In this document: positions 1-52,027 of the stretch, one piece after another
How positions within the stretch are numbered: the first letter of the stretch is position 1
How the letters are laid out: every line of letters starts with the position of its first letter
Assembly (NCBI GenBank): GCA_963169815.1
Contig: CAUJDC010000025.1
Span: forward strand, 1 to 52,027
From: Patescibacteria group bacterium
GTDB lineage: Bacteria > Patescibacteriota > Gracilibacteria > UBA1369
Length of the DNA: 52,027 nucleotides
Reading direction: 5' to 3'
The notes under the pieces: generated by a model
Told to the model about the DNA's origin: nothing
Databases searched by the model: none
The model's input: the letters and a program-made list of their open reading frames with translations, nothing else
Made by a program: the position numbers and the translations under genes

Positions 1-1434
1 GATCGTTTTTTGCCTGATAAAGCAATTGATTTAATGGATGAAGCCGCTTCAGTTTTGAAAATTGAAATAGACTCAAAACCTACTGAGTTGGACGCCTTGC
101 ACAGAAAAATCATGCAATTGGAAGTTGAACGAGAAGCTTTGAAGTCAGAAAAGGATGACAAAGTCGCCAAAAATCGTTTGAAGGACTTAGAAAAAGAATT
201 AGCTGAACTTCATGAACAGGAAGGACAGCTAGAGTTACATTGGAAAAATGAAAAAGAAACGATTGATAAAATCAAGGATTCCGCCAAACAAATCGATGCT
301 TTGAGACTGGAAGCAGGTCAAGCAGAACGTATTGGTAATTATCAAAGAGTCGCTGAAATCAATTATGGGAAAATTCCAGAATTGGAAAAAGAAATTGAGA
401 CAGCTCAAAAAAGATTGGCTGACTTACAGAAAGATCGCAAAATTTTGAAGGAAGAAGTGACCGAAGAAGATATAGCCAAGATTGTTTCCCGCTGGACAGG
501 AATTCCTGTGGCAAAAATGCTTAAGGAAGAGTCACAGAAAATGACGGAGTTGGAAAAACTTTTGGCTCAGCGTGTAATTGGACAAAAAGCTGCGGTAGAA
601 GTAGTTGCTAAGGCTATTCGCCGTAATCGTGCGGGCATTTCTGAGGAAAATCGTCCAGTAGGATCATTTATGTTTGTCGGCCCTACTGGTGTTGGTAAAA
701 CAGAATTGGCCAAGGCTTTGGCACAGGTCTTGTTCAATGATGAAAGAATGATCACACGCATCGATATGAGTGAATATATGGAAAAACACTCTGTAGCTAG
801 ATTGGTTGGCTCTCCTCCAGGATATGTCGGTTATGAGGAAGGTGGTCAATTGACTGAAGCGGTACGCCGTCACCCATATACTGTCATTTTACTTGATGAA
901 ATAGAGAAGGCTCATCCAGATGTATTCAATATTTTGTTACAGGTTTTGGACGACGGAAGGCTGACCGATTCTAAAGGAAGAACTGTGGATTTCAAAAATA
1001 CAGTAATTATTATGACTTCTAATCTCGGATCTGCTGAAGTTTCTGCTGCTAAAGGTGAAGACAAAAAGCAGGAGTTACAGATGAAAATATTGCGTAGTTT
1101 TTTCCGTCCAGAGTTTTTGAATCGTCTCGATGATATTATTATTTTCCAAAAACTAAGCAAAGAAGAATTGGCAGAAATAGTAGAGCTTCAGATCGAGACA
1201 GTTCGTAAGCGTTTGAAAAAAAAGGGTATTGATGTCGAAATCACCAAGATGGCTGCGATGTACTTGATTTCTGCGGGTTATGATAACGAGTTTGGAGCAA
1301 GACCGCTTAAAAGAGTTATTCAAACTAAAATCTTGGACGAACTGGCTTTGCAGATTATCGAGGGAAAAATTAAAGAGGGAGACAAGGTTACGGTGGATTT
1401 TGCTGACGATGAGATATTGATTAAGAAAAAGTAG
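1..1434 (+). CDS. clpB: ClpB disaggregase, C-terminal ~477 aa (5' end lies outside the window)
   Basis: The frame is open from nt 1 (DRFLPDKAIDLMDEA). A coiled-coil middle domain is followed by NBD2 with Walker A GPTGVGKT, Walker B ILLDEIEKAH and sensor GARPLKR. Stop is TAG at 1432-1434. Confidence 0.93.
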   Translation, partial: DRFLPDKAIDLMDEAASVLKIEIDSKPTELDALHRKIMQLEVEREALKSEKDDKVAKNRLKDLEKELAELHEQEGQLELHWKNEKETIDKIKDSAKQIDALRLEAGQAERIGNYQRVAEINYGKIPELEKEIETAQKRLADLQKDRKILKEEVTEEDIAKIVSRWTGIPVAKMLKEESQKMTELEKLLAQRVIGQKAAVEVVAKAIRRNRAGISEENRPVGSFMFVGPTGVGKTELAKALAQVLFNDERMITRIDMSEYMEKHSVARLVGSPPGYVGYEEGGQLTEAVRRHPYTVILLDEIEKAHPDVFNILLQVLDDGRLTDSKGRTVDFKNTVIIMTSNLGSAEVSAAKGEDKKQELQMKILRSFFRPEFLNRLDDIIIFQKLSKEELAEIVELQIETVRKRLKKKGIDVEITKMAAMYLISAGYDNEFGARPLKRVIQTKILDELALQIIEGKIKEGDKVTVDFADDEILIKKK

Positions 1435-1602
1435 GAATTTACAAAGAGAGGGTGATTATGCCCTTGTTGTACCGTAAATTTACCCCAGAGCTTTTGAAGT
1501 GTTCGCACAGACAATAGTTTATTAAGCAGAACAAGTCTGGCTTATTGACATTTATTGTTTTAGATTTAAGATTCAATAGTTTGTAGAACTTAATCTATTT
1601 TT

Positions 1603-3036
1603 ATGGCTAAACAGGAAGGATTTGTTGATGTGCTTGAAGGAATTGTTTACGGAGATGAGGGTAAAGGCGATATAGTTGATGAAAAGTTGGCACATGGTGA
1701 ATATGATATTTCTGCTAGAAAAAATGGTGCTAATAATGCTGGTCATAATGTAGTAACTGAGACAGGAGAAAAGTTGATTTTAAATGCCATTCCGTCAGGT
1801 GTGAAATATAGAAATATTATTTGTTATATTGGTTCTGGCTGTGTGGTAGATCCAACGCATTTGATAGAAAAAGAAATTCCTGACATTGAGAGAGTTGGTT
1901 TGAGTTTGGATGAAAGATTTAAAATTTCTCTTGCGGCTACGGCAATTACACCTATTCATAGAATTCTGGATGGAGAAAATGGCAAAGATATTGGTACAAC
2001 GGGCAAAGGAGTTGGACCGGCTTATGTTTCCAGAGCCTTACGTGCCAATGGGAAGATTTTGGAAAATTTACGTTTTGCGGAAATACTGGCCAATCATAGT
2101 GCTACGAGAGAAACTTTACTCACTCAATATGATCGTTTGTTGAAGCACAAATTGATAGGTGAAGTGCCTGATATTGATCATAGAATCGCTCGTTTTTTGG
2201 TTGCAGTACAGATGCTTAATCATAGAGGTTATTTGGAAAAGGATACTAATTGGCTAACCAATGAAGTTAAGGGGGGCAAAAATGTATTAATGGAAGGAGC
2301 TCAAGCTTTTGGTTTAGATGCGGTGTTGGGGGCTGCTCCCTTTGTGACTTCTAGTTCATGTGTAGAAGGCAGCGCCTTTGTAGGGGGAGATGTCCCAGCA
2401 CGCTATCATCGAAAAACGATTGGTGTAGCAAGTCTTGTTCCAACAAGAGTTGGTAATGGCCCATTTGTAGGAGAATTCGGCGGCGAGAGATCTGAGATTT
2501 ACTGTGCTGAAAAAGATGAAAAAGGAGAAACTAAGCACAATAAAACTTTTGAAGCGCGTAAATATGTGATGAGTCAGATGTTACAATCTGATGATCCGTT
2601 TATATTTGGAATTGGTTTGCGCATGGCAACTGAGAATTACGGCGCTACTACCGGCCGTCCGAGAAGGGTTGGTCGTATTGATTTAAAATTGTTGTCGGCG
2701 GCTGCGTTGAGAAGTGGTTTGAACGAGTTAGTATTAACTAAAATGGATTGTCTCCGATATTTTGAATCAATGGGTTATGTTCCAGTAATAACTGGTTATG
2801 AACTTGATGGAAAATCTTTAAATCATATGCCAATTACAGCCGATGAATTATATTTGGTGAAAACTGTAGAAGAAAAGTTTGATTTACCAGAAGATATTCG
2901 TGGAGTCGCAAGATTTGAGGATTTACCTAAGAATGCTAAGGCTTTGGTAGACAGGATTCAGCGTGAAACTGGCACAAAAGTCAGTATCATTGGTATAGGC
3001 CCGGGCAAGCAGCATAAGGTTCGTCTGGTTGCTTAA
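1603..3036 (+). CDS. purA: Adenylosuccinate synthetase-like protein (divergent PurA with an insertion)
   Basis: PurA signatures are present: GDEGKG P-loop (here GDEGKGDIVD, canonical GDEGKGKIVD), NAGHN, GTTGKGVGPAY, MEGAQAFGLD, TRVGNGPF and GATTGRPRRVG. There are about 35 extra residues before the GATTGR motif. Confidence 0.82.
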   Translation: MAKQEGFVDVLEGIVYGDEGKGDIVDEKLAHGEYDISARKNGANNAGHNVVTETGEKLILNAIPSGVKYRNIICYIGSGCVVDPTHLIEKEIPDIERVGLSLDERFKISLAATAITPIHRILDGENGKDIGTTGKGVGPAYVSRALRANGKILENLRFAEILANHSATRETLLTQYDRLLKHKLIGEVPDIDHRIARFLVAVQMLNHRGYLEKDTNWLTNEVKGGKNVLMEGAQAFGLDAVLGAAPFVTSSSCVEGSAFVGGDVPARYHRKTIGVASLVPTRVGNGPFVGEFGGERSEIYCAEKDEKGETKHNKTFEARKYVMSQMLQSDDPFIFGIGLRMATENYGATTGRPRRVGRIDLKLLSAAALRSGLNELVLTKMDCLRYFESMGYVPVITGYELDGKSLNHMPITADELYLVKTVEEKFDLPEDIRGVARFEDLPKNAKALVDRIQRETGTKVSIIGIGPGKQHKVRLVA

Positions 3037-3080
3037 AAATTGCTGTGTTAGAATCGCCAGGAAGTTTTTAACAATTTTCT

Positions 3081-4640
3081 ATGATTCCTGACAAGCATAA
3101 GCCAACTGTATCTGTTTTGAAGAAAGCAGCTGAACAGGGTGCTGGACCGGCAGGTATTTTCGCGGCAATAGCTGGTTTCTTTTCTGACTTTGTAAAACCA
3201 TTGATTAACCTGGTACCTTACTTTTTTGTTGCTTCTCTTGGGGCTAGTTTGATTCTCTGGTTTGGCTTTATCGCCAAGGGTAAAAAGCCTTCAGAAGTAG
3301 ATACTTTTGACGAAATTCTACGAAGCAAGCATGGCGTACTTTTTGGTATTACGGTTTTGTCGACTGCATTTTGGCTTTTGATGATTCCAATTTTTGCCGT
3401 GACACCTCAGGAGGGAGTGGTGGCTAGTGTAGTGCCGCCAGCAGGGGATTTGCAGCATATGATGATGGCTCGTTTTGATAAGATTGATGATAAACTCGAT
3501 AAAGGATTTGCCGCTGTTTTAGATAAAATAGATCAAATTGACAGCAGTGCTGGAATTATTTCCGCTCCGACTTCCTATAATGATTTTTACCATAATGCGC
3601 GTGTCCATGAACTAGGAGGAAATATGCTGGAAGCCCGCAAGGATTATGAAAAGTATTTTGAAACAAATCTCAGTTATATCGATCCATTCTTGTCTTACGC
3701 CCAGATTATTAAGGCTATTGAAGGGCCAAGTTCAGCAGGAGAATTTTTAGGTAAACTAAGAGACCAATATCCAGACAACCCGGCTGCAGCTCTAGTTTAT
3801 GCATTGAATAAAACCGCCCGTGAAGATAAAGAAGCATTGTTAAATATGTTGGCCAGCAAATATCCTGATTATGGCCCAATTTTCTACTATCAATTGGAAT
3901 TATATTCTTATAAAGAAAGTGGAGTTCCGACTTTGGCAGAACAGACAAAAGCTCAGGAGGCTTTGAAGAAAATTGATGAATTGGAAAAGAAAGGAATGTT
4001 CTCTAAATTTTTCATCGATCAAAAAGTTTTGTCAGAGAAACAGGATTTCATTAAGTCCCAGTCGAGCATGGCCAACTCATACTATGGCAATATGGTAAAG
4101 AATCCCGTGGACTTCAAAATTGAATATGTGAATGGCAGCGTTTCAATGACTTTTGTGCCAATGGAAACGGTTAAGAAGATTTTTTATCGAGTAGATGGTC
4201 AGGACGACTTCAAAGACACTGGTTCAATGGGAATTACGGCTCCTGGATCAACTGAATCATTGCCTAATTACGGAACAATTGAGCCACTTAAAGTTGGTAA
4301 ACATACCGTTGAAGTTAAATATATAGATGCCAAGGGACAAGAAAGCGCTGTATCTAAATTTGATTTTGAAATTACTCCGCTGAAAATTGATTTCATGGGT
4401 TATAAAATTCAAAATCCTCGTACTGGAAAAGCTGGCCCGTACATTTATTATAATTTCTACAGTCCTGAAGATTCAGAGTCTGTAGTCAAATACAGTTTCG
4501 ATTCAGAAGCCTATGATCAAACGGGTGATGGAATGATTTTCCTTGATTCGCTCAGTCCCGGTAAACACACGGTCTATTTCCAGACTAAGTTGTCTAGTGG
4601 TGATGTGCTTAAACAACAGAAAGATGTGGAAGTCAATTAA
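3081..4640 (+). CDS. Hypothetical membrane protein (N-terminal TM helices, helical middle, repeated beta-rich C-terminal modules)
   Basis: It is a 519-aa ORF with 3 hydrophobic N-terminal segments. The motif GKHTVEVKY / GKHTVYFQT is repeated in the C-terminal third. No family was recognised. Confidence 0.6.
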   Translation: MIPDKHKPTVSVLKKAAEQGAGPAGIFAAIAGFFSDFVKPLINLVPYFFVASLGASLILWFGFIAKGKKPSEVDTFDEILRSKHGVLFGITVLSTAFWLLMIPIFAVTPQEGVVASVVPPAGDLQHMMMARFDKIDDKLDKGFAAVLDKIDQIDSSAGIISAPTSYNDFYHNARVHELGGNMLEARKDYEKYFETNLSYIDPFLSYAQIIKAIEGPSSAGEFLGKLRDQYPDNPAAALVYALNKTAREDKEALLNMLASKYPDYGPIFYYQLELYSYKESGVPTLAEQTKAQEALKKIDELEKKGMFSKFFIDQKVLSEKQDFIKSQSSMANSYYGNMVKNPVDFKIEYVNGSVSMTFVPMETVKKIFYRVDGQDDFKDTGSMGITAPGSTESLPNYGTIEPLKVGKHTVEVKYIDAKGQESAVSKFDFEITPLKIDFMGYKIQNPRTGKAGPYIYYNFYSPEDSESVVKYSFDSEAYDQTGDGMIFLDSLSPGKHTVYFQTKLSSGDVLKQQKDVEVN

Positions 4641-4719
4641 GCTTTAGCAAATCAGAAAAAGTGAACTCTTAGCCTGTTGACTTTTAAAAATTTGCCTGTA
4701 ATATTTCGGGCGAAAAATT

Positions 4720-4766
4720 AAAAGCTTAAGTTTAACTAAATTAGATTTAGTCTTAAGCTTTTTTAG
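4720..4766 (+). terminator. Long hairpin with flanking A and T runs between the 3081-4640 ORF and atpB
   Basis: AAAAGCTTAAG (4720-4730) pairs perfectly with CTTAAGCTTTT (4752-4762). An inner ACTAAA/TTTAGT stem is present, and a T run follows. Confidence 0.5.
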
Positions 4767-4794
4767 AATCGTATCTTGGTTTTGAAAACTCCAA

Positions 4795-5550
4795 ATGGGT
4801 GACTTAGCACAACTAGAAATACATTTAGCTCCAAAAACTTTAATCAAATTATTTGGGGTGTTACCAATTACTGACACTATCGTAATGATGTGGGTAGTGA
4901 TGGCAATTCTAGTTGTATTGGCGCTGATTTTCCGTAAAACCATGAAGGAAAAACCAACTGGCTTCCAAAATTTTGTCGAATGGGCTCTGGGAGGTATGTA
5001 TGACTCTATGGAAACCACTGGTGGTAAGGAGGCGAAAAAGCATTTCAATATCTTCATTACTTTTTTTCTGGTAATTCTTTTCTCAAACTGGTCAGGTCTG
5101 GTTATGGGCACTATCAGCGAACATCTTGGTTTTCTCCGCGCGCCGACTTCAGACTTAAATACTACTGTAGCATTGGCTTTGTCGGCATTCTTTTATTTTG
5201 AGTATCAGGGCGTTAAGGCTCATGGATTCTTTGGTTATCTTGGTCACTTTGTGAATGTGAAGGCACTATTTACAAAAGGTGGTATGGGGGTAATCGATTT
5301 CTTTGTTGGTTTGCTTCATATTGTTTCTGAGTTTGTTAGGCCACTTGCACTTTCTCTACGTTTATTTGGTAATATTTTCGGTGGTGAAATCCTTCTAACT
5401 GTAGCGTTTCTGATTATGAAAGGCCTTGTCCCTGTACCGTTTATGATGTTGGAATTCCTGGTTGGTCTGATTCAGGCATTTGTATTTTCAACATTATTTT
5501 TGACCTTTACTGCGCTGAACACTGCTCATGCTGAAGAAGAGCATCATTAA
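4795..5550 (+). CDS. atpB: F0 ATP synthase subunit a
   Basis: Polytopic membrane protein with the a-subunit signature LSLRLFGNIFGGE (essential Arg). It is the first gene of the atp cluster. Confidence 0.93.
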   Translation: MGDLAQLEIHLAPKTLIKLFGVLPITDTIVMMWVVMAILVVLALIFRKTMKEKPTGFQNFVEWALGGMYDSMETTGGKEAKKHFNIFITFFLVILFSNWSGLVMGTISEHLGFLRAPTSDLNTTVALALSAFFYFEYQGVKAHGFFGYLGHFVNVKALFTKGGMGVIDFFVGLLHIVSEFVRPLALSLRLFGNIFGGEILLTVAFLIMKGLVPVPFMMLEFLVGLIQAFVFSTLFLTFTALNTAHAEEEHH

Positions 5551-5584
5551 TTATATAGTTATTATTTTTTAATCATTTAACTAA

Positions 5585-5803
<219 letters not shown>

Positions 5804-5810
5804 TTAATTT

Positions 5811-6368
5811 ATGAACGACGAAATATCTGTAGAACACACAACTGAAGCGCTGGTTGAACAGAATGCTGAGGCTGCTCACAGCAGCGGAATTTCGATCGAC
5901 CCTGCTATTGTCGGTTTTCAGGCATTGAACTTTCTGATTTTGCTTGTGATTTTAAGAGCAATTCTTTACAAGCCACTCTTAAATATGCTGCAAACTCGCG
6001 AAAAGAAAATCAAAGAAGGTGTGGAAAATGCTGAACAGGCTGCTATCTTACTTAGAAAATCTGAAACAGAACGCGAGCAAATTGTTAAAGCTGCCCGCGC
6101 TGAAGGTCAGACTATGGTAGAAGCTGCTCGTGCCAGTGGAGAAAAGCTTCGTGCAGAACTCTTGGCGAAAGCTCAGGAAGAAGCACAACACACAATTAAT
6201 GCTGGTAAGAATGCTTTGGAAACTGAAAAAGCTAAAGCTTTTTCTGAGATCAAGACGGCAGCAGCAGAACTAATTCTTCAAGCGACTGAAAAATTGATGA
6301 ATGAAAAAATGGATACTGCTAAAGATGGCAAATTCGTAAAAGAAGCGCTTGAATCATATCTAAAATAA
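5811..6368 (+). CDS. atpF: F0 ATP synthase subunit b
   Basis: It has one TM segment followed by a long Ala/Glu/Lys-rich helix. It lies between c and delta. Confidence 0.85.
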   Translation: MNDEISVEHTTEALVEQNAEAAHSSGISIDPAIVGFQALNFLILLVILRAILYKPLLNMLQTREKKIKEGVENAEQAAILLRKSETEREQIVKAARAEGQTMVEAARASGEKLRAELLAKAQEEAQHTINAGKNALETEKAKAFSEIKTAAAELILQATEKLMNEKMDTAKDGKFVKEALESYLK

Positions 6369-6904
6369 TGTCCAAAGATTTACATTTAAAATTTGCTAGA
6401 GCCCTTTATGGGGTTGCTCGAAAAAAACAGATAACTGCTCAATATTTGGAGCAATTAACTTTGATTGGTGAGATGCTTCAATCTGATCAAAATTTGAAAG
6501 AGTTGATGATGCAAATGTCCGCTTTGGATATGAACAAAATTGTCGAATTGATTGGTGGAGCTTTTGGAAAATCCTGTGAAGATGGGCTTGTAAATATGCT
6601 GGCTTTGCTTGTGGCAAACCGTCAAATGAAATTGATTCCTTTAATTCAGAAAAGTTTTCAGAAACTCTACTTTGAAACTGAAGGGATCAGTGATTTGATT
6701 ATTTCTACTAGCCGTGAACTCAGTGACACCGAAAAAACTGAAATTGCTAAAAAATTCGTCAAGAAAAATGCCCACATAACTTATAAAGTTGAGACGGATT
6801 TGATTGGGGGACTGAGAGTTTACGAAAATGGAATACTGACTGACTTTTCTCTCCGCGGTCAGTTGAATCAGTTAAGACAAATGTTAGTTGGAGAAAATAA
6901 TTAG
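6368..6904 (+). CDS. atpH: F1 ATP synthase subunit delta (OSCP)
   Basis: It is 178 aa, its start overlaps the atpF stop (TAATG), and it occupies the conserved position before alpha. Confidence 0.8.
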   Translation: MSKDLHLKFARALYGVARKKQITAQYLEQLTLIGEMLQSDQNLKELMMQMSALDMNKIVELIGGAFGKSCEDGLVNMLALLVANRQMKLIPLIQKSFQKLYFETEGISDLIISTSRELSDTEKTEIAKKFVKKNAHITYKVETDLIGGLRVYENGILTDFSLRGQLNQLRQMLVGENN

Positions 6905-6928
6905 TCTAATAAAATTTTAATTACCAAT

Positions 6929-8446
6929 ATGAAGCTAGACTCAAAGAAAATTACTGGTTACCTTCAGGAACAACTGGAAAACCTCAATTTTAAACCTGAA
7001 ACTGTTGATACAGGTGTTATTGCCCTGGTTGGTGATGGTGTGGTTCAGGTAAGTGGCCTCAATAATGTACAGATGGGTGAAATGATCGAGCTTCCAGGCC
7101 CATCCTATGGTATGGCGATTAACCTTGCTCAGGATACTGTAGGTTGTATTCTTTTCAGCCAAGGTACAGACCTCAGAGAAGGTGATACAGTAAAGAGTAC
7201 TGGCAAAATCATGGAAGTGCCAGTTGGACCAGAACTAACAGGCCGTGTGGTAAATGCACTCGGACAACCGGTTGATGGTAAAGGTGCTATTAAGTCAAAG
7301 AAATTCCGTCCAATTGAACACAAAGCTGAAGGTGTTATTAATAGAAAATCCGTTTCTACGCCACTTCAAACTGGTATCAAAGCGATTGATGCGATGATTC
7401 CAATTGGTCGTGGTCAGAGAGAACTGATCATCGGTGACCGTCAAATTGGTAAGACTGCTATCGCTATCGATGCGATTATCAATCAGAAAGGGCAAAATGT
7501 TCATTGTTTTTATGTGGCTATTGGTCAAAAACAATCCAATGTCGCCAACATCGTTCGCAAACTTGAAGAAACTGGCGCGATGGAATACACTACTGTGATT
7601 ACCGCCAGTGCTTCTGATCCTGCTGCGATGAGTTTTATCGCTCCTTATGCTGGTTGCGCGATGGCTGAATATTTCATGTATGAAGGTAAAGATGCTTTGA
7701 TTGTTTATGATGATCTTTCTAAACATGCTTGGGCTTATCGTGAAGTATCACTCCTACTTCGCCGCCCACCAGGACGTGAAGCCTATCCAGGTGACGTTTT
7801 TTATCTCCATTCTCGTTTGCTGGAGAGATCTTCTAGACTTGCTGACGCAATTGGTGGTGGTTCAATAACTGCTTTGCCAATGATTGAAACTCAGGCTAAT
7901 GATGTTTCTGCTTATATTCCAACCAATGTAATTTCTATTACTGACGGACAAATTTTCTTGGAATCAGAACTTTTCTACGCAGGTAAGAGACCTGCAGTAA
8001 ATGCCGGTATCTCAGTATCCCGCGTAGGTGGTTCTGCCCAGGTTCCTGTAATGAAAAAAGTTGCTGGTAACTTACGTTTGAGTTTGGCTAAATTCAGAGA
8101 ATTGGAAGCATTTGCTCAAGTAGGTTCTGACCTCGACGCTCAGACTAAAGCTCAATTGGAACGTGGTCAGAGAGCCGTGGAAGTTTTGAAACAACCACAA
8201 TACAAACCACTTCCAGTGGCAAAACAAATTGCTATTATTTACGCTTTGAACAGCGGTTTACTGGATGACATAGAAGTGAAGGAAGTAAACGCTTTTGAAG
8301 AAAAGATGTATCAGTATTTGGATCAGGATCAAAAGAATCTCCAGGTTTCTCTCGCTACTGCTGCGAAGTTTACTCCAGAACTTGAAGCAGAACTCAAAGG
8401 AGCGATTATGGAATTCAAGAAGAATTGGATGGCGTTAAAAAAATAA
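6929..8446 (+). CDS. atpA: F1 ATP synthase subunit alpha
   Basis: Walker A GDRQIGKT, followed by [26 protein letters not shown]. Confidence 0.97.
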
Positions 8447-8452
8447 TTACAC

Positions 8453-9328
8453 ATGGCATCACTTAGAGATTTAAAAATTAGAATCAAGTCGATTAAATCG
8501 ACTCAAAAAATCGCTAGAGCAATGGAAATGGTTGCGGCCTCAAAGATGAAAAAGGCTCAGCAACAAGCTTTGGCAGGACGTCCTTATCTGCACAAATTGC
8601 GTGAAATTCTCTTCAATCTGATTTACTCCAGCGAGCCACGTTTACAACATCCTTTCCTGGATCGTGGTACTGTAGCCAAGGGCCAACAGAAACGTATCGG
8701 TTATATTTTAATTAGTGCTGATCGTGGCCTTTGTGGAGCATTCAATGCCAACTTAACTAAAACTGTTTTAGAATCATTTTCAAATGATGGCGCTAAATCC
8801 AGAACTGCTGTGACGGTGGGTAAGAAAATTCGTCAAGCAATGCAGAGAATTGGACAGGCTACTATTGGTGATTTTACCAATATGGCTAATTCCCCAACTT
8901 TCCTTGATACAATTGGTATCGCCAAAATGATGGTGGAAGAATATCTGCAGGGTAACCTTGATGAAGTTCAATTGGTTTATACACAGTTTTATTCTACTGC
9001 TACTCAGAAACCTAAAATTGAAAAACTCTTACCAGTGGAACCCGAAATTGATTTTGCTTTGGAAGGACCAATGCATAAGAGTGAATACATTTTTGAAGCA
9101 GATAAATCTAAACTTTTGGATGAACTTTTGCGCCGTTACATTGATACTGAAGTTTATCAGGCTGTACTAGAATCTGCTGCTTCTGAACATTCCGCCCGTA
9201 TGATGGCCATGCATAAGGCTGCTGATAATGCCAAGGAAATCGTTGCTAATCTGACTCTCGAATACAATAAAACTCGTCAGACTAAAATTACTACTCAGAT
9301 ATTGGAAATTGTCGGTGGTATACAATAA
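8453..9328 (+). CDS. atpG: F1 ATP synthase subunit gamma
   Basis: N-terminus MASLRDLKIRIKSIKSTQKIARAMEMVA and C-terminus TKITTQILEIVGG. Confidence 0.93.
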   Translation: MASLRDLKIRIKSIKSTQKIARAMEMVAASKMKKAQQQALAGRPYLHKLREILFNLIYSSEPRLQHPFLDRGTVAKGQQKRIGYILISADRGLCGAFNANLTKTVLESFSNDGAKSRTAVTVGKKIRQAMQRIGQATIGDFTNMANSPTFLDTIGIAKMMVEEYLQGNLDEVQLVYTQFYSTATQKPKIEKLLPVEPEIDFALEGPMHKSEYIFEADKSKLLDELLRRYIDTEVYQAVLESAASEHSARMMAMHKAADNAKEIVANLTLEYNKTRQTKITTQILEIVGGIQ

Positions 9329-9359
9329 TTATTTATAAAATTTATCAATATTAATTTAG

Positions 9360-10766
<1,407 letters not shown>

Positions 10767-10772
10767 TTAATT

Positions 10773-11183
10773 ATGTTTGAACTAAGCGTTATTACAGCTG
10801 AAAATAAGATTTTCCACGGTAAGGTGCAGTCACTCACCGCGCCTACTGTCACTGGTGAAGTTGGTGTTTTAACTGGTCACCGTGCCATGATTGCCAAACT
10901 TGATGTGGGAAGTCTAAAAGTAGTTGATGAAAATAAGCAAAGCTTGAATATTTTCGTGGCAGGTGGTTTTCTGGAAGTAAACAGTAACAAAGTTACAGTA
11001 CTGGCTGATACGGCTGAAAACATCGATGAAATTGCTTTAGATCAGGCTATTGAAGCCCGCAAAAAAGCTCAAGAACAATTGGAAAAAGCTACTGACCATG
11101 TCAGTGCTGAAGCTCTCAAACAAGAACTGAAAGTAATGATGATGAGAGAAAGACTCGCCAATATTGCCAAATATCGCCAATAG
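10773..11183 (+). CDS. atpC: F1 ATP synthase subunit epsilon
   Basis: It is 136 aa with a beta-sandwich N-terminus and a helical C-terminus. It is the last gene of the atp cluster. Confidence 0.88.
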   Translation: MFELSVITAENKIFHGKVQSLTAPTVTGEVGVLTGHRAMIAKLDVGSLKVVDENKQSLNIFVAGGFLEVNSNKVTVLADTAENIDEIALDQAIEARKKAQEQLEKATDHVSAEALKQELKVMMMRERLANIAKYRQ

Positions 11184-11186
11184 AAA

Positions 11187-12212
11187 ATGTCTGAGACCAA
11201 ACACAAAATAGCCATCTGGAAAAAACTACTAGGCTTAGTTGTTGTTTTGGTTTTACTCGGTGATACTTTTTTGATTTGGCAGATGAGTTCTGTGGTCATG
11301 CGTGTTGATAAATACAATCAAGGCGTTGTTGATGAAGTTGGTGGAGTAGTTGGTGATGTAAACAGTTTCGGTAATGATTTAAATGAAATTCGCCGTTTTT
11401 TGTTGTTGCCTGAAAAAAGCTATGGTTCAGAAGATAGCAAAGGGGACCAAGAAAATGGTTCAGATCTAAAAGAAAATTCTGAAAATGAATTAGGTGCTTA
11501 TGCCTTTTTAAATTCCTTGGTTGTTGAAAAGCAACAAGCAGAGGTGAAAGCAAAAGCTGCTGTGGCCTTTGATCAACTATTAAAAGGTGAAGATCTAAAA
11601 AATCTGATGGCTTCTGGTTTGGCTATTGCTGAACAAGGAGATTTGCAAATTAAATTCAAGGATAATCAGGCCAATTTGGCTGATGGGGCTAAAAATGATT
11701 TTTATGACCAGCCACTTTATAATCTGGTTTTTGTGGCTGAGAAAAATACTTTCCGTGTTCAAAGCGCATTGGGTGAACAGGACTTTTCCAATTATTCTGA
11801 GGCCAATTGGTCTGCCGCTCTGTCCACTTATTTGAAAGATAATATCGTCAAAGTTAGAGAAAAGAAAAAGGCTGATATGGCCAAGCAGGCTGCTGATCAG
11901 AATAAAGCCAATGATGAAGTTAAGGCCCTTCAGGAGGCGCGGAAAAAAGAATTGGACGACTTGGTGAAAGACAAAGCTTTCAATGAAACTCTAGCTACAA
12001 TTGGCTTGAAGATTGATGAAAAGGCTCAAGATGATGCCAATAAGTATGCTTATAAAGTTCTTGATATTAGCGGGAAACTCAGTTTTACTCTAATGCTGGA
12101 AAAATCTTCTGGCATGATTAAAGTGCTCAGAGAAGATGGTGAAGGAGCTCATCAAGAAATTGATATTCGTTCTTTTCTAAAAACTGACGAAGGCTCAAAA
12201 AAAAAGCCTTAA
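11187..12212 (+). CDS. Membrane-anchored coiled-coil protein; possibly the N-terminal part of the downstream LCP enzyme
   Basis: It has an N-terminal TM helix (IAIWKKLLGLVVVLVLLGDTFLIW) followed by a K/E/A-rich region. It ends 4 nt after an in-frame A_AAA_AAG heptamer inside a run of 9 A. Confidence 0.65.
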   Translation: MSETKHKIAIWKKLLGLVVVLVLLGDTFLIWQMSSVVMRVDKYNQGVVDEVGGVVGDVNSFGNDLNEIRRFLLLPEKSYGSEDSKGDQENGSDLKENSENELGAYAFLNSLVVEKQQAEVKAKAAVAFDQLLKGEDLKNLMASGLAIAEQGDLQIKFKDNQANLADGAKNDFYDQPLYNLVFVAEKNTFRVQSALGEQDFSNYSEANWSAALSTYLKDNIVKVREKKKADMAKQAADQNKANDEVKALQEARKKELDDLVKDKAFNETLATIGLKIDEKAQDDANKYAYKVLDISGKLSFTLMLEKSSGMIKVLREDGEGAHQEIDIRSFLKTDEGSKKKP

Positions 12213-12268
12213 TTCTCCCTAAGGACATTCCAAATTATGGCGATGAAGCCAAGGTTGTAGCCGGCCAG

Positions 12269-13099
12269 ATGAATATTTTGGTAGCTGGTAAACATGATTC
12301 CCTCGTTGATACGCTGATTTTTGCCAATATCAACCCGGCCACACGCAAAATTACTTTGGTCAGTATTCCGCGCGATCTTTATTATAATAATCGCAAGATT
12401 AACAGCTATTATGCTCTTTATGGCATGGATGAGCTTAAACGCATTCTTTCCAAGATCACTGGCTATCAAATTGATAAGTATGTATTGATTGATATGTACG
12501 CATTTATTGACGTTATAGACTTGGTTGGAGGTATTGATGTGCATTTGAATGAACCAGTTATTGATCCAACTTATAAGGTCAATGACAATGGTGTCTGGTC
12601 TACTTTGTATTATTGGGCAGGCGATTATCATCTCGGTGGTAAGGAAGCTCTGCGTTTGGCTAGAACTCGGCATACATCTTCGGACTTTGCTAGAGCTGAA
12701 CGTCAACAAATGATACTGAAGGCTTTGCAGCAAAAGGCCAGGGAATTTGGCTTTGGTGATGCGGCTAAATTGACTGATATAGCTACTACGGTTTTGAGTA
12801 AAACTTATACTGATTTTACTTTGGCTGATGCTTTGCCAGCTTATTTCCGCTATCAGGGTTTTGAGGTGGAGGGTGGCAATGTGCTTTCTTCAGGAAATGT
12901 TTTGGAATCAAAATACACTGGTGATTTGAAAAAAGATGATTGCCAGGCTGAGGTTGCCAAAGAGCCGGCATTAAATAGTGAAGTTCCTGATGACTCAGAT
13001 AAACAATGTGATCAAGATAAGGGCCAATACATACTGGTTCCGAGAAATGATAATTGGAATACCGTGAGATGGTATTTTCATCAACTGATTGAAGAGTAA
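12269..13099 (+). CDS. LytR-CpsA-Psr (LCP) family glycopolymer transferase domain protein, lacking its own membrane anchor
   Basis: LCP core: NILVAGKHDSLVDTLIFANINPATRKITLVSIPRDLY ... LARTRHTSSDFARAERQQ. The same frame is open for 27 codons upstream of the ATG, back to TGA at 12185. Confidence 0.85.
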   Translation: MNILVAGKHDSLVDTLIFANINPATRKITLVSIPRDLYYNNRKINSYYALYGMDELKRILSKITGYQIDKYVLIDMYAFIDVIDLVGGIDVHLNEPVIDPTYKVNDNGVWSTLYYWAGDYHLGGKEALRLARTRHTSSDFARAERQQMILKALQQKAREFGFGDAAKLTDIATTVLSKTYTDFTLADALPAYFRYQGFEVEGGNVLSSGNVLESKYTGDLKKDDCQAEVAKEPALNSEVPDDSDKQCDQDKGQYILVPRNDNWNTVRWYFHQLIEE

Positions 13100-13140
13100 G
13101 AGCTCATAGTTTTTCGCGAAAAATTATGAGCTCTGTTTGT
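13100..13140 (+). terminator. Rho-independent terminator after the LCP gene
   Basis: GAGCTCATA (13100-13108) pairs with TATGAGCTC (13125-13133). The inner sequence TTTTTCGCGAAAAA is a palindrome, and a T-rich tail follows. Confidence 0.7.
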
Positions 13141-13237
13141 GGTGAATAGCAGCTTTAACACTTGCTTTGTTATTTTCAATTTATTTTTTTATCCGGTTAC
13201 AGTAGAGTGGGCTTAATATGCAAATAAATAAATTTTT

Positions 13238-14041
13238 ATGAAAAAGCTTTTATCGATACTCGGTGGTTTGTTACTAGTAGTGGCTGCGATTGTGGGAATA
13301 GTATTTTCTCTCACTGCGGGTGTGACTGGAGGAGCAGATGATTTCTTTAAGCTGGTTAAGTCTGGTGATTACAAGGCTGCTTATCAGTCTACTTCCAAGG
13401 AATTCCAAAAAGCGACTTCAGAGGAGCAGTTTAATGATTTCTTGAATCAGACTACCATGGTCAAGTTTGACCATGCGGAATGGACTTCACGTTCAGTGCA
13501 AAATAATCTTGGTAATGTGGAAGGAACTGTAGTGACTACTGATAAAGCTGTGGTGCCAGTTACTATGGATTTGGTAAATGAAGATGGTAAATGGAAAGTT
13601 TTGAATTTACGACCAGTAGTTGGCGGCTTACAGCCTGAAAATTCTGCTATCAAAGATTCCAAAACTGCGGCTAAGCCAGATTTACCAAGTGATGATGAAG
13701 TAAATGCTTTGGTAACTGCTTCAATCAATGACTTCGTTGAGGCGGTTAAGGCCAAAGATTTTAATACTTTCTATGGCAATGTTTCTGAAGTATGGAAGAC
13801 TCAAACTAATGTAGCTGAACTAGAAAAGGCTTTTGAACAGTTAATGGATGAAAAAATAGATCTTGGTTTTGTGAAAACTACTAAGCCTGTACTTAATGCT
13901 AAACCAGAACTTGATCAGGATAATATTCTGGTTGTAGATGGTATGTATCCTTCTAAAGATGCTAATTTCATGTTCCATATGGGCTATGTTTATGAACATC
14001 CAAAATGGAAACTGATTGGAATTACGGTAAACTTCAAATAA
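13238..14041 (+). CDS. Hypothetical exported or membrane-anchored protein with two similar domains
   Basis: It has an N-terminal hydrophobic anchor. Two repeats share a pattern (FFKLVKSGDYKAAY... and FVEAVKAKDFNTFY...). No confident family assignment. Confidence 0.6.
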   Translation: MKKLLSILGGLLLVVAAIVGIVFSLTAGVTGGADDFFKLVKSGDYKAAYQSTSKEFQKATSEEQFNDFLNQTTMVKFDHAEWTSRSVQNNLGNVEGTVVTTDKAVVPVTMDLVNEDGKWKVLNLRPVVGGLQPENSAIKDSKTAAKPDLPSDDEVNALVTASINDFVEAVKAKDFNTFYGNVSEVWKTQTNVAELEKAFEQLMDEKIDLGFVKTTKPVLNAKPELDQDNILVVDGMYPSKDANFMFHMGYVYEHPKWKLIGITVNFK

Positions 14042-14042
14042 T

Positions 14043-14714
14043 TTAAAAGCTCCAATTAATTGGTTTAATCAGATGTTGGAGGAGGAAGTCATTGGTTTTA
14101 CTAAATGGTTTGCTGCCGAAAAATCCGTTGTAAGCAGAAAGTGGAGACGGATGAGCAGAGGTGATCACAAAATGTTTGTGGAGATCAATGACTTTCCCTT
14201 TTTCCTGGGCATAATTTCCCCAGAGTATGAAGACGACATTTTCTTTTTGATTAGAAATAGTTTTGATCACGGCATCAGTGAATTGCTCCCAGCCTTTTTT
14301 TTGATGTGAGCCAGCTTGATTGGCGCGCACGGTTAACGTTGCATTGAGTAGCAGGACGCCTTGTTTACTCCAATTTTCTAATTCGCCAGTTTGAGGTGCT
14401 GGGGTGCCGAGGTCTGAAGCGAGTTCTTTGTAGATATTTCGGAGAGAGGGAGGTAATTGCACACCATTATTTACGGAAAAACAGAGGCCATTGGCCTGAC
14501 CGGGGCCGTGATAATGGTCTTGTCCAATAATCACCACTTTAACCTGGTTGAAGGGACAGAGCTCGAAAGCGCGGAAAATGTTTTTACCAAGTGGGTAAAT
14601 AGTTTGGCTGGAATATTCAGCTTTGACGAATTTGATCAATTTTCGAAAGTATTCCCGACCAAACTCTTGATCCAATACTTTTCGCCAGGATGTATCGATT
14701 TTTACTTGAGACAT
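14043..14714 (-). CDS. ung: Uracil-DNA glycosylase, family 1
   Basis: Motifs GQDHYHGPGQANGLCFSV (water-activating loop) and SAHPSPLSA. Confidence 0.93.
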   Translation of the reverse strand: MSQVKIDTSWRKVLDQEFGREYFRKLIKFVKAEYSSQTIYPLGKNIFRAFELCPFNQVKVVIIGQDHYHGPGQANGLCFSVNNGVQLPPSLRNIYKELASDLGTPAPQTGELENWSKQGVLLLNATLTVRANQAGSHQKKGWEQFTDAVIKTISNQKENVVFILWGNYAQEKGKVIDLHKHFVITSAHPSPLSAYNGFFGSKPFSKTNDFLLQHLIKPINWSF

Positions 14715-14843
14715 AAGGCAGTAATAATTTGTTTGATAATAACAGACTGGAGAATTATGATAAATCTAAAGATGGTTCTGTGAATGTTCTGTTTTTGCCA
14801 ACTTTTGTGTTTGGAATGGAAGTTCCTAAAACTAATTATCTGT

Positions 14844-14892
14844 TTGACTTTTGTTTGTTTGAGGGGTAGATAGTGTGTATACAACACTATCT
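14844..14892 (+). promoter_or_regulatory. Promoter-like TTGACT-17-TAGATA overlapped by a perfect 9-bp inverted repeat; candidate NrtR operator
   Basis: TTGACT at 14844-14849 and TAGATA at 14867-14872. AGATAGTGT (14868-14876) and ACACTATCT (14884-14892) are separated by GTATACA. The site lies immediately upstream of the pnuC ATG at 14900. Confidence 0.45.
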
Positions 14893-14899
14893 GCTTTTT

Positions 14900-15577
14900 A
14901 TGAATTTCATCCCACAATTTTTCGATATCAATTTGATCTTCTTTACAGTCTTCGATTATCCGATGAGTTATATCGAATTCTTTGGGACGATTTTAACAAT
15001 CTGGTGTGTTTGGCTGACTAGTAAGGCGAAAATTCTTTCCTGGCCAGTGGGTATAGCTGGTTCATTGCTTTATCTGTTTCTTTTCTATCAGATTCAACTT
15101 TATTCTGATTTGATGGAGCAGATTTACTTCATCGTTACTAGTGTGATTGGTTGGTATATGTGGATGCGTTATAAGAAAGAACAAGAAGCAGATCATGCTA
15201 CTGTGATTCCTGCAGTTAATTCTATCAAAGAAAATCTGATTTGGATTGGTGTGATCGTGCTTGGTACTGCTGTGCTAACCTATTTCACTATGAATTTTAA
15301 TAATTGGTGGCCTCAGTTTTTCCCAGAACCAGTTTCTTATCCGATGTTGGACGCTTTGACTACGGTGATGAGTTTTGTGGCACAGTTCTTATTGATGAGA
15401 AAGAGAGTAGAAAGCTGGATTTTGTGGATTATTGTGGATGCGATTGGCATTGGTTTGTACTGGGTGAAAGGAGTAAAATTCTTATCGCTCGAATACTTGC
15501 TATTCTTCTTTATCGCCAGCTACGGTTTGTATAATTGGTTAAAAATTTACAGAAAACATCATGTTAAAAAATCATAA
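14900..15577 (+). CDS. pnuC: Nicotinamide riboside transporter PnuC
   Basis: PnuC-like polytopic protein (WLTSKAKILSWPVGIAGSLLY..., W-rich helices). The track ORF starts at GTG 14873 inside the palindrome, so ATG 14900 is preferred. Confidence 0.85.
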   Translation: MNFIPQFFDINLIFFTVFDYPMSYIEFFGTILTIWCVWLTSKAKILSWPVGIAGSLLYLFLFYQIQLYSDLMEQIYFIVTSVIGWYMWMRYKKEQEADHATVIPAVNSIKENLIWIGVIVLGTAVLTYFTMNFNNWWPQFFPEPVSYPMLDALTTVMSFVAQFLLMRKRVESWILWIIVDAIGIGLYWVKGVKFLSLEYLLFFFIASYGLYNWLKIYRKHHVKKS

Positions 15578-16550
15578 ATCAAATTACGGTAGAGGACTCG
15601 TGATTGGTAAGTTTTACCCTCCTCATCTCGGCCATAAGTATTTGATTGATGCGGCCAGTTCAAAGTGTGAAAAGCTCACTGTAATTATTTGTTGGAAACA
15701 ATCTGAAACAATTCCAGTGACGGCTAGAGCTCAATGGATCAAGAGACTGCATCCCAATGTCGATGTGAAAGTAATTGAGGACAATAAACTGGACGATGAT
15801 GATTCTGAAGGCTGGGCCAAATTTACTCTGGATATTCTGGGCTATAAACCTGACGCGGTATTTACCTCAGAGTCATATGGGGATCCCTATGCTAGTTTTA
15901 TGGGAGCAATTCATGTGATGGTAGATAGAGACAGAGTGGATGTGCCAATTTCTGCCACTAAAGTGCGCAGTAATCCGATGAAATATTCAGAACTCGTCAG
16001 TCCGGCTGTGAATGGCTACTTTGCCAGAAGAGTTTGTATAGTTGGCGCCGAGTCTACTGGAACAACAACTTTGGCTAGGAGTTTGGCGACGCATTATAAA
16101 ACTGTTTGGGTGCCAGAATATGGTCGAACTTATTCTGAAGGGAAATGGACTTCAGCCAAGAATGCTGTTTGGAAAACTGAAGAGTTTGAGCATATTGCCA
16201 GAACCCAAAACAGTATGGAAAATGCTTTGGCGGAAATTTCCAATGGTTTGTTGATTTGTGATACTAATGCTTTTGCTACTGCCCTTTGGCATGAAAGATA
16301 TATGGGTTTCAGATCTCCGCAATTGGAGGAATTGGGCAAGCATTGTTCAGCTGATCTATATATCTTAACTGGTGATGAAATTCCGTTTGTTCAAGATGGC
16401 CTGAGAGATGGTGAACATATTCGTCATCAAATGCATCAACGCTTTATGCAGAGACTGGAAGAGGACAATAAGCCATATATCATTGTTACTGGAAATCCAG
16501 AGCAGCGACTGAAGGATAGTATTAAATCTATTGATCAGTTATTTAGTTAA
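15561..16550 (+). CDS. nadR: NadR-type bifunctional NMN adenylyltransferase / ribosylnicotinamide kinase
   Basis: GKFYPPHLGHKYLID nucleotidyltransferase motif. A second domain carries the P-loop GAESTGTTT. It overlaps the pnuC end by 17 nt. Confidence 0.88.
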   Translation: MLKNHKSNYGRGLVIGKFYPPHLGHKYLIDAASSKCEKLTVIICWKQSETIPVTARAQWIKRLHPNVDVKVIEDNKLDDDDSEGWAKFTLDILGYKPDAVFTSESYGDPYASFMGAIHVMVDRDRVDVPISATKVRSNPMKYSELVSPAVNGYFARRVCIVGAESTGTTTLARSLATHYKTVWVPEYGRTYSEGKWTSAKNAVWKTEEFEHIARTQNSMENALAEISNGLLICDTNAFATALWHERYMGFRSPQLEELGKHCSADLYILTGDEIPFVQDGLRDGEHIRHQMHQRFMQRLEEDNKPYIIVTGNPEQRLKDSIKSIDQLFS

Positions 16551-16551
16551 T

Positions 16552-17220
16552 ATGGAATTACATCACGCAATTTTAGCTACAGACGTTTTGCTTTTTACTT
16601 TCCGTGCAAGCCAGCTGTGGGTGAGGACGATTACAGTCGATCGCCCTCCTTACTTTGTAAATATGAAAGGTTTTCCAGGAGGTTTGATCAAACCTGATGA
16701 AAATGCCGAAGCTGCAGCGATTCGTTGTCTAAGAGAGAAAGCTGGAATTTTGTCAAAACTTTTCATAGAGCAATTGTACGCTTTTAGCGAAATAGATCGT
16801 GATCCACGGGGCAGAGTAGTTTCGGTGGCTTACCTGGCTTGTGTGCCTTGGGATGATTTGAGTGAGTTGGAACAAGTAGATCAGGATGCGACTGCTTGGC
16901 GTCGTGTAAATGGACTCGGCAAACTCGCTTATGATCATAATGAGATGCTGAATTTTGCTCTGGAATGGCTTAAGGCAAAAGCCAAATCTACTAATCTTTT
17001 ATCCTGGCTGATGCCAAAAGAATTTACTTTAACTGAATTGCAAAGTTGTTATGAGCAGATTTTGGAGGTGAAATTGGATAAAAGAAATTTCCGCAAAAAG
17101 ATTTTGCAATTGGATTTGTTAAAACTCTTGGCTAAAAAAACTGCCGGAATGAAAAATCGTCCAGCTCAACTCTATCAATTTAATTCCAAGAAGGTGACTT
17201 TTTCTGGGAATCTGATTTAG
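16552..17220 (+). CDS. nrtR: Nudix-related transcriptional regulator (NrtR-like: degenerate Nudix domain plus C-terminal winged helix)
   Basis: The Nudix box is degenerate (GGLIKPDENAEAAAIRCLREKAGI). The C-terminal FTLTELQSCYEQILEVKLDKRNFRKKI is typical of the NrtR wHTH. It is the third gene of the NAD salvage operon. An alternative start lies at 16531. Confidence 0.75.
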   Translation: MELHHAILATDVLLFTFRASQLWVRTITVDRPPYFVNMKGFPGGLIKPDENAEAAAIRCLREKAGILSKLFIEQLYAFSEIDRDPRGRVVSVAYLACVPWDDLSELEQVDQDATAWRRVNGLGKLAYDHNEMLNFALEWLKAKAKSTNLLSWLMPKEFTLTELQSCYEQILEVKLDKRNFRKKILQLDLLKLLAKKTAGMKNRPAQLYQFNSKKVTFSGNLI

Positions 17221-17999
17221 GACTCTTTCTGCTTTTTCATGCTCAGTCCTTTCCCGCCAAACTCCTGGCAGATATAGACGGGAATCTGCGGTGTGCTTGT
17301 TTTAGCGTCGAATTTGTAACCTAACTCGTCGAAGTTGTGGAGATCTGAAATTTTCTTGACGCGATTTTTAATCATCCAATGGGCAAACGCTCCACGGGCA
17401 ATTTTGGCATGGACAACTACAAAGGTTGGCTCACCCTTTTTCGGATCGATGGTCAGAAATTTTGGAGAAATGATGCGTGCTTGGTCGATATAGGGAGTAA
17501 CTGCATCGGAGAATTCTGCGGAGCAGAGATTGATGATAGTAGCTTTGGGAGGGAGATTTTCGGCGATGGATTTGTCCCAGAAATCGTACAGGCTGGAGAA
17601 ACGTGGGTCGGGCAATTTGTAACCCATTTCCAGACGGTAAGGAGAGATGCCGTCGAGGGCGCGGAGTATGCCATAGAGTCCGGAGAGGATGCGGAGATGT
17701 TCGTGAGCATATTCTCGATCAGCCTCGTCTAGTGACGGAGCTTGAAGGCCACTATAGATATCGCCAATGAAACTGTCGATGGCTGGGGTTTGCTTGCTGA
17801 TGCTCTCGCTCCAGGCAGCGTAGGTAGCGTGAGTCTTAGCGGCTAATGGACCAGAAAGCTTCATAACTTTAGTGAGCTGGGCAGGGGAGAGGGATTTGAG
17901 ATATTGAGCGAGTTTTTTGGTTTGGCCCAGCAGTTGTGGCATATGAGTTGGGCCGGGCTTCACTGTCATGGTTTTGGATGAATGGAGGAGGATGATCAT
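17217..17999 (-). CDS. yaaA: YaaA/DUF328 family peroxide-stress protein
   Basis: Family-typical N-terminus MIILLHSSKTM and a 260-aa length. Confidence 0.8.
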   Translation of the reverse strand: MIILLHSSKTMTVKPGPTHMPQLLGQTKKLAQYLKSLSPAQLTKVMKLSGPLAAKTHATYAAWSESISKQTPAIDSFIGDIYSGLQAPSLDEADREYAHEHLRILSGLYGILRALDGISPYRLEMGYKLPDPRFSSLYDFWDKSIAENLPPKATIINLCSAEFSDAVTPYIDQARIISPKFLTIDPKKGEPTFVVVHAKIARGAFAHWMIKNRVKKISDLHNFDELGYKFDAKTSTPQIPVYICQEFGGKGLSMKKQKES

Positions 18000-18365
18000 G
18001 GGAGGTTGTTTTACGCATTGAGTTTAGCAGATTATCATCCTTTAGATAAAATAATTGTACATGCTTCTGGTATTTCAGAAATTATCACTGATAAAGTTGT
18101 AATCGCTTCTGGCCAGTATGCGCTGGATCTGATAATGGACCCAGATCTCGCTGTGCCAGCCAAGATTGTATTGTCTAGGGCGGCTGTTGATGCCAAGTTT
18201 TTTGATTTGAAAACTGGAGTAGCTGGAGATGTGACGCAGAAGTTTATCAATTATAAAGCCAAGCTGATCATAGTAGGTGATTTCTCTGATCTGAGCGAAA
18301 ATTTCCAGGCTTTAATACGCGAAAATAATCGGGTGGGGGAGATAATGTTTGTGAAAAGTTTATAA
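17982..18365 (+). CDS. DUF4180-like protein (start uncertain)
   Basis: The C-terminal pattern FFDLKTGVAGDVTQKFINYKAKLIIVGDFS...NRVGEIMFV matches what I recall of DUF4180. The ATG at 17982 overlaps the divergent yaaA start, and TTG at 18006 or 18018 are alternatives. Confidence 0.55.
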   Translation: MEEDDHGRLFYALSLADYHPLDKIIVHASGISEIITDKVVIASGQYALDLIMDPDLAVPAKIVLSRAAVDAKFFDLKTGVAGDVTQKFINYKAKLIIVGDFSDLSENFQALIRENNRVGEIMFVKSL

Positions 18366-18392
18366 ACAAAAAAGCCCTATTTACATAAGGCT
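18362..18392 (-). terminator. Orphan minus-strand rho-independent terminator; inferred ancestral terminator of tRNA-Asn
   Basis: The stem AGCCCTA (18373-18379) / TAAGGCT (18386-18392) has one mismatch. On the minus strand it is followed by TTTTTTGTTTATA. No minus-strand gene lies upstream of it for 14 kb. Confidence 0.55.
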
Positions 18393-18406
18393 CTCAATTG
18401 TTACAA

Positions 18407-18415
18407 AATGGCTCC
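18407..18415. repeat. Left copy of putative att core AATGGCTCC
   Basis: It is identical to 32564-32572, which is the complement of the tRNA-Asn 3' end GGAGCCA plus TT. Confidence 0.5.
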
Positions 18416-18530
18416 GCATTCTGGAAGCTGTCAGCACATGCTTTGCCAGAGGGGAGGCGGGGTATTTTCCGTATCACGTAGTGGTGGAGCATATGAATGA
18501 GTGCATGGTGAAGACGGGGTAAGATCGTTT

Positions 18531-18564
18531 CTTATTCTACTTTGGAGGTTTAAAGTAGAATAAG
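18531..18564 (+). other. Perfect 13-bp hairpin in the island left arm
   Basis: CTTATTCTACTTT (18531-18543) pairs with AAAGTAGAATAAG (18552-18564), with loop GGAGGTTT. It lies 9 nt after the TAA (18520-18522) that would close the recombinase frame in the circular form. Confidence 0.5.
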
Positions 18565-18673
18565 AGAATTTATATTCTAGTTTCGGTGAAGTTTGCTTGC
18601 TATTTAACGGCCAAAGAGTAAATTATCTTTGTGTATGTTTGTATAACTTTGTTATTACGCTAATTTTTAGCCT

Positions 18674-18904
18674 ATGTTTGAGGATAAACCAGACATTCTC
18701 TCCATTGGAGAGGTCGCAGAAATACTGAATGTTTCGACCATGACACTTCGACGTTGGGATAAAGAGGGTATTTTGAAAGCGTTTCGGCCAAGTATGACCA
18801 AACAGCGACGGTATCATAAAAAAGATGTCATCGATTTTTTGAAATCTACGCCTGAAACACATAAGAAGCCCAAATCTCGAAGAAAATTAACACCTTTTCC
18901 ATGA
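18674..18904 (+). CDS. Excisionase/MerR-type HTH protein (76 aa)
   Basis: LSIGEVAEILNVSTMTLRRWDKEGIL resembles the excisionase-family HTH. Its stop overlaps the hsdM start (ATGA). Confidence 0.7.
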   Translation: MFEDKPDILSIGEVAEILNVSTMTLRRWDKEGILKAFRPSMTKQRRYHKKDVIDFLKSTPETHKKPKSRRKLTPFP

Positions 18905-20943
18905 ACAATTTTCAAAATAAAGTTAGCTTAATCTGGAATATCGCTGAGTTTTTGCGCGGTAGCTGGAAGCAACATGAATATCAGGATGTTGTGCTTCCTT
19001 TAACGGTTCTCAAGCGCCTTGATTCGGTTTTGGAGAAAACCAAAGAGAAAGTTTTGAAGGAATACAATCAGCATCAGGGGAAAATCAACGTGTCTCCGAT
19101 TTTGAAGGACATTACGGGTGTTGGGTTTTACAACACATCGGTTTATGACTTTCACAAACTATTGGATGATCAGAAAGATATTTCCAAAAACCTACGCAAC
19201 TACATCAGTGGTTTTTCCGAAAATGTTCAACAAATTATTGAGAAATTTGATTTTGAAAAGCATCTTGCACGTCTTGAAGGAGGTAATCTCCTGTACCTCA
19301 TTGTTAAGGAGTTAAATAAAGTTGATCTTCATCCTGATGCGGTTAGTAATACGGAGATGGGGTACATCTTTGAAGAGTTGATTCGTAGATTCTCTGAGCA
19401 ATCCAATGAGACAGCTGGTGAGCACTACACCCCGCGCGAGGTGATTCAAATGATGGTGGAGGTGATGTTTACGATGGATAAACATTTACTCAAAAAGGAG
19501 CACACAATTAAGACGATTTACGACCCTTGTTGCGGTACGGGCGGAATGCTTGCGGTTTCAAAGAAATTCATTGCTGAGCATATCAATTCCAAAGCGGATA
19601 TTTACCTGTATGGACAAGAGCTGAATCCCGTGACGTACGCCATGTGCAAGGCGGACATGCTGATTAAAGGTGAGGATGCTGACAAAATTAAAGGTGGTGA
19701 AAAAGATCACTCCAAGGCAAGTACGCTTTCTAACGACCAATTTATCGACCAACATTTTGACTACTGTATAACGAATCCGCCGTTTGGTGTGGATTGGAGA
19801 AAAGATCAAGAAGCTGTCGAGCGTGAGGCGCAGCGTGGGCACGCGGGCAGGTTTGGTGCGGGAACTCCGCGAAGTTCTGATGGGCAGTTGCTCTTTTTGC
19901 AGCACATGATTTCCAAAATGCAGAATCCTTTGAGTGGTGGAGGACGTATTGCCATCGTTTTCAACGGGTCACCTCTTTTTACAGGTGATGCTGGGAGTGG
20001 TGAAAGTGAAATCCGTCGCTGGATTTTGGAGAATGACTGGCTTGAAGCGATTGTTGCTCTGACTGATCAGCTTTTTTATAACACGGGCATTTCAACCTAC
20101 GTCTGGTTTTTAACTAACCGTAAGAAGCATGAGCGGAAAGGAAAAGTGCAGCTCATTGATGCCCGCACATTTTTCAAGAAAATGAGAAAGAGTCTCGGGA
20201 ATAAGCGCAATGAAATAACCGATGAAGATCGTGGGCACATTGTGAAGCTTTATGAGGAGTTTAAAAACTCAAAGTATAGCAAGATTTTCAAAACGACGGA
20301 TTTTGCATTCAGGCAGATTACGGTTGAACGACCGTTAAGGCTTAATTTTCACGTAAGTGCGGAAAGAATTGAGCGGGTGAAAGAACAGTCTACATTTAAG
20401 GGTTTAGCTGAAAGTAAAAAGAAAGGTGACGCTGGGATTTTGGAGATTGAGGAGGGGAAAGCGTTTCAAAAAGAGGTCTTATCTGTGCTGGAAAAGCTGG
20501 ATAGCAAGCTGTATCGAAACCGTGAGGCATTTCTTGAGGCTTTTGACGAAGCTTTCAAAAAGTCTGGCATAAAACTGCCTGTTTCACTTAAAAAAGGAAT
20601 TTTGGAAGGTTTGAGCGAACGTGACGAGGAAGCCGATATTTGCTTGGATAGTAAAGGCAATCCCGAACCAGATAGTGAACTGCGCGATACCGAAAATGTG
20701 CCTTATGAACAGGATATTTATGAGTATTTTGCAAAAGAAGTGAAGCCTTACGCGCCTGACGCGTGGATTGATGAAAAGAAAGTGGACGATAAGGACGGTA
20801 AAGTCGGACGTGTTGGCTATGAAATTCCCGTTACTCGTTATTTTTACGAATATCAACCGCCTCGCGCGCTTGAAGAGATTGAGGCGGATATTGAAAAGGT
20901 TGAGAATGAACTTCTTGGCTTGTTTAAGGAATTAACCAAATAA
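18901..20943 (+). CDS. hsdM: Type I restriction-modification methyltransferase subunit HsdM
   Basis: HsdM N-terminal domain (IWNIAEFLRGSWKQHEYQDVVLPL), SAM motif DPCCGTGGML and catalytic NPPFG. Confidence 0.95.
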   Translation: MNNFQNKVSLIWNIAEFLRGSWKQHEYQDVVLPLTVLKRLDSVLEKTKEKVLKEYNQHQGKINVSPILKDITGVGFYNTSVYDFHKLLDDQKDISKNLRNYISGFSENVQQIIEKFDFEKHLARLEGGNLLYLIVKELNKVDLHPDAVSNTEMGYIFEELIRRFSEQSNETAGEHYTPREVIQMMVEVMFTMDKHLLKKEHTIKTIYDPCCGTGGMLAVSKKFIAEHINSKADIYLYGQELNPVTYAMCKADMLIKGEDADKIKGGEKDHSKASTLSNDQFIDQHFDYCITNPPFGVDWRKDQEAVEREAQRGHAGRFGAGTPRSSDGQLLFLQHMISKMQNPLSGGGRIAIVFNGSPLFTGDAGSGESEIRRWILENDWLEAIVALTDQLFYNTGISTYVWFLTNRKKHERKGKVQLIDARTFFKKMRKSLGNKRNEITDEDRGHIVKLYEEFKNSKYSKIFKTTDFAFRQITVERPLRLNFHVSAERIERVKEQSTFKGLAESKKKGDAGILEIEEGKAFQKEVLSVLEKLDSKLYRNREAFLEAFDEAFKKSGIKLPVSLKKGILEGLSERDEEADICLDSKGNPEPDSELRDTENVPYEQDIYEYFAKEVKPYAPDAWIDEKKVDDKDGKVGRVGYEIPVTRYFYEYQPPRALEEIEADIEKVENELLGLFKELTK

Positions 20944-20946
20944 CCC

Positions 20947-21129
20947 ATGAAAATTCGCAAACTTTCGCCATCGGCCTACGTCCTGCGCAAGCAATGGGAA
21001 CTTGAGGACAAAAAAGTCTTTGCCAAATTCAGGAAAGACGAAGCGGTTTTGCAGGTGATTAATGCTTTGGCGGAGATGATTGTGCGAATGCAGGTGCGAC
21101 AACCAGAGGAACCAAAAGTGCAATTTTAG
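20947..21129 (+). CDS. Small hypothetical protein (60 aa) between hsdM and hsdS
   Basis: It fills the hsdM-hsdS gap on the same strand. No motif was recognised. Confidence 0.35.
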   Translation: MKIRKLSPSAYVLRKQWELEDKKVFAKFRKDEAVLQVINALAEMIVRMQVRQPEEPKVQF

Positions 21130-21163
21130 CCATAATGTTACGGAATTCAGTAAGAATAAAATA

Positions 21164-22459
21164 ATGCAGATTCAACTCAAGAAACATCACGGGCGGTACA
21201 GCAAATACAAGCAAACGGGAATACCGTGGCTTGGTGAGGTGCCTGAAGAATGGGAAGTGAAGAAGTTAAATCTAGCTTATGCTTTTGAAAAGGGTCAAAA
21301 TGCGCAAGTATTTACGGCTGAATATATCTCTGACGAAAATAACATTGGAGAGTACCCCGTTTATAGCGGTCAAACTGAAAATGATGGAGTAATGGGGATG
21401 ATAAATGCTTATATTTATGACAGGGAGTTTTCAATTTTTGTCACAACAGTTGGAGGAAAAGTAATGACGCCAATGTTTATTAAGGGAAAGTTTAGTCTAT
21501 CTCAAAATTGCGCCTTATTTAGGGCGAGAAATAAGAAGAAGATCTGTGATAAATATTTTTTTTATCAGCTATTTCCTCTTTTTGAAATGGAAAAAGCAAA
21601 TATTCCATCTCATATGCAACCTTCTTTAAGAATTTCTGATTTGAATAGATATATTGTTGCCTTTCCACATATTGTTGAGCAAAAAAATATTGCTCAGTAC
21701 CTCGATTTAAAAATTGATTTGGTTGATCAACTTATTGCAAGTAAGCAAAATCAAATTAATCTTTTGCAGAACAAACGCACCAGTTTGATATATCGAGCTG
21801 TAACTCTTGGGATTGATGAGCGTGTGGGAATGAAAGAAAGTGGTGTGGAATGGATTGGGAAAATTCCAATGCACTGGCAATTAATGCCTTTGTTTACGAT
21901 CGCCAAAGAACAGCAGAATAAGAATATTGGCAATAAGATCGACAATGTCCTTTCATTGAGTTATGGCAAAATAATCCGTCGAGATGTAGAAAACAATTTC
22001 GGATTATTACCTGAATCGTTTGAAACATATCAAATAGTTGATTCTGGAAACATCATTCTTCGTTTAACAGATCTTCAAAATGACAAAAGAAGTCTGAGGG
22101 TTGGCCTAGTAAAGGAGCGTGGAATTATAACTTCAGCCTATGTGTGTTTGTCAGTAAAAAAACAAATGCTGTCTGATTATTTATATGTTTTACTACATTC
22201 GTATGATTTGGAAAAAGTGTTTTATAATTTGGGTGCTGGAGTTCGTCAAACAATGAAATTTTCTGATCTAAAGCGGTTGCCAATTCCTTTACCTCCGATC
22301 CAAGAGCAGCAAAGGATAGTTGATTTCCTCAATTCTGAAACTCGGAAAATTGATAGGGCTGTAGCTATTATCAAGCAGTCAATTTCTTTCCTTGAGGAAT
22401 ATAAGACTTCTCTTATTTCCCATGTGGTAACTGGAAAAATTAAAGTAACTAACTCTTAA
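21164..22459 (+). CDS. hsdS: Type I R-M specificity subunit HsdS
   Basis: It has two target-recognition domains, each followed by a conserved helical spacer (EQKNIAQYLD... and EQQRIVDFLN...). ATG 21164 is preferred over the track start at 21080. Confidence 0.9.
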   Translation: MQIQLKKHHGRYSKYKQTGIPWLGEVPEEWEVKKLNLAYAFEKGQNAQVFTAEYISDENNIGEYPVYSGQTENDGVMGMINAYIYDREFSIFVTTVGGKVMTPMFIKGKFSLSQNCALFRARNKKKICDKYFFYQLFPLFEMEKANIPSHMQPSLRISDLNRYIVAFPHIVEQKNIAQYLDLKIDLVDQLIASKQNQINLLQNKRTSLIYRAVTLGIDERVGMKESGVEWIGKIPMHWQLMPLFTIAKEQQNKNIGNKIDNVLSLSYGKIIRRDVENNFGLLPESFETYQIVDSGNIILRLTDLQNDKRSLRVGLVKERGIITSAYVCLSVKKQMLSDYLYVLLHSYDLEKVFYNLGAGVRQTMKFSDLKRLPIPLPPIQEQQRIVDFLNSETRKIDRAVAIIKQSISFLEEYKTSLISHVVTGKIKVTNS

Positions 22460-22462
22460 GCC

Positions 22463-23287
22463 ATGAAATTTCAATATTTCACATACTTTTTGAACCCGAT
22501 ATCTCAGCAGTCTCTGTTCCCTGACCAGAGGGATAAAAATGATATTTTAATGGGAATCATGGAGAAAAAGATGGAATATAAACATATGAAATCTGACATG
22601 GTTTATGTGTTTCACAGAAAGGAGTGGAAATATTTACACGGAAAGCTTGGTAAAAAATCATCTATCAAAAGAACTCTTCCTTCTGATCATGATTTTGTTG
22701 AGCATGTCGATATAAATTACCCATATTGCAATTTATTATTGAATTTGGACAATGATGCGGAAACTGGCCAAAAAATTGCTTTTGAGTATAACTCTGTTGT
22801 TTTTCAGTCGCCAGAGGCTCAAATTAAAGCACTAGAAAAACAATTAAATACTCTTTTGTTTTCAAATGGTTATGCCATCTCAATTCATCCAGTAGTTGAT
22901 CAAAAAGAATTTTGGGCATTGGCAAAGAAATATGATGGAAAAATTGAAAAACTGATTTTTACTTATGCTGTTCCTAATCTTTTTAATCTTGAGAACGAGC
23001 TTTCAGAGGATTTGAAGCAGTCTGGTCAAAAGTATGGGATTACAAATGCTGCTATTGAATTTGAGAATAAAGCAGGTCAATTAATAATCCCTGAAAATGA
23101 CCCTTTCATGAAACAAAGTGCGGAATATACTGGAAAAGGTGGTGGCGAATATAGGCTTAAGGTTAAAGGGATGAAATCAGAGATTAGTAGCAATAAGAAC
23201 GTAAAAACTAAGTCCATTGAAGATATTGACTTGAGTACTGATGATAAGGAAACCTTTCTAGAGGCAGTTAATACAATTTTTAAGTAA
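22463..23287 (+). CDS. Uncharacterised 274-aa soluble protein embedded in the Type I R-M operon
   Basis: It starts 4 nt after hsdS on the same strand. I could not identify any catalytic motif. Confidence 0.7.
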   Translation: MKFQYFTYFLNPISQQSLFPDQRDKNDILMGIMEKKMEYKHMKSDMVYVFHRKEWKYLHGKLGKKSSIKRTLPSDHDFVEHVDINYPYCNLLLNLDNDAETGQKIAFEYNSVVFQSPEAQIKALEKQLNTLLFSNGYAISIHPVVDQKEFWALAKKYDGKIEKLIFTYAVPNLFNLENELSEDLKQSGQKYGITNAAIEFENKAGQLIIPENDPFMKQSAEYTGKGGGEYRLKVKGMKSEISSNKNVKTKSIEDIDLSTDDKETFLEAVNTIFK

Positions 23288-23293
23288 AAAAAC

Positions 23294-23722
23294 ATGAAAC
23301 TACTTGGAATTATTTTTTTCAACATCATACTCGGCGCGGGATTTATTCTGCTGAACCAATTAGTTGGCAACTGTTTTTTGAAGAATTTTTTAGACAACCA
23401 GATATTGCCTATCGGCTCAACAATTTTAGGGTTTAACCTTGCTGGTATTATATTTCTAATAGGGCATATAACTGAAATTGAAAGCAAGACGAATGCAGAT
23501 TTTTCGGCTTCTAAAAGAGAACTAAAACATAATATTTATTTTTTAGGATTGGTTTTTGTTGCAATCCTACTTCTCTTATTTGTAAATCCAACACCCACTC
23601 AATACAAATATGTAGATTTTGGTTTTAACGCTCTCATAATGACTTTGTTTTTCATGCAGTTTTACGCGGTATATGAAATTCTCAATGCGGTTTTTCATTT
23701 AAAAACAACTAAAAAATCTTAA
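23294..23722 (+). CDS. Uncharacterised small membrane protein (142 aa, ~4 TM helices)
   Basis: It has four hydrophobic segments and starts 7 nt after the preceding ORF. Confidence 0.65.
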   Translation: MKLLGIIFFNIILGAGFILLNQLVGNCFLKNFLDNQILPIGSTILGFNLAGIIFLIGHITEIESKTNADFSASKRELKHNIYFLGLVFVAILLLLFVNPTPTQYKYVDFGFNALIMTLFFMQFYAVYEILNAVFHLKTTKKS

Positions 23723-23734
23723 CTTTTTATAACC

Positions 23735-24820
23735 ATGCAACCATTTAAACCCCACAAATTGCCGATAAAAAATCTCGACTGGACTCGATTTATTCACCTT
23801 ATTGGTGAGTCAAATCGGGAGGTTGCACGTTTTGATGGTCTTTTGCAGAGCATGCAGAATCCTGGGGTGTTGCTTTCACCATTGACCACACAGGAAGCCG
23901 TGCTTTCATCGAAAATTGAGGGTACGCAGGTGACTTTGCAGGAAGTGTTGGAGTTTGAGGCAGATCCAACCGAACATGCAGAGAAACATGATGACATTGA
24001 GGAGGTTTTGAATTACCGAAAGGCAATGCACTATGCTGTGGAAAATCTGGATAAAGTGTCGTTTTCTGGAAGGCTGATTAAAGGCGTTCACTCAATTTTG
24101 CTTGATGGTGTGAGAGGAGAAAATAAAGATCGTGGAAATTTTAGAAGCGGACAAGTGCACATCGGGAAATCAAAGAAGATTGAAGAGGCAAGCTATGTTC
24201 CTCCTGCACCTCATGATATCGCTGATGCGTTCTCGAATCTTGAGAAGTATTGCCACGAAACCGAAAAAGACGATCTTGTTCAATTGGCCATTATTCACGC
24301 CCAGTTTGAGATTATTCACCCGTTTTGGGATGGAAATGGTCGTGTTGGACGTATCATTCTGCCACTTTTTCTTTATTTCAAGAAAGTGCTAACAAGTCCG
24401 ATGTTTTACCTAAGTGCCTATTTTGAAAAAAATAGGGATGAATATTATCAGTATTTGAAAGGGGTTTCCGAGAAAAATGATTGGGAATCATGGATTGAAT
24501 ATTTCTTACAGGCGGTTGTGACTCAGGCGAAAGAGAATGTTATCAAGGCTAAGGCGATTCATAGCCTTTATGACCAGAAAAAGAATCGAATAGTTGGTTT
24601 GACTCATTCACAGTTCGCAATCAAAACTTTAGATTTTCTTTTTTCTTATCCGATTTTTACATCCGCGCAATTTGTAAAGCTAACAGGAATTCCGCAAGGA
24701 ACTGCTCTTCGTTTATTGAGTAAGTTGAAACAAGGGGAGGTAATTACCGAGATGCGCACAAAAAAAGGACGTTCGGCTATGATTTATCTGTTTCCAAAGC
24801 TTTTGAAAATAACTGGTTAA
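23735..24820 (+). CDS. Fic family protein (Fic_N + Fic + C-terminal winged helix)
   Basis: Fic motif HPFWDGNGRVGR, N-terminal inhibitory-helix-like SSKIEG, and a C-terminal HTH-like region. Confidence 0.92.
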   Translation: MQPFKPHKLPIKNLDWTRFIHLIGESNREVARFDGLLQSMQNPGVLLSPLTTQEAVLSSKIEGTQVTLQEVLEFEADPTEHAEKHDDIEEVLNYRKAMHYAVENLDKVSFSGRLIKGVHSILLDGVRGENKDRGNFRSGQVHIGKSKKIEEASYVPPAPHDIADAFSNLEKYCHETEKDDLVQLAIIHAQFEIIHPFWDGNGRVGRIILPLFLYFKKVLTSPMFYLSAYFEKNRDEYYQYLKGVSEKNDWESWIEYFLQAVVTQAKENVIKAKAIHSLYDQKKNRIVGLTHSQFAIKTLDFLFSYPIFTSAQFVKLTGIPQGTALRLLSKLKQGEVITEMRTKKGRSAMIYLFPKLLKITG

Positions 24821-25022
24821 TTCTTAACTGTCACGAATGACACATAAAATCTTTTATCTCTCGCAATTGTAAAAACATGAGAGATAAAGTAAGTTAACTC
24901 TCACATATGAAACTTAAGTTAGTTTGTAGCTCATAAAATCGAAAATATGAGCGATAAAAAGAATTATAGCTCATCTGTTAGCTACAACGTTGTAACAATA
25001 ACTTCTAAACTTTAACGAAAAT

Positions 25023-27956
25023 ATGCCAACCAATACCCGTGAAATCGGCTTTGAAGCCTACATTGAAACCTTTCTCATCGATCAAAACGGCTATGAAAAG
25101 CGCAAGCCTGAAAACTACGATAAGGCCTTATGTGTCGATCGTGAGGTGACTTTGCGGTTTATCAAAGAGACTCAGCCGAAGGAATGGGATCTTTTGGCAG
25201 AACATCATGGTAGTTTTGCGGAAGAAAAGTTTTTTAAGCGGCTGAATGAGGAAGTTAAGGCGCGTGGACTGCTTGATGTTCTGCGTACTGGCATTAAAGA
25301 CAACGGTTCATCTTTTTCTTTGGCTTACTTCAGGCCTGTAACGAGCATTAATGAAGAAACGCGTAAACTTTATGAAGGAAATATTTTTAGCGTGATGCGT
25401 CAGGTGAAGTACAGTGCACGAAATGAAAATTCGATTGATATGGTGATTTTTTTGAATGGTTTGCCGATATTTACCATTGAACTCAAGAATCAGCTGACTG
25501 GCCAGTCTGTGACGAACGCTTTGAGGCAATACAAGACTGATCGCGATCCAAACGAGCCTTTGTTGCAATTTAAACGGGCTTTGACGCACTTTGCTGTGGA
25601 TACCGACGAAGTGTACATGACGACTAAGCTTGAAGGGCTTAAAACCTTTTTCTTGCCCTTCAACAAAGGCAATGAAATGTCCGCAGGTAATCCGCCAGCC
25701 AAGAACAAATACAAGACAGAGTACGTGTGGGAAGATATTTGGACAAAAGACACGGTGCTTGAGATAGTTAGCCGCTTTTTGTGCCTGCAAAAAGAGGAAA
25801 AGGTTGATGCAAACGGCAAAAAGAGGATTGAAGAAAAATTGATTTTCCCGCGTTATCACCAGCTTGATGCCGTGCGCAGACTTATTACGAACTCACGAGA
25901 AGTGGGGGCGGGAAAAAACTATCTCATTCAACATAGTGCAGGAAGCGGAAAGAGCAATACGATTGCGTGGGTTGCGCACCGTCTGGCTGATTTGCACGAT
26001 GAAACGGATAAAAAAGTTTTTGATTCCGTGATTATCATCACTGATCGTCGCGTGCTTGATAAACAGCTCCAGAATACGGTTGCACAATTTGAGCAAGTAC
26101 GAGGCGTGGTAAAGAAGATTGATAAGCACAGTTCTCAGCTTCGTGAAGCCTTAGAAAATGGGGAGAAAATTATTATCACCACTTTGCAGAAATTCCCCGT
26201 GATTGTGGAGGATATGGAAAAATTATCGGGGAAGAATTTTGCGGTCATCATCGATGAGGCGCATTCTTCTCAAACTGGTGAAAGTGCAAAGACACTTAAA
26301 CAGGTTTTGACTTTTGATGAACAGGAAAGAGATTACGAGGATGGTGAAGAATTTATTTTGAAAGAAATGAAATCGCGTGGCAGACAAAAGAACGTGAGCT
26401 TTTTGGCATTTACGGCAACACCAAAGCAAAAGACGCTGGAAATGTTCGGAGAAAAACAGTTTGATGGAACGTTTAGACCGTTCTCGATTTATTCGATGAA
26501 ACAGGCTATTGATGAAGGCTTTATTCTGGATGTTCTCAAGAATTACACCACTTACCAGATGTATTTTAACCTGCTCAAAAAAGTGCAGGACGATCCTGAT
26601 TATAAGAAAAAGAAGGCGCAGAGACTGATGGTGGATTTTGTTGGAAAACATGAAGTGGCGATCCAAAAGAAAATCGAAATTATTGTGACTCATTTTTGGG
26701 AAAATATTGCTCGTGAAATAGGCGGTAAAGCTAAGGCAATGATTGTAACCCGTTCACGTTTGCACGCTGTACGTTTCAAGCTGGAGATGGATGCCTATCT
26801 TGCGAAAAACAATTTACCAATGAAGTCATTGGTGGCCTTTTCTGGAACGGTTGATGATGGCGATTTGGAATACACCGAATCTCAAATGAATGGTGTTTCG
26901 GAAAATCAAACAGCGGACACTTTCAAGGAGGATGATTACAAGTTTTTGATTGTGGCGGAAAAATTCCAGACTGGCTTTGATGAGCCGCTTTTGACCGCTA
27001 TGTATGTGGATAAAAAGCTTTCTGGGGTGAATTGCGTGCAGACGCTTTCGCGCTTGAATCGTACAAGGCCTGACAAAGAGGAAACCTTTGTGCTAGATTT
27101 TGTGAATAATACGGACGACATTAAAGAGTCCTTCCAGCCTTATTACACGACAACGGTGCTTGCTGAGGCGACTGATCCAAATATCCTGCATGATTTGCAG
27201 CGCGATATTTTGAACTATAAGCTTTTTGATGAACGAGAGATTGGCGAGTTTTGCAAAATGTATTTCCGTGGAGTTTCTCCAAGTGAGCTGAATGGATTTT
27301 TGGATGTAATTAAGCCTCGTTTTCTGGAACTTGATAAAGAACAACAAACGGACTGCAGGAAGAAAATGAGCGAATATCTCAAGAAATACGCCTTTATTTC
27401 ACAGATCATTTCGTTTAGCGATAGTAGTCTTGAAAAGCTTTATGTTTTCTTACGGCTTTATCGCAGAAAATTGCCGATAACAACGGAGACATTGCCATTT
27501 GAGGTGCTTGACTCAGTCGATTTGGAATCAATCAAAATACCGCAGGTCGGGCAAACCAGTATCACGCTTGAAAATGAAGATGGTGCACTTGAACCGATTG
27601 CAGGACGTGGCCGAGGGAAAAATGAGGATGAGAATGAGGTGTTGTCGAAGATTATCAAGGAGGTTAACGAGCGCTTTGGGACGACTTTTAGTGAAGAAGA
27701 TCGAATCATATTGAACAATCTTACCAAACGCCTGCTCGACCACAATGCGCTTGCAGGAGCGGTTAAAAACAATAATTCGCAAGATGCAGTGAAGGTGAAA
27801 TTTGATGAGGTGTTTGAAAAAGAGCTCATCTCAATGTTCCGCAATAATTTTGACCTGTACCAGAAGTTAGATTCAAATGCTGACTTGAAAGACTACGTCA
27901 ACCGAAAGATGTTTGATTTTATTCAAAAGAAATTGAAGAAGGATGGCGGAAAATAG
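25023..27956 (+). CDS. hsdR: Type I restriction endonuclease subunit HsdR
   Basis: N-terminal nuclease domain (IDMVIFLNGLPIFTIELK), helicase motif I HSAGSGKS, DEAH box IIDEAHSS, and motif VI QTLSRLNR. Confidence 0.95.
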   Translation: MPTNTREIGFEAYIETFLIDQNGYEKRKPENYDKALCVDREVTLRFIKETQPKEWDLLAEHHGSFAEEKFFKRLNEEVKARGLLDVLRTGIKDNGSSFSLAYFRPVTSINEETRKLYEGNIFSVMRQVKYSARNENSIDMVIFLNGLPIFTIELKNQLTGQSVTNALRQYKTDRDPNEPLLQFKRALTHFAVDTDEVYMTTKLEGLKTFFLPFNKGNEMSAGNPPAKNKYKTEYVWEDIWTKDTVLEIVSRFLCLQKEEKVDANGKKRIEEKLIFPRYHQLDAVRRLITNSREVGAGKNYLIQHSAGSGKSNTIAWVAHRLADLHDETDKKVFDSVIIITDRRVLDKQLQNTVAQFEQVRGVVKKIDKHSSQLREALENGEKIIITTLQKFPVIVEDMEKLSGKNFAVIIDEAHSSQTGESAKTLKQVLTFDEQERDYEDGEEFILKEMKSRGRQKNVSFLAFTATPKQKTLEMFGEKQFDGTFRPFSIYSMKQAIDEGFILDVLKNYTTYQMYFNLLKKVQDDPDYKKKKAQRLMVDFVGKHEVAIQKKIEIIVTHFWENIAREIGGKAKAMIVTRSRLHAVRFKLEMDAYLAKNNLPMKSLVAFSGTVDDGDLEYTESQMNGVSENQTADTFKEDDYKFLIVAEKFQTGFDEPLLTAMYVDKKLSGVNCVQTLSRLNRTRPDKEETFVLDFVNNTDDIKESFQPYYTTTVLAEATDPNILHDLQRDILNYKLFDEREIGEFCKMYFRGVSPSELNGFLDVIKPRFLELDKEQQTDCRKKMSEYLKKYAFISQIISFSDSSLEKLYVFLRLYRRKLPITTETLPFEVLDSVDLESIKIPQVGQTSITLENEDGALEPIAGRGRGKNEDENEVLSKIIKEVNERFGTTFSEEDRIILNNLTKRLLDHNALAGAVKNNNSQDAVKVKFDEVFEKELISMFRNNFDLYQKLDSNADLKDYVNRKMFDFIQKKLKKDGGK

Positions 27957-27979
27957 TAGTTTGAATAACAAACCAAGTT

Positions 27980-29644
27980 ATGAAAATTAAGAAAATTAGA
28001 ATTGCTGGATATCGTTCTATTAAGGAAACAATCGAACTTGAACTTGGGGATGTGAATGCTCTTATTGGCGCAAACAATGTGGGAAAAACGAATATTCTTA
28101 ATGCCATTTGGTCAGTTCTTGGTAAAGACTGGGTAACAGTGAATTCTTTTGATGAAAGTGATGTCTTTAAAAATGAATTTGATCAAGATATTGATATCGA
28201 AGTTGAATTTGAAGAACCATACAAATATGAATCTTATAAGGGGGCAGAGCCTGTTGATGTCCCACAAATAAATTTTAGATATACGCGATATAAAGTTGGT
28301 GAATTTGAAGGTCAAAGGAGATTGGAGAAAAGATGCTTGAATGCTAGTGGGCAGCCAGTGCAAGTCTTGTCGAAGAAACCACAAAAAGGAGAAAAAAGGC
28401 AGTATCAACCTTTGATTTCAATACCGCAGCAGATTCAAGAATCAATTCCAGTAATTTATATTGGGGCAAATAGAGAGTTGAAATACCAATTACCTGAGTC
28501 CAAGAATTCACTACTTGGCTCCCTACTTGCTGATGTAAATAAAGATTTTCAGGATCCTGAAAATAAAATGAAAGTTACTAATAAGCAGGGAGAAGAGGTT
28601 GAGGTTTCTCGGGTGGAAAGATTTAATCAATGTATTAAAGCTGCAATTGAGGCTTTGAAAACAGAAGATTTTTTGGCTCTAGAAAAGACAATTCGTGATA
28701 ATGCATTGTTGCAGCTTGGTATTGATCCTGAGCATTCTGGTTTGAATGTTTTCTTTCAGCCATTAACCTCTTTGGATTTTTATAAGTCGCTGAATATTTT
28801 TGTTGAAGAGAATGGATTTAGCTTGAATGCTACTTCATTAGGAGGAGGGTTTCAGAACGCTTTGGTTATTGCAATTTTGAAAGCTTTTGAGGAAAGGAAA
28901 AAATCAGGTGCAGTTTTTCTCATCGAGGAACCAGAGATGTTTTTGCATCCTCAAATGCAGCGATCTTTGTATAAAACTATACGTAAAATTGGGAAAACTA
29001 ATCAGGTTATTTATACAACGCATTCTCCTCATTTCGTAACAATTCCAGAATATGATGAAATAGTTTTGGTGAGTAAAAATGAAAATGGTACAAAAAGACG
29101 AAAGAGCTCTCTTCCAAAGACAACAGAACTTGAGCAAAAGCTTAGGAAGGAGCTTGATCCAGAAAGAAGCGAGTTTTTCTTCGCTAAAAGAGTCCTTTTT
29201 GTAGAAGGAGATACCGAAAAATTGGCATTGCCTGAATACGCCATCAGAGAGGCGTTGGATTTTGACGGGGTTGGTGGAACAATTGTAGAGGTTGGAGGGA
29301 AAAGGAATCTCCAGATGATGGCTGACATTGCACTTTCTTTCGACATATCTACTGGAATTATTTTCGATACAGATTCGTCTGATTTTAGTGACAAAACAGA
29401 AGAGAAAGAATTCAATGAATTACTGGATGGATATTCTAAAAAGGGTGCAAAAGTTTGGAAATTTGAGAAAAATTATGAAGAAGAATTGAAAAAAGCTCTT
29501 ACAGACAACGTTTATCAGACTGCTTGTCAGAAGTATCCAAAAACATCAAAGGCTATAAAAGCCAGATTGATCGCGCAAGATACAACCTATTCTGTTCCAG
29601 ATTTTATTAAGCCAATTATTAAATGGCTTGCAAATAAAGAATAA
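27980..29644 (+). CDS. OLD-family ATP-dependent nuclease (ABC-type ATPase + Toprim), standalone
   Basis: N-terminus IKKIRIAGYRSI...LIGANNVGKTN (Walker A), Walker B FLIEEPEMFLHP, and THSPHF. Toprim motifs are LFVEGDTEKLALP and IIFDTDS. No partner helicase follows. Confidence 0.85.
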   Translation: MKIKKIRIAGYRSIKETIELELGDVNALIGANNVGKTNILNAIWSVLGKDWVTVNSFDESDVFKNEFDQDIDIEVEFEEPYKYESYKGAEPVDVPQINFRYTRYKVGEFEGQRRLEKRCLNASGQPVQVLSKKPQKGEKRQYQPLISIPQQIQESIPVIYIGANRELKYQLPESKNSLLGSLLADVNKDFQDPENKMKVTNKQGEEVEVSRVERFNQCIKAAIEALKTEDFLALEKTIRDNALLQLGIDPEHSGLNVFFQPLTSLDFYKSLNIFVEENGFSLNATSLGGGFQNALVIAILKAFEERKKSGAVFLIEEPEMFLHPQMQRSLYKTIRKIGKTNQVIYTTHSPHFVTIPEYDEIVLVSKNENGTKRRKSSLPKTTELEQKLRKELDPERSEFFFAKRVLFVEGDTEKLALPEYAIREALDFDGVGGTIVEVGGKRNLQMMADIALSFDISTGIIFDTDSSDFSDKTEEKEFNELLDGYSKKGAKVWKFEKNYEEELKKALTDNVYQTACQKYPKTSKAIKARLIAQDTTYSVPDFIKPIIKWLANKE

Positions 29645-29651
29645 AATTTTC

Positions 29652-29753
29652 TTGCATCCCTGTTCCGAATTAGTATAATTACCTCGTAAGATTTTGAGTC
29701 TCTAAAGACCAGTTTGTCCACGAAAACGTGGGCGAAAAACTGGCCTTTTTTTG
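29652..29753 (+). ncRNA. Candidate ~70-nt small RNA or attenuating leader (consensus-like promoter followed by a strong terminator)
   Basis: TTGCAT (29652-29657), a 16-nt spacer, then TATAAT (29674-29679). The hairpin is CCAGTTT (29709-29715) / AAACTGG (29737-29743) with an inner CCACG/CGTGG stem. It is followed by CCTTTTTTT. Confidence 0.4.
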
Positions 29754-29798
29754 TGTTCCAAAATCTTGCGAATGTTACAAATGTTATACGAATAGGCT

Positions 29799-30152
29799 AT
29801 GCTCGGAAAACCGCATACCATAAAGGCAAAGAAGAAATTTCTGGAGGCGCTGAAAAAGCGTCGAGGAATTGTGACTTTGGCGTGCAAGGAAGCGGATGTT
29901 TCGCCGATGACTTTTTATCGCTGGCAGAACGATGATTCCGAATTTTACCAGATGTCTGAGGAAATTCGGGATGTTGAGATTGGCATCATTGCCGAGGACA
30001 GGCTGGCCGAATATATCATCGTCCACAAAGACCCGAACATGATCCGCTTTTATCTGCAGTCCAGAAGCAGAAAGTACATTCAAAGACTTCAAATGCAAAC
30101 TGAAGACCCGTCCAAGGTTTTGGCCGATCTCTTGAAGCTGGATGAGTTTTGA
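29799..30152 (+). CDS. Phage-type HTH protein (phBC6A51 / terminase-small-subunit-like homeodomain)
   Basis: KKKFLEALKKRRGIVTLACKEADVSPMTFYRWQNDDSEF resembles phBC6A51-type HTH proteins. Confidence 0.6.
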   Translation: MLGKPHTIKAKKKFLEALKKRRGIVTLACKEADVSPMTFYRWQNDDSEFYQMSEEIRDVEIGIIAEDRLAEYIIVHKDPNMIRFYLQSRSRKYIQRLQMQTEDPSKVLADLLKLDEF

Positions 30153-30340
30153 CCCGTACCCGCAAAATAATGAATACACATGAAGAATCACAACCTGCTG
30201 GAAACCTCACTGAAACGCAAAAGAAAGAATTGCGCAGCCTTTTTGAGCCAAAATACGGGTATGAACTCAGCGACGAGGATTTGTTTGAAATCCACTTTAA
30301 CCTGAAGCGCTTTTTTATGGCTGTCAGCAAAGTATCTTAA
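30149..30340 (+). CDS. Small hypothetical protein (63 aa)
   Basis: Its start overlaps the preceding stop (ATGA). No motif was recognised. Confidence 0.4.
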   Translation: MTRTRKIMNTHEESQPAGNLTETQKKELRSLFEPKYGYELSDEDLFEIHFNLKRFFMAVSKVS

Positions 30341-30351
30341 CCTTCTTTCAC

Positions 30352-30591
30352 ATGAATAATACACTTTTTCACACTGCCGATTGGTACCTGTTTGTCTGGT
30401 TGTTAGCACACGGTTTCGCCGTGAAACAGATTGAAAGAAATAATCCCAGTAAATGCCAGTTTTATTTTGAGAGTTCAGCGGAGCTTGAAGGTGAAGTTCA
30501 GGCCTTTTGGAGAAATGAAACGGTAAATGTGCAGGATTTTATTCTGGCCATCAAAAAGGCAAAAGTACTGCTTCATGCCGATAGTTTTTAA
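30352..30591 (+). CDS. Small phage-like protein (DUF5659-like, 79 aa)
   Basis: The pattern YLFVWLLAHGFAVKQIE...CQFYFESSAELE resembles DUF5659 as I recall it. Confidence 0.5.
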   Translation: MNNTLFHTADWYLFVWLLAHGFAVKQIERNNPSKCQFYFESSAELEGEVQAFWRNETVNVQDFILAIKKAKVLLHADSF

Positions 30592-30738
30592 GATATCCAA
30601 ATATGGCCAGTTATTTGCGAGTTAAGAGAGGAGCAGGAGGTTGTAATCACAAGGGAATAGGAGAGTGTAGAAGGATTATGGCTTATTCACTGGATATTCG
30701 TGTCGTTTAAGGCATTGTGTTGGTAACTAAAGATATAT

Positions 30739-32595
30739 ATGCAAAGAACAGTTCTATATTGTCGCAAGTCTTCGGACAGCGATGACAGACAGGTACAATC
30801 CCTTGATGATCAGGAAACTGAGCTGAAGGATTTTGTGAAGAGGGCTAATGGATTTGCACAAAACAGCAATGAGAGGATGGAGATTGTGGAGATTATCAAA
30901 GAAAGCTGCTCGGCCAAAAACTCGGGTGAAAGGCCGCTTTTTAACCGAATGGTAGAGGACGCGCAAAGGGGAAAGTATGATGTGATTTTGATCTGGTCTC
31001 CTGATCTTATTTCGAGGAATTTGGGTGATATGGATAAGATTATCAGGCTTTTGGAAAGCCATAAGATCAAACATCTTCTAACTCAATCAAACCAAACTTA
31101 CGGCAATCGTGCTATTGAAAAGGGCATGCTGCAGTACTGTGTTGTGAATGCCAAGATGGAAAATGACCAGAAAGGTGAGAACGTGGTGCGTGGATTGAAA
31201 CGAAAAATCCGTGATGGTAACTGGATCGGCAATGCCCGACTTGGTTATCTGAATTTTGGAAATAAAAAAGGCCAGCGTTGGGTCGATAAAGACCCTGAGC
31301 GATGGGAAATTATCAAGCAATGTTGGGAAATGTTTGCGACTGGAGCCTATTCTGTCCCTCGAATCAGGGATAAAGCCGAAGAGATGGGACTTCGATCACG
31401 CCCAATGCGAAACAAGCCTGAAGGCGCTCGTGTGGGCATAAACACCTACTACGACATGTTCTGGAATGTTTTTTATCTGGGCAAAATGCTGGTTGGTAGA
31501 AAGGAAGATGTGAAGCTATTGCCAGAATTAAAGACGATGATACTCAATGGGGAAATTGAAGGTGAGATTTTTGAAGACTACGTTATTGTGAAAGGCAAAC
31601 ACCCGCCGATGATTTCAGAAGAGTTGTTTCGCCGTGTGCAGGTAATTCTCAAAGAGCGTGGCCTTGCCCATCATTGCACTAAAACACATTTTAAGGACTT
31701 TGTTTTTGCTGGATTGATTTTGTGTGGATCGTGCGGTCATGCTGTTGTGACGGAAGAAAAGACCAAATACAAGTGCACTGACTGTGGCACTTGGTTTACC
31801 TGCTCATCCGCTCGACCAACTCCTACCGATTGTAAAAAGTGCAAGAAGCGTTTGAGTAGGCAGGCGCTGGAAAACAGCTCTTACTACTGCTATGCCCACT
31901 GTTCGGGCAAGAACAAGGAAAAGAAATTTTGTCCGCAGACCTTTCACCCTAATGGAAGACCTAAACCAACTATTCCTGTAGTTGAGTTGGAAAGGCAGGT
32001 TGATGACATGCTGAACCGACTTTCGATGGATGAAGAGGTTTACGCCTATTGCATCAGCACTCTAAAAGACGAACATTTTCAGAATAAGATCGTTCAAAAT
32101 CAATCTTTGACGCTTTTGCAGAAAGATCACAAGCGAATCAAGGAAAAACTCGATAAGCTGGTGGATTTGAGGCTTGCTGGAGAGATTGATGCCGAGTATT
32201 TCGCAAATAAGAAGTCTGAGCTGGAAACGAACATCAAGGAGATCATGCAGCAACTTGAGAAGTTTAATCAGAAAAATACCGATTGGGTCGAACAGACGGA
32301 AACCTTCTTGAATATGGCTTCCAGAGCCAGTTTAGCGTTCAAGAACGGAGATAATCTGACAAAACGGGAAATCTTGAAAAGCATTAGCTCGCACATATAT
32401 TTGCAGGGCGGTAAACTCCGCTTTGAATTTCGCAAACCATTCGACATCTTACTCAAAGAACCGCCAACACAAGACTTAGACGCTGTGTCGAAAAATCAGG
32501 AGTTCGAACCAAACGGACATCAGGAAAAAGCCAAAATATCTGCTTTTGGCTCTCGTTTTTCTGAATGGCTCCCTCGACTGGGCTCGAACCAGTGA
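30739..32595 (+). CDS. Large serine recombinase (resolvase catalytic domain + recombinase domain + zinc ribbon + coiled coil)
   Basis: VLYCRKSSDSDDRQVQSLDDQ (catalytic Ser region), a Cys-rich CGSCGH...CTDCG...CKKCKK segment, and a coiled-coil tail. The last 30 nt overlap the tRNA-Asn 3' exon, and the stop is TGA. Confidence 0.92.
   Translation: MQRTVLYCRKSSDSDDRQVQSLDDQETELKDFVKRANGFAQNSNERMEIVEIIKESCSAKNSGERPLFNRMVEDAQRGKYDVILIWSPDLISRNLGDMDKIIRLLESHKIKHLLTQSNQTYGNRAIEKGMLQYCVVNAKMENDQKGENVVRGLKRKIRDGNWIGNARLGYLNFGNKKGQRWVDKDPERWEIIKQCWEMFATGAYSVPRIRDKAEEMGLRSRPMRNKPEGARVGINTYYDMFWNVFYLGKMLVGRKEDVKLLPELKTMILNGEIEGEIFEDYVIVKGKHPPMISEELFRRVQVILKERGLAHHCTKTHFKDFVFAGLILCGSCGHAVVTEEKTKYKCTDCGTWFTCSSARPTPTDCKKCKKRLSRQALENSSYYCYAHCSGKNKEKKFCPQTFHPNGRPKPTIPVVELERQVDDMLNRLSMDEEVYAYCISTLKDEHFQNKIVQNQSLTLLQKDHKRIKEKLDKLVDLRLAGEIDAEYFANKKSELETNIKEIMQQLEKFNQKNTDWVEQTETFLNMASRASLAFKNGDNLTKREILKSISSHIYLQGGKLRFEFRKPFDILLKEPPTQDLDAVSKNQEFEPNGHQEKAKISAFGSRFSEWLPRLGSNQ
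32525..32561. terminator. Bidirectional hairpin inside the recombinase 3' end, directly downstream of tRNA-Asn on the minus strand
   Basis: AGCCAAAA (32529-32536) pairs with TTTTGGCT (32544-32551). T runs follow the stem on both strands. Confidence 0.55.
32564..32572. repeat. Right copy of putative att core AATGGCTCC (overlaps the tRNA-Asn CCA end)
   Basis: It is identical to 18407-18415. Confidence 0.5.
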
Positions 32596-32862
32596 CCTAC
32601 CGGTTACACTTATTCTGATATTTCTATCAGGCGTGGACTATATCTTCACCATGACATCAAAGGGTTGGAGATGATGTGGACAGGTGCGTTGGTATCTAGT
32701 CTCTACGGCGCCCTCACGTAAGTGAGGTTCCCTCGGTATTGGCGTGCTACATGTAAATGTAGTTTAGCTTTCACCGATATCCCAACGAGTTTCAATCAAG
32801 CTTTAGCCTGAAAGCTGCGTTTATTGTCACAGCCGGTTGCTCTACCACTGAGCTACAAGGGA
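32566..32862 (-). tRNA. tRNA-Asn(GUU) interrupted by a group I intron (5' exon 32862-32829, 3' exon 32606-32566)
   Basis: The spliced 75-nt sequence is TCCCTTGTAGCTCAGTGGTAGAGCAACCGGCTGTTAACCGGTAGGTCACTGGTTCGAGCCCAGTCGAGGGAGCCA. It folds as a full cloverleaf with a 7-bp acceptor stem (U1-A72), G73, encoded CCA and loop CUGUUAA. It closely resembles E. coli tRNA-Asn as I recall it. Confidence 0.85.
32607..32828 (-). ncRNA. Group I intron (222 nt) in the anticodon loop, between U35 and U36
   Basis: P1 pairs exon GCUGU with intron GCAGC, placing a U-G wobble at the splice site. The intron ends in G. The core elements GUAGAGACUAGA and GAAGAUAUAGUCC form P7 (GACUA/UAGUC). Hairpins are CUACAU-UUAC-AUGUAG, CCUCAC-UUAC-GUGAGG and CUGAUA-GAAA-UAUCAG. 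Confidence 0.85.
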
Positions 32863-32998
32863 TCATTTGTCAATTTGCGCTTTGAAGAGTTTTGTTGGGC
32901 GCTGCATATGTGCTTCAACAATTGCTCAAAGCAGAGGAAATATATATAAGTCTCAGGGCTTTTTCAACCTTTTTTTAAAAAAAGCTGAGCAGGCTTGT

Positions 32999-33046
32999 TC
33001 CGGCCGCGTCACGAAATAGCGGCACGTCTGGAAATCCGGCCGCGTC
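32999..33046. repeat. Two copies of GC-rich 12-mer TCCGGCCGCGTC, 36 bp apart
   Basis: Copies lie at 32999-33010 and 33035-33046, just 3' of the minus-strand methyltransferase gene. They are conspicuous in AT-rich surroundings. Confidence 0.5.
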
Positions 33047-33054
33047 TGCTACTC

Positions 33055-34281
33055 TTAAATTTTAACCAATTTAACAATAGCTCTGGCCACCACTTGATCT
33101 GGACGTCGATAAATAATTTGCTGATGATCAACTCCGGTAATGCCAAGGTCTTCGGTTAATTCGATTGGCAGCAATTCTGCCTGTTCGAAACCGTATTCAT
33201 CCAATTGAGCCAAGACTGCATCCAGGGTCAAATAATGATCTGGCTGTCTTGGATGTTGATAAGCAAGTAGGGTCAAAACAATCGGTGTGCCACTTGGTAA
33301 AAGTGTACTGATGTTTTGCAGGAATTCATTCATGGTATAAGCCACCTGGCTGAGCACAGACTCGATTTTTGTTAGTGGAGGATTAACACTCATTGGTGGT
33401 CCAAGGAAAGTTTCACTAACTACAGCTGCAATCGGTTCATGAATGTCAGATTTAGTCACTCTGACAGCGTCTTTATTGAAAACTCTGAATTTGCTGGATA
33501 GATTTTGTTTCATGAAAATCCATTCCAGATTTTTATAACATTTCTGTACATTTTCCTGAAGGAGGTCAGACCCAACACTGTTATAGCCCATGAGACCTGC
33601 TTCCATTAGTACAGTACCGAGTCCACAGAAGGGGTCATAAACAACACCTTGAGACAGGTCTCTTCCTGCCAAATTGATCAAAATTTGGGCAAGTTTTGGT
33701 GGGAGCATACCGAGTCTTGGATCACGTTCCGGACGATTATAGTCACGATCGGAATAAGCATCGATGTCTTGAATAGCGATAGTGCGACCAATCAACCAGC
33801 CTGATTTAGTTTCAATAGCCAGAAATTCCGCGCCTTTGCCCAAAATGTTTTCACCTTTAAGTAGAGCTGTAGTTGGATTTTGGAAATTATTGTTGATGAA
33901 GCGGCTGGAAAGTTTAGCGGATTTCAGAGTCTTTTTAGTTTTTAGTAAGACATTTTTAATAATGTTGTTAGCTTGCCCTGATAAATTCTGGACAGTTAGA
34001 GCATAACGAACTTTGTCCTGTCGATCTCGAAATAAATCTAATGCCATTGTGCTGATCAATTCAGGTAAATCTTGTGCTCTTACTTCTGTTTTAAAAATCT
34101 CAGCAATCTTGATAGTGCCGCCGAGTTTGTTCAGAAGAGCTTTTGGATCAGTAATTTCTGTTTCTACTACTAATTGATCCTTGTCCAGGCTCAGAAACTG
34201 AGTGTCTTCAGGTAAAACGGATTGTAATTCGGCTAAAGAAAGGAGAGGATTCTTGCCTAGTTGGAATACATATTTGTTCAT
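33055..34281 (-). CDS. SAM-dependent RNA methyltransferase (UPF0020/THUMP-associated type)
   Basis: SAM motif VYDPFCGLGTVLMEAGLMG...GSDL preceded by a large N-terminal RNA-binding-like domain. The target is unknown. Confidence 0.7.
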   Translation of the reverse strand: MNKYVFQLGKNPLLSLAELQSVLPEDTQFLSLDKDQLVVETEITDPKALLNKLGGTIKIAEIFKTEVRAQDLPELISTMALDLFRDRQDKVRYALTVQNLSGQANNIIKNVLLKTKKTLKSAKLSSRFINNNFQNPTTALLKGENILGKGAEFLAIETKSGWLIGRTIAIQDIDAYSDRDYNRPERDPRLGMLPPKLAQILINLAGRDLSQGVVYDPFCGLGTVLMEAGLMGYNSVGSDLLQENVQKCYKNLEWIFMKQNLSSKFRVFNKDAVRVTKSDIHEPIAAVVSETFLGPPMSVNPPLTKIESVLSQVAYTMNEFLQNISTLLPSGTPIVLTLLAYQHPRQPDHYLTLDAVLAQLDEYGFEQAELLPIELTEDLGITGVDHQQIIYRRPDQVVARAIVKLVKI

Positions 34282-34330
34282 AAACTTGAGCTAAAACATG
34301 CACATTTTTACTTAATTTAGAGAAAATGCA

Positions 34331-34492
34331 ATGCAAAATCTTGAAAAAAGTCGATTTTGGTGGCGTTTTATACTTTTAACGCTGTTATTTGTGGTCGTTG
34401 TCCTGGGTGCTTTTTTCACAGGGGCATACTGGAAAGTCCTGCAATTTAGAGCCAATTTTGAGCTGATTGCTGATTTGAATAAGTGTAATTGA
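34331..34492 (+). CDS. Possible small membrane protein (53 aa)
   Basis: MQNLEKSRFWWRFILLTLLFVVVVLGAFFTGAYWK... has one TM helix. It is below the track length cut-off and would be the only backbone ORF ending in TGA. Confidence 0.3.
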   Translation: MQNLEKSRFWWRFILLTLLFVVVVLGAFFTGAYWKVLQFRANFELIADLNKCN

Positions 34493-34580
34493 TACGCAAG
34501 AGGATATTTGGCAATTTATTTCAATTGGAGTTTGGCAAACGCTGCACTATAGTGACCAGGAATAAATTAACAACACAACT

Positions 34581-35045
34581 ATGGCAATGTCTCTCAATCG
34601 TGTTCAATTGATCGGGAACCTCACTCGCGATCCTGAACTCCGCCAAATCCCTGGTGGTCAAACTGTCGCAACTTTAAGCGTGGCGACTAATTTTTCTTGG
34701 ACTGATCAGAGTGGAAATAAACAAGATAAGGCTGAATATCACAATGTAGTACTTTGGAGAAAACTTGCTGAAATCGCAGGCCAATATCTCCGTAAAGGCA
34801 GCAAGATTTTCGTTGAAGGCCGTATCCAAACTCGCGATTGGGAAGGTGAAGATGGTGTGAAAAGATACAAAACTGAAATCGTAGCCGACAACATTATCAT
34901 GCTCGACCGCAAGGGCGACATGGCTGGTGGTGGCGAACCAAGCTACGGCGGCGGACTCAAAAAATCTTCAAATGAATCATCTCCAGTTGCTGATGCTGTG
35001 GCGTTGGGGGAGAGTGATGTTACAATTGACGACCTCCCGTTCTAA
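34581..35045 (+). CDS. ssb: Single-stranded DNA-binding protein
   Basis: OB fold starting MSLNRVQLIGNLTRDPELR, a Gly-rich tail, and an acidic tip ending DDLPF. Confidence 0.95.
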   Translation: MAMSLNRVQLIGNLTRDPELRQIPGGQTVATLSVATNFSWTDQSGNKQDKAEYHNVVLWRKLAEIAGQYLRKGSKIFVEGRIQTRDWEGEDGVKRYKTEIVADNIIMLDRKGDMAGGGEPSYGGGLKKSSNESSPVADAVALGESDVTIDDLPF

Positions 35046-35079
35046 ACTATTTCTTCCTGCGTATTTCTTTGTCATCTGC

Positions 35080-35130
35080 AAAAATTCATCTGAAGCCGTA
35101 TAACTCATACTGTCTTCAGATGAATTTTTT
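35080..35130 (+). terminator. 16-bp perfect hairpin with 18-nt loop CCGTATAACTCATACTGT (copy A of a repeated element)
   Basis: AAAAATTCATCTGAAG (35080-35095) pairs with CTTCAGATGAATTTTT (35114-35129). A paralogous element lies at 50392-50435. Confidence 0.7.
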
Positions 35131-35132
35131 GA

Positions 35133-35276
35133 TTCCTTGAACTACTTGTAATAAATAGTTTAGATGATTTTGACTGTCTAGAAATGATCTTTTTTAGTTC
35201 CTCGTAAAACTCGCATTAAAAACTTTAGAGACTTTTTCTTGTTTCCTTGAATTACTTGAAATAAATCTTTTAGATT
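35133..35276 (+). promoter_or_regulatory. Three tandem promoter-like modules (TTCCTYG... with -35-like hexamer, 18-nt spacer, TAGAKN)
   Basis: Module A1 is TTGAAC (35137-35142) with TAGATG (35161-35166). Module A2 is TCGTAA (35202-35207) with TAGAGA (35226-35231). Module A3 is TTGAAT (35247-35252) with TAGATT (35271-35276). Two related modules lie at 50441-50533. Confidence 0.4.
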
Positions 35277-35282
35277 ACTCTC

Positions 35283-35558
35283 AACCACGTTGCGACATAG
35301 TTTTTTCGTCCGCCTGATTGGCGGAAGTAAAAATCTCCACAGAAAAAGCCCCTGAATTGTTTAAGTAAATCCAGGGACTTTGGAGGCTCTTTGATCTGGG
35401 CCTGTCCTCGCGCCAGAGGCGGGAAGACTTCTAGGAGGCCAGAATTCAGGGAGGGCCTTGGACTGCTCCGCGGCTAGCTGGGGAGCTGGTCCTTCTCTCT
35501 ACTGTTCTTTGGTGTTTTGTTTTACGACGAGAAGTCACCATCGTCATTTTTTATTTTT
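35283..35558 (+). ncRNA. Candidate structured RNA S1 (class unknown)
   Basis: It is a GC-rich ORF-free stretch downstream of the tandem promoter-like modules. It contains a long irregular hairpin at 35396-35442. CCCTGAATT (35350-35358) can pair with either 35368-35376 or 35443-35451. It ends at GACGA/TCGTC (35526-35545) plus a T run. Confidence 0.35.
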
Positions 35559-35629
35559 GTTTGTTTGTACCTTCCCCCAAGAATAAATTCAGGAGTTGGC
35601 TTTTTGTTTGATTTTATTTTTGGTTTTGT

Positions 35630-35800
35630 CTTTGGCAGAAAACTCGACGCGAACACCGAAGTGAAAGCGGAGATCGATACCAAAGGCGTATTTTGGGCAG
35701 TAGCCGCTGCCGCATCGAAAAGTAGAGAGTAGTAATCTCCAGTGCTGCGAGTCCTGGTCGTGGGTCGTAGAGGGAGACTTCTATCCGCTACTTTTCTTTT
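35630..35800 (+). ncRNA. Candidate structured RNA S2 (class unknown)
   Basis: It is GC-rich. Helix GGAGAT (35669-35674) / ATCTCC (35735-35740) encloses hairpin GGCAG (35696-35700) / CTGCC (35707-35711). The terminal hairpin GTAGAGG (35767-35773) / CCGCTAC (35785-35791) is followed by TTTTCTTTT. Confidence 0.3.
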
Positions 35801-35946
35801 CTCCTTGTTTTAAAAGTTCATGTTTCTAGCTTTCTTATAATCCAAGCATTATATCATTTTTGGCTTTCTTATACAAACCTGTTAATATCTGAAGTTAGAG
35901 AAGAGAAATCTTTAAATTATAAATTATTTTGCTAATTTAGTCAAAC

Positions 35947-36594
35947 ATGTCGAGCGCTCCAGAAATTAAGCCAATTGTCACTAATACTGGCCTTTTTGTA
36001 GCCATTGTTGGACCATCTGGTGTAGGAAAAGGAACTATTATGAATCTCTTCAAGCAGCGTTTCAAAGATGCGGTTTATGTCCTTTCTAACACCACTAGGG
36101 CTAAACGTGACGGTGAAAAAGATGGTGAACAGTATTTCTTTGTCTCGGTTGAAGAATTTGAAAAAGGTCTACAAGAAGGTAAATACCTCGAATACGCCCA
36201 AGTTCATCATCAGGATTATTATGGTGTTTTGCGAGAACCAGTAGAAAAAGCCCTTAAAGAAGGTAAAATTGTTATTCGTGAGCTGGATATTCAGGGAGTA
36301 GATTTGATCAAGAAAACGATTACTGATGGAGCTCTGCTAACTATTTTTATTAAGCCTGAGGATATGTCTTGTTTGCGCAAGCATATTGTCGAAAGAGGTA
36401 AGGTTTCTGAAGAAGAGTTGGATCGCCGCTTGGAAAGCGCTGAACATGAGTTAAAAAGAGCAGGTGAGTGTGATTATACTGTGACCAATTATGAAGGCCG
36501 TGTAGAGCAGGCTTATTTGGATATTGAGGGAATCATTTTAAGTAAAGCCAAAGCTCGTGGTGTGGTTTTGCAAAGTGCATCTTCTCGTTTTTAA
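35947..36594 (+). CDS. gmk: Guanylate kinase
   Basis: P-loop GPSGVGKGT, TTRAKRDGEKDGEQYFF, and the pattern YLEYAQV...YYGV. Confidence 0.93.
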   Translation: MSSAPEIKPIVTNTGLFVAIVGPSGVGKGTIMNLFKQRFKDAVYVLSNTTRAKRDGEKDGEQYFFVSVEEFEKGLQEGKYLEYAQVHHQDYYGVLREPVEKALKEGKIVIRELDIQGVDLIKKTITDGALLTIFIKPEDMSCLRKHIVERGKVSEEELDRRLESAEHELKRAGECDYTVTNYEGRVEQAYLDIEGIILSKAKARGVVLQSASSRF

Positions 36595-36608
36595 AAAAGC
36601 TTTGATTT

Positions 36609-36645
36609 GGGCGGATTTTGGTGTAATTTATGCCCGCCCTTTTGA
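36609..36645 (+). terminator. Rho-independent terminator after gmk
   Basis: GGGCGG (36609-36614) pairs with CCGCCC (36634-36639) and is followed by TTTTGA. Confidence 0.65.
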
Positions 36646-36656
36646 TGGGTATCTGC

Positions 36657-36730
36657 TGGGGATTGGCCAAGTGGTAAGGCTCCGCCCTCTGGAGGCGGCA
36701 CCGGGGGTTCGAATCCCTCATCCCCAGCCA
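36657..36730 (+). tRNA. tRNA-Gln(CUG)
   Basis: TGGGGATTGGCCAAGTGGTAAGGCTCCGCCCTCTGGAGGCGGCACCGGGGGTTCGAATCCCTCATCCCCAGCCA folds as a cloverleaf with anticodon loop CUCUGGA and encoded CCA. It closely parallels E. coli tRNA-Gln. Confidence 0.9.
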
Positions 36731-36906
36731 AATTAATCGTGGTGGAGAGGAATGAGACTTTTCAACCGACCGGGTGTCAATTTGGAATACCGTATTCTAC
36801 GGCTTGTTTTGTAATATAAAACTTTCTAAAGACCAATTAGTCTTGCAATTTGAAAAACTTTCTATATACTTGAGTTATCAAGTACTTATAAAATTTATTT
36901 TAATAT

Positions 36907-37341
36907 ATGAATACGAATGCAGTGAGCAACTCTTTGAAATTTTTAGTGAATGTATCTAAGTTCCAATCTATTCTAGCTAGAAAGCTGGATGGTTGTCTGG
37001 GCGGACTCGGATTTAGCGAATTTATTATTCTCTATGCTTTGAGTCAGGCTCCTGAGCAAAAGCTACGTCGTGTCGATTTGGCCGATAAGATTGGTTTAAC
37101 TGCTTCTGGAGTGACTAGACTTTTAGTACCGATGGAGAAAATCGGTTTGGTTAAACGGGATTTGAATGAAAATGATGCAAGGGTGCGTTATGTGATGTTG
37201 TCTCCTGGTGGCAGAAATAAATTGATTGAGGCCTTGGAAAGAGCAGAATTATTTGTCAGTGATAATATGCCTGCTGATAAAGCTGCCAGGATCACTAAAT
37301 TTAATGATTTGATCACTGAATTTAACCAGATTTTTAAGTAA
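36907..37341 (+). CDS. MarR family transcriptional regulator
   Basis: Winged-helix core LRRVDLADKIGLTASGVTRLLVPMEKIGLVKRDLNENDARVRYVMLSPGG. It lies upstream of the two ABC exporter genes. Confidence 0.85.
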   Translation: MNTNAVSNSLKFLVNVSKFQSILARKLDGCLGGLGFSEFIILYALSQAPEQKLRRVDLADKIGLTASGVTRLLVPMEKIGLVKRDLNENDARVRYVMLSPGGRNKLIEALERAELFVSDNMPADKAARITKFNDLITEFNQIFK

Positions 37342-37413
37342 TTTTTAGAGCATGTGTCTTGCTAAGTTCGTGTATTTGTGTTATTTATTCTAAGCTAACC
37401 TAATTTTTCAAAA

Positions 37414-39174
37414 GTGACTGAACAAGAGAAGTCTCCAGTGCTCCCTAAAAAAGTTCCTGGACCAAATTTATTCGCTCTACTCAAGCCATATACCAAGTGG
37501 ATAGTACTTTTATTGGTACTGACTTTCCTGAGTAATGGGTTAAGCATATTTATCCCCAAAATAATTGCTGGCGGTATTGATAGTCTCGGCAAAGAGGGTT
37601 TTGATTTAATGTTTTTCGTTTGGCAGTTTTGGGGAGTGACAGCGACAATTTTCGTGATCTCCTATTTACAAATTTTGGTGCAAACTCACGCTGCTGAAAC
37701 TGTGGCCAGAGATTTGCGCGCTAAGGTGTCTGATAAAATTTCACAGCAGGACTTTATTTATGTACAAAATGTTACTCCGGCTAAATTGCTCACCAATCTG
37801 ACTTCAGATATAGATGGTGTAAAAAGTTTTGTTTCACTGGCAATAGTTTCAATTGCTTCCGCGGTTTTCATGATTATTGGTTCCAGCACGATGTTGCTGT
37901 TAACTGATTGGAAATTAGCTTTAGTGGTACTCTTGGTCTTACCAATTATCGCTGTAACTTACTTCATAGTTTTCTCAAAAGTAAGAGTACTATTCATGCA
38001 GGGCCAAAAAGTGATTGATAAACTAAATAAAGTTATTAATGAAAGTATTTTGGGTGCTGCTTTGATCAGAGTGCTTAATTCTCAAACCCCTGAGTATCAG
38101 AAATTTATAGAAGTTAATGGTGAATCTAGAGGAATTGGTTTGGCTGTGCTTGGCTTGTTTGCCAGTTTAATTCCTGTGGTGGTTTTTGTTTCCAATCTTG
38201 CAACTTTGACCATTCTCATTCTTGGCGGACATTTTGTAATTAATGGAGAAATGACTTTGGGCAGTTTTTCGGCTTTCAATAGTTATATGACTTTTTTGAT
38301 TTTTCCGATTTTAATTATTGGCTTTATGAGTAATGTGATTGCTAGAGCTGCTGCTTGTTATGCTCGTATCGATGAAGTTTTAAAAGCTCCAGTACCGCCA
38401 GCAATGGGTCAGTATAAAAAGGCCCTGACTGGTGAACTTAATGTGCGTGATTTGGAACTTAGATTTGGTGAGAAGGCGGCTTTAAAAGAAGTTAACTTTA
38501 CTATTAAACCTGGTATTAAAACGGCCATAGTTGGTCCAACTGCTGCTGGTAAAACGCAGTTACTATACTTGCTTACTGGCTTGATTCAGCCAACAAGCGG
38601 TGAAATCAAATTTGATGGTCACAAGATTGACGATTTTGATCGTGAGTTTTTCTATAAACAGATTGGTATTGTTTTCCAAGACAGCATTATGTTCAACCAG
38701 TCGATTAAGGAAAATATCGCCTTCAATAATACTGTCACTGATGAAAGTCTCAAGAAGGCAGTTGAAACGGCTGAACTGTCAGATTTTGTGGATTCACTGC
38801 CTGAAGGCTTTGAGACAATAGTTTCTGAAAGAGGTTCTAGTTTGTCTGGAGGTCAGAAGCAGAGAATAATGCTGGCTAGAGCTTTGGCACTCAATCCAAA
38901 AATTCTTTTGCTAGATGATTTCACTGCCCGTATTGATGCTGATACTGAACGTCGAGTGTTACACAATGTGCATGCAAATTATCCCGATCTAACTTTGATT
39001 TCAGTTACACAAAAAATTGCTGCTGTAGAAAATTACGATCAGATCATTGTCTTGATGGAAGGTGAGATTTTGGCTAAGGGCAAGCATCAAGAGTTGCTGC
39101 ATAGTTCGCCAGAATATGTTCAAATTTTTAATTCGCAAAAGAGTACAAGTCAATATGAACTACAAGCTGAATAA
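37414..39174 (+). CDS. ABC exporter, fused permease/ATPase (ABCB/MDR type), subunit 1
   Basis: Six-TM domain followed by an NBD with Walker A GPTAAGKT, signature LSGGQKQR and Walker B LLLDD. The start is GTG. Confidence 0.9.
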   Translation: MTEQEKSPVLPKKVPGPNLFALLKPYTKWIVLLLVLTFLSNGLSIFIPKIIAGGIDSLGKEGFDLMFFVWQFWGVTATIFVISYLQILVQTHAAETVARDLRAKVSDKISQQDFIYVQNVTPAKLLTNLTSDIDGVKSFVSLAIVSIASAVFMIIGSSTMLLLTDWKLALVVLLVLPIIAVTYFIVFSKVRVLFMQGQKVIDKLNKVINESILGAALIRVLNSQTPEYQKFIEVNGESRGIGLAVLGLFASLIPVVVFVSNLATLTILILGGHFVINGEMTLGSFSAFNSYMTFLIFPILIIGFMSNVIARAAACYARIDEVLKAPVPPAMGQYKKALTGELNVRDLELRFGEKAALKEVNFTIKPGIKTAIVGPTAAGKTQLLYLLTGLIQPTSGEIKFDGHKIDDFDREFFYKQIGIVFQDSIMFNQSIKENIAFNNTVTDESLKKAVETAELSDFVDSLPEGFETIVSERGSSLSGGQKQRIMLARALALNPKILLLDDFTARIDADTERRVLHNVHANYPDLTLISVTQKIAAVENYDQIIVLMEGEILAKGKHQELLHSSPEYVQIFNSQKSTSQYELQAE

Positions 39175-40912
39175 TAACAATGAGAGGGAGAAGAAACAGT
39201 CTTTCGCCAGTGCTGCCAGAAAACTTTGGCGATTAGTACCAGGTGAGACTCCTAAATTAGTAATGGCAATGACTGCTGTTATACTAAACTCTTTTCTAAA
39301 TTTACTATCACCGTTCTTGGTGGGATACGCTATTGATCATTATTTTCCTGATCAGAATTTTCAGGGAATAGTTAATATCGGCATGATTTTGATAGGCGTT
39401 TACTTGATGGCTTTTGTCACGCATTTCCTTCAAGTGAAATTGATGGGTGGATTGGGGCAAAGGTTACTTTTCACTTTGAGAAATGTTATTTTCGCTAAAT
39501 TGCAGGCATTGCCACTGGCTTTCTTTAATCAGAACAAAGCAGGGGACTTAATTTCTAGAATTAATAATGATACTGATAACTTGAATCAGTTTTTCTCTCA
39601 GTCATTGATGCAATTTATTGGGTCTATTTTTATCATGACTGGTGCAGCTGTATTTATTCTGGTTTTGAATCTGAAACTGGCTTTGTTTAGTTTAATTCCA
39701 GCTGTATTTATGCTGATTTTTACTAAATTAGTTTCACCTTGGGTTAAATCAAAAAATACCAAAAGTTTACAAAAGATTGGCGGCTTGAGTGCGGAAATTC
39801 AAGAAAGTCTCAGTAACTTTAAGGTGATTGTGGCTTTCAATCGCCGCAATTATTTCCGCGATAAATTCAATGAAGTAAATGAAGAAAATTATCTGGCTGC
39901 GAAAGAGGCTGGAGTAGCCAACAATATTTTTACTCCTGGCTACACGCTCGGCTCTAGTTTGGCTCAATTGGTGGTTTTCTCAGTTGGAGTTTATATGATT
40001 AGTAAAGGTGAACTGACTGTTGGTCTATTGATTGGATTCATCATGTATATGAGTAAATTTTATGATCCAGTTCGTCAGCTGGCTGCAGTTTGGGCGTCTT
40101 TCCAAACTGCAATGGCTGCATGGGATAGAATTTCCAAGATTCTTTCCATGGAATCAGATATGCCGATTATTGTTGACAAGTCTAAGCATGGCCAAAGTTT
40201 ACTTGAACTTGATGATGTTAGTTTTCATTATCCAAATGGTAAGCAGGTTTTGACAAATGTGAATATCTCTTTGGAAAGAGGAAAAATTTACGCTTTAGTT
40301 GGTCCAACTGGTGGTGGTAAAACTACAACAGCTTCGCTGATGGCCAGACTTTTTGATCCGACTTCAGGCAAGGTTTTATTGGATGGTAAAGACATTCGCA
40401 GCTATGACGATGTTGTTAGGACCAAGAAAATTGGTTTTATTTTGCAAGAACCTTATTTATTCACTGGTAATATACGTGAAAATATTGTTTATGGTGATGA
40501 TGAACTCTCCAAGATGTCAGTAGAAGATTTGGATGCGAGACTCAAAGAAACTAATTTGGATCATTTAGCTTCACGCTTTGAAAAGGGCTTGGACACTGCG
40601 GTTCTAAATAATGGAGATTCAATCAGTCTTGGACAACGTCAATTGATTGCTTTCATTCGTGCAGTTTTACGCAAACCAGATTTACTGATTTTGGATGAAG
40701 CCACTGCTAATATCGATACGGTCACGGAACAACTGCTGGAAGAAGTCTTGGCAAAATTACCTCAGCACACAACGCGTGTGGTGATTGCTCATCGTTTGAA
40801 TACAATTCAAAATGCCGATGAAATTTTCTTCGTTAACTCAGGCGAGGTAACTATGGCTGGTTCGTTAGAACACGCTGTGGAAATGTTGCTAAACGATAAG
40901 AGGAAGAGTTAA
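39155..40912 (+). CDS. ABC exporter, fused permease/ATPase, subunit 2
   Basis: Walker A GPTGGGKTT, degenerate signature ISLGQRQL and Walker B LILDEATA. ATG 39155 overlaps the upstream stop and is preferred over the track start at 39062. Confidence 0.9.
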   Translation: MNYKLNNNNEREKKQSFASAARKLWRLVPGETPKLVMAMTAVILNSFLNLLSPFLVGYAIDHYFPDQNFQGIVNIGMILIGVYLMAFVTHFLQVKLMGGLGQRLLFTLRNVIFAKLQALPLAFFNQNKAGDLISRINNDTDNLNQFFSQSLMQFIGSIFIMTGAAVFILVLNLKLALFSLIPAVFMLIFTKLVSPWVKSKNTKSLQKIGGLSAEIQESLSNFKVIVAFNRRNYFRDKFNEVNEENYLAAKEAGVANNIFTPGYTLGSSLAQLVVFSVGVYMISKGELTVGLLIGFIMYMSKFYDPVRQLAAVWASFQTAMAAWDRISKILSMESDMPIIVDKSKHGQSLLELDDVSFHYPNGKQVLTNVNISLERGKIYALVGPTGGGKTTTASLMARLFDPTSGKVLLDGKDIRSYDDVVRTKKIGFILQEPYLFTGNIRENIVYGDDELSKMSVEDLDARLKETNLDHLASRFEKGLDTAVLNNGDSISLGQRQLIAFIRAVLRKPDLLILDEATANIDTVTEQLLEEVLAKLPQHTTRVVIAHRLNTIQNADEIFFVNSGEVTMAGSLEHAVEMLLNDKRKS

Positions 40913-40979
40913 AAAAACACCTACTATTCACACACCTGAGGGGCCCCCGTCCCCTGCGGTGTTTGTAGTAGGTGTTTTT
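40913..40979. terminator. Long bidirectional hairpin between convergent genes
   Basis: AAAAACACCTACTA (40913-40926) pairs with TAGTAGGTGTTTTT (40966-40979). The inner region is GC-rich. Confidence 0.7.
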
Positions 40980-40990
40980 GATGAATAAAA

Positions 40991-41500
40991 TTATTCTTCA
41001 ACAACTAACATACCTTTTTGGCCCATAGCTCTGTGTTGACCAACGCTGCAGTAGTATTCGAATGAACCCGCTTTATCAACTACAAATGAAACGCTATCTG
41101 TTTCACCAGTTTTCACTGTTTTAGTATGCGCATTGAATTCATCAATAGTGAAATTGTGCATACCACCATCATTGCTGAAATTAATAGTTACTGTGTCGCC
41201 TTTTTTAGCATTAATAACATTTGGATTGAAGTAGAAGCTCCCGCCACTCATAGTTACAGTAACTGTTTTGTCGGCGTCCGAACGAACTACGCGAGTTGGA
41301 TCATTAGTTGGAGCATCTTTGCTAGTGCTCATGCTATCCATTGCTATCTTGCCACTGTCAGTGCTATTTGAAGTTTGGGCTGTAGCTTGGGTGTCGGTGT
41401 TTGGAGTTTTGGTTTGTGTGGATGGTTCGCAGGCTGCCAACATTAAAGATCCTGAAGCCAATAACACTAAAAGTTGCTTTGGTAATTTGTGTTGAGACAT
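40991..41500 (-). CDS. Cupredoxin (plastocyanin/halocyanin-like blue copper) lipoprotein
   Basis: Lipobox LMLAAC, a Thr/Ser-rich linker, and type-1 copper ligand pattern ...GGMHNF... and YYCSVGQHRAMGQKGM (H, C, H, M). Confidence 0.8.
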   Translation of the reverse strand: MSQHKLPKQLLVLLASGSLMLAACEPSTQTKTPNTDTQATAQTSNSTDSGKIAMDSMSTSKDAPTNDPTRVVRSDADKTVTVTMSGGSFYFNPNVINAKKGDTVTINFSNDGGMHNFTIDEFNAHTKTVKTGETDSVSFVVDKAGSFEYYCSVGQHRAMGQKGMLVVEE

Positions 41501-41619
41501 ATTTCTGTTGTTAAAAAATTGCTATAGATATTTTTACACTATTTTGGTTAAAAATGTTACAGAAAAATTTGCACATCTGGCCATGTATCTTTAGGATGTC
41601 GTAGCAATTTTAAATCATT

Positions 41620-42927
41620 ATGTTAACACAATTCAGTTTAGATAATGGGCTCCAAGTAGCGGCCTATAACATGCCTAATATTCATTCAATCAGTTTGAGT
41701 CTGATGGTGAAGGGTGGTGCCAGCTTTGATAAGAAAGGTAAAATGGGTACTGCTCATTTACTTGAACATATGCTTTTACAGGGAAGTCCAAGTTTTGCTG
41801 ATGCCCAGGTCATTTCAGAGTTTGTTGAAAGCCGAGCTGGTTATATTAATGCCTTTACTTATTTTGATACGGTTGAGTTGGTCATGAGACTTCCAGATAG
41901 ATATTTAGAAGATATGCTTAAACTAGCTACAGAGATTTTTTATCAACCAACTTTTCCAGAAGAAGCTTTGGTAAAGGAAAGAGCTGTGATGCTTGAAGAA
42001 ATTTATGCCAATTATGAAAGTACTCATGATCGTATTGGTAGATTTTTTTTAGAGGCAAAATATGCTGTTGGATCGCTTTTAAAAAATGAAGTAGTTGGCC
42101 TGCCTGAAGATGTGAAATCGCTCAATATGCAGGATATGAAAGAGCTTTATGAACAGCTAGTTAAAACTGAAAATTCCTATCTATGTTTAGTTGGTAATTT
42201 TGAGAAAGCGGATTTGAAAAAATTAGTTGAAGAATATTTTGGTCCAGTTAAAACAAGCGGTAAATTCGTTGGAGAATTGAGATTTTCTGATAGTGATTTG
42301 AATGAAGATAAATTTCACTGGCGTTCCGATGCTGATCTGAGTTCTGCCTATGTTGATCTGAGTTTTAAAGCTATGCCAAAAGATGCTCCGGTTACAGACT
42401 GGCTGGCGCAACTTGCTGTTATGAATGTTTTGGCCAATCTACAAAGAAGTCGCCTCAATACATCACTCCGTTTTGAAAAAGGCCTCGTTTATTCAATCGC
42501 TATCAGCCCGATTGCCATGCCTGGGTTTGGTATGAATAATTTGCCTTTTGAATGCCGTCCAGAAAATGTAAAAACAGTTTTGGAAGAAATAGTGAATGAA
42601 TTGATTAAAATTAAGCAGAATGGTTTAACGCAGGAAGAATTTACATATATTCAGAATTACGGGATTGATACTTTAATGATGCAGTTTGATAGTGTAGGAG
42701 CGGTCATGGATACTCTCAAGCAGGATCTGCTTTGGGAAGATAAGATCTATTTACCCGAAGATACCATTGCTACTATTAAGGCAGCTAGTTTGGATGATGT
42801 TAATGCTGTGATCAAGCAGTACTGGGACTATAAAACGGCAAATTTATCTATACAAATTGCTGGTGTAGTAACTGAAGATGAGCAAAAATATTATCTGGAA
42901 TTACTTGAAAAACTACAAAATGCCTAA
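41620..42927 (+). CDS. M16 family (insulinase-like) zinc peptidase
   Basis: Inverted zinc motif HLLEH (GTAHLLEHMLLQG) and two-domain length. Confidence 0.85.
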   Translation: MLTQFSLDNGLQVAAYNMPNIHSISLSLMVKGGASFDKKGKMGTAHLLEHMLLQGSPSFADAQVISEFVESRAGYINAFTYFDTVELVMRLPDRYLEDMLKLATEIFYQPTFPEEALVKERAVMLEEIYANYESTHDRIGRFFLEAKYAVGSLLKNEVVGLPEDVKSLNMQDMKELYEQLVKTENSYLCLVGNFEKADLKKLVEEYFGPVKTSGKFVGELRFSDSDLNEDKFHWRSDADLSSAYVDLSFKAMPKDAPVTDWLAQLAVMNVLANLQRSRLNTSLRFEKGLVYSIAISPIAMPGFGMNNLPFECRPENVKTVLEEIVNELIKIKQNGLTQEEFTYIQNYGIDTLMMQFDSVGAVMDTLKQDLLWEDKIYLPEDTIATIKAASLDDVNAVIKQYWDYKTANLSIQIAGVVTEDEQKYYLELLEKLQNA

Positions 42928-43705
42928 AAAAACTTCTGGTCACGCACATCATCCTACTCATGAAACTGTGGCTTTGGCCCAGCATCACGGTGAGAATAAA
43001 ATTAGCAATACAGGGGAATTACTCAGCGACGTAATTTTGGGAGGACAGGATGGTTTGGTAAATACTTTGGGAGTGATTTTAGGCTTGGCTGCGGCCAGTT
43101 CTGATTTTAGAATAGTGGTGGCTGGAGGCCTTGCTGGTGCAATTGCTGAAGCGGTTTCCATGGGCGCAGTAGGATATACCAGTAAAATGGCTGAACGTGA
43201 TTATTATATGAGTGAGCTGGCCCGTGAGGATTATGAAATTGAAAATATGCCTCAGGAAGAAATTCAAGAAATTCGCGAAATTTATGAAAAGAAAGGTTTT
43301 AAAGGGGATTTACTGGAAGAAGTGGTGAAGGTTTTAACTTCCAATAAAAAAGTTTGGCTACATACGATGATGAGAGAAGAGTTAGGCCTCACTCCAGTTC
43401 AAGATGGGCGTCCTTTGAAAGCGGCGATCGTGATTGGACTTGCTTCTTTTGTGGGAGCGGCTATTCCACTTATTCCATTCTTGGTCTTTTATATGGCTAA
43501 GTGGCGATTTGATGGAGCTATGACTACTGCAGTTGGGGTGGCTTTGGGAGTTTCGGCACTAACTTTATTTATTGTTGGCGCTATTAAGTCTAAACTGACG
43601 GTAGGTAAATGGTATAAGAGTGGTACACAGATGCTGGTTATTGGTATCTTGTCAGCTTTAATCGGATACCTGATCGGTTTGGCTTTCCAGGGTTCAGTGG
43701 CATAA
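42920..43705 (+). CDS. VIT1/CCC1 family iron/manganese transporter
   Basis: His-rich N-terminus, VILGGQDGLVNTLGVILGLA, and C-terminal TM helices. ATG 42920 overlaps the upstream stop. Confidence 0.8.
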   Translation: MPKKTSGHAHHPTHETVALAQHHGENKISNTGELLSDVILGGQDGLVNTLGVILGLAAASSDFRIVVAGGLAGAIAEAVSMGAVGYTSKMAERDYYMSELAREDYEIENMPQEEIQEIREIYEKKGFKGDLLEEVVKVLTSNKKVWLHTMMREELGLTPVQDGRPLKAAIVIGLASFVGAAIPLIPFLVFYMAKWRFDGAMTTAVGVALGVSALTLFIVGAIKSKLTVGKWYKSGTQMLVIGILSALIGYLIGLAFQGSVA

Positions 43706-43737
43706 GCTATACTGATGAGGAATTTTAAAATCAAAAA

Positions 43738-44901
43738 ATGATTAAAAAGAAGGAGCATCACGTCTTTGATCGTAATTCACTGATCATAGAAAAATTACCA
43801 GCTTACTTACTGTTTGCCGCTATAATTTGGATAGCTTGGAATTTGCTGATTGTTGTACAGCCATTCTTGATGGTACTAATTTTCTCGGCGATTGTGGCTA
43901 CGGTTACTTTTCCAATATATACTCGTTTTGAGAAATGGTTTAAAGGTCGTAAGGCTTTGGCTTCAATCGTTACTTGCTTATTGGTGATATTTGCTATAAT
44001 TATACCTATTACTTTGTTTATGCTGGTTTTGGCTGGGCAAGTAGTAGACCTTTATAAAATTGTGAATAATTTCCTACAAAGCACTGACTTTACTTCTTTG
44101 ATGAAATGGCAAAAAGGCAATTTCTTCTACGACATTTCTGGTACGCATAGCACTGAGGTAATGGCTTTTATCCAACAAAACATGGAAAGCCTTAAAAATG
44201 GTCTGACAGAATCAGCCAAGTTTATTAGTACTTTTGCTGCTAAGCAAAGTGCCAAACTCGCAGCAGACCTTGCGCTGACTATCTTTAACCTCCTGTTAAT
44301 GGGTTTTTCTCTCTATTTCTTCTATGTGGATGGCCGTCAAATTCTGAAGAGACTAATGATTCTCTCGCCAATTCCGATGGAATATGAAAAGGAAATTTTT
44401 AGGAAATTTGATGAAATCAGCCGTGCTACTTTATTCGGTACATTTATGACGGCTGTGGCGCAGGGTTTAGTGGCTTGGATTGGCTTTGCTATAGCTGGTG
44501 TGCCAAGCGCTTTCTTCTGGGCAACGGCAGTTTCGATCTTCTCATTAGTCCCAACTATTGGTACTTCAATAGTTTGGCTGCCAATGGGTGTGATTATGTT
44601 ACTAAGCGGCAATCTCTGGGGCGCCTTTGTACTGATTTGGGGAATAAGTCTGGTCAGTACTGTTGATAATGTTTTAAGAGTAGTTTTCCTCAGCAGCGCT
44701 ACTAATTTGAATCCATTACTTACTTTTATCTCAATTTTCGGTGGAATTTTGGCTTTTGGACTAATAGGAGTGGTCTTTGGGCCAATGTTATTGGTGCTTT
44801 TCCTCACTCTACTACACATTTATGAGCTAGAGTATGCGGAATTTCTGGGAAATACTGAAGAATTGGGCTTAGATGATCCGGTTTTTCCTGCTGATAAGTA
44901 G
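43738..44901 (+). CDS. AI-2E/PerM (UPF0118) family transporter
   Basis: Eight-TM-like architecture with motif-like regions FGTFMTAVAQGLVAWIGF and VPTIGTSIVWLP. Confidence 0.8.
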   Translation: MIKKKEHHVFDRNSLIIEKLPAYLLFAAIIWIAWNLLIVVQPFLMVLIFSAIVATVTFPIYTRFEKWFKGRKALASIVTCLLVIFAIIIPITLFMLVLAGQVVDLYKIVNNFLQSTDFTSLMKWQKGNFFYDISGTHSTEVMAFIQQNMESLKNGLTESAKFISTFAAKQSAKLAADLALTIFNLLLMGFSLYFFYVDGRQILKRLMILSPIPMEYEKEIFRKFDEISRATLFGTFMTAVAQGLVAWIGFAIAGVPSAFFWATAVSIFSLVPTIGTSIVWLPMGVIMLLSGNLWGAFVLIWGISLVSTVDNVLRVVFLSSATNLNPLLTFISIFGGILAFGLIGVVFGPMLLVLFLTLLHIYELEYAEFLGNTEELGLDDPVFPADK

Positions 44902-44923
44902 ATTTTGGCTTGAAGTAAAGGAA

Positions 44924-44992
44924 AGAGGTCTGTATTAGGCCTCTTTTTTTGTGCAGTATATATGTTGACGAATACTGAGCTTGTGTTATAAT
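44924..44992 (+). promoter_or_regulatory. Terminator hairpin followed by consensus-like promoter for the SLH gene
   Basis: The hairpin is AGAGGTCT (44924-44931) / AGGCCTCT (44937-44944) plus a T run. The promoter is TTGACG (44965-44970), a 16-nt spacer, then TATAAT (44987-44992). Confidence 0.55.
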
Positions 44993-45018
44993 GTATAGAT
45001 TTAAGATAAAACACAAAA

Positions 45019-45804
45019 GTGAGGATAAAAGATATATTTAACAAACAGGTGAAATTAGAGAAAAATGAGGCTTTAGGTGGTGGTTATGCTAAATCAGATA
45101 AGCATGCGGCAGCTAAGGTCTTTGTTTTCATGCCTATTGCGGTCGTGCTTTCAGCAGTAATTATCATTGCTGCGGTATTTGGGGTGCCCAGAACTATGGA
45201 TTTATTCAAAGGTGCCTTGGATAGCGTTTATGACAATCATGAAGAGATAAAAAATGCCGCTGAAGAGGTTTTATTTGAGGATGTGAAAGCTGACTCAAAA
45301 TATTATGACTCCTTGGTTTATTTGAAGAAAAATGGGGTGATTAATGGTTATGAAGACCATACTTTTAGGCCAGATCAAAGTTTGAAGAGGGCTGATTTGG
45401 TCAAGATTATTGTCAGTGCGAAAAAACAATTCCCTCTAGCTTTGAATTATAACAATTGTTTCAAAGATGTTAGAAATGAATGGTTTGCAGCATCTGTTTG
45501 TTTGGCTAAAGATAAAGGCTGGATTGGTGGCAAGATTGATGGAAAATTCCACCCAGAAGACGATGTTAGTAGGTCTGAAGGCTTGAAAATGTTAATTGGA
45601 GCTTTTGATGTTAAACGTGTTTCCGACAAAGTTATTGACAGTTATGAAGACGTGAAACCAGATGACTGGTTCAATAGCGATATCGAAATTGCTTTAGAAA
45701 GAGGCATTTTAACCGATAATCCTACTTTGGAATTCTTTAAACCAAATGAACCGCTCACCAGAGGCGATGCGGCTCAAATGCTTTACAGAATCTTACAGTT
45801 ATAA
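45019..45804 (+). CDS. S-layer homology (SLH) domain surface protein
   Basis: N-terminal TM anchor followed by SLH repeats (FEDVKADSKYYDSLVYLKKNGVINGYEDHTFRPDQSLKRADLVKII, with further copies). The start is GTG. Confidence 0.8.
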   Translation: MRIKDIFNKQVKLEKNEALGGGYAKSDKHAAAKVFVFMPIAVVLSAVIIIAAVFGVPRTMDLFKGALDSVYDNHEEIKNAAEEVLFEDVKADSKYYDSLVYLKKNGVINGYEDHTFRPDQSLKRADLVKIIVSAKKQFPLALNYNNCFKDVRNEWFAASVCLAKDKGWIGGKIDGKFHPEDDVSRSEGLKMLIGAFDVKRVSDKVIDSYEDVKPDDWFNSDIEIALERGILTDNPTLEFFKPNEPLTRGDAAQMLYRILQL

Positions 45805-45805
45805 A

Positions 45806-46453
45806 TTATTTAGCTAATTCAGCGTCGATAGCATCAGTGAAGACTTTGACGTCTTGAGCACCTACAATCATTTGATCATTGATCATGAACATTGGTGTAC
45901 CACGGAAATTCTTGGCAATTGATTCATTGTAATCGATGTCGACATTTTTCTGAAGTTTCTTGGTATCCAAACAGGTAGCAAATTGGTCTGTATTTAGATT
46001 GAGTTCTGCAGCCATTTGTTTGAACATGTCGAGATGGCTTGGTTGCCCAGACCATTGCGCTTGTCTTTCGAAAAGTAAGTCATGCATTTCCCAGAATTTA
46101 CCTTGTTCGAGAGCACATTCAGAAGCAAGAGCAGCAGCTGGAGCTTGAGGGTGAATATTTAATGGGAAGTGCTTATAAACAAATTTTACTTTACCTGTAT
46201 CAATATAATCTTTGATTATAGTTGGAAGGCTATCAATAAAGAAAGAATGACAAAGTGGGCATTGGAAATCGCTATATTCAGTGACAGTAACTTTAGCGTT
46301 TTGATTGCCCATCACTTTGATTGAACCTTCTTCTGTGATTTGTGGAACAGCTTGTCCTCCTAGGCTGGCAAAATTAACTTTACTTATTAAGAAGCCGATG
46401 ATCAGACCGAACAAAAATACACTTAATAGTTTGAAAAAATTGTCTCTTGGCAT
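45806..46453 (-). CDS. DsbA-like thioredoxin-fold thiol:disulfide oxidoreductase
   Basis: N-terminal anchor and active site CPLC (FQCPLCHSF). Confidence 0.85.
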   Translation of the reverse strand: MPRDNFFKLLSVFLFGLIIGFLISKVNFASLGGQAVPQITEEGSIKVMGNQNAKVTVTEYSDFQCPLCHSFFIDSLPTIIKDYIDTGKVKFVYKHFPLNIHPQAPAAALASECALEQGKFWEMHDLLFERQAQWSGQPSHLDMFKQMAAELNLNTDQFATCLDTKKLQKNVDIDYNESIAKNFRGTPMFMINDQMIVGAQDVKVFTDAIDAELAK

Positions 46454-46475
46454 GAAAGTTTTTGTTATTTTGATT

Positions 46476-47219
46476 TTAGAAGAAAAGTAACTTGTTATTA
46501 GTGTAAATAAAATTTAACCAATTGACAATGTTTCCGAGGTTGGAAGTTAGCATCAAGAATCCAATCACAATCAAAAGTATCCCAGCTATACGATTGCTGT
46601 AATGATAAATTTGTTTATTCTTGGCAAAAAACTTACTGAAATAATCCAATGATAAAGCCATCATAATCAGCGGCAAAGTGAAGCCAATTGAGTAAATAAT
46701 GAAGTAAAAAACTGACCAGCCAGCGGTTCCACTTACCAGGCCTAGAGTAATGATCGCCCCAATAATTGGACCATAGCAAGGAGTCCAACTGATAGCAAAC
46801 AATGCGCCAATGGCCATAGCCCGCAGGTAATGTGGTAAATTTTTATGCACAACTTTTTGATCTGCCCGGAATTCCTGCTGTAAAAAATTTAATTTAATTA
46901 AGCCAGTTTGAATAACTCCCAAGATAATCAAAACTATCCCGGCGATTTTCTGCAGAATTAACTGATTTTGGATGAGGAAACTGCTAATACTTCCAGCTAT
47001 TAAACCAAACATGGCAAAAATTAAACAGAAACCAAAACTGAAGGCCAAAGTGCTTAGTAATACTTCGCGACGATGATTTTTGTTTTTACTCTCAACCACA
47101 CTAAGACCTGTGAAGAAGGCGATGAAGCCTGGCAGTACCGGCATAATGCATGGTGAAAGTACTGATAAAATACCGCCGAGGAGAGTGATTAGAATTTGCC
47201 AAATAGAGAAATGATCCAT
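46476..47219 (-). CDS. ccdA: CcdA/DsbD-type transmembrane electron transfer protein
   Basis: Conserved Cys motifs LSPCIMPVLPGF and WTPCYGPI. ATG 47219 is preferred over the track start at 47279. Confidence 0.85.
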   Translation of the reverse strand: MDHFSIWQILITLLGGILSVLSPCIMPVLPGFIAFFTGLSVVESKNKNHRREVLLSTLAFSFGFCLIFAMFGLIAGSISSFLIQNQLILQKIAGIVLIILGVIQTGLIKLNFLQQEFRADQKVVHKNLPHYLRAMAIGALFAISWTPCYGPIIGAIITLGLVSGTAGWSVFYFIIYSIGFTLPLIMMALSLDYFSKFFAKNKQIYHYSNRIAGILLIVIGFLMLTSNLGNIVNWLNFIYTNNKLLFF

Positions 47220-48691
47220 GCTTTTTTGCGATAGGCGAAGTAAGATCCAGTCCCCCCCAATATACCAGTAAGTCCCCAAAGATAGGAGTTATTTTCTGAA
47301 ACTTCTTGATTTTCATTTAGTTCGAATTGATACAGTTTTAAAATCTGCTGACCATTTGCCTCACTTAGTTCGCCAGTAAACTTACCTGTGCGCCCAGGCA
47401 GAAAAGTTTTTTCTGCCTGGGGGCCTTTGATTAAATTTTCATCGAACACCACAAGAGTTTTTGCCGCGTTGTCAGCGTCGCCCTCAGTTAAATCGAAATG
47501 ATAAATCTTTTCGAATTGAGGCGCGGAGGTGATTTTGCCAGTAATGGTAGTTAATGTTGGATTGGCAGTGCCAGGGCTTGCTAAATTGTTCCAGCGCCAC
47601 TCGTTTTCTCCGTCAATTTCCTGTAATTGATAAGTAGATTTTTTAGTAGCTTCTTCATAATCGACTTGGTCAGCTAATTCTTCATTGGGTGTAAAGAGCC
47701 GCACTGAGTCGCTGGAATTGTTGAGATTGATTTTTAAGGTTTTAAGATTGAGGACGGTGTAGGCGTCTGGGGCGAGTTTCAGTGCGGCGAGGGCTTTGGG
47801 CTTGCTACTACCATCGGCATCGTCGATTTGCCATTTGGCCAAGTCTACTGTTTGGTCACTTCGATTGAAAAGTTCTACCCACTCGAACTCTGTTTTGTCC
47901 GGCACTGGATAAACTTCGGTGATGATGATAGGTGAGTCAGTGTATTCTGAGATGTTTTTCTTTTCAGTTGATTTTGTGGTGGCTTCAGTTTTATTGCCAG
48001 CAAAATCTTGATCGTCAAATGTAGCTGTGTTTATTTCGGTATAGGGTGATTCTGTTGGTGCGTCTGCTTCGTTTGATGTTTCTTCTTCAGTTTCATCACT
48101 AGTGACTTGCCAGGCATCTAAATTGATTCCGGTTTTGGTTCGGACTAGACTTTGATCTGTTTTCAGGGATTTAGAAGGGAAACAGGAATTTACATTGTCG
48201 CTTGGCCAGTTAGCGGCAGAGGCTATGGTTGGGAATTCTGTTTGCTCAGTTTTGCTGACGGGATCCTGATACCAACAAAAGAAATCGAAGTAGTGTTGAC
48301 CGGCTAAAATGGTAATTTGTTCAGTGGTAGAAGTTAGTCCTGAAATGGTTGTATAAAGTTTGTGTTCGACTTCGGAATCTTCTTGATCTGAATTGAAAGT
48401 TAGGGTGACTAAGTCATTATTTTTGACTACAAAATTTGTCTCAACGATTTTGAAAACTTTGTCGCTATAAAAGCTTAAGCCTTTGAGATTGATTTGGGCT
48501 AAGTCGCTTTTGACTTTAAAAGTGATGAAGTCGGCTGAGGAATTTTTGTAACTAATTTCATTTAGTAAAATACTGGCCTGAATTGTTTGTGTTTCTGGCG
48601 TTGCAGGGGAGTCTTTGATGGTGGTGGCTAATGAAAACTGCTTGCAAAATAATAATAATATTGTGATTGATAGGATAAATGGGCGATTCAT
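47189..48691 (-). CDS. Secreted lamin-tail-domain (LTD) protein with C-terminal TM anchor
   Basis: Signal peptide, two LTD-like segments (LLNEISYKNSSADFITF and ITEVYPVPDKTEFEWVELFNRSDQTVDLAKWQIDD), and a C-terminal hydrophobic anchor followed by RKK. Confidence 0.75.
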   Translation of the reverse strand: MNRPFILSITILLLFCKQFSLATTIKDSPATPETQTIQASILLNEISYKNSSADFITFKVKSDLAQINLKGLSFYSDKVFKIVETNFVVKNNDLVTLTFNSDQEDSEVEHKLYTTISGLTSTTEQITILAGQHYFDFFCWYQDPVSKTEQTEFPTIASAANWPSDNVNSCFPSKSLKTDQSLVRTKTGINLDAWQVTSDETEEETSNEADAPTESPYTEINTATFDDQDFAGNKTEATTKSTEKKNISEYTDSPIIITEVYPVPDKTEFEWVELFNRSDQTVDLAKWQIDDADGSSKPKALAALKLAPDAYTVLNLKTLKINLNNSSDSVRLFTPNEELADQVDYEEATKKSTYQLQEIDGENEWRWNNLASPGTANPTLTTITGKITSAPQFEKIYHFDLTEGDADNAAKTLVVFDENLIKGPQAEKTFLPGRTGKFTGELSEANGQQILKLYQFELNENQEVSENNSYLWGLTGILGGTGSYFAYRKKAWIISLFGKF

Positions 48692-48829
48692 AATTGTTTA
48701 GAATATTGAGCTTAGCCACAATAGCGAGTGATTATTAAATCAAACTTAAAAAAGCCTTAATTTTGACAGGTTTGCCTTGTTTATGATTTGATGTTTTTGT
48801 TCGACTATATATTAGTAACCAAATAGGTA

Positions 48830-50359
48830 ATGGATATTCTCACCCTGGTGATAGCCGTGATATTGGCTGGTGGGGTCGGAGCAACTATTGGTTATCTAGC
48901 CAAGAAATCTACTTTAAAACAAACTACTGAATCAGAAGAAAAACAGGCAGCTCAGGTTTTGACTGAGGCTAACAGCAAAGCAAAAGAGATTTTACTAGAA
49001 GCCAAGAACGAAGCTCTAAGGACTCTGGATCAATACAAGGCGGAAGAAGAAAAAAAACGTCAGCAACTCGACAAAATTGAAGCAAGACTTCTCGATAAGG
49101 AAGATACTTTAGAGAAGAAGATTGTTGCTTCAGATCAATTGCGTTCTGAATTAATGGAAAAAGCAGAAAAGATTAAGCAGCTGCGGACAGAAGCAGATCA
49201 ATCTTTGGATTTGCAAAAGAAAGAATTGGAAAAGATCGCTGGCCTTACTCGTGATGAAGCGAAGCAGAAACTACTTAAAGAAGTAGAAGATGCTTCACGA
49301 AAAGAAATGGCTGAAACTATTTCCCGTGCCGAAGAATTGATGAAAAAAGAGTCTAAAGAAAAGGCTAAATTTATTATTGCAGATGCAATTCAAAAGTATG
49401 CAGCTGAAGTTGCTACTGAATCGACTGCAACTGTTGTAACTCTTCCTGGCGATGATATGAAGGGTCGTATCATTGGGAAAGAAGGCCGCAATGTAATGGC
49501 ATTTGAACAAGCCACTGGTATCGATGTGATTATTGATGATACTCCTGGCTCAATTGTTATTTCTGGTTTCGATTTGGTACGCCGCTATGTAGCCAAAATT
49601 TCTTTGGAAAAACTGTTGATGGATGGACGTATTCATCCAGCTAGAATTGAAGAAGTTGTAGCCAAAACTCAGGAAGAAGTTAATGTGATGATTAAAGATC
49701 TCGGTGAAAAAGCTGCCTACGATACTGGCGTTGCCGGCCTGCCTTTGAACTTGATTAAATTACTCGGACGTCTCAAGTTCCGCACAAGCCATGGCCAAAA
49801 TGTTTTGAAGCATTCGATGGAAGTTGCTTTCCTGGCTACTAGCCTCGCAGGCGAACTCGGTGCTGACAGCGAAATCTGTAAGAAAGGTGGTTTACTCCAT
49901 GATATTGGTAAGTCTACTGATCATGAAATTCAGGGACATCACTCTACAATTGGTCGCGATATTCTCAAAAAATTCAATATTCAGGAAGAAGTTATTCACT
50001 GTGTGGAAGCGCATGAAGGTGATGTTGAACCAAAGACTCTTGAGGCGATGATAGTTTCTGCTGCCAATGCTATTGCAAATGCCCGTCCTGGTGTTCAAAA
50101 AGACAATTTGGAAAACTTTGTCAAACGCATGGAAGAAATGGAAAATATGTGCAATGCCTTTGAAGGAGTCAAATCTACTTTTGCTGTACAGGCTGGTTCA
50201 GAAGTTCGAGTTTTTGTGAAACCTGAGGTGGTTGATGATTATGCCGCAGTTAAACTAAGCCATGATATTGCTAGAAAGATTGAAAAAGATATGCAGTATT
50301 CTGGGCAGGTAAAACTTCACTTGATCCGAGAAACTCGCGCTGAAGACCTGGCAAAATAG
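48830..50359 (+). CDS. rny: Ribonuclease Y
   Basis: N-terminal TM helix, coiled coil, KH domain (GRIIGKEGRN) and HD domain (LLHDIGK). Confidence 0.95.
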   Translation: MDILTLVIAVILAGGVGATIGYLAKKSTLKQTTESEEKQAAQVLTEANSKAKEILLEAKNEALRTLDQYKAEEEKKRQQLDKIEARLLDKEDTLEKKIVASDQLRSELMEKAEKIKQLRTEADQSLDLQKKELEKIAGLTRDEAKQKLLKEVEDASRKEMAETISRAEELMKKESKEKAKFIIADAIQKYAAEVATESTATVVTLPGDDMKGRIIGKEGRNVMAFEQATGIDVIIDDTPGSIVISGFDLVRRYVAKISLEKLLMDGRIHPARIEEVVAKTQEEVNVMIKDLGEKAAYDTGVAGLPLNLIKLLGRLKFRTSHGQNVLKHSMEVAFLATSLAGELGADSEICKKGGLLHDIGKSTDHEIQGHHSTIGRDILKKFNIQEEVIHCVEAHEGDVEPKTLEAMIVSAANAIANARPGVQKDNLENFVKRMEEMENMCNAFEGVKSTFAVQAGSEVRVFVKPEVVDDYAAVKLSHDIARKIEKDMQYSGQVKLHLIRETRAEDLAK

Positions 50360-50391
50360 TTTCTTTGAGTTTTTACTTTGTCAGCATCATC

Positions 50392-50435
50392 AAAATAGTT
50401 CAGCCGTATACATCATACTGTCTGAACTATTTTTC
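50392..50435 (+). terminator. 12-bp perfect hairpin with 18-nt loop CCGTATACATCATACTGT (copy B of the repeated element)
   Basis: AAAATAGTTCAG (50392-50403) pairs with CTGAACTATTTT (50422-50433). The loop matches copy A at 16 of 18 positions, while the stem sequence is unrelated. Confidence 0.7.
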
Positions 50436-50440
50436 TTCGC

Positions 50441-50533
50441 TTCCTCGTAAAATTCTCAAAGAAACTATTTTGTACTTAATCTGGATTTTCTCTTACTTCC
50501 TTGTAATACTGGCATAAATTTGTTTTGTATAAT
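50441..50533 (+). promoter_or_regulatory. Two promoter-like modules related to those at 35133-35276
   Basis: Module B1 (TTCCTCGTAAAATTC...) starts at 50441. Module B2 (TTCCTTGTAATACTGG...) starts at 50497. TATAAT lies at 50528-50533, 11 nt before the ATG at 50545. Confidence 0.4.
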
Positions 50534-50544
50534 AATTAATTTTT

Positions 50545-51396
50545 ATGTCTGGAGCCGATATTAATAAAATCAGAGTAGAAGGTGAAAAGTTAATTCTTTT
50601 GGAAGATGCTTTGGGCTGGGATAAGGCCAGACAAATGGCTGTTGATCATAAGGCCAAGGCTTTTAATTCCTTGTTTAACCTTCTTTCCAAGCCTAATCCT
50701 GACGATATAGAAGTGATTTATGAAGAGCGTCGTTTTGAGGCTTTTTGGCACATTGTGGGAACATCTTCATTTGAATATAAACGTCGTAATCGTTATCAGG
50801 TTCCCGTTTCTCAAGAAGTGATCGACCTGGAGGCTTTGGGACAGGATTTTAAGATTGGTACAAATCGGACTTTTACTTTGGAAAGTATTGAACATTGTAA
50901 AGAAAATTACCGTGAAGAGCTGATGATTGACGCTAACACTGATAAAGCCGGTGATTTCTCCAAATACTTAAAGTCTCCTCATCGTTTGATCAGGTCTACT
51001 GATGAATTAAATAAAGATGGCACGCCGATTGTTTATCTGGAAACCCGAGCCACTACTCTAGTGCGCGAAGTATTGGCCAAACTTGTTAAGCCAATTAAGG
51101 CTGACGAGATTATGCAGGAAGATATTTTTATCAGTGAATTAAGCCTCTATTTCTACCCAGTATATACTTTTGAATTACATTGGAAGACTAAGGACAAAAA
51201 GTCCACAATTGCTTTTGATGGCGTGACTACTGAGGTGAATCTCAAGGCTGCGAAAATTACTGATACTCTTCGTGAAAGCTTCACTAATGATGATCTCTTT
51301 GAATTCTCCAAAGAAATTGCTCAAAATATTATTCCTGGCGGAGGACTGGCGATGATGCTAGGGAAAAAAGCCTTTGAGATGTCTAAAAAGAAGTAA
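50545..51396 (+). CDS. Hypothetical protein (283 aa)
   Basis: It is a long ORF with protein-like composition. No motif was recognised. Confidence 0.6.
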   Translation: MSGADINKIRVEGEKLILLEDALGWDKARQMAVDHKAKAFNSLFNLLSKPNPDDIEVIYEERRFEAFWHIVGTSSFEYKRRNRYQVPVSQEVIDLEALGQDFKIGTNRTFTLESIEHCKENYREELMIDANTDKAGDFSKYLKSPHRLIRSTDELNKDGTPIVYLETRATTLVREVLAKLVKPIKADEIMQEDIFISELSLYFYPVYTFELHWKTKDKKSTIAFDGVTTEVNLKAAKITDTLRESFTNDDLFEFSKEIAQNIIPGGGLAMMLGKKAFEMSKKK

Positions 51397-51476
51397 TTTT
51401 GTTGAAATTGAATTTTTATTCGTCGCTATGGACAAATTAAAGGCGGATTTGATGGATTTGTTTGAGGAATTTACTC

Positions 51477-51503
51477 TTGGCACTCCAGCAGTCACTGTGC
51501 TAA
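51477..51503 (+). promoter_or_regulatory. CIRCE-like inverted repeat (HrcA operator) upstream of groES
   Basis: TTGGCACTC-N9-CTGTGCTAA compares with consensus TTAGCACTC-N9-GAGTGCTAA at 15 of 18 positions. TATAAT lies at 51519-51524. Confidence 0.6.
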
Positions 51504-51538
51504 AATCCAGCCCGAATTTATAATATAACTTTTTCACT

Positions 51539-51844
51539 ATGAATGACGTAGTTAAAAAGATAAAACCCCTTGAAGATCGGGTTTTGCTAAAAGGTGTAAG
51601 TGAAGTGAACACCACAGCATCTGGAATTATTATTCCCATTACAGCTTCTAAAGAAAGACCTCAAAAAGCTGAGGTTTTGGCTGTAGGGCCAGGTGTTATG
51701 AAAAAAGATGGATCAAGACTGCCTATGGATGTGAAAATAGGTGATATTGTCCTGGTTTCTAAATACGCAGCTGATGAAGTTAAAATTGAGGGGGAAGATT
51801 ATTATATTATTCGTCAGACTAGTATTTTGGCTGTTATTTCCTAA
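51539..51844 (+). CDS. groES: Co-chaperonin GroES
   Basis: IKPLEDRVLLK...ASGIIIP...GDIVLVSKY. Length is 101 aa. Confidence 0.95.
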   Translation: MNDVVKKIKPLEDRVLLKGVSEVNTTASGIIIPITASKERPQKAEVLAVGPGVMKKDGSRLPMDVKIGDIVLVSKYAADEVKIEGEDYYIIRQTSILAVIS

Positions 51845-51872
51845 TTTTAGCGCGCTGCGCAGTAACTATTAA

Positions 51873-52027
<155 letters not shown>

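What the first reader, a model, noticed from the sequence alone, without database searches (positions are those of the whole stretch)
18362..32595. Island boundaries and the empty target site can be reconstructed; an orphan terminator marks the old tRNA 3' flank
AATGGCTCC occurs at 18407-18415 and again at 32564-32572, where it covers the complement of the tRNA-Asn 3' end (GGAGCCA). Just left of the left copy is a hairpin (18373-18392) that is followed by a T run only on the minus strand. The nearest minus-strand gene upstream of that hairpin is the tRNA, 14 kb away. Deleting 18416-32572 would place the tRNA CCA end 15-20 nt from this terminator, which is a normal tRNA gene context. The island supplies a replacement bidirectional hairpin (32529-32551) next to the tRNA. 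A 9-bp core is short, but large serine recombinases need only a few identical base pairs. Island genes also differ from the backbone in stop-codon use and, by eye, in GC content.
Basis: inference. Interest (0 to 1): 0.6.

Follow-up and report, generated by a model that had tools for sequence, protein, structure and literature searches.

The report
Serine-recombinase defence island at tRNA-Asn

Summary
Confirmed. AATGGCTCC occurs only at 18407-18415 and 32564-32572. Alone, that 9-mer is near chance. Independent evidence fixes the edges. Related islands in three other species (recombinase 94% identical) become similar to the window at 18407, 18408 and 18410, and their left flanks are unrelated. 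The identity shared by both junctions narrows to GGCTCC. Island proteins are 84-98% identical between hosts whose neighbouring chromosomal gene is about 50% identical, so transfer was recent. The hairpin at 18370-18395 folds well only on the minus strand, lies 13-16 nt from the restored CCA end, and aligns with the tRNA-Asn terminators of island-free relatives. The recombinase frame continues across the core into 18409-18519. That tail is under purifying selection and is followed by its own terminator, so integration swaps the recombinase C-terminus. Not supported: a difference in GC or stop-codon use. No conspecific empty site or circular form was found. This scan has already reported tRNA-targeting serine-recombinase islands in Patescibacteria on other DNA. 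This island lacks their internal inverted attP.

The parts
18362..18395 (-). Orphan intrinsic terminator: the former 3' flank of tRNA-Asn (B arm of attL)
   Evidence: Terminator-like site on the minus strand only. Fold -17.2 kcal/mol, z -3.2, on minus against -6.2, z 0, on plus. Aligns with the tRNA-Asn terminators of island-free G014 and G020.
18407..18415 (+). Core copy in attL (AATGGCTCC). The crossover is limited to GGCTCC, 18410-18415.
   Evidence: The identity shared by attL and attR is 9 bp here, 8 bp in G043 and 6 bp in G044.
18409..18522 (+). P' arm: the displaced 3' end of the recombinase gene (37 codons plus TAA), in frame with the recombinase only across a P-core-P' (attP-type) junction
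   Evidence: The rejoined frame gives 646 aa. Synonymous:non-synonymous changes are 6:4 in this frame and 1:9 and 2:8 in the other two. Homologous tails occur in P0005, P0007, P0009 and P0011. The tail is fused to recombinase bodies in P0121 and P0124.
18528..18567 (+). 18-bp-stem hairpin with a T-rich tail, 6 nt after the tail's stop codon: candidate terminator of the uninterrupted recombinase gene
18674..18904 (+). HTH_17/MerR-like small protein ahead of hsdM. It travels with the R-M cargo, not with the recombination backbone.
   Evidence: Pfam. Present in G043 and G044 but not in the part shared with G041.
18901..22459 (+). Type I R-M methylase HsdM (18901-20943) and specificity subunit HsdS (21080-22459)
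   Evidence: HsdM is 97% identical in G043 and G044; HsdS is variable.
22463..24820 (+). Two proteins of unknown function (274 aa and 142 aa) and a SoFic-type Fic protein (23735-24820)
   Evidence: Pfam Fic_N + Fic. PADLOC SoFic, E 2.9e-116.
25023..27956 (+). Type I restriction subunit HsdR
   Evidence: 97.8% identical in G043 and G044.
27980..29644 (+). OLD-family ATPase-Toprim nuclease
   Evidence: AAA_15 + OLD-like Toprim. PADLOC Old / GajA. Absent from the G044 island.
29645..30738 (+). Conserved recombination-module leader: small ORFs and DUF5659 (30352-30591). A directionality factor, if there is one, would be sought here.
   Evidence: Shared at 89-95% with G041, whose cargo differs, and with G043 and G044. 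DUF5659 from Pfam.
30739..32595 (+). Large serine recombinase, integrated form (618 aa). Its last 8 codons and the TGA stop are antisense to the tRNA.
   Evidence: Resolvase + Recombinase domains. W610 (TGG) is the complement of the tRNA's CCA.
32529..32551 (.). Hairpin inside the recombinase ORF, 15 nt past the tRNA CCA end: candidate replacement terminator (P arm)
   Evidence: minus strand -15.2 kcal/mol, z -2.2, followed by UUUUUCC. The stem is conserved in L029, L030 and L032 while the loop changes.
32564..32572 (+). Core copy in attR
32566..32862 (-). tRNA-Asn(GUU): exons 32862-32829 and 32606-32566, group I intron 32828-32607

Best explanation
Positions 18416-32572 (14,157 bp) are one mobile defence island. 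It carries a type I R-M system, SoFic and an OLD nuclease. A large serine recombinase encoded at its right end inserted it at the 3' end of tRNA-Asn.

Recombination took place inside GGCTCC, the complement of the tRNA's last bases. This core lies inside the 3' end of the recombinase's own reading frame (codons W-L).

Integration therefore had four effects:
(i) it left the tRNA sequence unchanged;
(ii) it moved the tRNA's own terminator (18362-18395) 14 kb away, to the far edge of the island;
(iii) it put an island hairpin (32529-32551) behind the tRNA;
(iv) it cut the recombinase's last 36 codons (the rejoined frame from 18415) and their terminator away to the left end, so the integrated gene ends in 8 tRNA-antisense codons instead.

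Shown: the boundaries, the site specificity of the family, recent horizontal transfer, and the coding nature of the tail. Inferred: the exact crossover dinucleotide, terminator function, and whether the tail affects activity.
For: - Left edge. DNA similarity of islands in G041, G043 and G044 starts at window 18407, 18408 and 18410, next to unrelated flanks.
- Core. The identity shared by both junctions shrinks to GGCTCC in G044.
- attP. The predicted 25-mer is present verbatim at a P-core-P' junction in G041.
- Site specificity. Nine of ten family loci abut tRNA-Asn(GTT), and TGG (W610) is always the complement of CCA. G003 in the same host family also has one.
- Horizontal transfer. HsdM, HsdR, Fic, OLD and the recombinase are 84-98% identical to those of G043 and G044, while the neighbouring chromosomal 408-aa protein is 49-51% identical.
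- Tail. The rejoined frame is open for 646 aa. Synonymous changes dominate only in that frame. Homologous tails occur in P0005, P0007, P0009 and P0011. Public proteins P0121 and P0124 carry this tail (77-92% identical) fused to recombinase bodies. A terminator-like hairpin follows the tail's stop.
- Old terminator. It is strand-specific. Island-free relatives show the same tRNA-hairpin-T-run layout. The window's flank aligns with those of G014 and G020.
Against: - No genome of the same species exists in the collections, so the exact empty attB was not seen.
- No circular junction was found in metagenome or viral contigs.
- The 9-bp repeat alone is at chance level.
- Dyad symmetry of the rebuilt attP is weak: 10 of 20 positions at the centre that falls in the core, and 11 of 20 at a centre just outside it.
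- Terminator hairpins in AT-rich genomes look alike, so the alignment with G014 and G020 could partly reflect convergence.
- The region between yaaA and tRNA-Asn varies among relatives, so synteny beyond the hairpin cannot be checked.
- P0121 has a body only 21% identical to this recombinase but a 92% identical tail. At least some tail fusions are therefore hybrid or tandem junctions, not native proteins.
Confidence: 0.87

Rival explanations
1. The island is real, but its left edge lies elsewhere, for example including the DUF4180 gene (17982-18365) or reaching yaaA. On this view the 9-bp repeat is a coincidence.
For: The 9-mer is at chance level for the space searched. The stretch between yaaA and tRNA-Asn varies among relatives, and the DUF4180 gene lies elsewhere in G014.
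Against: Three independent islands lose similarity to the window at 18407, 18408 and 18410, not further left. The reading frame and the tail's coding signal start at the core.
Confidence: 0.04
2. The hairpin at 18370-18395 is not an orphan tRNA terminator. It is the 3' end signal of the convergent DUF4180 gene, or a generic intergenic hairpin.
For: It starts 5 nt after the DUF4180 stop codon. Terminator hairpins of AT-rich genomes resemble one another, which weakens the alignment argument.
Against: On the plus strand the fold is no better than shuffled sequence (-6.2 kcal/mol, z 0) and no T run follows it. Its distance from the restored CCA end (13-16 nt) and its sequence match the tRNA-Asn terminators of six island-free relatives. 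G043 likewise has a hairpin directly outside its attL.
Confidence: 0.15
3. The open frame from 18409 is not a functional recombinase tail. Its conservation would reflect only DNA-level constraint on the P' half-site, and the apparent fusions would be artefacts of gene calling across tandem junctions.
For: P0121 joins a body only 21% identical to a 92% identical tail, which suggests hybrid junctions. The AlphaFold model gives the tail low confidence (pLDDT 30-50).
Against: Synonymous changes dominate only in this frame, and the first 23 of the 36 codons after the shared TGG, about 70 bp and more than a usual half-site, encode the same residues in three of the four islands; G044 has one change, R to H. 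Tails diverge along with bodies within the family (P0005, P0007, P0009, P0011). L036 shows synonymous differences from the window. A terminator-like hairpin follows the stop.
Confidence: 0.25

Closest known systems
Large serine recombinases (serine integrases) of phages and integrative elements: phiC31, Bxb1, A118/LI, SPbeta SprA, TP901-1
   Same: Resolvase catalytic domain with a serine in a YxRxS motif, plus the Recombinase domain. Cys-rich ribbon and long helices. Weak sequence match to A118 integrase, PDB 4kis. Only a very short identity is shared by attL and attR.
   Different: The target is the 3' end of a tRNA gene, which is left intact. Reviews describe serine-recombinase elements as inserting into, and disrupting, dispensable protein genes (PMC5704250). 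Here attP lies inside the recombinase ORF, so the product changes on integration. Pfam's zinc-ribbon model PF13408 does not hit this protein.
tRNA-linked genomic islands and prophages with tyrosine integrases (P4-type and ICE/IME tRNA integrations)
   Same: The element lies at a tRNA 3' end. The tRNA is regenerated. The site is reused, with tandem or decayed elements (G041, G021, G043). The cargo is defence genes.
   Different: The enzyme class differs. The shared core is 6-9 bp, not tens of bp of duplicated tRNA. No tyrosine integrase is present in the island.
Elements whose attP lies inside one of their own genes: SSV1-type archaeal integrases (int split on integration) and mycobacteriophage BPs integration-dependent immunity (PMC4557955, seen)
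   Same: Integration changes the C-terminal end of an element-encoded protein, so the free and integrated states make different products.
   Different: Those systems use tyrosine recombinases. In BPs the repressor is the truncated gene, and in SSV1 the integrase is split mid-gene. Here only the last 36 residues of a serine recombinase (those after W610) are replaced by 8 residues read antisense from the tRNA. What this does is untested.
tRNA-targeting serine-recombinase islands of Patescibacteria reported earlier in this scan (e1-1081160, e1-996349, e1-4924455 and others)
   Same: Ultra-small-genome host, large serine recombinase, insertion at a tRNA 3' end, end of the recombinase gene split across the site, defence cargo.
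   Different: Those islands are described as carrying a second, inverted internal attP with long perfect inverted repeats. None is present here: no inverted repeat beyond chance and no second attP-like site within 3 mismatches. No recombinase about 60-70% or more identical to this one was indexed by the scan.

Membership tests
Large serine recombinase | N-terminal resolvase-type catalytic domain with the serine nucleophile | tested here: met
   PF00239, E 1.4e-18, residues 5-162. Y7, R9 and S11 are nearly invariant in 15 homologues.
Large serine recombinase | Recombinase domain (PF07508) after the catalytic domain | tested here: met
   PF07508, E 4.3e-9, residues 186-307. Match to A118 integrase, PDB 4kis/6dnw, residues 277-372.
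Large serine recombinase | Zinc-ribbon domain with an embedded coiled coil | tested here: inconclusive
   PF13408 is not reported for this protein, but more distant homologues carry it. Conserved Cys pairs C329/C332, C346/C349 and C365/C368. The model shows strands at 325-411 followed by long helices at 412-534, with a low overall pLDDT of 59.7.
Large serine recombinase | attL and attR share only a short core around a central crossover, with no long direct repeats | tested here: met
   Core of 9, 8 and 6 bp in three genomes. No longer repeat links the two edges.
Large serine recombinase | Catalyses attP x attB recombination | not testable with these tools
   Needs a biochemical or in vivo assay.
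Site-specifically integrated genomic island | Same element found at the same kind of site next to different flanking DNA | tested here: met
   G041, G043 and G044: same ends, different left flanks.
Site-specifically integrated genomic island | Unoccupied site in related genomes that matches the two flanks joined | tested here: inconclusive
   No conspecific genome was available. Island-free G014 and G020, from other genera, have tRNA-Asn followed by a terminator that aligns with 18350-18408.
Site-specifically integrated genomic island | Evidence of horizontal origin | tested here: met
   Island proteins are 84-98% identical between hosts whose adjacent chromosomal protein is 49-51% identical. 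GC content does not differ.
Intrinsic (rho-independent) terminator, for 18362-18395 | G+C-containing stem-loop followed directly by a T run on the transcribed strand | tested here: met
   Minus strand only. Function in vivo was not tested.
Patescibacterial serine-recombinase islands with an internal inverted attP (this scan's earlier class) | Second, inverted copy of attP with long perfect inverted repeats inside the island | tested here: not met
   The longest inverted repeats are 20-30 nt at 70-86%. The only hit to the attP 22-mer within 3 mismatches is attL itself.

The most novel reading that the evidence does not exclude
The tail swap is a built-in state switch. The free element would make a 646-aa recombinase whose conserved, probably helical C-terminal tail tunes activity, stability or direction. 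The integrated element makes a 618-aa form that ends in tRNA-antisense codons. Because several very different tRNA-Asn-targeting recombinases read the core in the same W-L frame, tails and left-end modules would be exchanged between elements by site-specific recombination at the shared core.
Probability: 0.3. Interest if true: 0.75.

Novelty: new variant of a known kind. Interest (0 to 1): 0.52.

Why it matters
The result gives base-pair boundaries, a 6-bp crossover window and natural attP, attL and attR sequences for a serine recombinase that targets a tRNA gene without damaging it. Serine integrases are usually described as inserting into protein genes. The result also shows nearly identical defence cargo moving between Patescibacteria genera, which have few known routes of gene transfer. 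Finally, it offers a testable case in which integration rewrites the recombinase's own C-terminus. Such recombinases, with a small, conserved and ubiquitous target, could also be of interest as genome-engineering tools.

Tried and rejected
The contigs behind the Logan and ENA proteins (P0001, P0002, P0121-P0124) could therefore not be read.
- An exact-pattern scan of metagenome contigs for the left flank found nothing. Scans for the attP junction in metagenome and viral contigs also found nothing.
- The attB 24-mer is absent from all 50 fetched loci.
- Dyad-symmetry analysis of the rebuilt attP and attB gave only weak values: 10-11 of 20 positions, with a second centre scoring as well as the one in the core. 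I dropped it as evidence.
- GC and stop-codon contrast was rejected. The genome uses TGA stops at 9% under the standard code, so there is no recoding.
- The AlphaFold2 model of a tail-bearing homologue (P0007) had low confidence (pLDDT 59.7). The tail comes out helical at pLDDT 30-50, so no structural conclusion is possible.
- An internal inverted attP, as in earlier scan findings, is not present.
- The left edge of the G021 island could not be fixed by a repeat.
- Literature searches found no description of a serine recombinase with attP inside its own ORF, or of one that targets tRNA-Asn. Absence from this library is not proof of novelty.
Full report
**What is there.** The window comes from a 1.09-Mb genome in 59 contigs, 99.9% complete. 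Relatives that carry the same recombinase are labelled Peribacteria, Gracilibacteria or Peregrinibacteria. AATGGCTCC occurs only at 18407-18415 and 32564-32572. The right copy overlaps the 3' end (GGAGCCA) of a minus-strand tRNA-Asn(GUU). ARAGORN misses this tRNA because a 222-nt group I intron splits the anticodon loop (RF00028, 46.7 bits, E 9e-11). The joined exons are called tRNA-Asn(gtt), 75 nt.

**Genes between the repeats.** All supported genes are on the plus strand:
- an HTH_17/MerR-like protein, HsdM and HsdS;
- two proteins of unknown function and a SoFic-type Fic protein;
- HsdR and an OLD-family nuclease;
- DUF5659 and a 618-aa large serine recombinase, whose ORF runs 30 nt into the tRNA.

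**Is the repeat meaningful?** Not alone. Comparing 1.1 kb on the left with 250 bp on the right yields two shared 9-mers, where about one is expected. The decisive evidence is comparative.

**Comparative evidence for the left edge.** The genome collection holds ten loci of this recombinase family. Four have a recombinase 94% identical to the window's, and three of those genomes (G041, G043, G044) also contain the island's left end. Their similarity to the window begins at 18407, 18408 and 18410. The DNA to the left is unrelated in each genome. The identity shared by attL and attR is AATGGCTCC here, ATGGCTCC in G043 and GGCTCC in G044. The crossover therefore lies within GGCTCC.

**A natural attP.** In G041 the left end is joined to a leftover P arm, the last codons of a decayed recombinase gene. 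This forms a natural P-core-P' junction.

**Site specificity and transfer.** Nine of the ten family loci abut tRNA-Asn(GTT), with or without the intron. G003, in the same host family, has one too. G021 carries an island with different cargo and a recombinase only about 25-29% identical at the same tRNA. The cargo is modular:
- G043 has the same R-M, Fic and OLD set.
- G044 lacks OLD and has an internally deleted recombinase.
- G041 has a different type I R-M system.

Only 18407-18520 and 29645-32572 are shared by all. Island proteins are 84-98% identical between genomes whose adjacent chromosomal 408-aa protein is 49-51% identical. The island therefore moved recently between genera.

**The recombinase gene spans attP.** Family members end in ...FSEW-L..., and the TGG codon is the complement of the tRNA's CCA. 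Those that end in LPRLGSNQ or similar are reading tRNA antisense. P0005, P0007, P0009 and P0011 instead have longer tails that are homologous to one another. Joining 32572 to 18416 keeps the window's frame open for a 646-aa product. Its tail (WLRILEAVSTCF...) aligns without gaps to those tails.

Evidence that the tail is coding:
- Among the four islands, synonymous changes dominate only in this frame. Against G041, synonymous:non-synonymous counts are 6:4, compared with 1:9 and 2:8 in the other frames. The first 23 codons after the shared TGG encode the same residues in the window, G041 and G043; G044 has one change, R to H.
- An 18-bp-stem hairpin with a T-rich tail follows the tail's stop codon.
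- Public proteins P0121 (561 aa) and P0124 carry this tail (92% and 77% identical) fused to recombinase bodies.

P0121's body is only 21% identical to the window's recombinase. Some of these fusions are therefore hybrid or tandem junctions. This shows that different tRNA-Asn-targeting recombinases read the core in the same frame. An AlphaFold2 model of P0007 was too uncertain to say how the tail packs.

**The orphan terminator.** The hairpin at 18370-18395 is reported as terminator-like on the minus strand only. It folds at -17.2 kcal/mol (z -3.2) on that strand and at -6.2 kcal/mol (z 0) on the plus strand. After the proposed deletion it would lie 13-16 nt past the CCA end. Six island-free relatives have tRNA-Asn-CCA, then 1-13 nt, a hairpin and a T run. 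The window's old flank aligns with the flanks of G014 and G020 (local scores 32 and 30; 0 of 500 shuffles reach them). The present flank, the P arm, aligns less well. G043 also has a hairpin just outside its attL. The island hairpin at 32529-32551 forms on both strands. On the tRNA strand it is followed by UUUUUCC, 15 nt past CCA.

**What does not hold.** GC content is the same in the island and the backbone. Stop-codon use does not differ meaningfully. Only GC3 is higher in the island. The genome uses the standard code, with 9% TGA stops.

**Limits.**
- No conspecific genome, empty site or circular form was found.
- The crossover dinucleotide, terminator function and any role of the tail are inferred.

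**Context.** Earlier findings of this scan describe a large class of tRNA-targeting serine-recombinase islands in Patescibacteria, which usually carry an internal inverted attP. This island belongs to that general class but has no such copy. No recombinase about 60-70% or more identical to this one was indexed by the scan. The open literature I could search describes serine-recombinase elements as disrupting protein genes (PMC5704250). I found no account of attP inside a serine recombinase's own ORF.

Noticed in passing
window 32607-32828 (minus strand); also L009, L010, L011, L012, L013, L014, L032: A group I intron splits the anticodon loop of tRNA-Asn(GUU). The intron is present in some relatives (G014, G020, G024, G004, G019, G021, G043) and absent in others, including the same-genus G001. 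In G021, G019 and G004 the two exons lie about 300 nt further apart. An ORF of 114 aa (L022 16481-16825, minus) may be an inserted gene.
   Followed up: partly
G000:C27 (L028 1234-2955 minus; tRNA at 1291-1365 plus): The same genome has a second large serine recombinase (32% identical over the N-terminal 250 residues). Its 573-aa ORF reads antisense through a whole tRNA-Gln(UUG). This is probably a second island of the same general kind at another tRNA.
   Followed up: partly
L049 (G043), reverse strand about 1490-2910: Just outside the G043 attL lies a 1.37-kb two-gene segment. It is bracketed by a direct repeat of about 45 bp that consists of the flank hairpin plus TGGCTCC. The outer copy continues with CCC, as the tRNA-Asn end does. 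It may be an older insertion or a leftover attB.
   Followed up: partly
L047/L048 (G041): Relative to the window, the block of the 408-aa gene, ssb and tRNA-Gln is inverted and lies to the left of the island. About 4.3 kb separates it from a P-core-P' junction that carries only the last codons (..GAYFSEW) of a decayed recombinase gene.
   Followed up: partly
L022 (G021) about 7376-7430: Inside the G021 island region, GAATGGCTCC is followed by a degenerate tRNA-like 3' fragment (..GTTCGAACC..). This suggests an older, decayed attR and tandem accretion at this hot spot. The G021 island also carries a subtilase, an AAA ATPase and a small terminase subunit.
   Followed up: no
L050 (G044): The G044 copy of the island lacks the OLD nuclease, and its recombinase has lost about residues 1-317. 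The copy is probably fixed in place. Its tRNA-Asn flank implies an original gene ending in CCG rather than CCA, so the encoded CCA there comes from the island.
   Followed up: partly
window 23774-23799: A 26-nt stretch at the start of the Fic gene matches the tRNA's B' arm (32573-32598) at 20 of 26 positions, including CTCGACTGG. No GGCTCC core precedes it, so this is probably chance.
   Followed up: no
window, whole: None of the 34 long backbone ORFs in the window ends in TGA, although 9% of ORFs genome-wide do. This is probably sampling (p about 0.04).
   Followed up: yes
L036 (contig JANQJU010000012.1, binned as SAR324): A family member 51% identical, with an intact non-tRNA tail, sits among relaxase-like, coupling-protein-like, RadC, PIN and tyrosine-integrase genes. 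This may be an unintegrated or conjugative element, and the bin assignment looks doubtful.
   Followed up: partly

Follow-up and report, generated by a model that had tools for sequence, protein, structure and literature searches.

In a Gracilibacteria genome, a mobile Type I R-M island carries, between its hsdS and hsdR genes, a cargo that is best read, at a probability that we put at roughly 0.55, as two separate defence units. One is a two-gene, Rex-like cassette encoding a soluble protein of 274 residues (protein A) and a small four-helix membrane protein (protein B). The other is a SoFic-type Fic AMPylase. We describe below the island that carries these genes, the relationship of A and B to each other and to known systems, and the way the two units may work.

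A Type I island with three cargo genes

The window, that is the whole stretch of 52,027 nucleotides that was analysed, contains a complete Type I R-M set in which hsdM, hsdS and hsdR are intact and co-oriented (Table 1). As the sequence-only reading of this DNA had described, three genes on the same strand separate hsdM and hsdS from hsdR. An ORF check gives spacings of 3, 6 and 12 nt for hsdS-A, A-B and B-Fic, respectively. A short MerR/HTH_17 gene, whose ORF overlaps the start of hsdM by 4 nt, defines the left boundary of the island operon; its product has 81% identity with its counterpart in a syntenic Desulfamplus island (L054). A 60-residue ORF located between hsdM and hsdS is conserved in the same island (53% identity) and in the hsd operon of locus L001 (47% identity to an ORF of the same length). 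The mechanical ORF of hsdS begins at TTG 21080. The start codon is likely the ATG given in Table 1, as in the 431-residue gene call on identical contigs.

Table 1 Features of the island in the window
Feature	Position	Strand	Evidence
MerR/HTH_17 (excisionase-like) protein, 76 aa	18674..18904	+	Pfam HTH_17 7.7e-11, MerR 2.6e-10
hsdM, Type I R-M methyltransferase, 680 aa	18901..20943	+	Pfam N6_Mtase 5.1e-68, HsdM_N 1.1e-22
Conserved 60-aa ORF between hsdM and hsdS, function unassigned	20947..21129	+	Gene call on identical contig
hsdS, Type I specificity subunit, 431 aa (likely start ATG 21164)	21164..22459	+	Pfam Methylase_S 6.7e-24, two stretches
Protein A, soluble two-domain partner of the A-B pair, 274 aa	22463..23287	+	No library hit; AlphaFold2 model
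Protein B, four-helix membrane protein, 142 aa	23294..23722	+	Gene directly after A; AlphaFold2 model
SoFic-type class II Fic AMPylase, 361 aa	23735..24820	+	PADLOC SoFic 2.9e-116; Pfam Fic_N 3.7e-27, Fic 6.7e-18
Perfect 10-bp inverted repeat TTTATCTCTC / GAGAGATAAA, 16-nt spacer	24853..24888		In the Fic-hsdR gap
hsdR, Type I restriction subunit, 977 aa	25023..27956	+	Pfam HSDR_N, ResIII, SWI2_SNF2, T1R_D3-like
OLD-family ATPase/TOPRIM nuclease, 554 aa, neighbouring defence gene	27980..29644	+	PADLOC Old 2.3e-48, GajA 4.7e-48
Large serine recombinase, 618 aa	30739..32595	+	Pfam Resolvase 1.4e-18, Recombinase 4.3e-9

Fic and hsdR are separated by 202 nt. This gap contains an inverted repeat with a calculated RNA folding energy of -12.5 kcal/mol and no T-run after it, which may correspond to an operator or to an RNA hairpin upstream of hsdR. 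The plus strand from hsdM to Fic shows no terminator-like site, which is compatible with the co-transcription suggested earlier without demonstrating it. The OLD-family nuclease that had been noticed next to the cassette starts 23 nt after hsdR and carries the Pfam domains AAA_15 and OLD-like_TOPRIM. The large serine recombinase is likely the mobility gene and the right end of the island. Housekeeping genes are found on either flank, with YaaA and NrtR on the left and SSB, guanylate kinase and tRNA-Gln (at 36657) on the right, in line with the earlier description of the locus as a mobile island.

The Fic protein is an independent unit

The Fic protein is recognizable from its translation, which contains both HPFWDGNGRVGR and SSKIEG, and from its Pfam Fic_N and Fic domains. 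We used as criteria for SoFic the HPFx[D/E]GN[G/K]R motif, an inhibitory helix of the form (S/T)xxxE(G/N) and a full-length match to the model. The window protein shares with SoFic an active site of the form HPFxxGNGR and an inhibitory helix (SxxxEG) at the N-terminus, and its residues 2-359 align to positions 7-357 of the 361 positions of the PADLOC SoFic model. Its score against the NCBIfam SoFic equivalog is 170 bits, below the cut-off of 550; it is therefore considered as a member of the SoFic family and not as an orthologue. SoFic is a toxic abortive-infection AMPylase that works on its own; some cases include a small antitoxin encoded downstream (PMC12249575). In contrast to these cases, the Fic-hsdR gap contains no AS1-like 47-aa antitoxin ORF downstream of the window gene (PMC12249575).

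The sequence-only reading had grouped A, B and Fic in a single three-gene module, in which, for instance, A would sense the infection, B would anchor or gate and Fic would be the toxin. The near-zero gaps within the cargo are in favor of this idea, and the Desulfamplus island has the three genes in the same order, again between hsdS and hsdR, with 68-83% identity. In locus L003, a Fic/RhuM gene is also present 7 kb upstream of A-B. However, the window and the Desulfamplus island belong to one island lineage and therefore account for one observation of A-B-Fic. About 24 other contexts of A-B lack an adjacent Fic gene; among them is the L001 operon, a close relative, in which three different small genes occupy its place. 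A full-length protein of the SoFic type works alone (PMC12249575). The three-gene module was rejected on this distribution, and a common A-B-Fic system appears highly improbable. Fic is an independent single-gene defence, outside the conserved A-B module.

A and B form a co-evolving cassette

Whether A and B occur together in other genomes had been proposed as a check. A gene encoding a 4-TM protein of 137-168 residues follows A wherever the locus has room for it. This count is based on about 26 distinct loci with enough sequence, in hosts as different as CPR bacteria, Alphaproteobacteria and E. coli, and the pairing extends to distant Alphaproteobacteria. Reciprocally, genes upstream of distant B homologues match the A HMM at 6e-29 and 8e-27. 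The A-B junctions mostly consist of ATGA or 1-nt stop/start overlaps, and B is probably translationally coupled to A. The sequence identities of A and B are strongly correlated (r = 0.89), a value reached in none of 2000 Mantel permutations. A and B are an autonomous, co-evolving two-gene cassette.

The two proteins could not be assigned to any named family using Pfam, PADLOC, NCBIfam and PHROGs, as the sequence-only reading had anticipated. PADLOC yields zero matches for A at E <= 1, and a single match for B (DruH, 0.02) that was judged to be noise. With these results, Kiwa (KwaA/KwaB, PADLOC v2) and the other PADLOC pairs made of a soluble protein and a small TM protein were rejected. The label "orphan" given to A was nevertheless wrong. 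The protein has 46 close clusters, and an exhaustive search retrieved a superfamily of 1175 cluster representatives, all unnamed and without a Pfam, PADLOC, PHROG or NCBIfam model. No relatives of the window A were found in IMG/VR or in phage and plasmid collections. The family of B comprises 119 clusters, all standalone.

Both proteins were modeled with AlphaFold2. The model of A (pLDDT 89.7) shows an N-terminal antiparallel beta-sheet domain, followed by four strands and four helices, and then by a terminal helix. A Foldseek search of the PDB gave no match at E <= 0.001. The best weak matches are CENP-L and Iml3 (E 0.02-0.07, TM about 0.2), and neither RexA (8TWQ) nor RdgC is among the best 50 hits. 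The fold is shared with five uncharacterised phage proteins, with TM up to 0.73. A contains a conserved basic cluster (K61/K64/K65/K69/R70) and no recognizable toxin or nuclease motif. The model of B (pLDDT 89.1) consists of four long helices, as expected from the earlier 4-TM assignment, and nearly all full-length homologues have four. The window B itself has three strong hydrophobic segments and a weaker fourth one. Its most conserved soluble motif, TxKEIKHN, is located in the TM2-TM3 loop.

A possible relationship with RexAB and DUF4747-CarolAnn systems

A resemblance of A to DUF4747 had been suggested before any search. The window A does not match this family; some support comes from one of 125 superfamily members, which matches PF15931 at E 3e-4, the best match in the 125-member Pfam table, although below any curated threshold. 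DUF4747 is common to RexA, Sbash gp30, CarolAnn gp44 and Butters gp30, each having a 4-TM partner (PMC6426596, PMC6426606, PMC7542560). A DUF4747-type cytoplasmic protein associated with a 4-TM partner has been published as the signature of Rex-like systems such as lambda RexAB, Sbash gp30/31, CarolAnn gp44/43 and Butters gp30/31 (PMC6426596, PMC6426606, PMC7542560). The proposal that A-B is an undescribed system therefore probably does not hold.

Several features of the cassette resemble lambda RexAB. The soluble gene comes first and the membrane gene second, the sizes are close (279 and 144 residues in lambda, 274 and 142 here), RexB and B are both 4-TM proteins with a charged central loop, and both pairs occur on prophages or islands. 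In its inventory of secondary structure, the A model agrees with the description of RexA, namely a globular domain with a 7-stranded beta-sheet, a dimerisation domain comprising four strands plus four helices, and a helix at the C-terminus. CENP-L and Iml3 belong to the fold class of RexA and RdgC, with the same split between N-half and C-half (PMC11077077). On the other hand, A has a near-neutral pI (6.3) whereas RexA is basic (8.6), A-B has no link to a cI-type repressor, and it is found in CPR bacteria, in Alphaproteobacteria and inside R-M operons.

The closest systems also include P. putida RexABpp and the actinophage pairs. As in CarolAnn and Sbash, the cytoplasmic protein is followed directly downstream by a small 4-TM partner, often with an overlap. 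As for A, the signal of the actinophage sensors is limited to a weak DUF4747 or RexA similarity, and their membrane partners, like B, have no usable sequence similarity to lambda RexB (PMC12894663). Another shared trait is a location on prophages or in defence islands, frequently downstream of R-M, and "DUF4747/CarolAnn" operons have been reported downstream of R-M operons (PMC13373217). The actinophage sensors differ from A by their length of 356-372 residues, about 100 more, and the signature motifs of A-B (QYFxYFLN, GQ, FW, PN and GGG) are not reported for the actinophage proteins.

Direct comparisons with Rex proteins were mostly negative. PADLOC models and Pfam RexA/RexB give no match for A-B. 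A does not match RexA (PF15969) at E <= 1, and this model is not listed for any of the 125 superfamily members at E <= 10, whereas lambda RexA, used as a positive control, matches it at 1e-97. RexB (PF15968) is absent from the most recurrent Pfam hits of 84 members of the B family. With hhalign, the probabilities are non-significant for A against a four-sequence RexA profile (0.2-0.3%) and against the actinophage RexA-like proteins (1.4-3.2%), and reach 0.2% for B against the actinophage RexB-like proteins. B against RexB gives a probability of 12.8% and a score of 24.0, in register over 64 columns covering TM2, the loop and TM3. This score is above those of all controls, that is about 16 for reversed sequences, 12.8 +/- 2.4 (maximum 18.9) for block-shuffled sequences and about 14 for unrelated TM segments. 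CarolAnn gp44, Sbash gp30 and Sejanus gp46 have no hmmscan match either, and the DUF4747 link of the published members comes from weak HHpred hits, with an E-value of 140 for Butters gp30 (PMC7542560). Thus, validated actinophage Rex-like proteins are just as invisible to Pfam and to hhalign with shallow profiles, and the negative results obtained with A-B weigh little.

These results have to be considered against a reading in which A-B is a defence pair with a sensor and membrane-effector logic but unrelated to Rex, A having a new fold and a convergent likeness. The lack of PDB matches at E <= 0.001 and of library models and the non-significant hhalign results would fit this reading, and the pairing and the defence contexts fit it equally. 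However, the best Pfam match of the superfamily is the one family that had been named beforehand, the two best fold matches of A both fall in the RexA/RdgC/IML3 class (PMC11077077) and B scores higher with RexB than with any control. An origin unrelated to Rex therefore seems unlikely to us. Several weak lines of evidence make A-B a candidate member of the RexAB or DUF4747-CarolAnn type. The pair most likely belongs to the Rex-like superfamily as a very distant branch, and is less likely a simple analogue.

Genomic contexts of A-B

A-B is found in CPR bacteria, Desulfobacterota, Alphaproteobacteria and Gammaproteobacteria. Another check suggested from the letters of the window was the recurrence of the pair in hsd operons or defence islands; in about half of its contexts, A-B is within an R-M system or a defence island or next to one. 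By raw count, R-M genes adjoin the pair in about 12 contexts. A-B is inside Type I operons in the window, in L001 and in L054. In four CPR lineages (L003, L006, L011 and L019), it comes right after an SNF2 helicase and a Type IIG-like methyltransferase, with gaps of 3-10 nt. In L034, it is located beside Type ISP and HEPN/DUF4145 genes. Other neighbours are GmrSD-like (L017), GajB-like (L016), DRT UG13b and Cas4-like (L038) and HEC-01 (L011) genes, and serine recombinases adjoin the pair in L013, L015 and the window. Of 5426 E. coli genomes, 32 (0.6%) have A-B as cargo of an e14-like prophage, where it is flanked by the integrase gene and icd. A pattern-limited scan found 4 loci among 185,579 species representatives. 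Contexts that are not defence-like are the rpsI-A-B-grpE arrangement of CPR bacteria and the loci of Ruegeria, Nisaea, Bradyrhizobium and Pseudorhizobium.

Type I loci with an abortive-infection-type gene between hsd genes have a precedent in PrrC (PMC12707154). By analogy, A-B could be a guardian of R-M that fires when a phage anti-restriction protein inhibits the Type I or helicase-methylase enzyme, an idea consistent with the three islands in which hsdS and hsdR flank the pair and with its tight linkage to the SNF2 and Type IIG-like genes. Nevertheless, PrrC consists of one protein, an ABC-ATPase-like anticodon nuclease which guards EcoPrrI physically, whereas neither a nuclease nor an ATPase motif is present in A-B, which is equally frequent without any R-M system. 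No R-M gene is nearby in at least 8 contexts (E. coli prophage, Ruegeria, Nisaea, Bradyrhizobium, Pseudorhizobium and CPR rpsI-grpE), so A-B must be able to function alone. In addition, the types of R-M partner vary (Type I, ISP, IIG-like), which speaks against a guard based on specific protein-protein contacts. A PrrC-like role is quite unlikely on these grounds.

The proximity of ribosomal-protein and chaperone genes in CPR bacteria, the ordinary chromosomal neighbourhoods in Alphaproteobacteria and the lack of a toxin or nuclease motif in A could also suggest a membrane-associated housekeeping or stress module that hitch-hikes in islands. The very patchy distribution in E. coli and among species representatives, the prophage-cargo and island positions and the abundance, by raw counts, of defence genes among the neighbours make this very unlikely. 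In the Desulfamplus island, an IS4 element disrupts B and an IS66 element splits Fic, while A and all hsd genes are intact. The disruption of B is a further argument against a housekeeping function, and the restriction of the IS insertions to B and Fic is a hint of toxicity.

A proposed model for the two units

Within the preferred reading, that of a Rex-like A-B cassette next to an independent Fic, a soluble sensor combined with a small membrane effector of abortive infection is the interpretation that best fits the pair, as the sequence-only reading had imagined. By comparison with lambda RexA/RexB and DUF4747/CarolAnn systems, we infer that A would be the cytoplasmic sensor. It would detect a nucleic-acid or protein cue of phage infection, possibly through the K61/K64/K65/K69/R70 cluster, and would switch on B via the cytoplasmic TM2-TM3 loop carrying TxKEIKHN. 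B, as an inner-membrane protein, would then oligomerise to form a channel or a membrane lesion, the membrane potential would collapse and the infection would be aborted. The second unit, the SoFic-type AMPylase, is a self-contained abortive-infection toxin of an already known kind.

A bolder view can be put forward tentatively, as a possibility to which we give less credit. A-B may represent an unrecognised, phylum-spanning abortive-infection family of more than 1000 clusters, extending from CPR/Patescibacteria as far as prophages of E. coli, with a sensor fold that has no solved relative. The forms embedded in R-M operons would act as second-line guards, in which bypass or inhibition of the co-transcribed restriction enzyme would trigger a membrane-lesion effector. 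Their Rex-like logic would have arisen independently or would have diverged to the point of a new family.

Current defence-annotation tools overlook the A-B cassette completely. The two proteins are small and confidently modeled, and a copy exists in an E. coli prophage, which makes the system tractable. In the sister Desulfamplus island, IS knock-outs that affect only the two putative toxic effectors fit a fitness cost of carriage. A-B also adds a case to the view of R-M operons (Type I, ISP, SNF2 with IIG-like) as landing pads for second-line abortive-infection cargo. To our knowledge, the mechanism of RexAB is still unsettled after 70 years. If A-B is of the Rex type, the RexAB paradigm would extend to a large unannotated family.

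Organization of the locus

The ORF map reproduced exactly the gene coordinates of the sequence-only reading, and Pfam and PADLOC scans of the window confirmed all Type I subunits, Fic_N plus Fic and the OLD/GajA-like nuclease. A, a soluble protein, and B, a four-helix membrane protein, are encoded with Fic between hsdS and hsdR. Successive intergenic gaps along hsdS, A, B, Fic, hsdR and the OLD gene are 3, 6, 12, 202 and 23 nt (ORF map). No terminator-like site was found from hsdM to Fic; promoter and terminator scans performed no better than on shuffles and carry no statistical weight.

The island spans from a MerR/HTH_17 gene to a large serine recombinase, with housekeeping genes and a tRNA-Gln on its flanks. 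Because of this recombinase and these flanks, the earlier label of a mobile island is fair for this locus. The MerR/HTH_17 gene is 81% conserved in a Desulfamplus island (L054, JADGBL010000004.1), and its product could serve the island as excisionase or the R-M operon as controller protein. A small ORF between hsdM and hsdS shows 47-53% identity in related Type I operons (one on a Patescibacteria contig, L001, and one on the Desulfamplus contig of L054) and has no Pfam match. Perhaps it encodes an overlooked small component, or a regulator, of this hsd lineage. A recognisable Shine-Dalgarno sequence is absent upstream of all seven genes from hsdM to the OLD gene (window 18876-27982). The leaders are A/T-rich, which suggests that the host lineage is not reliant on Shine-Dalgarno-led initiation.

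Coordinates of features in the window and in loci carrying A-B homologues (L handles)
Locus	Feature	Coordinates	Strand	Basis or remark
Window	MerR/HTH_17 gene, 76 aa, excisionase-like	18674-18904	+	Overlaps hsdM start by 4 nt
Window	hsdM	18901-20943	+	ORF map; Type I subunit by Pfam
Window	60-aa ORF	20947-21129		Between hsdM and hsdS
Window	hsdS	21164 (likely ATG)-22459	+	Start as called on identical contigs
Window	A, 274 aa	22463-23287	+	ORF map
Window	B, 142 aa	23294-23722	+	ORF map
Window	Fic	23735-24820	+	Pfam Fic_N + Fic
Window	Perfect 10-bp inverted repeat	24853-24888		Fic-hsdR gap
Window	hsdR	25023-27956	+	ORF map; Pfam
Window	OLD-family nuclease	27980-29644	+	Pfam + PADLOC, OLD/GajA-like
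Window	Large serine recombinase	30739-32595	+	Right limit of island
L001	60-aa ORF	4584-4766		Between hsdM and hsdS
L001	Three small genes (218, 140, 145 aa)	8667-10186		At Fic's place
L003	SNF2 helicase + IIG-like methyltransferase	1510-7991		A-B directly after
L006	SNF2 helicase + IIG-like methyltransferase	1519-7997		A-B directly after
L011	SNF2 helicase + IIG-like methyltransferase	1423-7994		A-B directly after
L011	HEC-01A + HEC-01B	9719-11370		Directly 3' of A-B
L019	SNF2 helicase + IIG-like methyltransferase	3359-9971		A-B directly after
L038	hsdM-S-R, then DRT UG13b + Cas4-like nuclease	21-8183		A homologue begins at contig end
L053 (E. coli)	A-B homologues	4584-5919 (CP099174.1 873070-874405)		Prophage copy
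L054	60-aa ORF	~7914-8060		Between hsdM and hsdS
L054	IS elements in B and Fic	10692-15821		IS4 and IS66 families

A and B form a conserved two-gene pair

A, previously called an orphan, belongs to a large family. A word-indexed search found relatives in 46 clusters (36-67% identity, all about 275 aa), and an exhaustive profile search raised the family to 1175 cluster representatives, of which 925 score E <= 1e-10. All superfamily representatives are unnamed and lack a Pfam, PHROG, PADLOC or NCBIfam assignment, and searches of the same four resources with A and B gave no usable match. The B family comprises 119 clusters, none of them named and each standalone; 84 members scanned against Pfam returned only noise from generic membrane families. 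No relative of the window A was found by tblastn in phage and plasmid collections or in an IMG/VR scan. One candidate homologue, P0158 (5647 aa), was discarded: its 22 matches to A positions 214-251 were judged spurious repeat matches, probably reflecting a repeated beta-hairpin (Y_Y_Y-like) motif and not true homology.

At every locus with room, A is followed by a gene for a protein of 137-168 aa that has four hydrophobic helices. The A-then-B order is kept in distant members from Ruegeria and Nisaea. Reciprocally, distant B homologues of Bradyrhizobium and Pseudorhizobium are preceded by an A-family gene (6e-29 and 8e-27). At most loci the two genes overlap by ATGA or by 1 nt. Across 26 loci, the more alike two A proteins are, the more alike are their B partners (r = 0.89 for pairwise identities, a value reached in none of 2000 Mantel permutations). 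A and B are tightly coupled, co-evolving and confidently folded, and the cassette is mobile, accessory and defence-associated.

An E. coli copy was also found. Its A-family protein has 298 aa (3e-41) and its gene is overlapped by that of a 154-aa 4-TM partner. The pair sits in an e14-like prophage, between the integrase and icd; only 32 of the 5426 complete genomes carry it, with both genes annotated "hypothetical protein".

Genomic contexts of A-B

By raw count, R-M or defence neighbourhoods account for about half of the ~26 distinct A-B contexts. In the window, L001 and L054, the pair lies inside a Type I operon, between hsdS and hsdR. A PrrC-like role as guardian of the R-M system would place A-B in such operons; we give it a smaller weight, and the pair also occurs beside other enzymes. 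At four loci it directly follows an SNF2 helicase (~1100 aa) and a Type IIG-like methyltransferase (~1060-1120 aa). The best PADLOC matches of the SNF2 helicase upstream of A-B in CPR lineages are DrmD, BrxH and HKD+Snf2, and the module resembles a split R-M system, either Type ISP-like or DISARM-like. A IIG-like methyltransferase also adjoins A-B in L013 and L014.

Other neighbours are a non-specific endonuclease, a HEPN/DUF4145 protein and a Type ISP enzyme (L034), a GmrSD-like enzyme (L017), a GajB-like helicase (L016), a PIF1 helicase (L018, L024) and a serine recombinase (L013, L015). In L011 the pair is followed by a candidate defence pair, HEC-01A (AAA_15 ATPase, 9.7e-159) and HEC-01B (DUF4276, 2.9e-55). 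L038 carries a DRT UG13b reverse transcriptase (PADLOC, 6.9e-128) and a Cas4-like PD-(D/E)XK nuclease; in this dense defence island the A homologue only begins, at the contig end. Some contexts look ordinary, namely rpsI, A-B, grpE in CPR bacteria and chromosomal sites in Alphaproteobacteria. A non-defence function, with which such sites would agree, is likewise given less weight.

In L001, Fic's place is taken by three different small genes, none with a Pfam match. The hsdS-hsdR gap therefore acts like a variable cargo bay in which A-B is the constant element.

Fic is a separate system

The window Fic is a full-length match to the PADLOC SoFic model (2.9e-116). Its translation contains the active site HPFWDGNGRVGR and the N-terminal inhibitory helix SSKIEG. 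SoFic acts on its own as a toxic AMPylase to cause abortive infection, and a small downstream antitoxin, AS1, has been described for it (PMC12249575). No AS1-like antitoxin ORF is found downstream of Fic in the gap before hsdR. This gap contains an inverted repeat (TTTATCTCTC ... GAGAGATAAA, 16-nt spacer) with an RNA fold of -12.5 kcal/mol and no T-run after it. If hsdR has its own promoter, the repeat could serve there as operator or regulatory hairpin.

The gene order of the window (HTH, hsdM, orf60, hsdS, A, B, Fic, hsdR) is shared by L054, where most gene products are 68-83% identical to their window counterparts and hsdR lies against a relaxase gene. In L054, B is interrupted by an insertion sequence of the IS4 family and Fic by one of the IS66 family, while A, hsdM, hsdS and hsdR are intact. 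Such a pattern would be expected if B and Fic were the costly, toxic parts, though it is a single anecdote.

Fic adjoins A-B only in the window and in L054. It is a known system, separate from A-B, and a single three-gene A-B-Fic system receives a smaller weight. Of the abortive-infection module proposed from sequence, what stands is a conserved, uncharacterised pair that is a candidate for abortive infection; it comprises two genes, not three.

Predicted structures and resemblance to Rex systems

The model of A (pLDDT 89.7, pTM 0.85) shows an antiparallel beta-sheet domain (residues 1-108), four alpha-beta units (117-234) and a terminal helix. Positions conserved throughout the superfamily are Q103, F150-W151, P171-N172, L207 and G226/G228, and a conserved basic cluster is formed by K61/K64/K65/K69/R70. 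Foldseek found no PDB match to A at E <= 0.001, and a profile search of PDB sequences gave nothing. In BFVD, Foldseek matched A to five phage or prophage proteins of about its own length, A0A8S5PCY0 among them and all uncharacterised (best E 1.3e-15, TM 0.73). B is modelled as a four-helix bundle (pLDDT 89.1) that matches only generic helical bundles in the PDB. The soluble motif most strongly conserved in B, TxKEIKHN, is part of the loop between TM2 and TM3. From the charge distribution, this loop and both termini are predicted to be cytoplasmic.

The layout and sizes of A-B are almost exactly those of the phage lambda exclusion proteins RexA (279 aa) and RexB (144 aa, 4 TM). Pfam RexA/RexB and PADLOC models do not match A or B. 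We used hhalign against lambda RexA/RexB (single sequences and 4-sequence profiles) and against CarolAnn, Sbash and Sejanus profiles. All Rex comparisons were non-significant (0.2-0.3% for A with RexA) except for a faint B-RexB signal. With the 4-sequence RexB profile, B gave 12.8% probability and a score of 24.0, with TM2, loop and TM3 in register; controls scored about 16 (reversed), 12.8 +/- 2.4 with a maximum of 18.9 (block-shuffled) and about 14 (unrelated TM segments). Widening the Rex profiles from the phage collection added only near-identical lambdoid copies.

As a calibration, the validated actinophage sensors match no Pfam family and reach 0.2% against lambda RexA in shallow-profile hhalign. 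Since the literature's own actinophage-lambda pair fails too, the negatives of A carry little weight against Rex membership, and shallow-profile hhalign, underpowered on that pair, was set aside as evidence against homology. In Rex-type RexABpp of P. putida, the membrane partner has no detectable RexB similarity (PMC12894663).

Three lines point weakly toward Rex. First, DUF4747 (PF15931) was the best Pfam match among 125 distant A members scanned one by one and, with a preceding scan of 10, the only usable one. A likeness to DUF4747 had been raised in the sequence-only reading, a hypothesis thus fixed before the 125-member scan, and the match was seen in one member (E 3e-4). Second, DUF4747 is the weak HHpred feature tying lambda RexA to the validated sensors Sbash gp30, CarolAnn gp44 and Butters gp30, all three of which are encoded ahead of a 4-TM partner (PMC6426596, PMC6426606, PMC7542560). 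Immune operons just downstream of R-M operons include "DUF4747/CarolAnn" (PMC13373217). Third, the two best, weak PDB fold matches of A are CENP-L and Iml3 (Foldseek E 0.02 and 0.07), and the RexA structure paper groups IML3/CHL4 with RexA and RdgC in one fold class and gives residue ~114 as the N-half/C-half boundary (PMC11077077). The RexA fold comprises a 7-stranded sheet domain, a domain of four strands and four helices, and a C-terminal helix (PMC11077077), a secondary-structure inventory with which the A model agrees.

We favour, at a probability of about 0.55, A-B being of Rex type and probably remotely homologous to Rex. The same sensor/effector logic carried by a fold unrelated to Rex would also fit the layout and the PDB and hhalign negatives; in view of the three lines, we regard it as unlikely, yet likelier than the remaining readings. 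A-B is most likely not of an undescribed kind, as first proposed, but a member of the broad Rex-like / DUF4747-CarolAnn group.

Proposed mechanism and significance

As a Rex-type system, A would be a cytoplasmic sensor, probably a dimer, binding nucleic acid or a phage protein. Upon infection, A would engage the conserved cytoplasmic loop of B. B would then oligomerise into a channel or lesion, so that membrane potential is lost and infection aborted. In copies embedded in R-M operons, A-B would be expressed along with the restriction enzyme and form the second line of defence, with SoFic as a third, independent layer and OLD as a fourth.

A-B is a large family missed by every current annotation resource. 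Its range reaches CPR bacteria and Alphaproteobacteria, and the E. coli prophage copy is experimentally tractable.

Follow-up and report, generated by a model that had tools for sequence, protein, structure and literature searches.

The window analysed here, the whole stretch of 52,027 nucleotides from a patescibacterial genome, raised the question whether the anticodon of a tRNA-Asn(GUU) gene is interrupted by a group I intron, and how such a gene is related to known tRNA introns and to the island at its 3' end. When the whole window was searched by default ARAGORN and by Rfam at the gathering threshold, only a tRNA-Gln at 36657 was reported. The features of the locus were displayed in Table 1.

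A group I intron in the anticodon of tRNA-Asn(GUU)

In the initial annotation, two tRNA halves lying 222 nt apart on the minus strand were joined into a 75-nt cloverleaf, and this was found to be exact in the coordinates and by ARAGORN. The spliced sequence was identified by ARAGORN as a 75-nt tRNA-Asn(gtt) with a GUU anticodon, an acceptor stem of 7 bp (U1-A72, one U.G), the discriminator G73, the stems GCTC/GAGC (D), ACCGG/CCGGT (anticodon) and ACTGG/CCAGT (T), the T loop TTCGAGC and an encoded CCA, all as first described. Among E. coli sequences, the spliced 75-mer best matched annotated tRNA-Asn, aligning along its entire length (100%) at 80% identity. Within the 52-kb window, ARAGORN detected no tRNA-Asn gene without an intron. 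Between close relatives, the acceptor pair 5:68 switched from U-A to C-G across both exons, and this compensatory swap indicated that the split gene is under selection as a single tRNA.

The intron was aligned with RF00028, untruncated over all 253 model positions (1-253), with 46.7 bits and E=1.2e-10. This score was 3.3 bits short of the gathering threshold of 50, so that the intron is missed by standard annotation and visible in an Rfam search by E-value threshold only. The initial annotation had staked its reading on a significant RF00028 hit; the hit obtained did not reach the gathering score but was highly significant by E-value. According to Williams (bioRxiv 2020, doi 10.1101/2020.01.27.920355), the RF00028 seed contains no bacterial sequences, and 18-20 bits or more was the working cut-off in that study.

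The hallmarks first noted were also recovered. The exon GCUGU pairs with GCAGC at intron nt 11-15, U35 faces G11 as the splice-site wobble, and the last intron nucleotide is G (3' end ...AAGUG, omega-G at 32607). Two hairpins with UUAC loops (P5a and P6a) and one with a GAAA loop (P9) were present, and they also appeared in the unconstrained MFE fold (-63.8 kcal/mol, z = -2.71), which reproduced the proposed helices. The split site CUGU/g...g/UAA (slashes mark the splice sites) has the U (-1) and the omega-G of class Asn.4Ug. No convincing P10 pairing was visible in the intron/exon sequence.

Table 1. Features of the split tRNA-Asn gene and the adjoining island in window coordinates (window coordinate = 32829 minus intron position).
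Feature	Position	Strand	Description and evidence
tRNA-Asn 5' exon	32862-32829	minus	nt 1-35 of tRNA, ends C32 U33 G34 U35; ARAGORN on joined exons
tRNA-Asn 3' exon	32606-32566	minus	from U36, with G73 and encoded CCA; ARAGORN on joined exons
Group I intron, 222 nt, without ORF	32828-32607	minus	RF00028, covariation, MFE fold
P1	32814-32833	minus	exon G31-U35 and intron G1, paired with the internal guide sequence CGCAGC (intron nt 10-15)
P2 hairpin, UAAA loop	32796-32811	minus	intron 18-23/28-33; alignment A1, MFE fold
P3 5' strand	32782-32787	minus	intron 42-47; partner 32687-32692, intron 137-142
P4-P5-P5a-P6-P6a domain	32707-32777	minus	intron 52-122; UUAC loops on P5a and P6a; MFE fold agrees
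P7 5' strand	32697-32703	minus	G126, G128-A132, A127 bulged; within GUAGAGACUAGAUACC; aligned to Rfam consensus
P8	32647-32686	minus	intron 143-182; basal helix 92.5% paired, 5/6 pairs covary
J8/7 and P7 3' strand	32635-32646	minus	AAGAUAUAGUCC; Rfam alignment and alignment A1
P9 hairpin, GAAA tetraloop	32614-32631	minus	90.8% paired, 6/7 pairs covary
Large serine recombinase, 618 aa	30739-32595	plus	Pfam Resolvase and Recombinase domains
Defence island, ~14.1 kb	18416-32563		Pfam; absent from L246/L249
attR core AATGGCTCC	32564-32572	plus	reverse complement GGAGCCAUU = last 7 nt of tRNA and 2 nt
attL core AATGGCTCC	18407-18415	plus	preceded by displaced original tRNA terminator, 18368-18406

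The proposed helices were evaluated in 74 related introns; ranking of homologues by global identity was skewed by intron length and uninformative. Helices P1-P9 were 88.7% paired compared with 36-43% in slid controls, double changes were found in 41/65 pairs, and none of 500 shuffles came up to any of the observed measures. The resemblance to group I structure is thus far more than chance. Every one of the 74 homologues retained the U.G pair at the splice site of P1, and covariation was seen in the +1 pair next to it (AU 41, GC 18, CG 8). All six pairs of P2 covaried; an earlier placement of P2 (intron 16-20/35-39) was abandoned, as the alignment showed 18-23/28-33 and identified UGAAAC as the conserved J2/3. 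The P2 loop is UAAA in the window and also in several tRNA-Asp members, and GAAA in most relatives; UAAA in place of the GAAA tetraloop may weaken a tertiary contact. P3 was paired in 99.8% of cells with double changes in 4/6 pairs, and P4 and P5 were 100% paired with A-U/U-A and G-C/C-G swaps. P7 was also 100% paired and invariant in 74/74 homologues, and therefore gives no covariation support. P3 to P8, the conserved core helices with their P3/P7 pseudoknot, were all present. P8 was about 25 nt longer in the window than in the nearest island-less relatives (loci L246 and L249), and a compensatory change was found in P9, A-U in the window and G-C in L249.

Tracing the locus to tRNA-like halves and GC-rich hairpins that mimic a split tRNA and its intron by chance would agree with the lack of a match at the Rfam gathering threshold or by default ARAGORN, but this explanation is refuted by the RF00028 E-value of 1.2e-10 over the full model, the strong covariation and the recovery of more than 140 homologous split tRNA-Asn genes. 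Judging by the RF00028 match, P1 and the 74 homologues, the group I intron that splits the tRNA-Asn(GUU) anticodon at 35/36, as initially placed, is genuine.

The splice site and the identity of the tRNA

Formally, the splice site can be placed in two ways that differ by 2 nt, a shift that was missed in the initial annotation. With the intron moved 2 nt upstream (CU/gug...aag/UGUAA), the gene would be a tRNA-Thr(UGU) and the intron would belong to class Thr.2Ug. Such a frame is what ARAGORN reports in intron mode, tRNA-Thr(tgt); it, too, has U at -1 and an omega-G, and Thr.2Ug has already been catalogued with a similar core (Pgr210.Thr.2Ug). However, U33 would then pair with A13 in P1 without a U.G wobble, while the P1 wobble sits at U35 in 74/74 homologues. 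The tRNA body, with U1-A72, G73 and its best E. coli match to tRNA-Asn, also points away from tRNA-Thr: among the fetched loci, 41/41 intronless tRNA-Thr genes start with GCC or GCT, with U73 as the discriminator (C73 in one), and these genuine tRNA-Thr genes have G1-C72, unlike the U1-A72 of the window. Moreover, the Thr frame is impossible in 37 of the at least 94 split homologues, in which the intron does not end with GUG. Both the position of the P1 wobble and the tRNA body thus decide for Asn, and tRNA-Thr, highly improbable on this comparison of sequences, can be regarded as effectively refuted.

Precedent and distribution of tRNA-Asn introns

The classical IC3 tRNA introns, for which self-splicing is established, occur in cyanobacterial/plastid tRNA-Leu(UAA), tRNA-fMet, Azoarcus tRNA-Ile(CAU) and Agrobacterium tRNA-Arg(CCU). 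Like the window intron, they are small and ORF-less, lie in the anticodon loop, and carry the U.G wobble, omega-G and GNRA-capped peripheral hairpins. They differ from it in host tRNA and loop position (Leu.3, fMet.2, Ile2.5 and Arg.5 in Williams' numbering) and in the sequences of J3/4-P4 and P6.

The initial annotation held that tRNA-Asn had not been described as a host and that insertion at 35/36 was unusual, and neither statement could be maintained. The bacterial tRNA intron classes were extended from the four classical ones to 21 by Williams, whose seed alignment contains Pam37.Asn.4Ug, in the same tRNA and at the same 35/36 site, as well as Tyr.4Ug, Asp.4Ug and Lys.4Ug, which share this loop position (doi 10.1101/2020.01.27.920355). 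Such split tRNAs are common in public genomes: when one genome per species was scanned, at least 94 split tRNA-Asn genes were found. Among the matches listed, the majority came from Patescibacteria (CPR) and others from Omnitrophota, Cyanobacteria and Nitrospira. Literature on tRNA-Asn group I introns retrieved by keyword consisted of organelle papers only.

The window intron and Pam37 share the tRNA-Asn(GUU) host, the site after the 4th anticodon-loop nucleotide, U at -1, omega-G, the P1 guide GCAG reading CUGU and the tail ...AUAAGUG. Type B, to which Pam37 and the majority of tRNA-Asn introns belong (e.g. Phormidium L036), differs in having extra hairpins between P7 and P3, which the window intron lacks, and GAUGAUAUAGUCC as its J8/7 element, whereas the window intron is of the compact type A (GUAGAGACUAGAUACC ... 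AAGAUAUAGUCC). The type A core was detected in 4 of the at least 94 genome matches and in all of at least 47 further split tRNA-Asn genes on metagenome contigs. Two other members of Williams' seed alignment, Mba143.Tyr.4Ug and Pgr210.Thr.2Ug, have a core near-identical to that of the window intron (GAUAACGGUGAA, GG-GAA...GCG-CC, GUAGAGACUAGAUACC, AAGAUAUAGUCC and GAAA in L9) but reside in other host tRNAs and have GGAA or GAAA in the P2 loop instead of UAAA. The core of the window intron was also found in tRNA-Asp, tRNA-Tyr and tRNA-His genes. Judged by these sequence features, the window intron is a further Asn.4Ug member and not a new class of tRNA intron.

Inheritance of the intron, the defence island and proposed splicing

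Among close relatives the locus exists in three allelic versions, whose introns measure 222, 197 and 453 nt. The cores of these introns were near-identical apart from scattered substitutions in L254, while P2 was rebuilt with a different sequence in each of the three alleles. We infer that the intron has been passed on vertically in this lineage, which according to the AtpA cluster is probably Candidatus Peregrinibacteria, with turnover in peripheral elements only. The locus could instead be a relic that has lost splicing, with Asn decoded by another tRNA-Asn gene elsewhere in the genome. The GNRA loop is gone from L2, the Rfam score is under the gathering threshold, and the window covers 52 kb of the genome, so that a second intact tRNA-Asn gene may lie elsewhere. 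Nevertheless, decay of this kind is unlikely, since every core helix is intact by covariation counts and MFE fold, compensatory changes between close relatives occur in both intron helices and acceptor stem, the intron is kept in all three allelic lineages, and the promoter-side and terminator-side contexts are conserved.

The island at the 3' end of the tRNA encodes an Xis-like ORF (HTH_17/MerR), HsdM, HsdS, two unknown ORFs, Fic, HsdR, an OLD-family nuclease, DUF5659 and the recombinase (Pfam). The last 8-10 codons and the stop of the recombinase ORF extend through attR onto the strand antisense to the tRNA. No island repeat was found in the window by 32-mer (up to 3 mismatches) or by exact 12-mers, and GC content along the window gave no island signal; the 9-bp core AATGGCTCC, present in two copies only in the window, was detected only through comparison with island-less relatives. 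In L246/L249, terminator and tRNA are contiguous, forming the empty site. Window positions 18368-18415 matched, at 94-96% identity, the stretch that immediately follows the tRNA 3' end in these loci, and homology to them resumed at the attR core. The same recombinase was found at the same site with other cargo in L254-L257. The core repeat and the empty site in relatives bore out the earlier proposal that this tRNA is the integration target of the island. Separately from the intron, the island has inserted at the last 7 nt of the tRNA-Asn gene and regenerates its 3' end. It resembles other tRNA-targeting genomic islands that site-specific recombinases mobilise in its place at a regenerated tRNA 3' end, in the short core repeats on either side, in having the recombinase and an Xis-like HTH ORF at opposite ends, and in a defence cargo that varies; it differs in the large serine recombinase, in contrast to the usual tyrosine integrase, and in the ORF that crosses attR into the tRNA.

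Taken together, the locus is most probably explained by a functional tRNA-Asn(GUU) gene with a vertically inherited Asn.4Ug intron predicted to splice at U35/U36, and an island in the 3' end of the tRNA. In the precursor, P1 would be formed by intron nt 10-15 (CGCAGC) with exon G31-U35 and intron nt 1, placing U35 opposite G11. An external guanosine held at P7 would attack after U35; the terminal G222 would next occupy the place of this guanosine, and the freed 3'-OH of U35 would attack the bond between G222 and U36. CUGU would be joined to UAA and the anticodon loop restored, the ligated exons reading ...GGCUGUUAACCGG...

Since a single guide GCAG reads the shared C32-U33-G34-U35, movement of type A between non-homologous tRNA genes would work. 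It may tentatively be proposed that the type A lineage spread to each of the four tRNA genes with G34-U35-N36 (Asn, Asp, Tyr and His; the queuosine family) by guide-sequence match, either by reverse splicing or through homing by an L1-encoded HNH enzyme, which has been seen in tRNA-Asn introns, mostly of type B. U33-G34-U35 is recognised by tRNA-guanine transglycosylase; as the splice junction lies inside this sequence, splicing would have to precede any queuosine modification.

The locus provides a clean natural series (197, 222 and 453 nt, with and without the island) for peripheral turnover around a fixed ribozyme core. Because the gene is missed by default tRNA finders and by Rfam at the gathering threshold, the genome would seem to be without tRNA-Asn, and such apparent absence of tRNA-Asn is a recurring artefact of annotation and completeness in CPR genomes.

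The split tRNA-Asn gene and its intron

On sequence evidence, the element dividing tRNA-Asn(GUU) is a genuine group I intron, and it is probably active. Re-cutting of the minus strand reproduced exactly the exon and intron coordinates of the initial annotation, and ARAGORN read the joined exons as the 75-nt tRNA-Asn(gtt) described there, with all listed stems recovered. The locus was invisible to default ARAGORN and to Rfam at the gathering threshold. A search with RF00028 (Intron_gpI), suggested earlier as a check, gave a hit at the E-value threshold (46.7 bits, E=1.2e-10, model positions 1-253), although the score was 3.3 bits short of the gathering score of 50. One metagenome-completion paper has called tRNAs with group I introns hard to detect. 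Without constraints, MFE folding of the exon tail and intron (-63.8 kcal/mol, z = -2.71) recovered P1, P2, P3, P4, P5, P5a, P6, P6a, P8 and P9.

Features of the split tRNA gene and the adjoining island
Feature	Window position	Strand	Length	Basis or content
5' exon	32862-32829	minus	34 nt	sequence reading of 32400-33000, cut by script
Intron	32828-32607	minus	222 nt	same reading and cutting
3' exon, ends in CCA	32606-32566	minus	41 nt	same reading and cutting
Island	~18416-32563			HTH_17/MerR Xis-like ORF, HsdM, HsdS, two unknown ORFs, Fic protein, HsdR, OLD-family nuclease, DUF5659, large serine recombinase
attL 9-mer	18407-18415			AATGGCTCC
attR 9-mer	32564-32572			AATGGCTCC
Recombinase stop codon	32593-32595			past the core, within the tRNA

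The window helices were projected onto an alignment of 74 ORF-less introns of type A (our name for the core of this intron, with the window as row 1) and the pairs were counted. Standard pairs occupied 88.7% of the cells, against 36-43% when partners were slid by 1-3 columns; both sides had changed in 41 of 65 pairs, and none of 500 shuffles matched any observed measure. Covarying pairs were found in P2 (6/6), P3 (4/6, 99.8% paired), the base of P8 (5/6) and P9 (6/7), while P4 and P5 showed A-U/U-A and G-C/C-G swaps at 100% pairing. P7 was 100% paired and invariant, and thus uninformative for covariation; the distal P5a, P6a and P8 scored lower because the alignment was gappy there. The L2 loop was UAAA in the window versus GAAA in most relatives, and UAAA also occurred in several tRNA-Asp members.

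The window AtpA shared a cluster at >=90% with a protein whose name refers to Candidatus Peregrinibacteria. All compared close relatives carried the split tRNA-Asn: loci L246 and L249, with near-identical SSB, and loci L254-L257. The intron of L246/L249 was 197 nt long; its P2 read CUCUGC-GAAA-GCAGAG and its P8 was short. That of L254 (locus L254:7828-8355) was 453 nt long, with L1 expanded by ~65 nt, P8 expanded by ~165 nt and no long ORF. The cores were near-identical across alleles, with scattered substitutions in L254, and an A-U to G-C swap was observed in P9. Acceptor pair 5:68 was U-A in the window versus C-G in the relatives, which, from the compared alleles, is a compensatory change across both exons and showed that the two exons co-evolve.

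Splice frame and proposed splicing pathway

The junction CU-GU-gaca...aa-gu-g-UAA allows two frames with U at -1 and G at omega: CUGU/...g/UAA gives Asn(GUU), and CU/gu...aag/UGUAA gives Thr(UGU), the reading output by ARAGORN in intron mode. The P1 wobble lay at U35.G11, the same position in 74/74 homologues examined, and the Thr frame would set U33 opposite A in P1. The spliced body had U1-A72 and G73, and across all E. coli genomes its best matches were genes annotated tRNA-Asn (80% identity, 100% of the query); the intronless tRNA-Thr genes of the fetched loci (n=41) started with GCC or GCT and had U73, with one C73. Among the matches listed, 37 of the 94 homologous split genes had an intron with an end other than GUG, so that no Thr frame is possible in those. 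On these three grounds the Thr(UGU) reading was rejected and Asn(GUU) was preferred.

For the Asn frame, comparison showed the sequence elements, that these are conserved and covary, and that the two exons co-evolve; the splicing steps are inferred to follow the established group I pathway. Intron nucleotides 10-15 would pair with G31-U35 and intron G1 to form P1, and an external guanosine would attack after U35. It would then be replaced in the P7 site by G222, and the 3'-OH of U35 would attack the G222/U36 bond, regenerating the loop CUGUUAA. No convincing P10 pairing was identified in the window intron; the re-formed anticodon stem may align the exons instead. No report of experimental splicing of a tRNA-Asn intron was found in our search of an incompletely searchable literature.

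The island at the split tRNA

As initially proposed, the same tRNA is the integration target of the island, which was mapped to base level by BLAST of L246/L249 against the window. These loci lack the island and have the order NrtR, DUF1905, tRNA-Asn, methyltransferase, SSB. Window 18368-18415 matched the sequence directly 3' of their tRNA at 94-96%, and homology restarted at 32548-32558. The 9-mer had exactly two copies in the window, and GGAGCCAUU, the reverse complement of this core, spans the 3'-terminal 7 nt of the tRNA. The recombinase ORF runs 23-32 nt beyond the attR core into the tRNA antisense strand (32564-32595); its C-terminal 8-10 residues are therefore host-encoded when integrated and would differ after excision. 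In L254-L257 the same 618-aa recombinase adjoins the same tRNA, at the attachment site used in the window, with different defence cargo (Eco57I-like enzyme, XhoI, OLD, Abi_C; L254:1-4909) from that of the window (type I R-M system, Fic, OLD; 18901-29644).

Distribution and class of the intron

The pattern ATAGTCC-N15-45-G/TAA-N7-GTC-N3-GGTTCGA, scanned in one genome per species, matched at least 120 loci. Of the 120 listed, 94 had a matching anticodon-stem strand and CTGT at a distance of 206-723 nt upstream, and joining their exons gave tRNA-Asn(gtt) in 94/94. Hosts among the matches listed were mostly Patescibacteria/CPR (Saccharibacteria, Parcubacteria, Peregrinibacteria, others), with Omnitrophota, Cyanobacteria (Phormidium, Hormoscilla, Floridaenema), Nitrospira, Planctomycetes and proteobacterial MAGs. 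Four loci (L004, L010, L105, L112) were in MAGs with archaeal labels (Pacearchaeota, Woesearchaeota, Methanosarcinales); a similar case was put down to mis-binned bacterial scaffolds by Williams (bioRxiv 2020).

Among the matches listed, 25 of 32 tRNA-Asn introns of >=400 nt contained an ORF of 70-135 aa, mostly ~100 (L110:2672-3206 and 24 further loci, e.g. L007, L026, L072, L113), located in 22 of the 25 in the P1 loop, 5' of the guide sequence. In these 22 the conserved motif was C(I/V)L(V/L)CANCHRE(I/V)H, and Pfam HNH was covered over the full profile, under the cut-off (E=0.0018; 18.8 bits vs 21.4); the product is likely an HNH homing endonuclease.

Two cores were found in tRNA-Asn among the matches listed: the majority type B, with additional hairpins 3' of P7, and the compact type A (GUAGAGACUAGAUACC...AAGAUAUAGUCC), to which the window intron belongs. 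In metagenomes, a scan with the type A core matched at least 120 contigs (L122-L241). Among the 120 listed there were 88 split tRNAs whose 5' exon ends in CTGT/ and whose intron follows U35 (47 Asn, 27 Asp, 12 Tyr, 2 His). Together they make up the full set of four GUN-anticodon (queuosine-family) tRNAs, whose common C32-U33-G34-U35 is read by the guide GCAG. Type A-core introns also split tRNA genes of three large IMG/VR viral contigs (L243, L244, L245; 60, 212, 485 kb). ARAGORN called these genes Leu(UAA), Gln/other and Ile(UAU)-like, and their introns lie at loop positions 2-3.

Williams (bioRxiv 2020; doi 10.1101/2020.01.27.920355) ran RF00028 and intron-tolerant ARAGORN on 80,413 bacterial genomes and reported that group I introns occupy tRNA anticodon loops in 21 settings, versus the four classical ones. 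The seed alignment holds Pam37.Asn.4Ug, Mba143.Tyr.4Ug, Wba81.Asp.4Ug and Pgr210.Thr.2Ug; Pam37 and the Phormidium locus L036 had identical 3' ends, and the core of Mba143 and Pgr210 was common to the window intron. The initial annotation had described a group I intron in tRNA-Asn correctly, but its claim of novelty did not hold, given this catalogue and the at least 94 split tRNA-Asn genes, and the site it called unusual is that of Asn.4Ug. The window intron is a member of an already catalogued, abundant class, at an insertion site that is not unusual.
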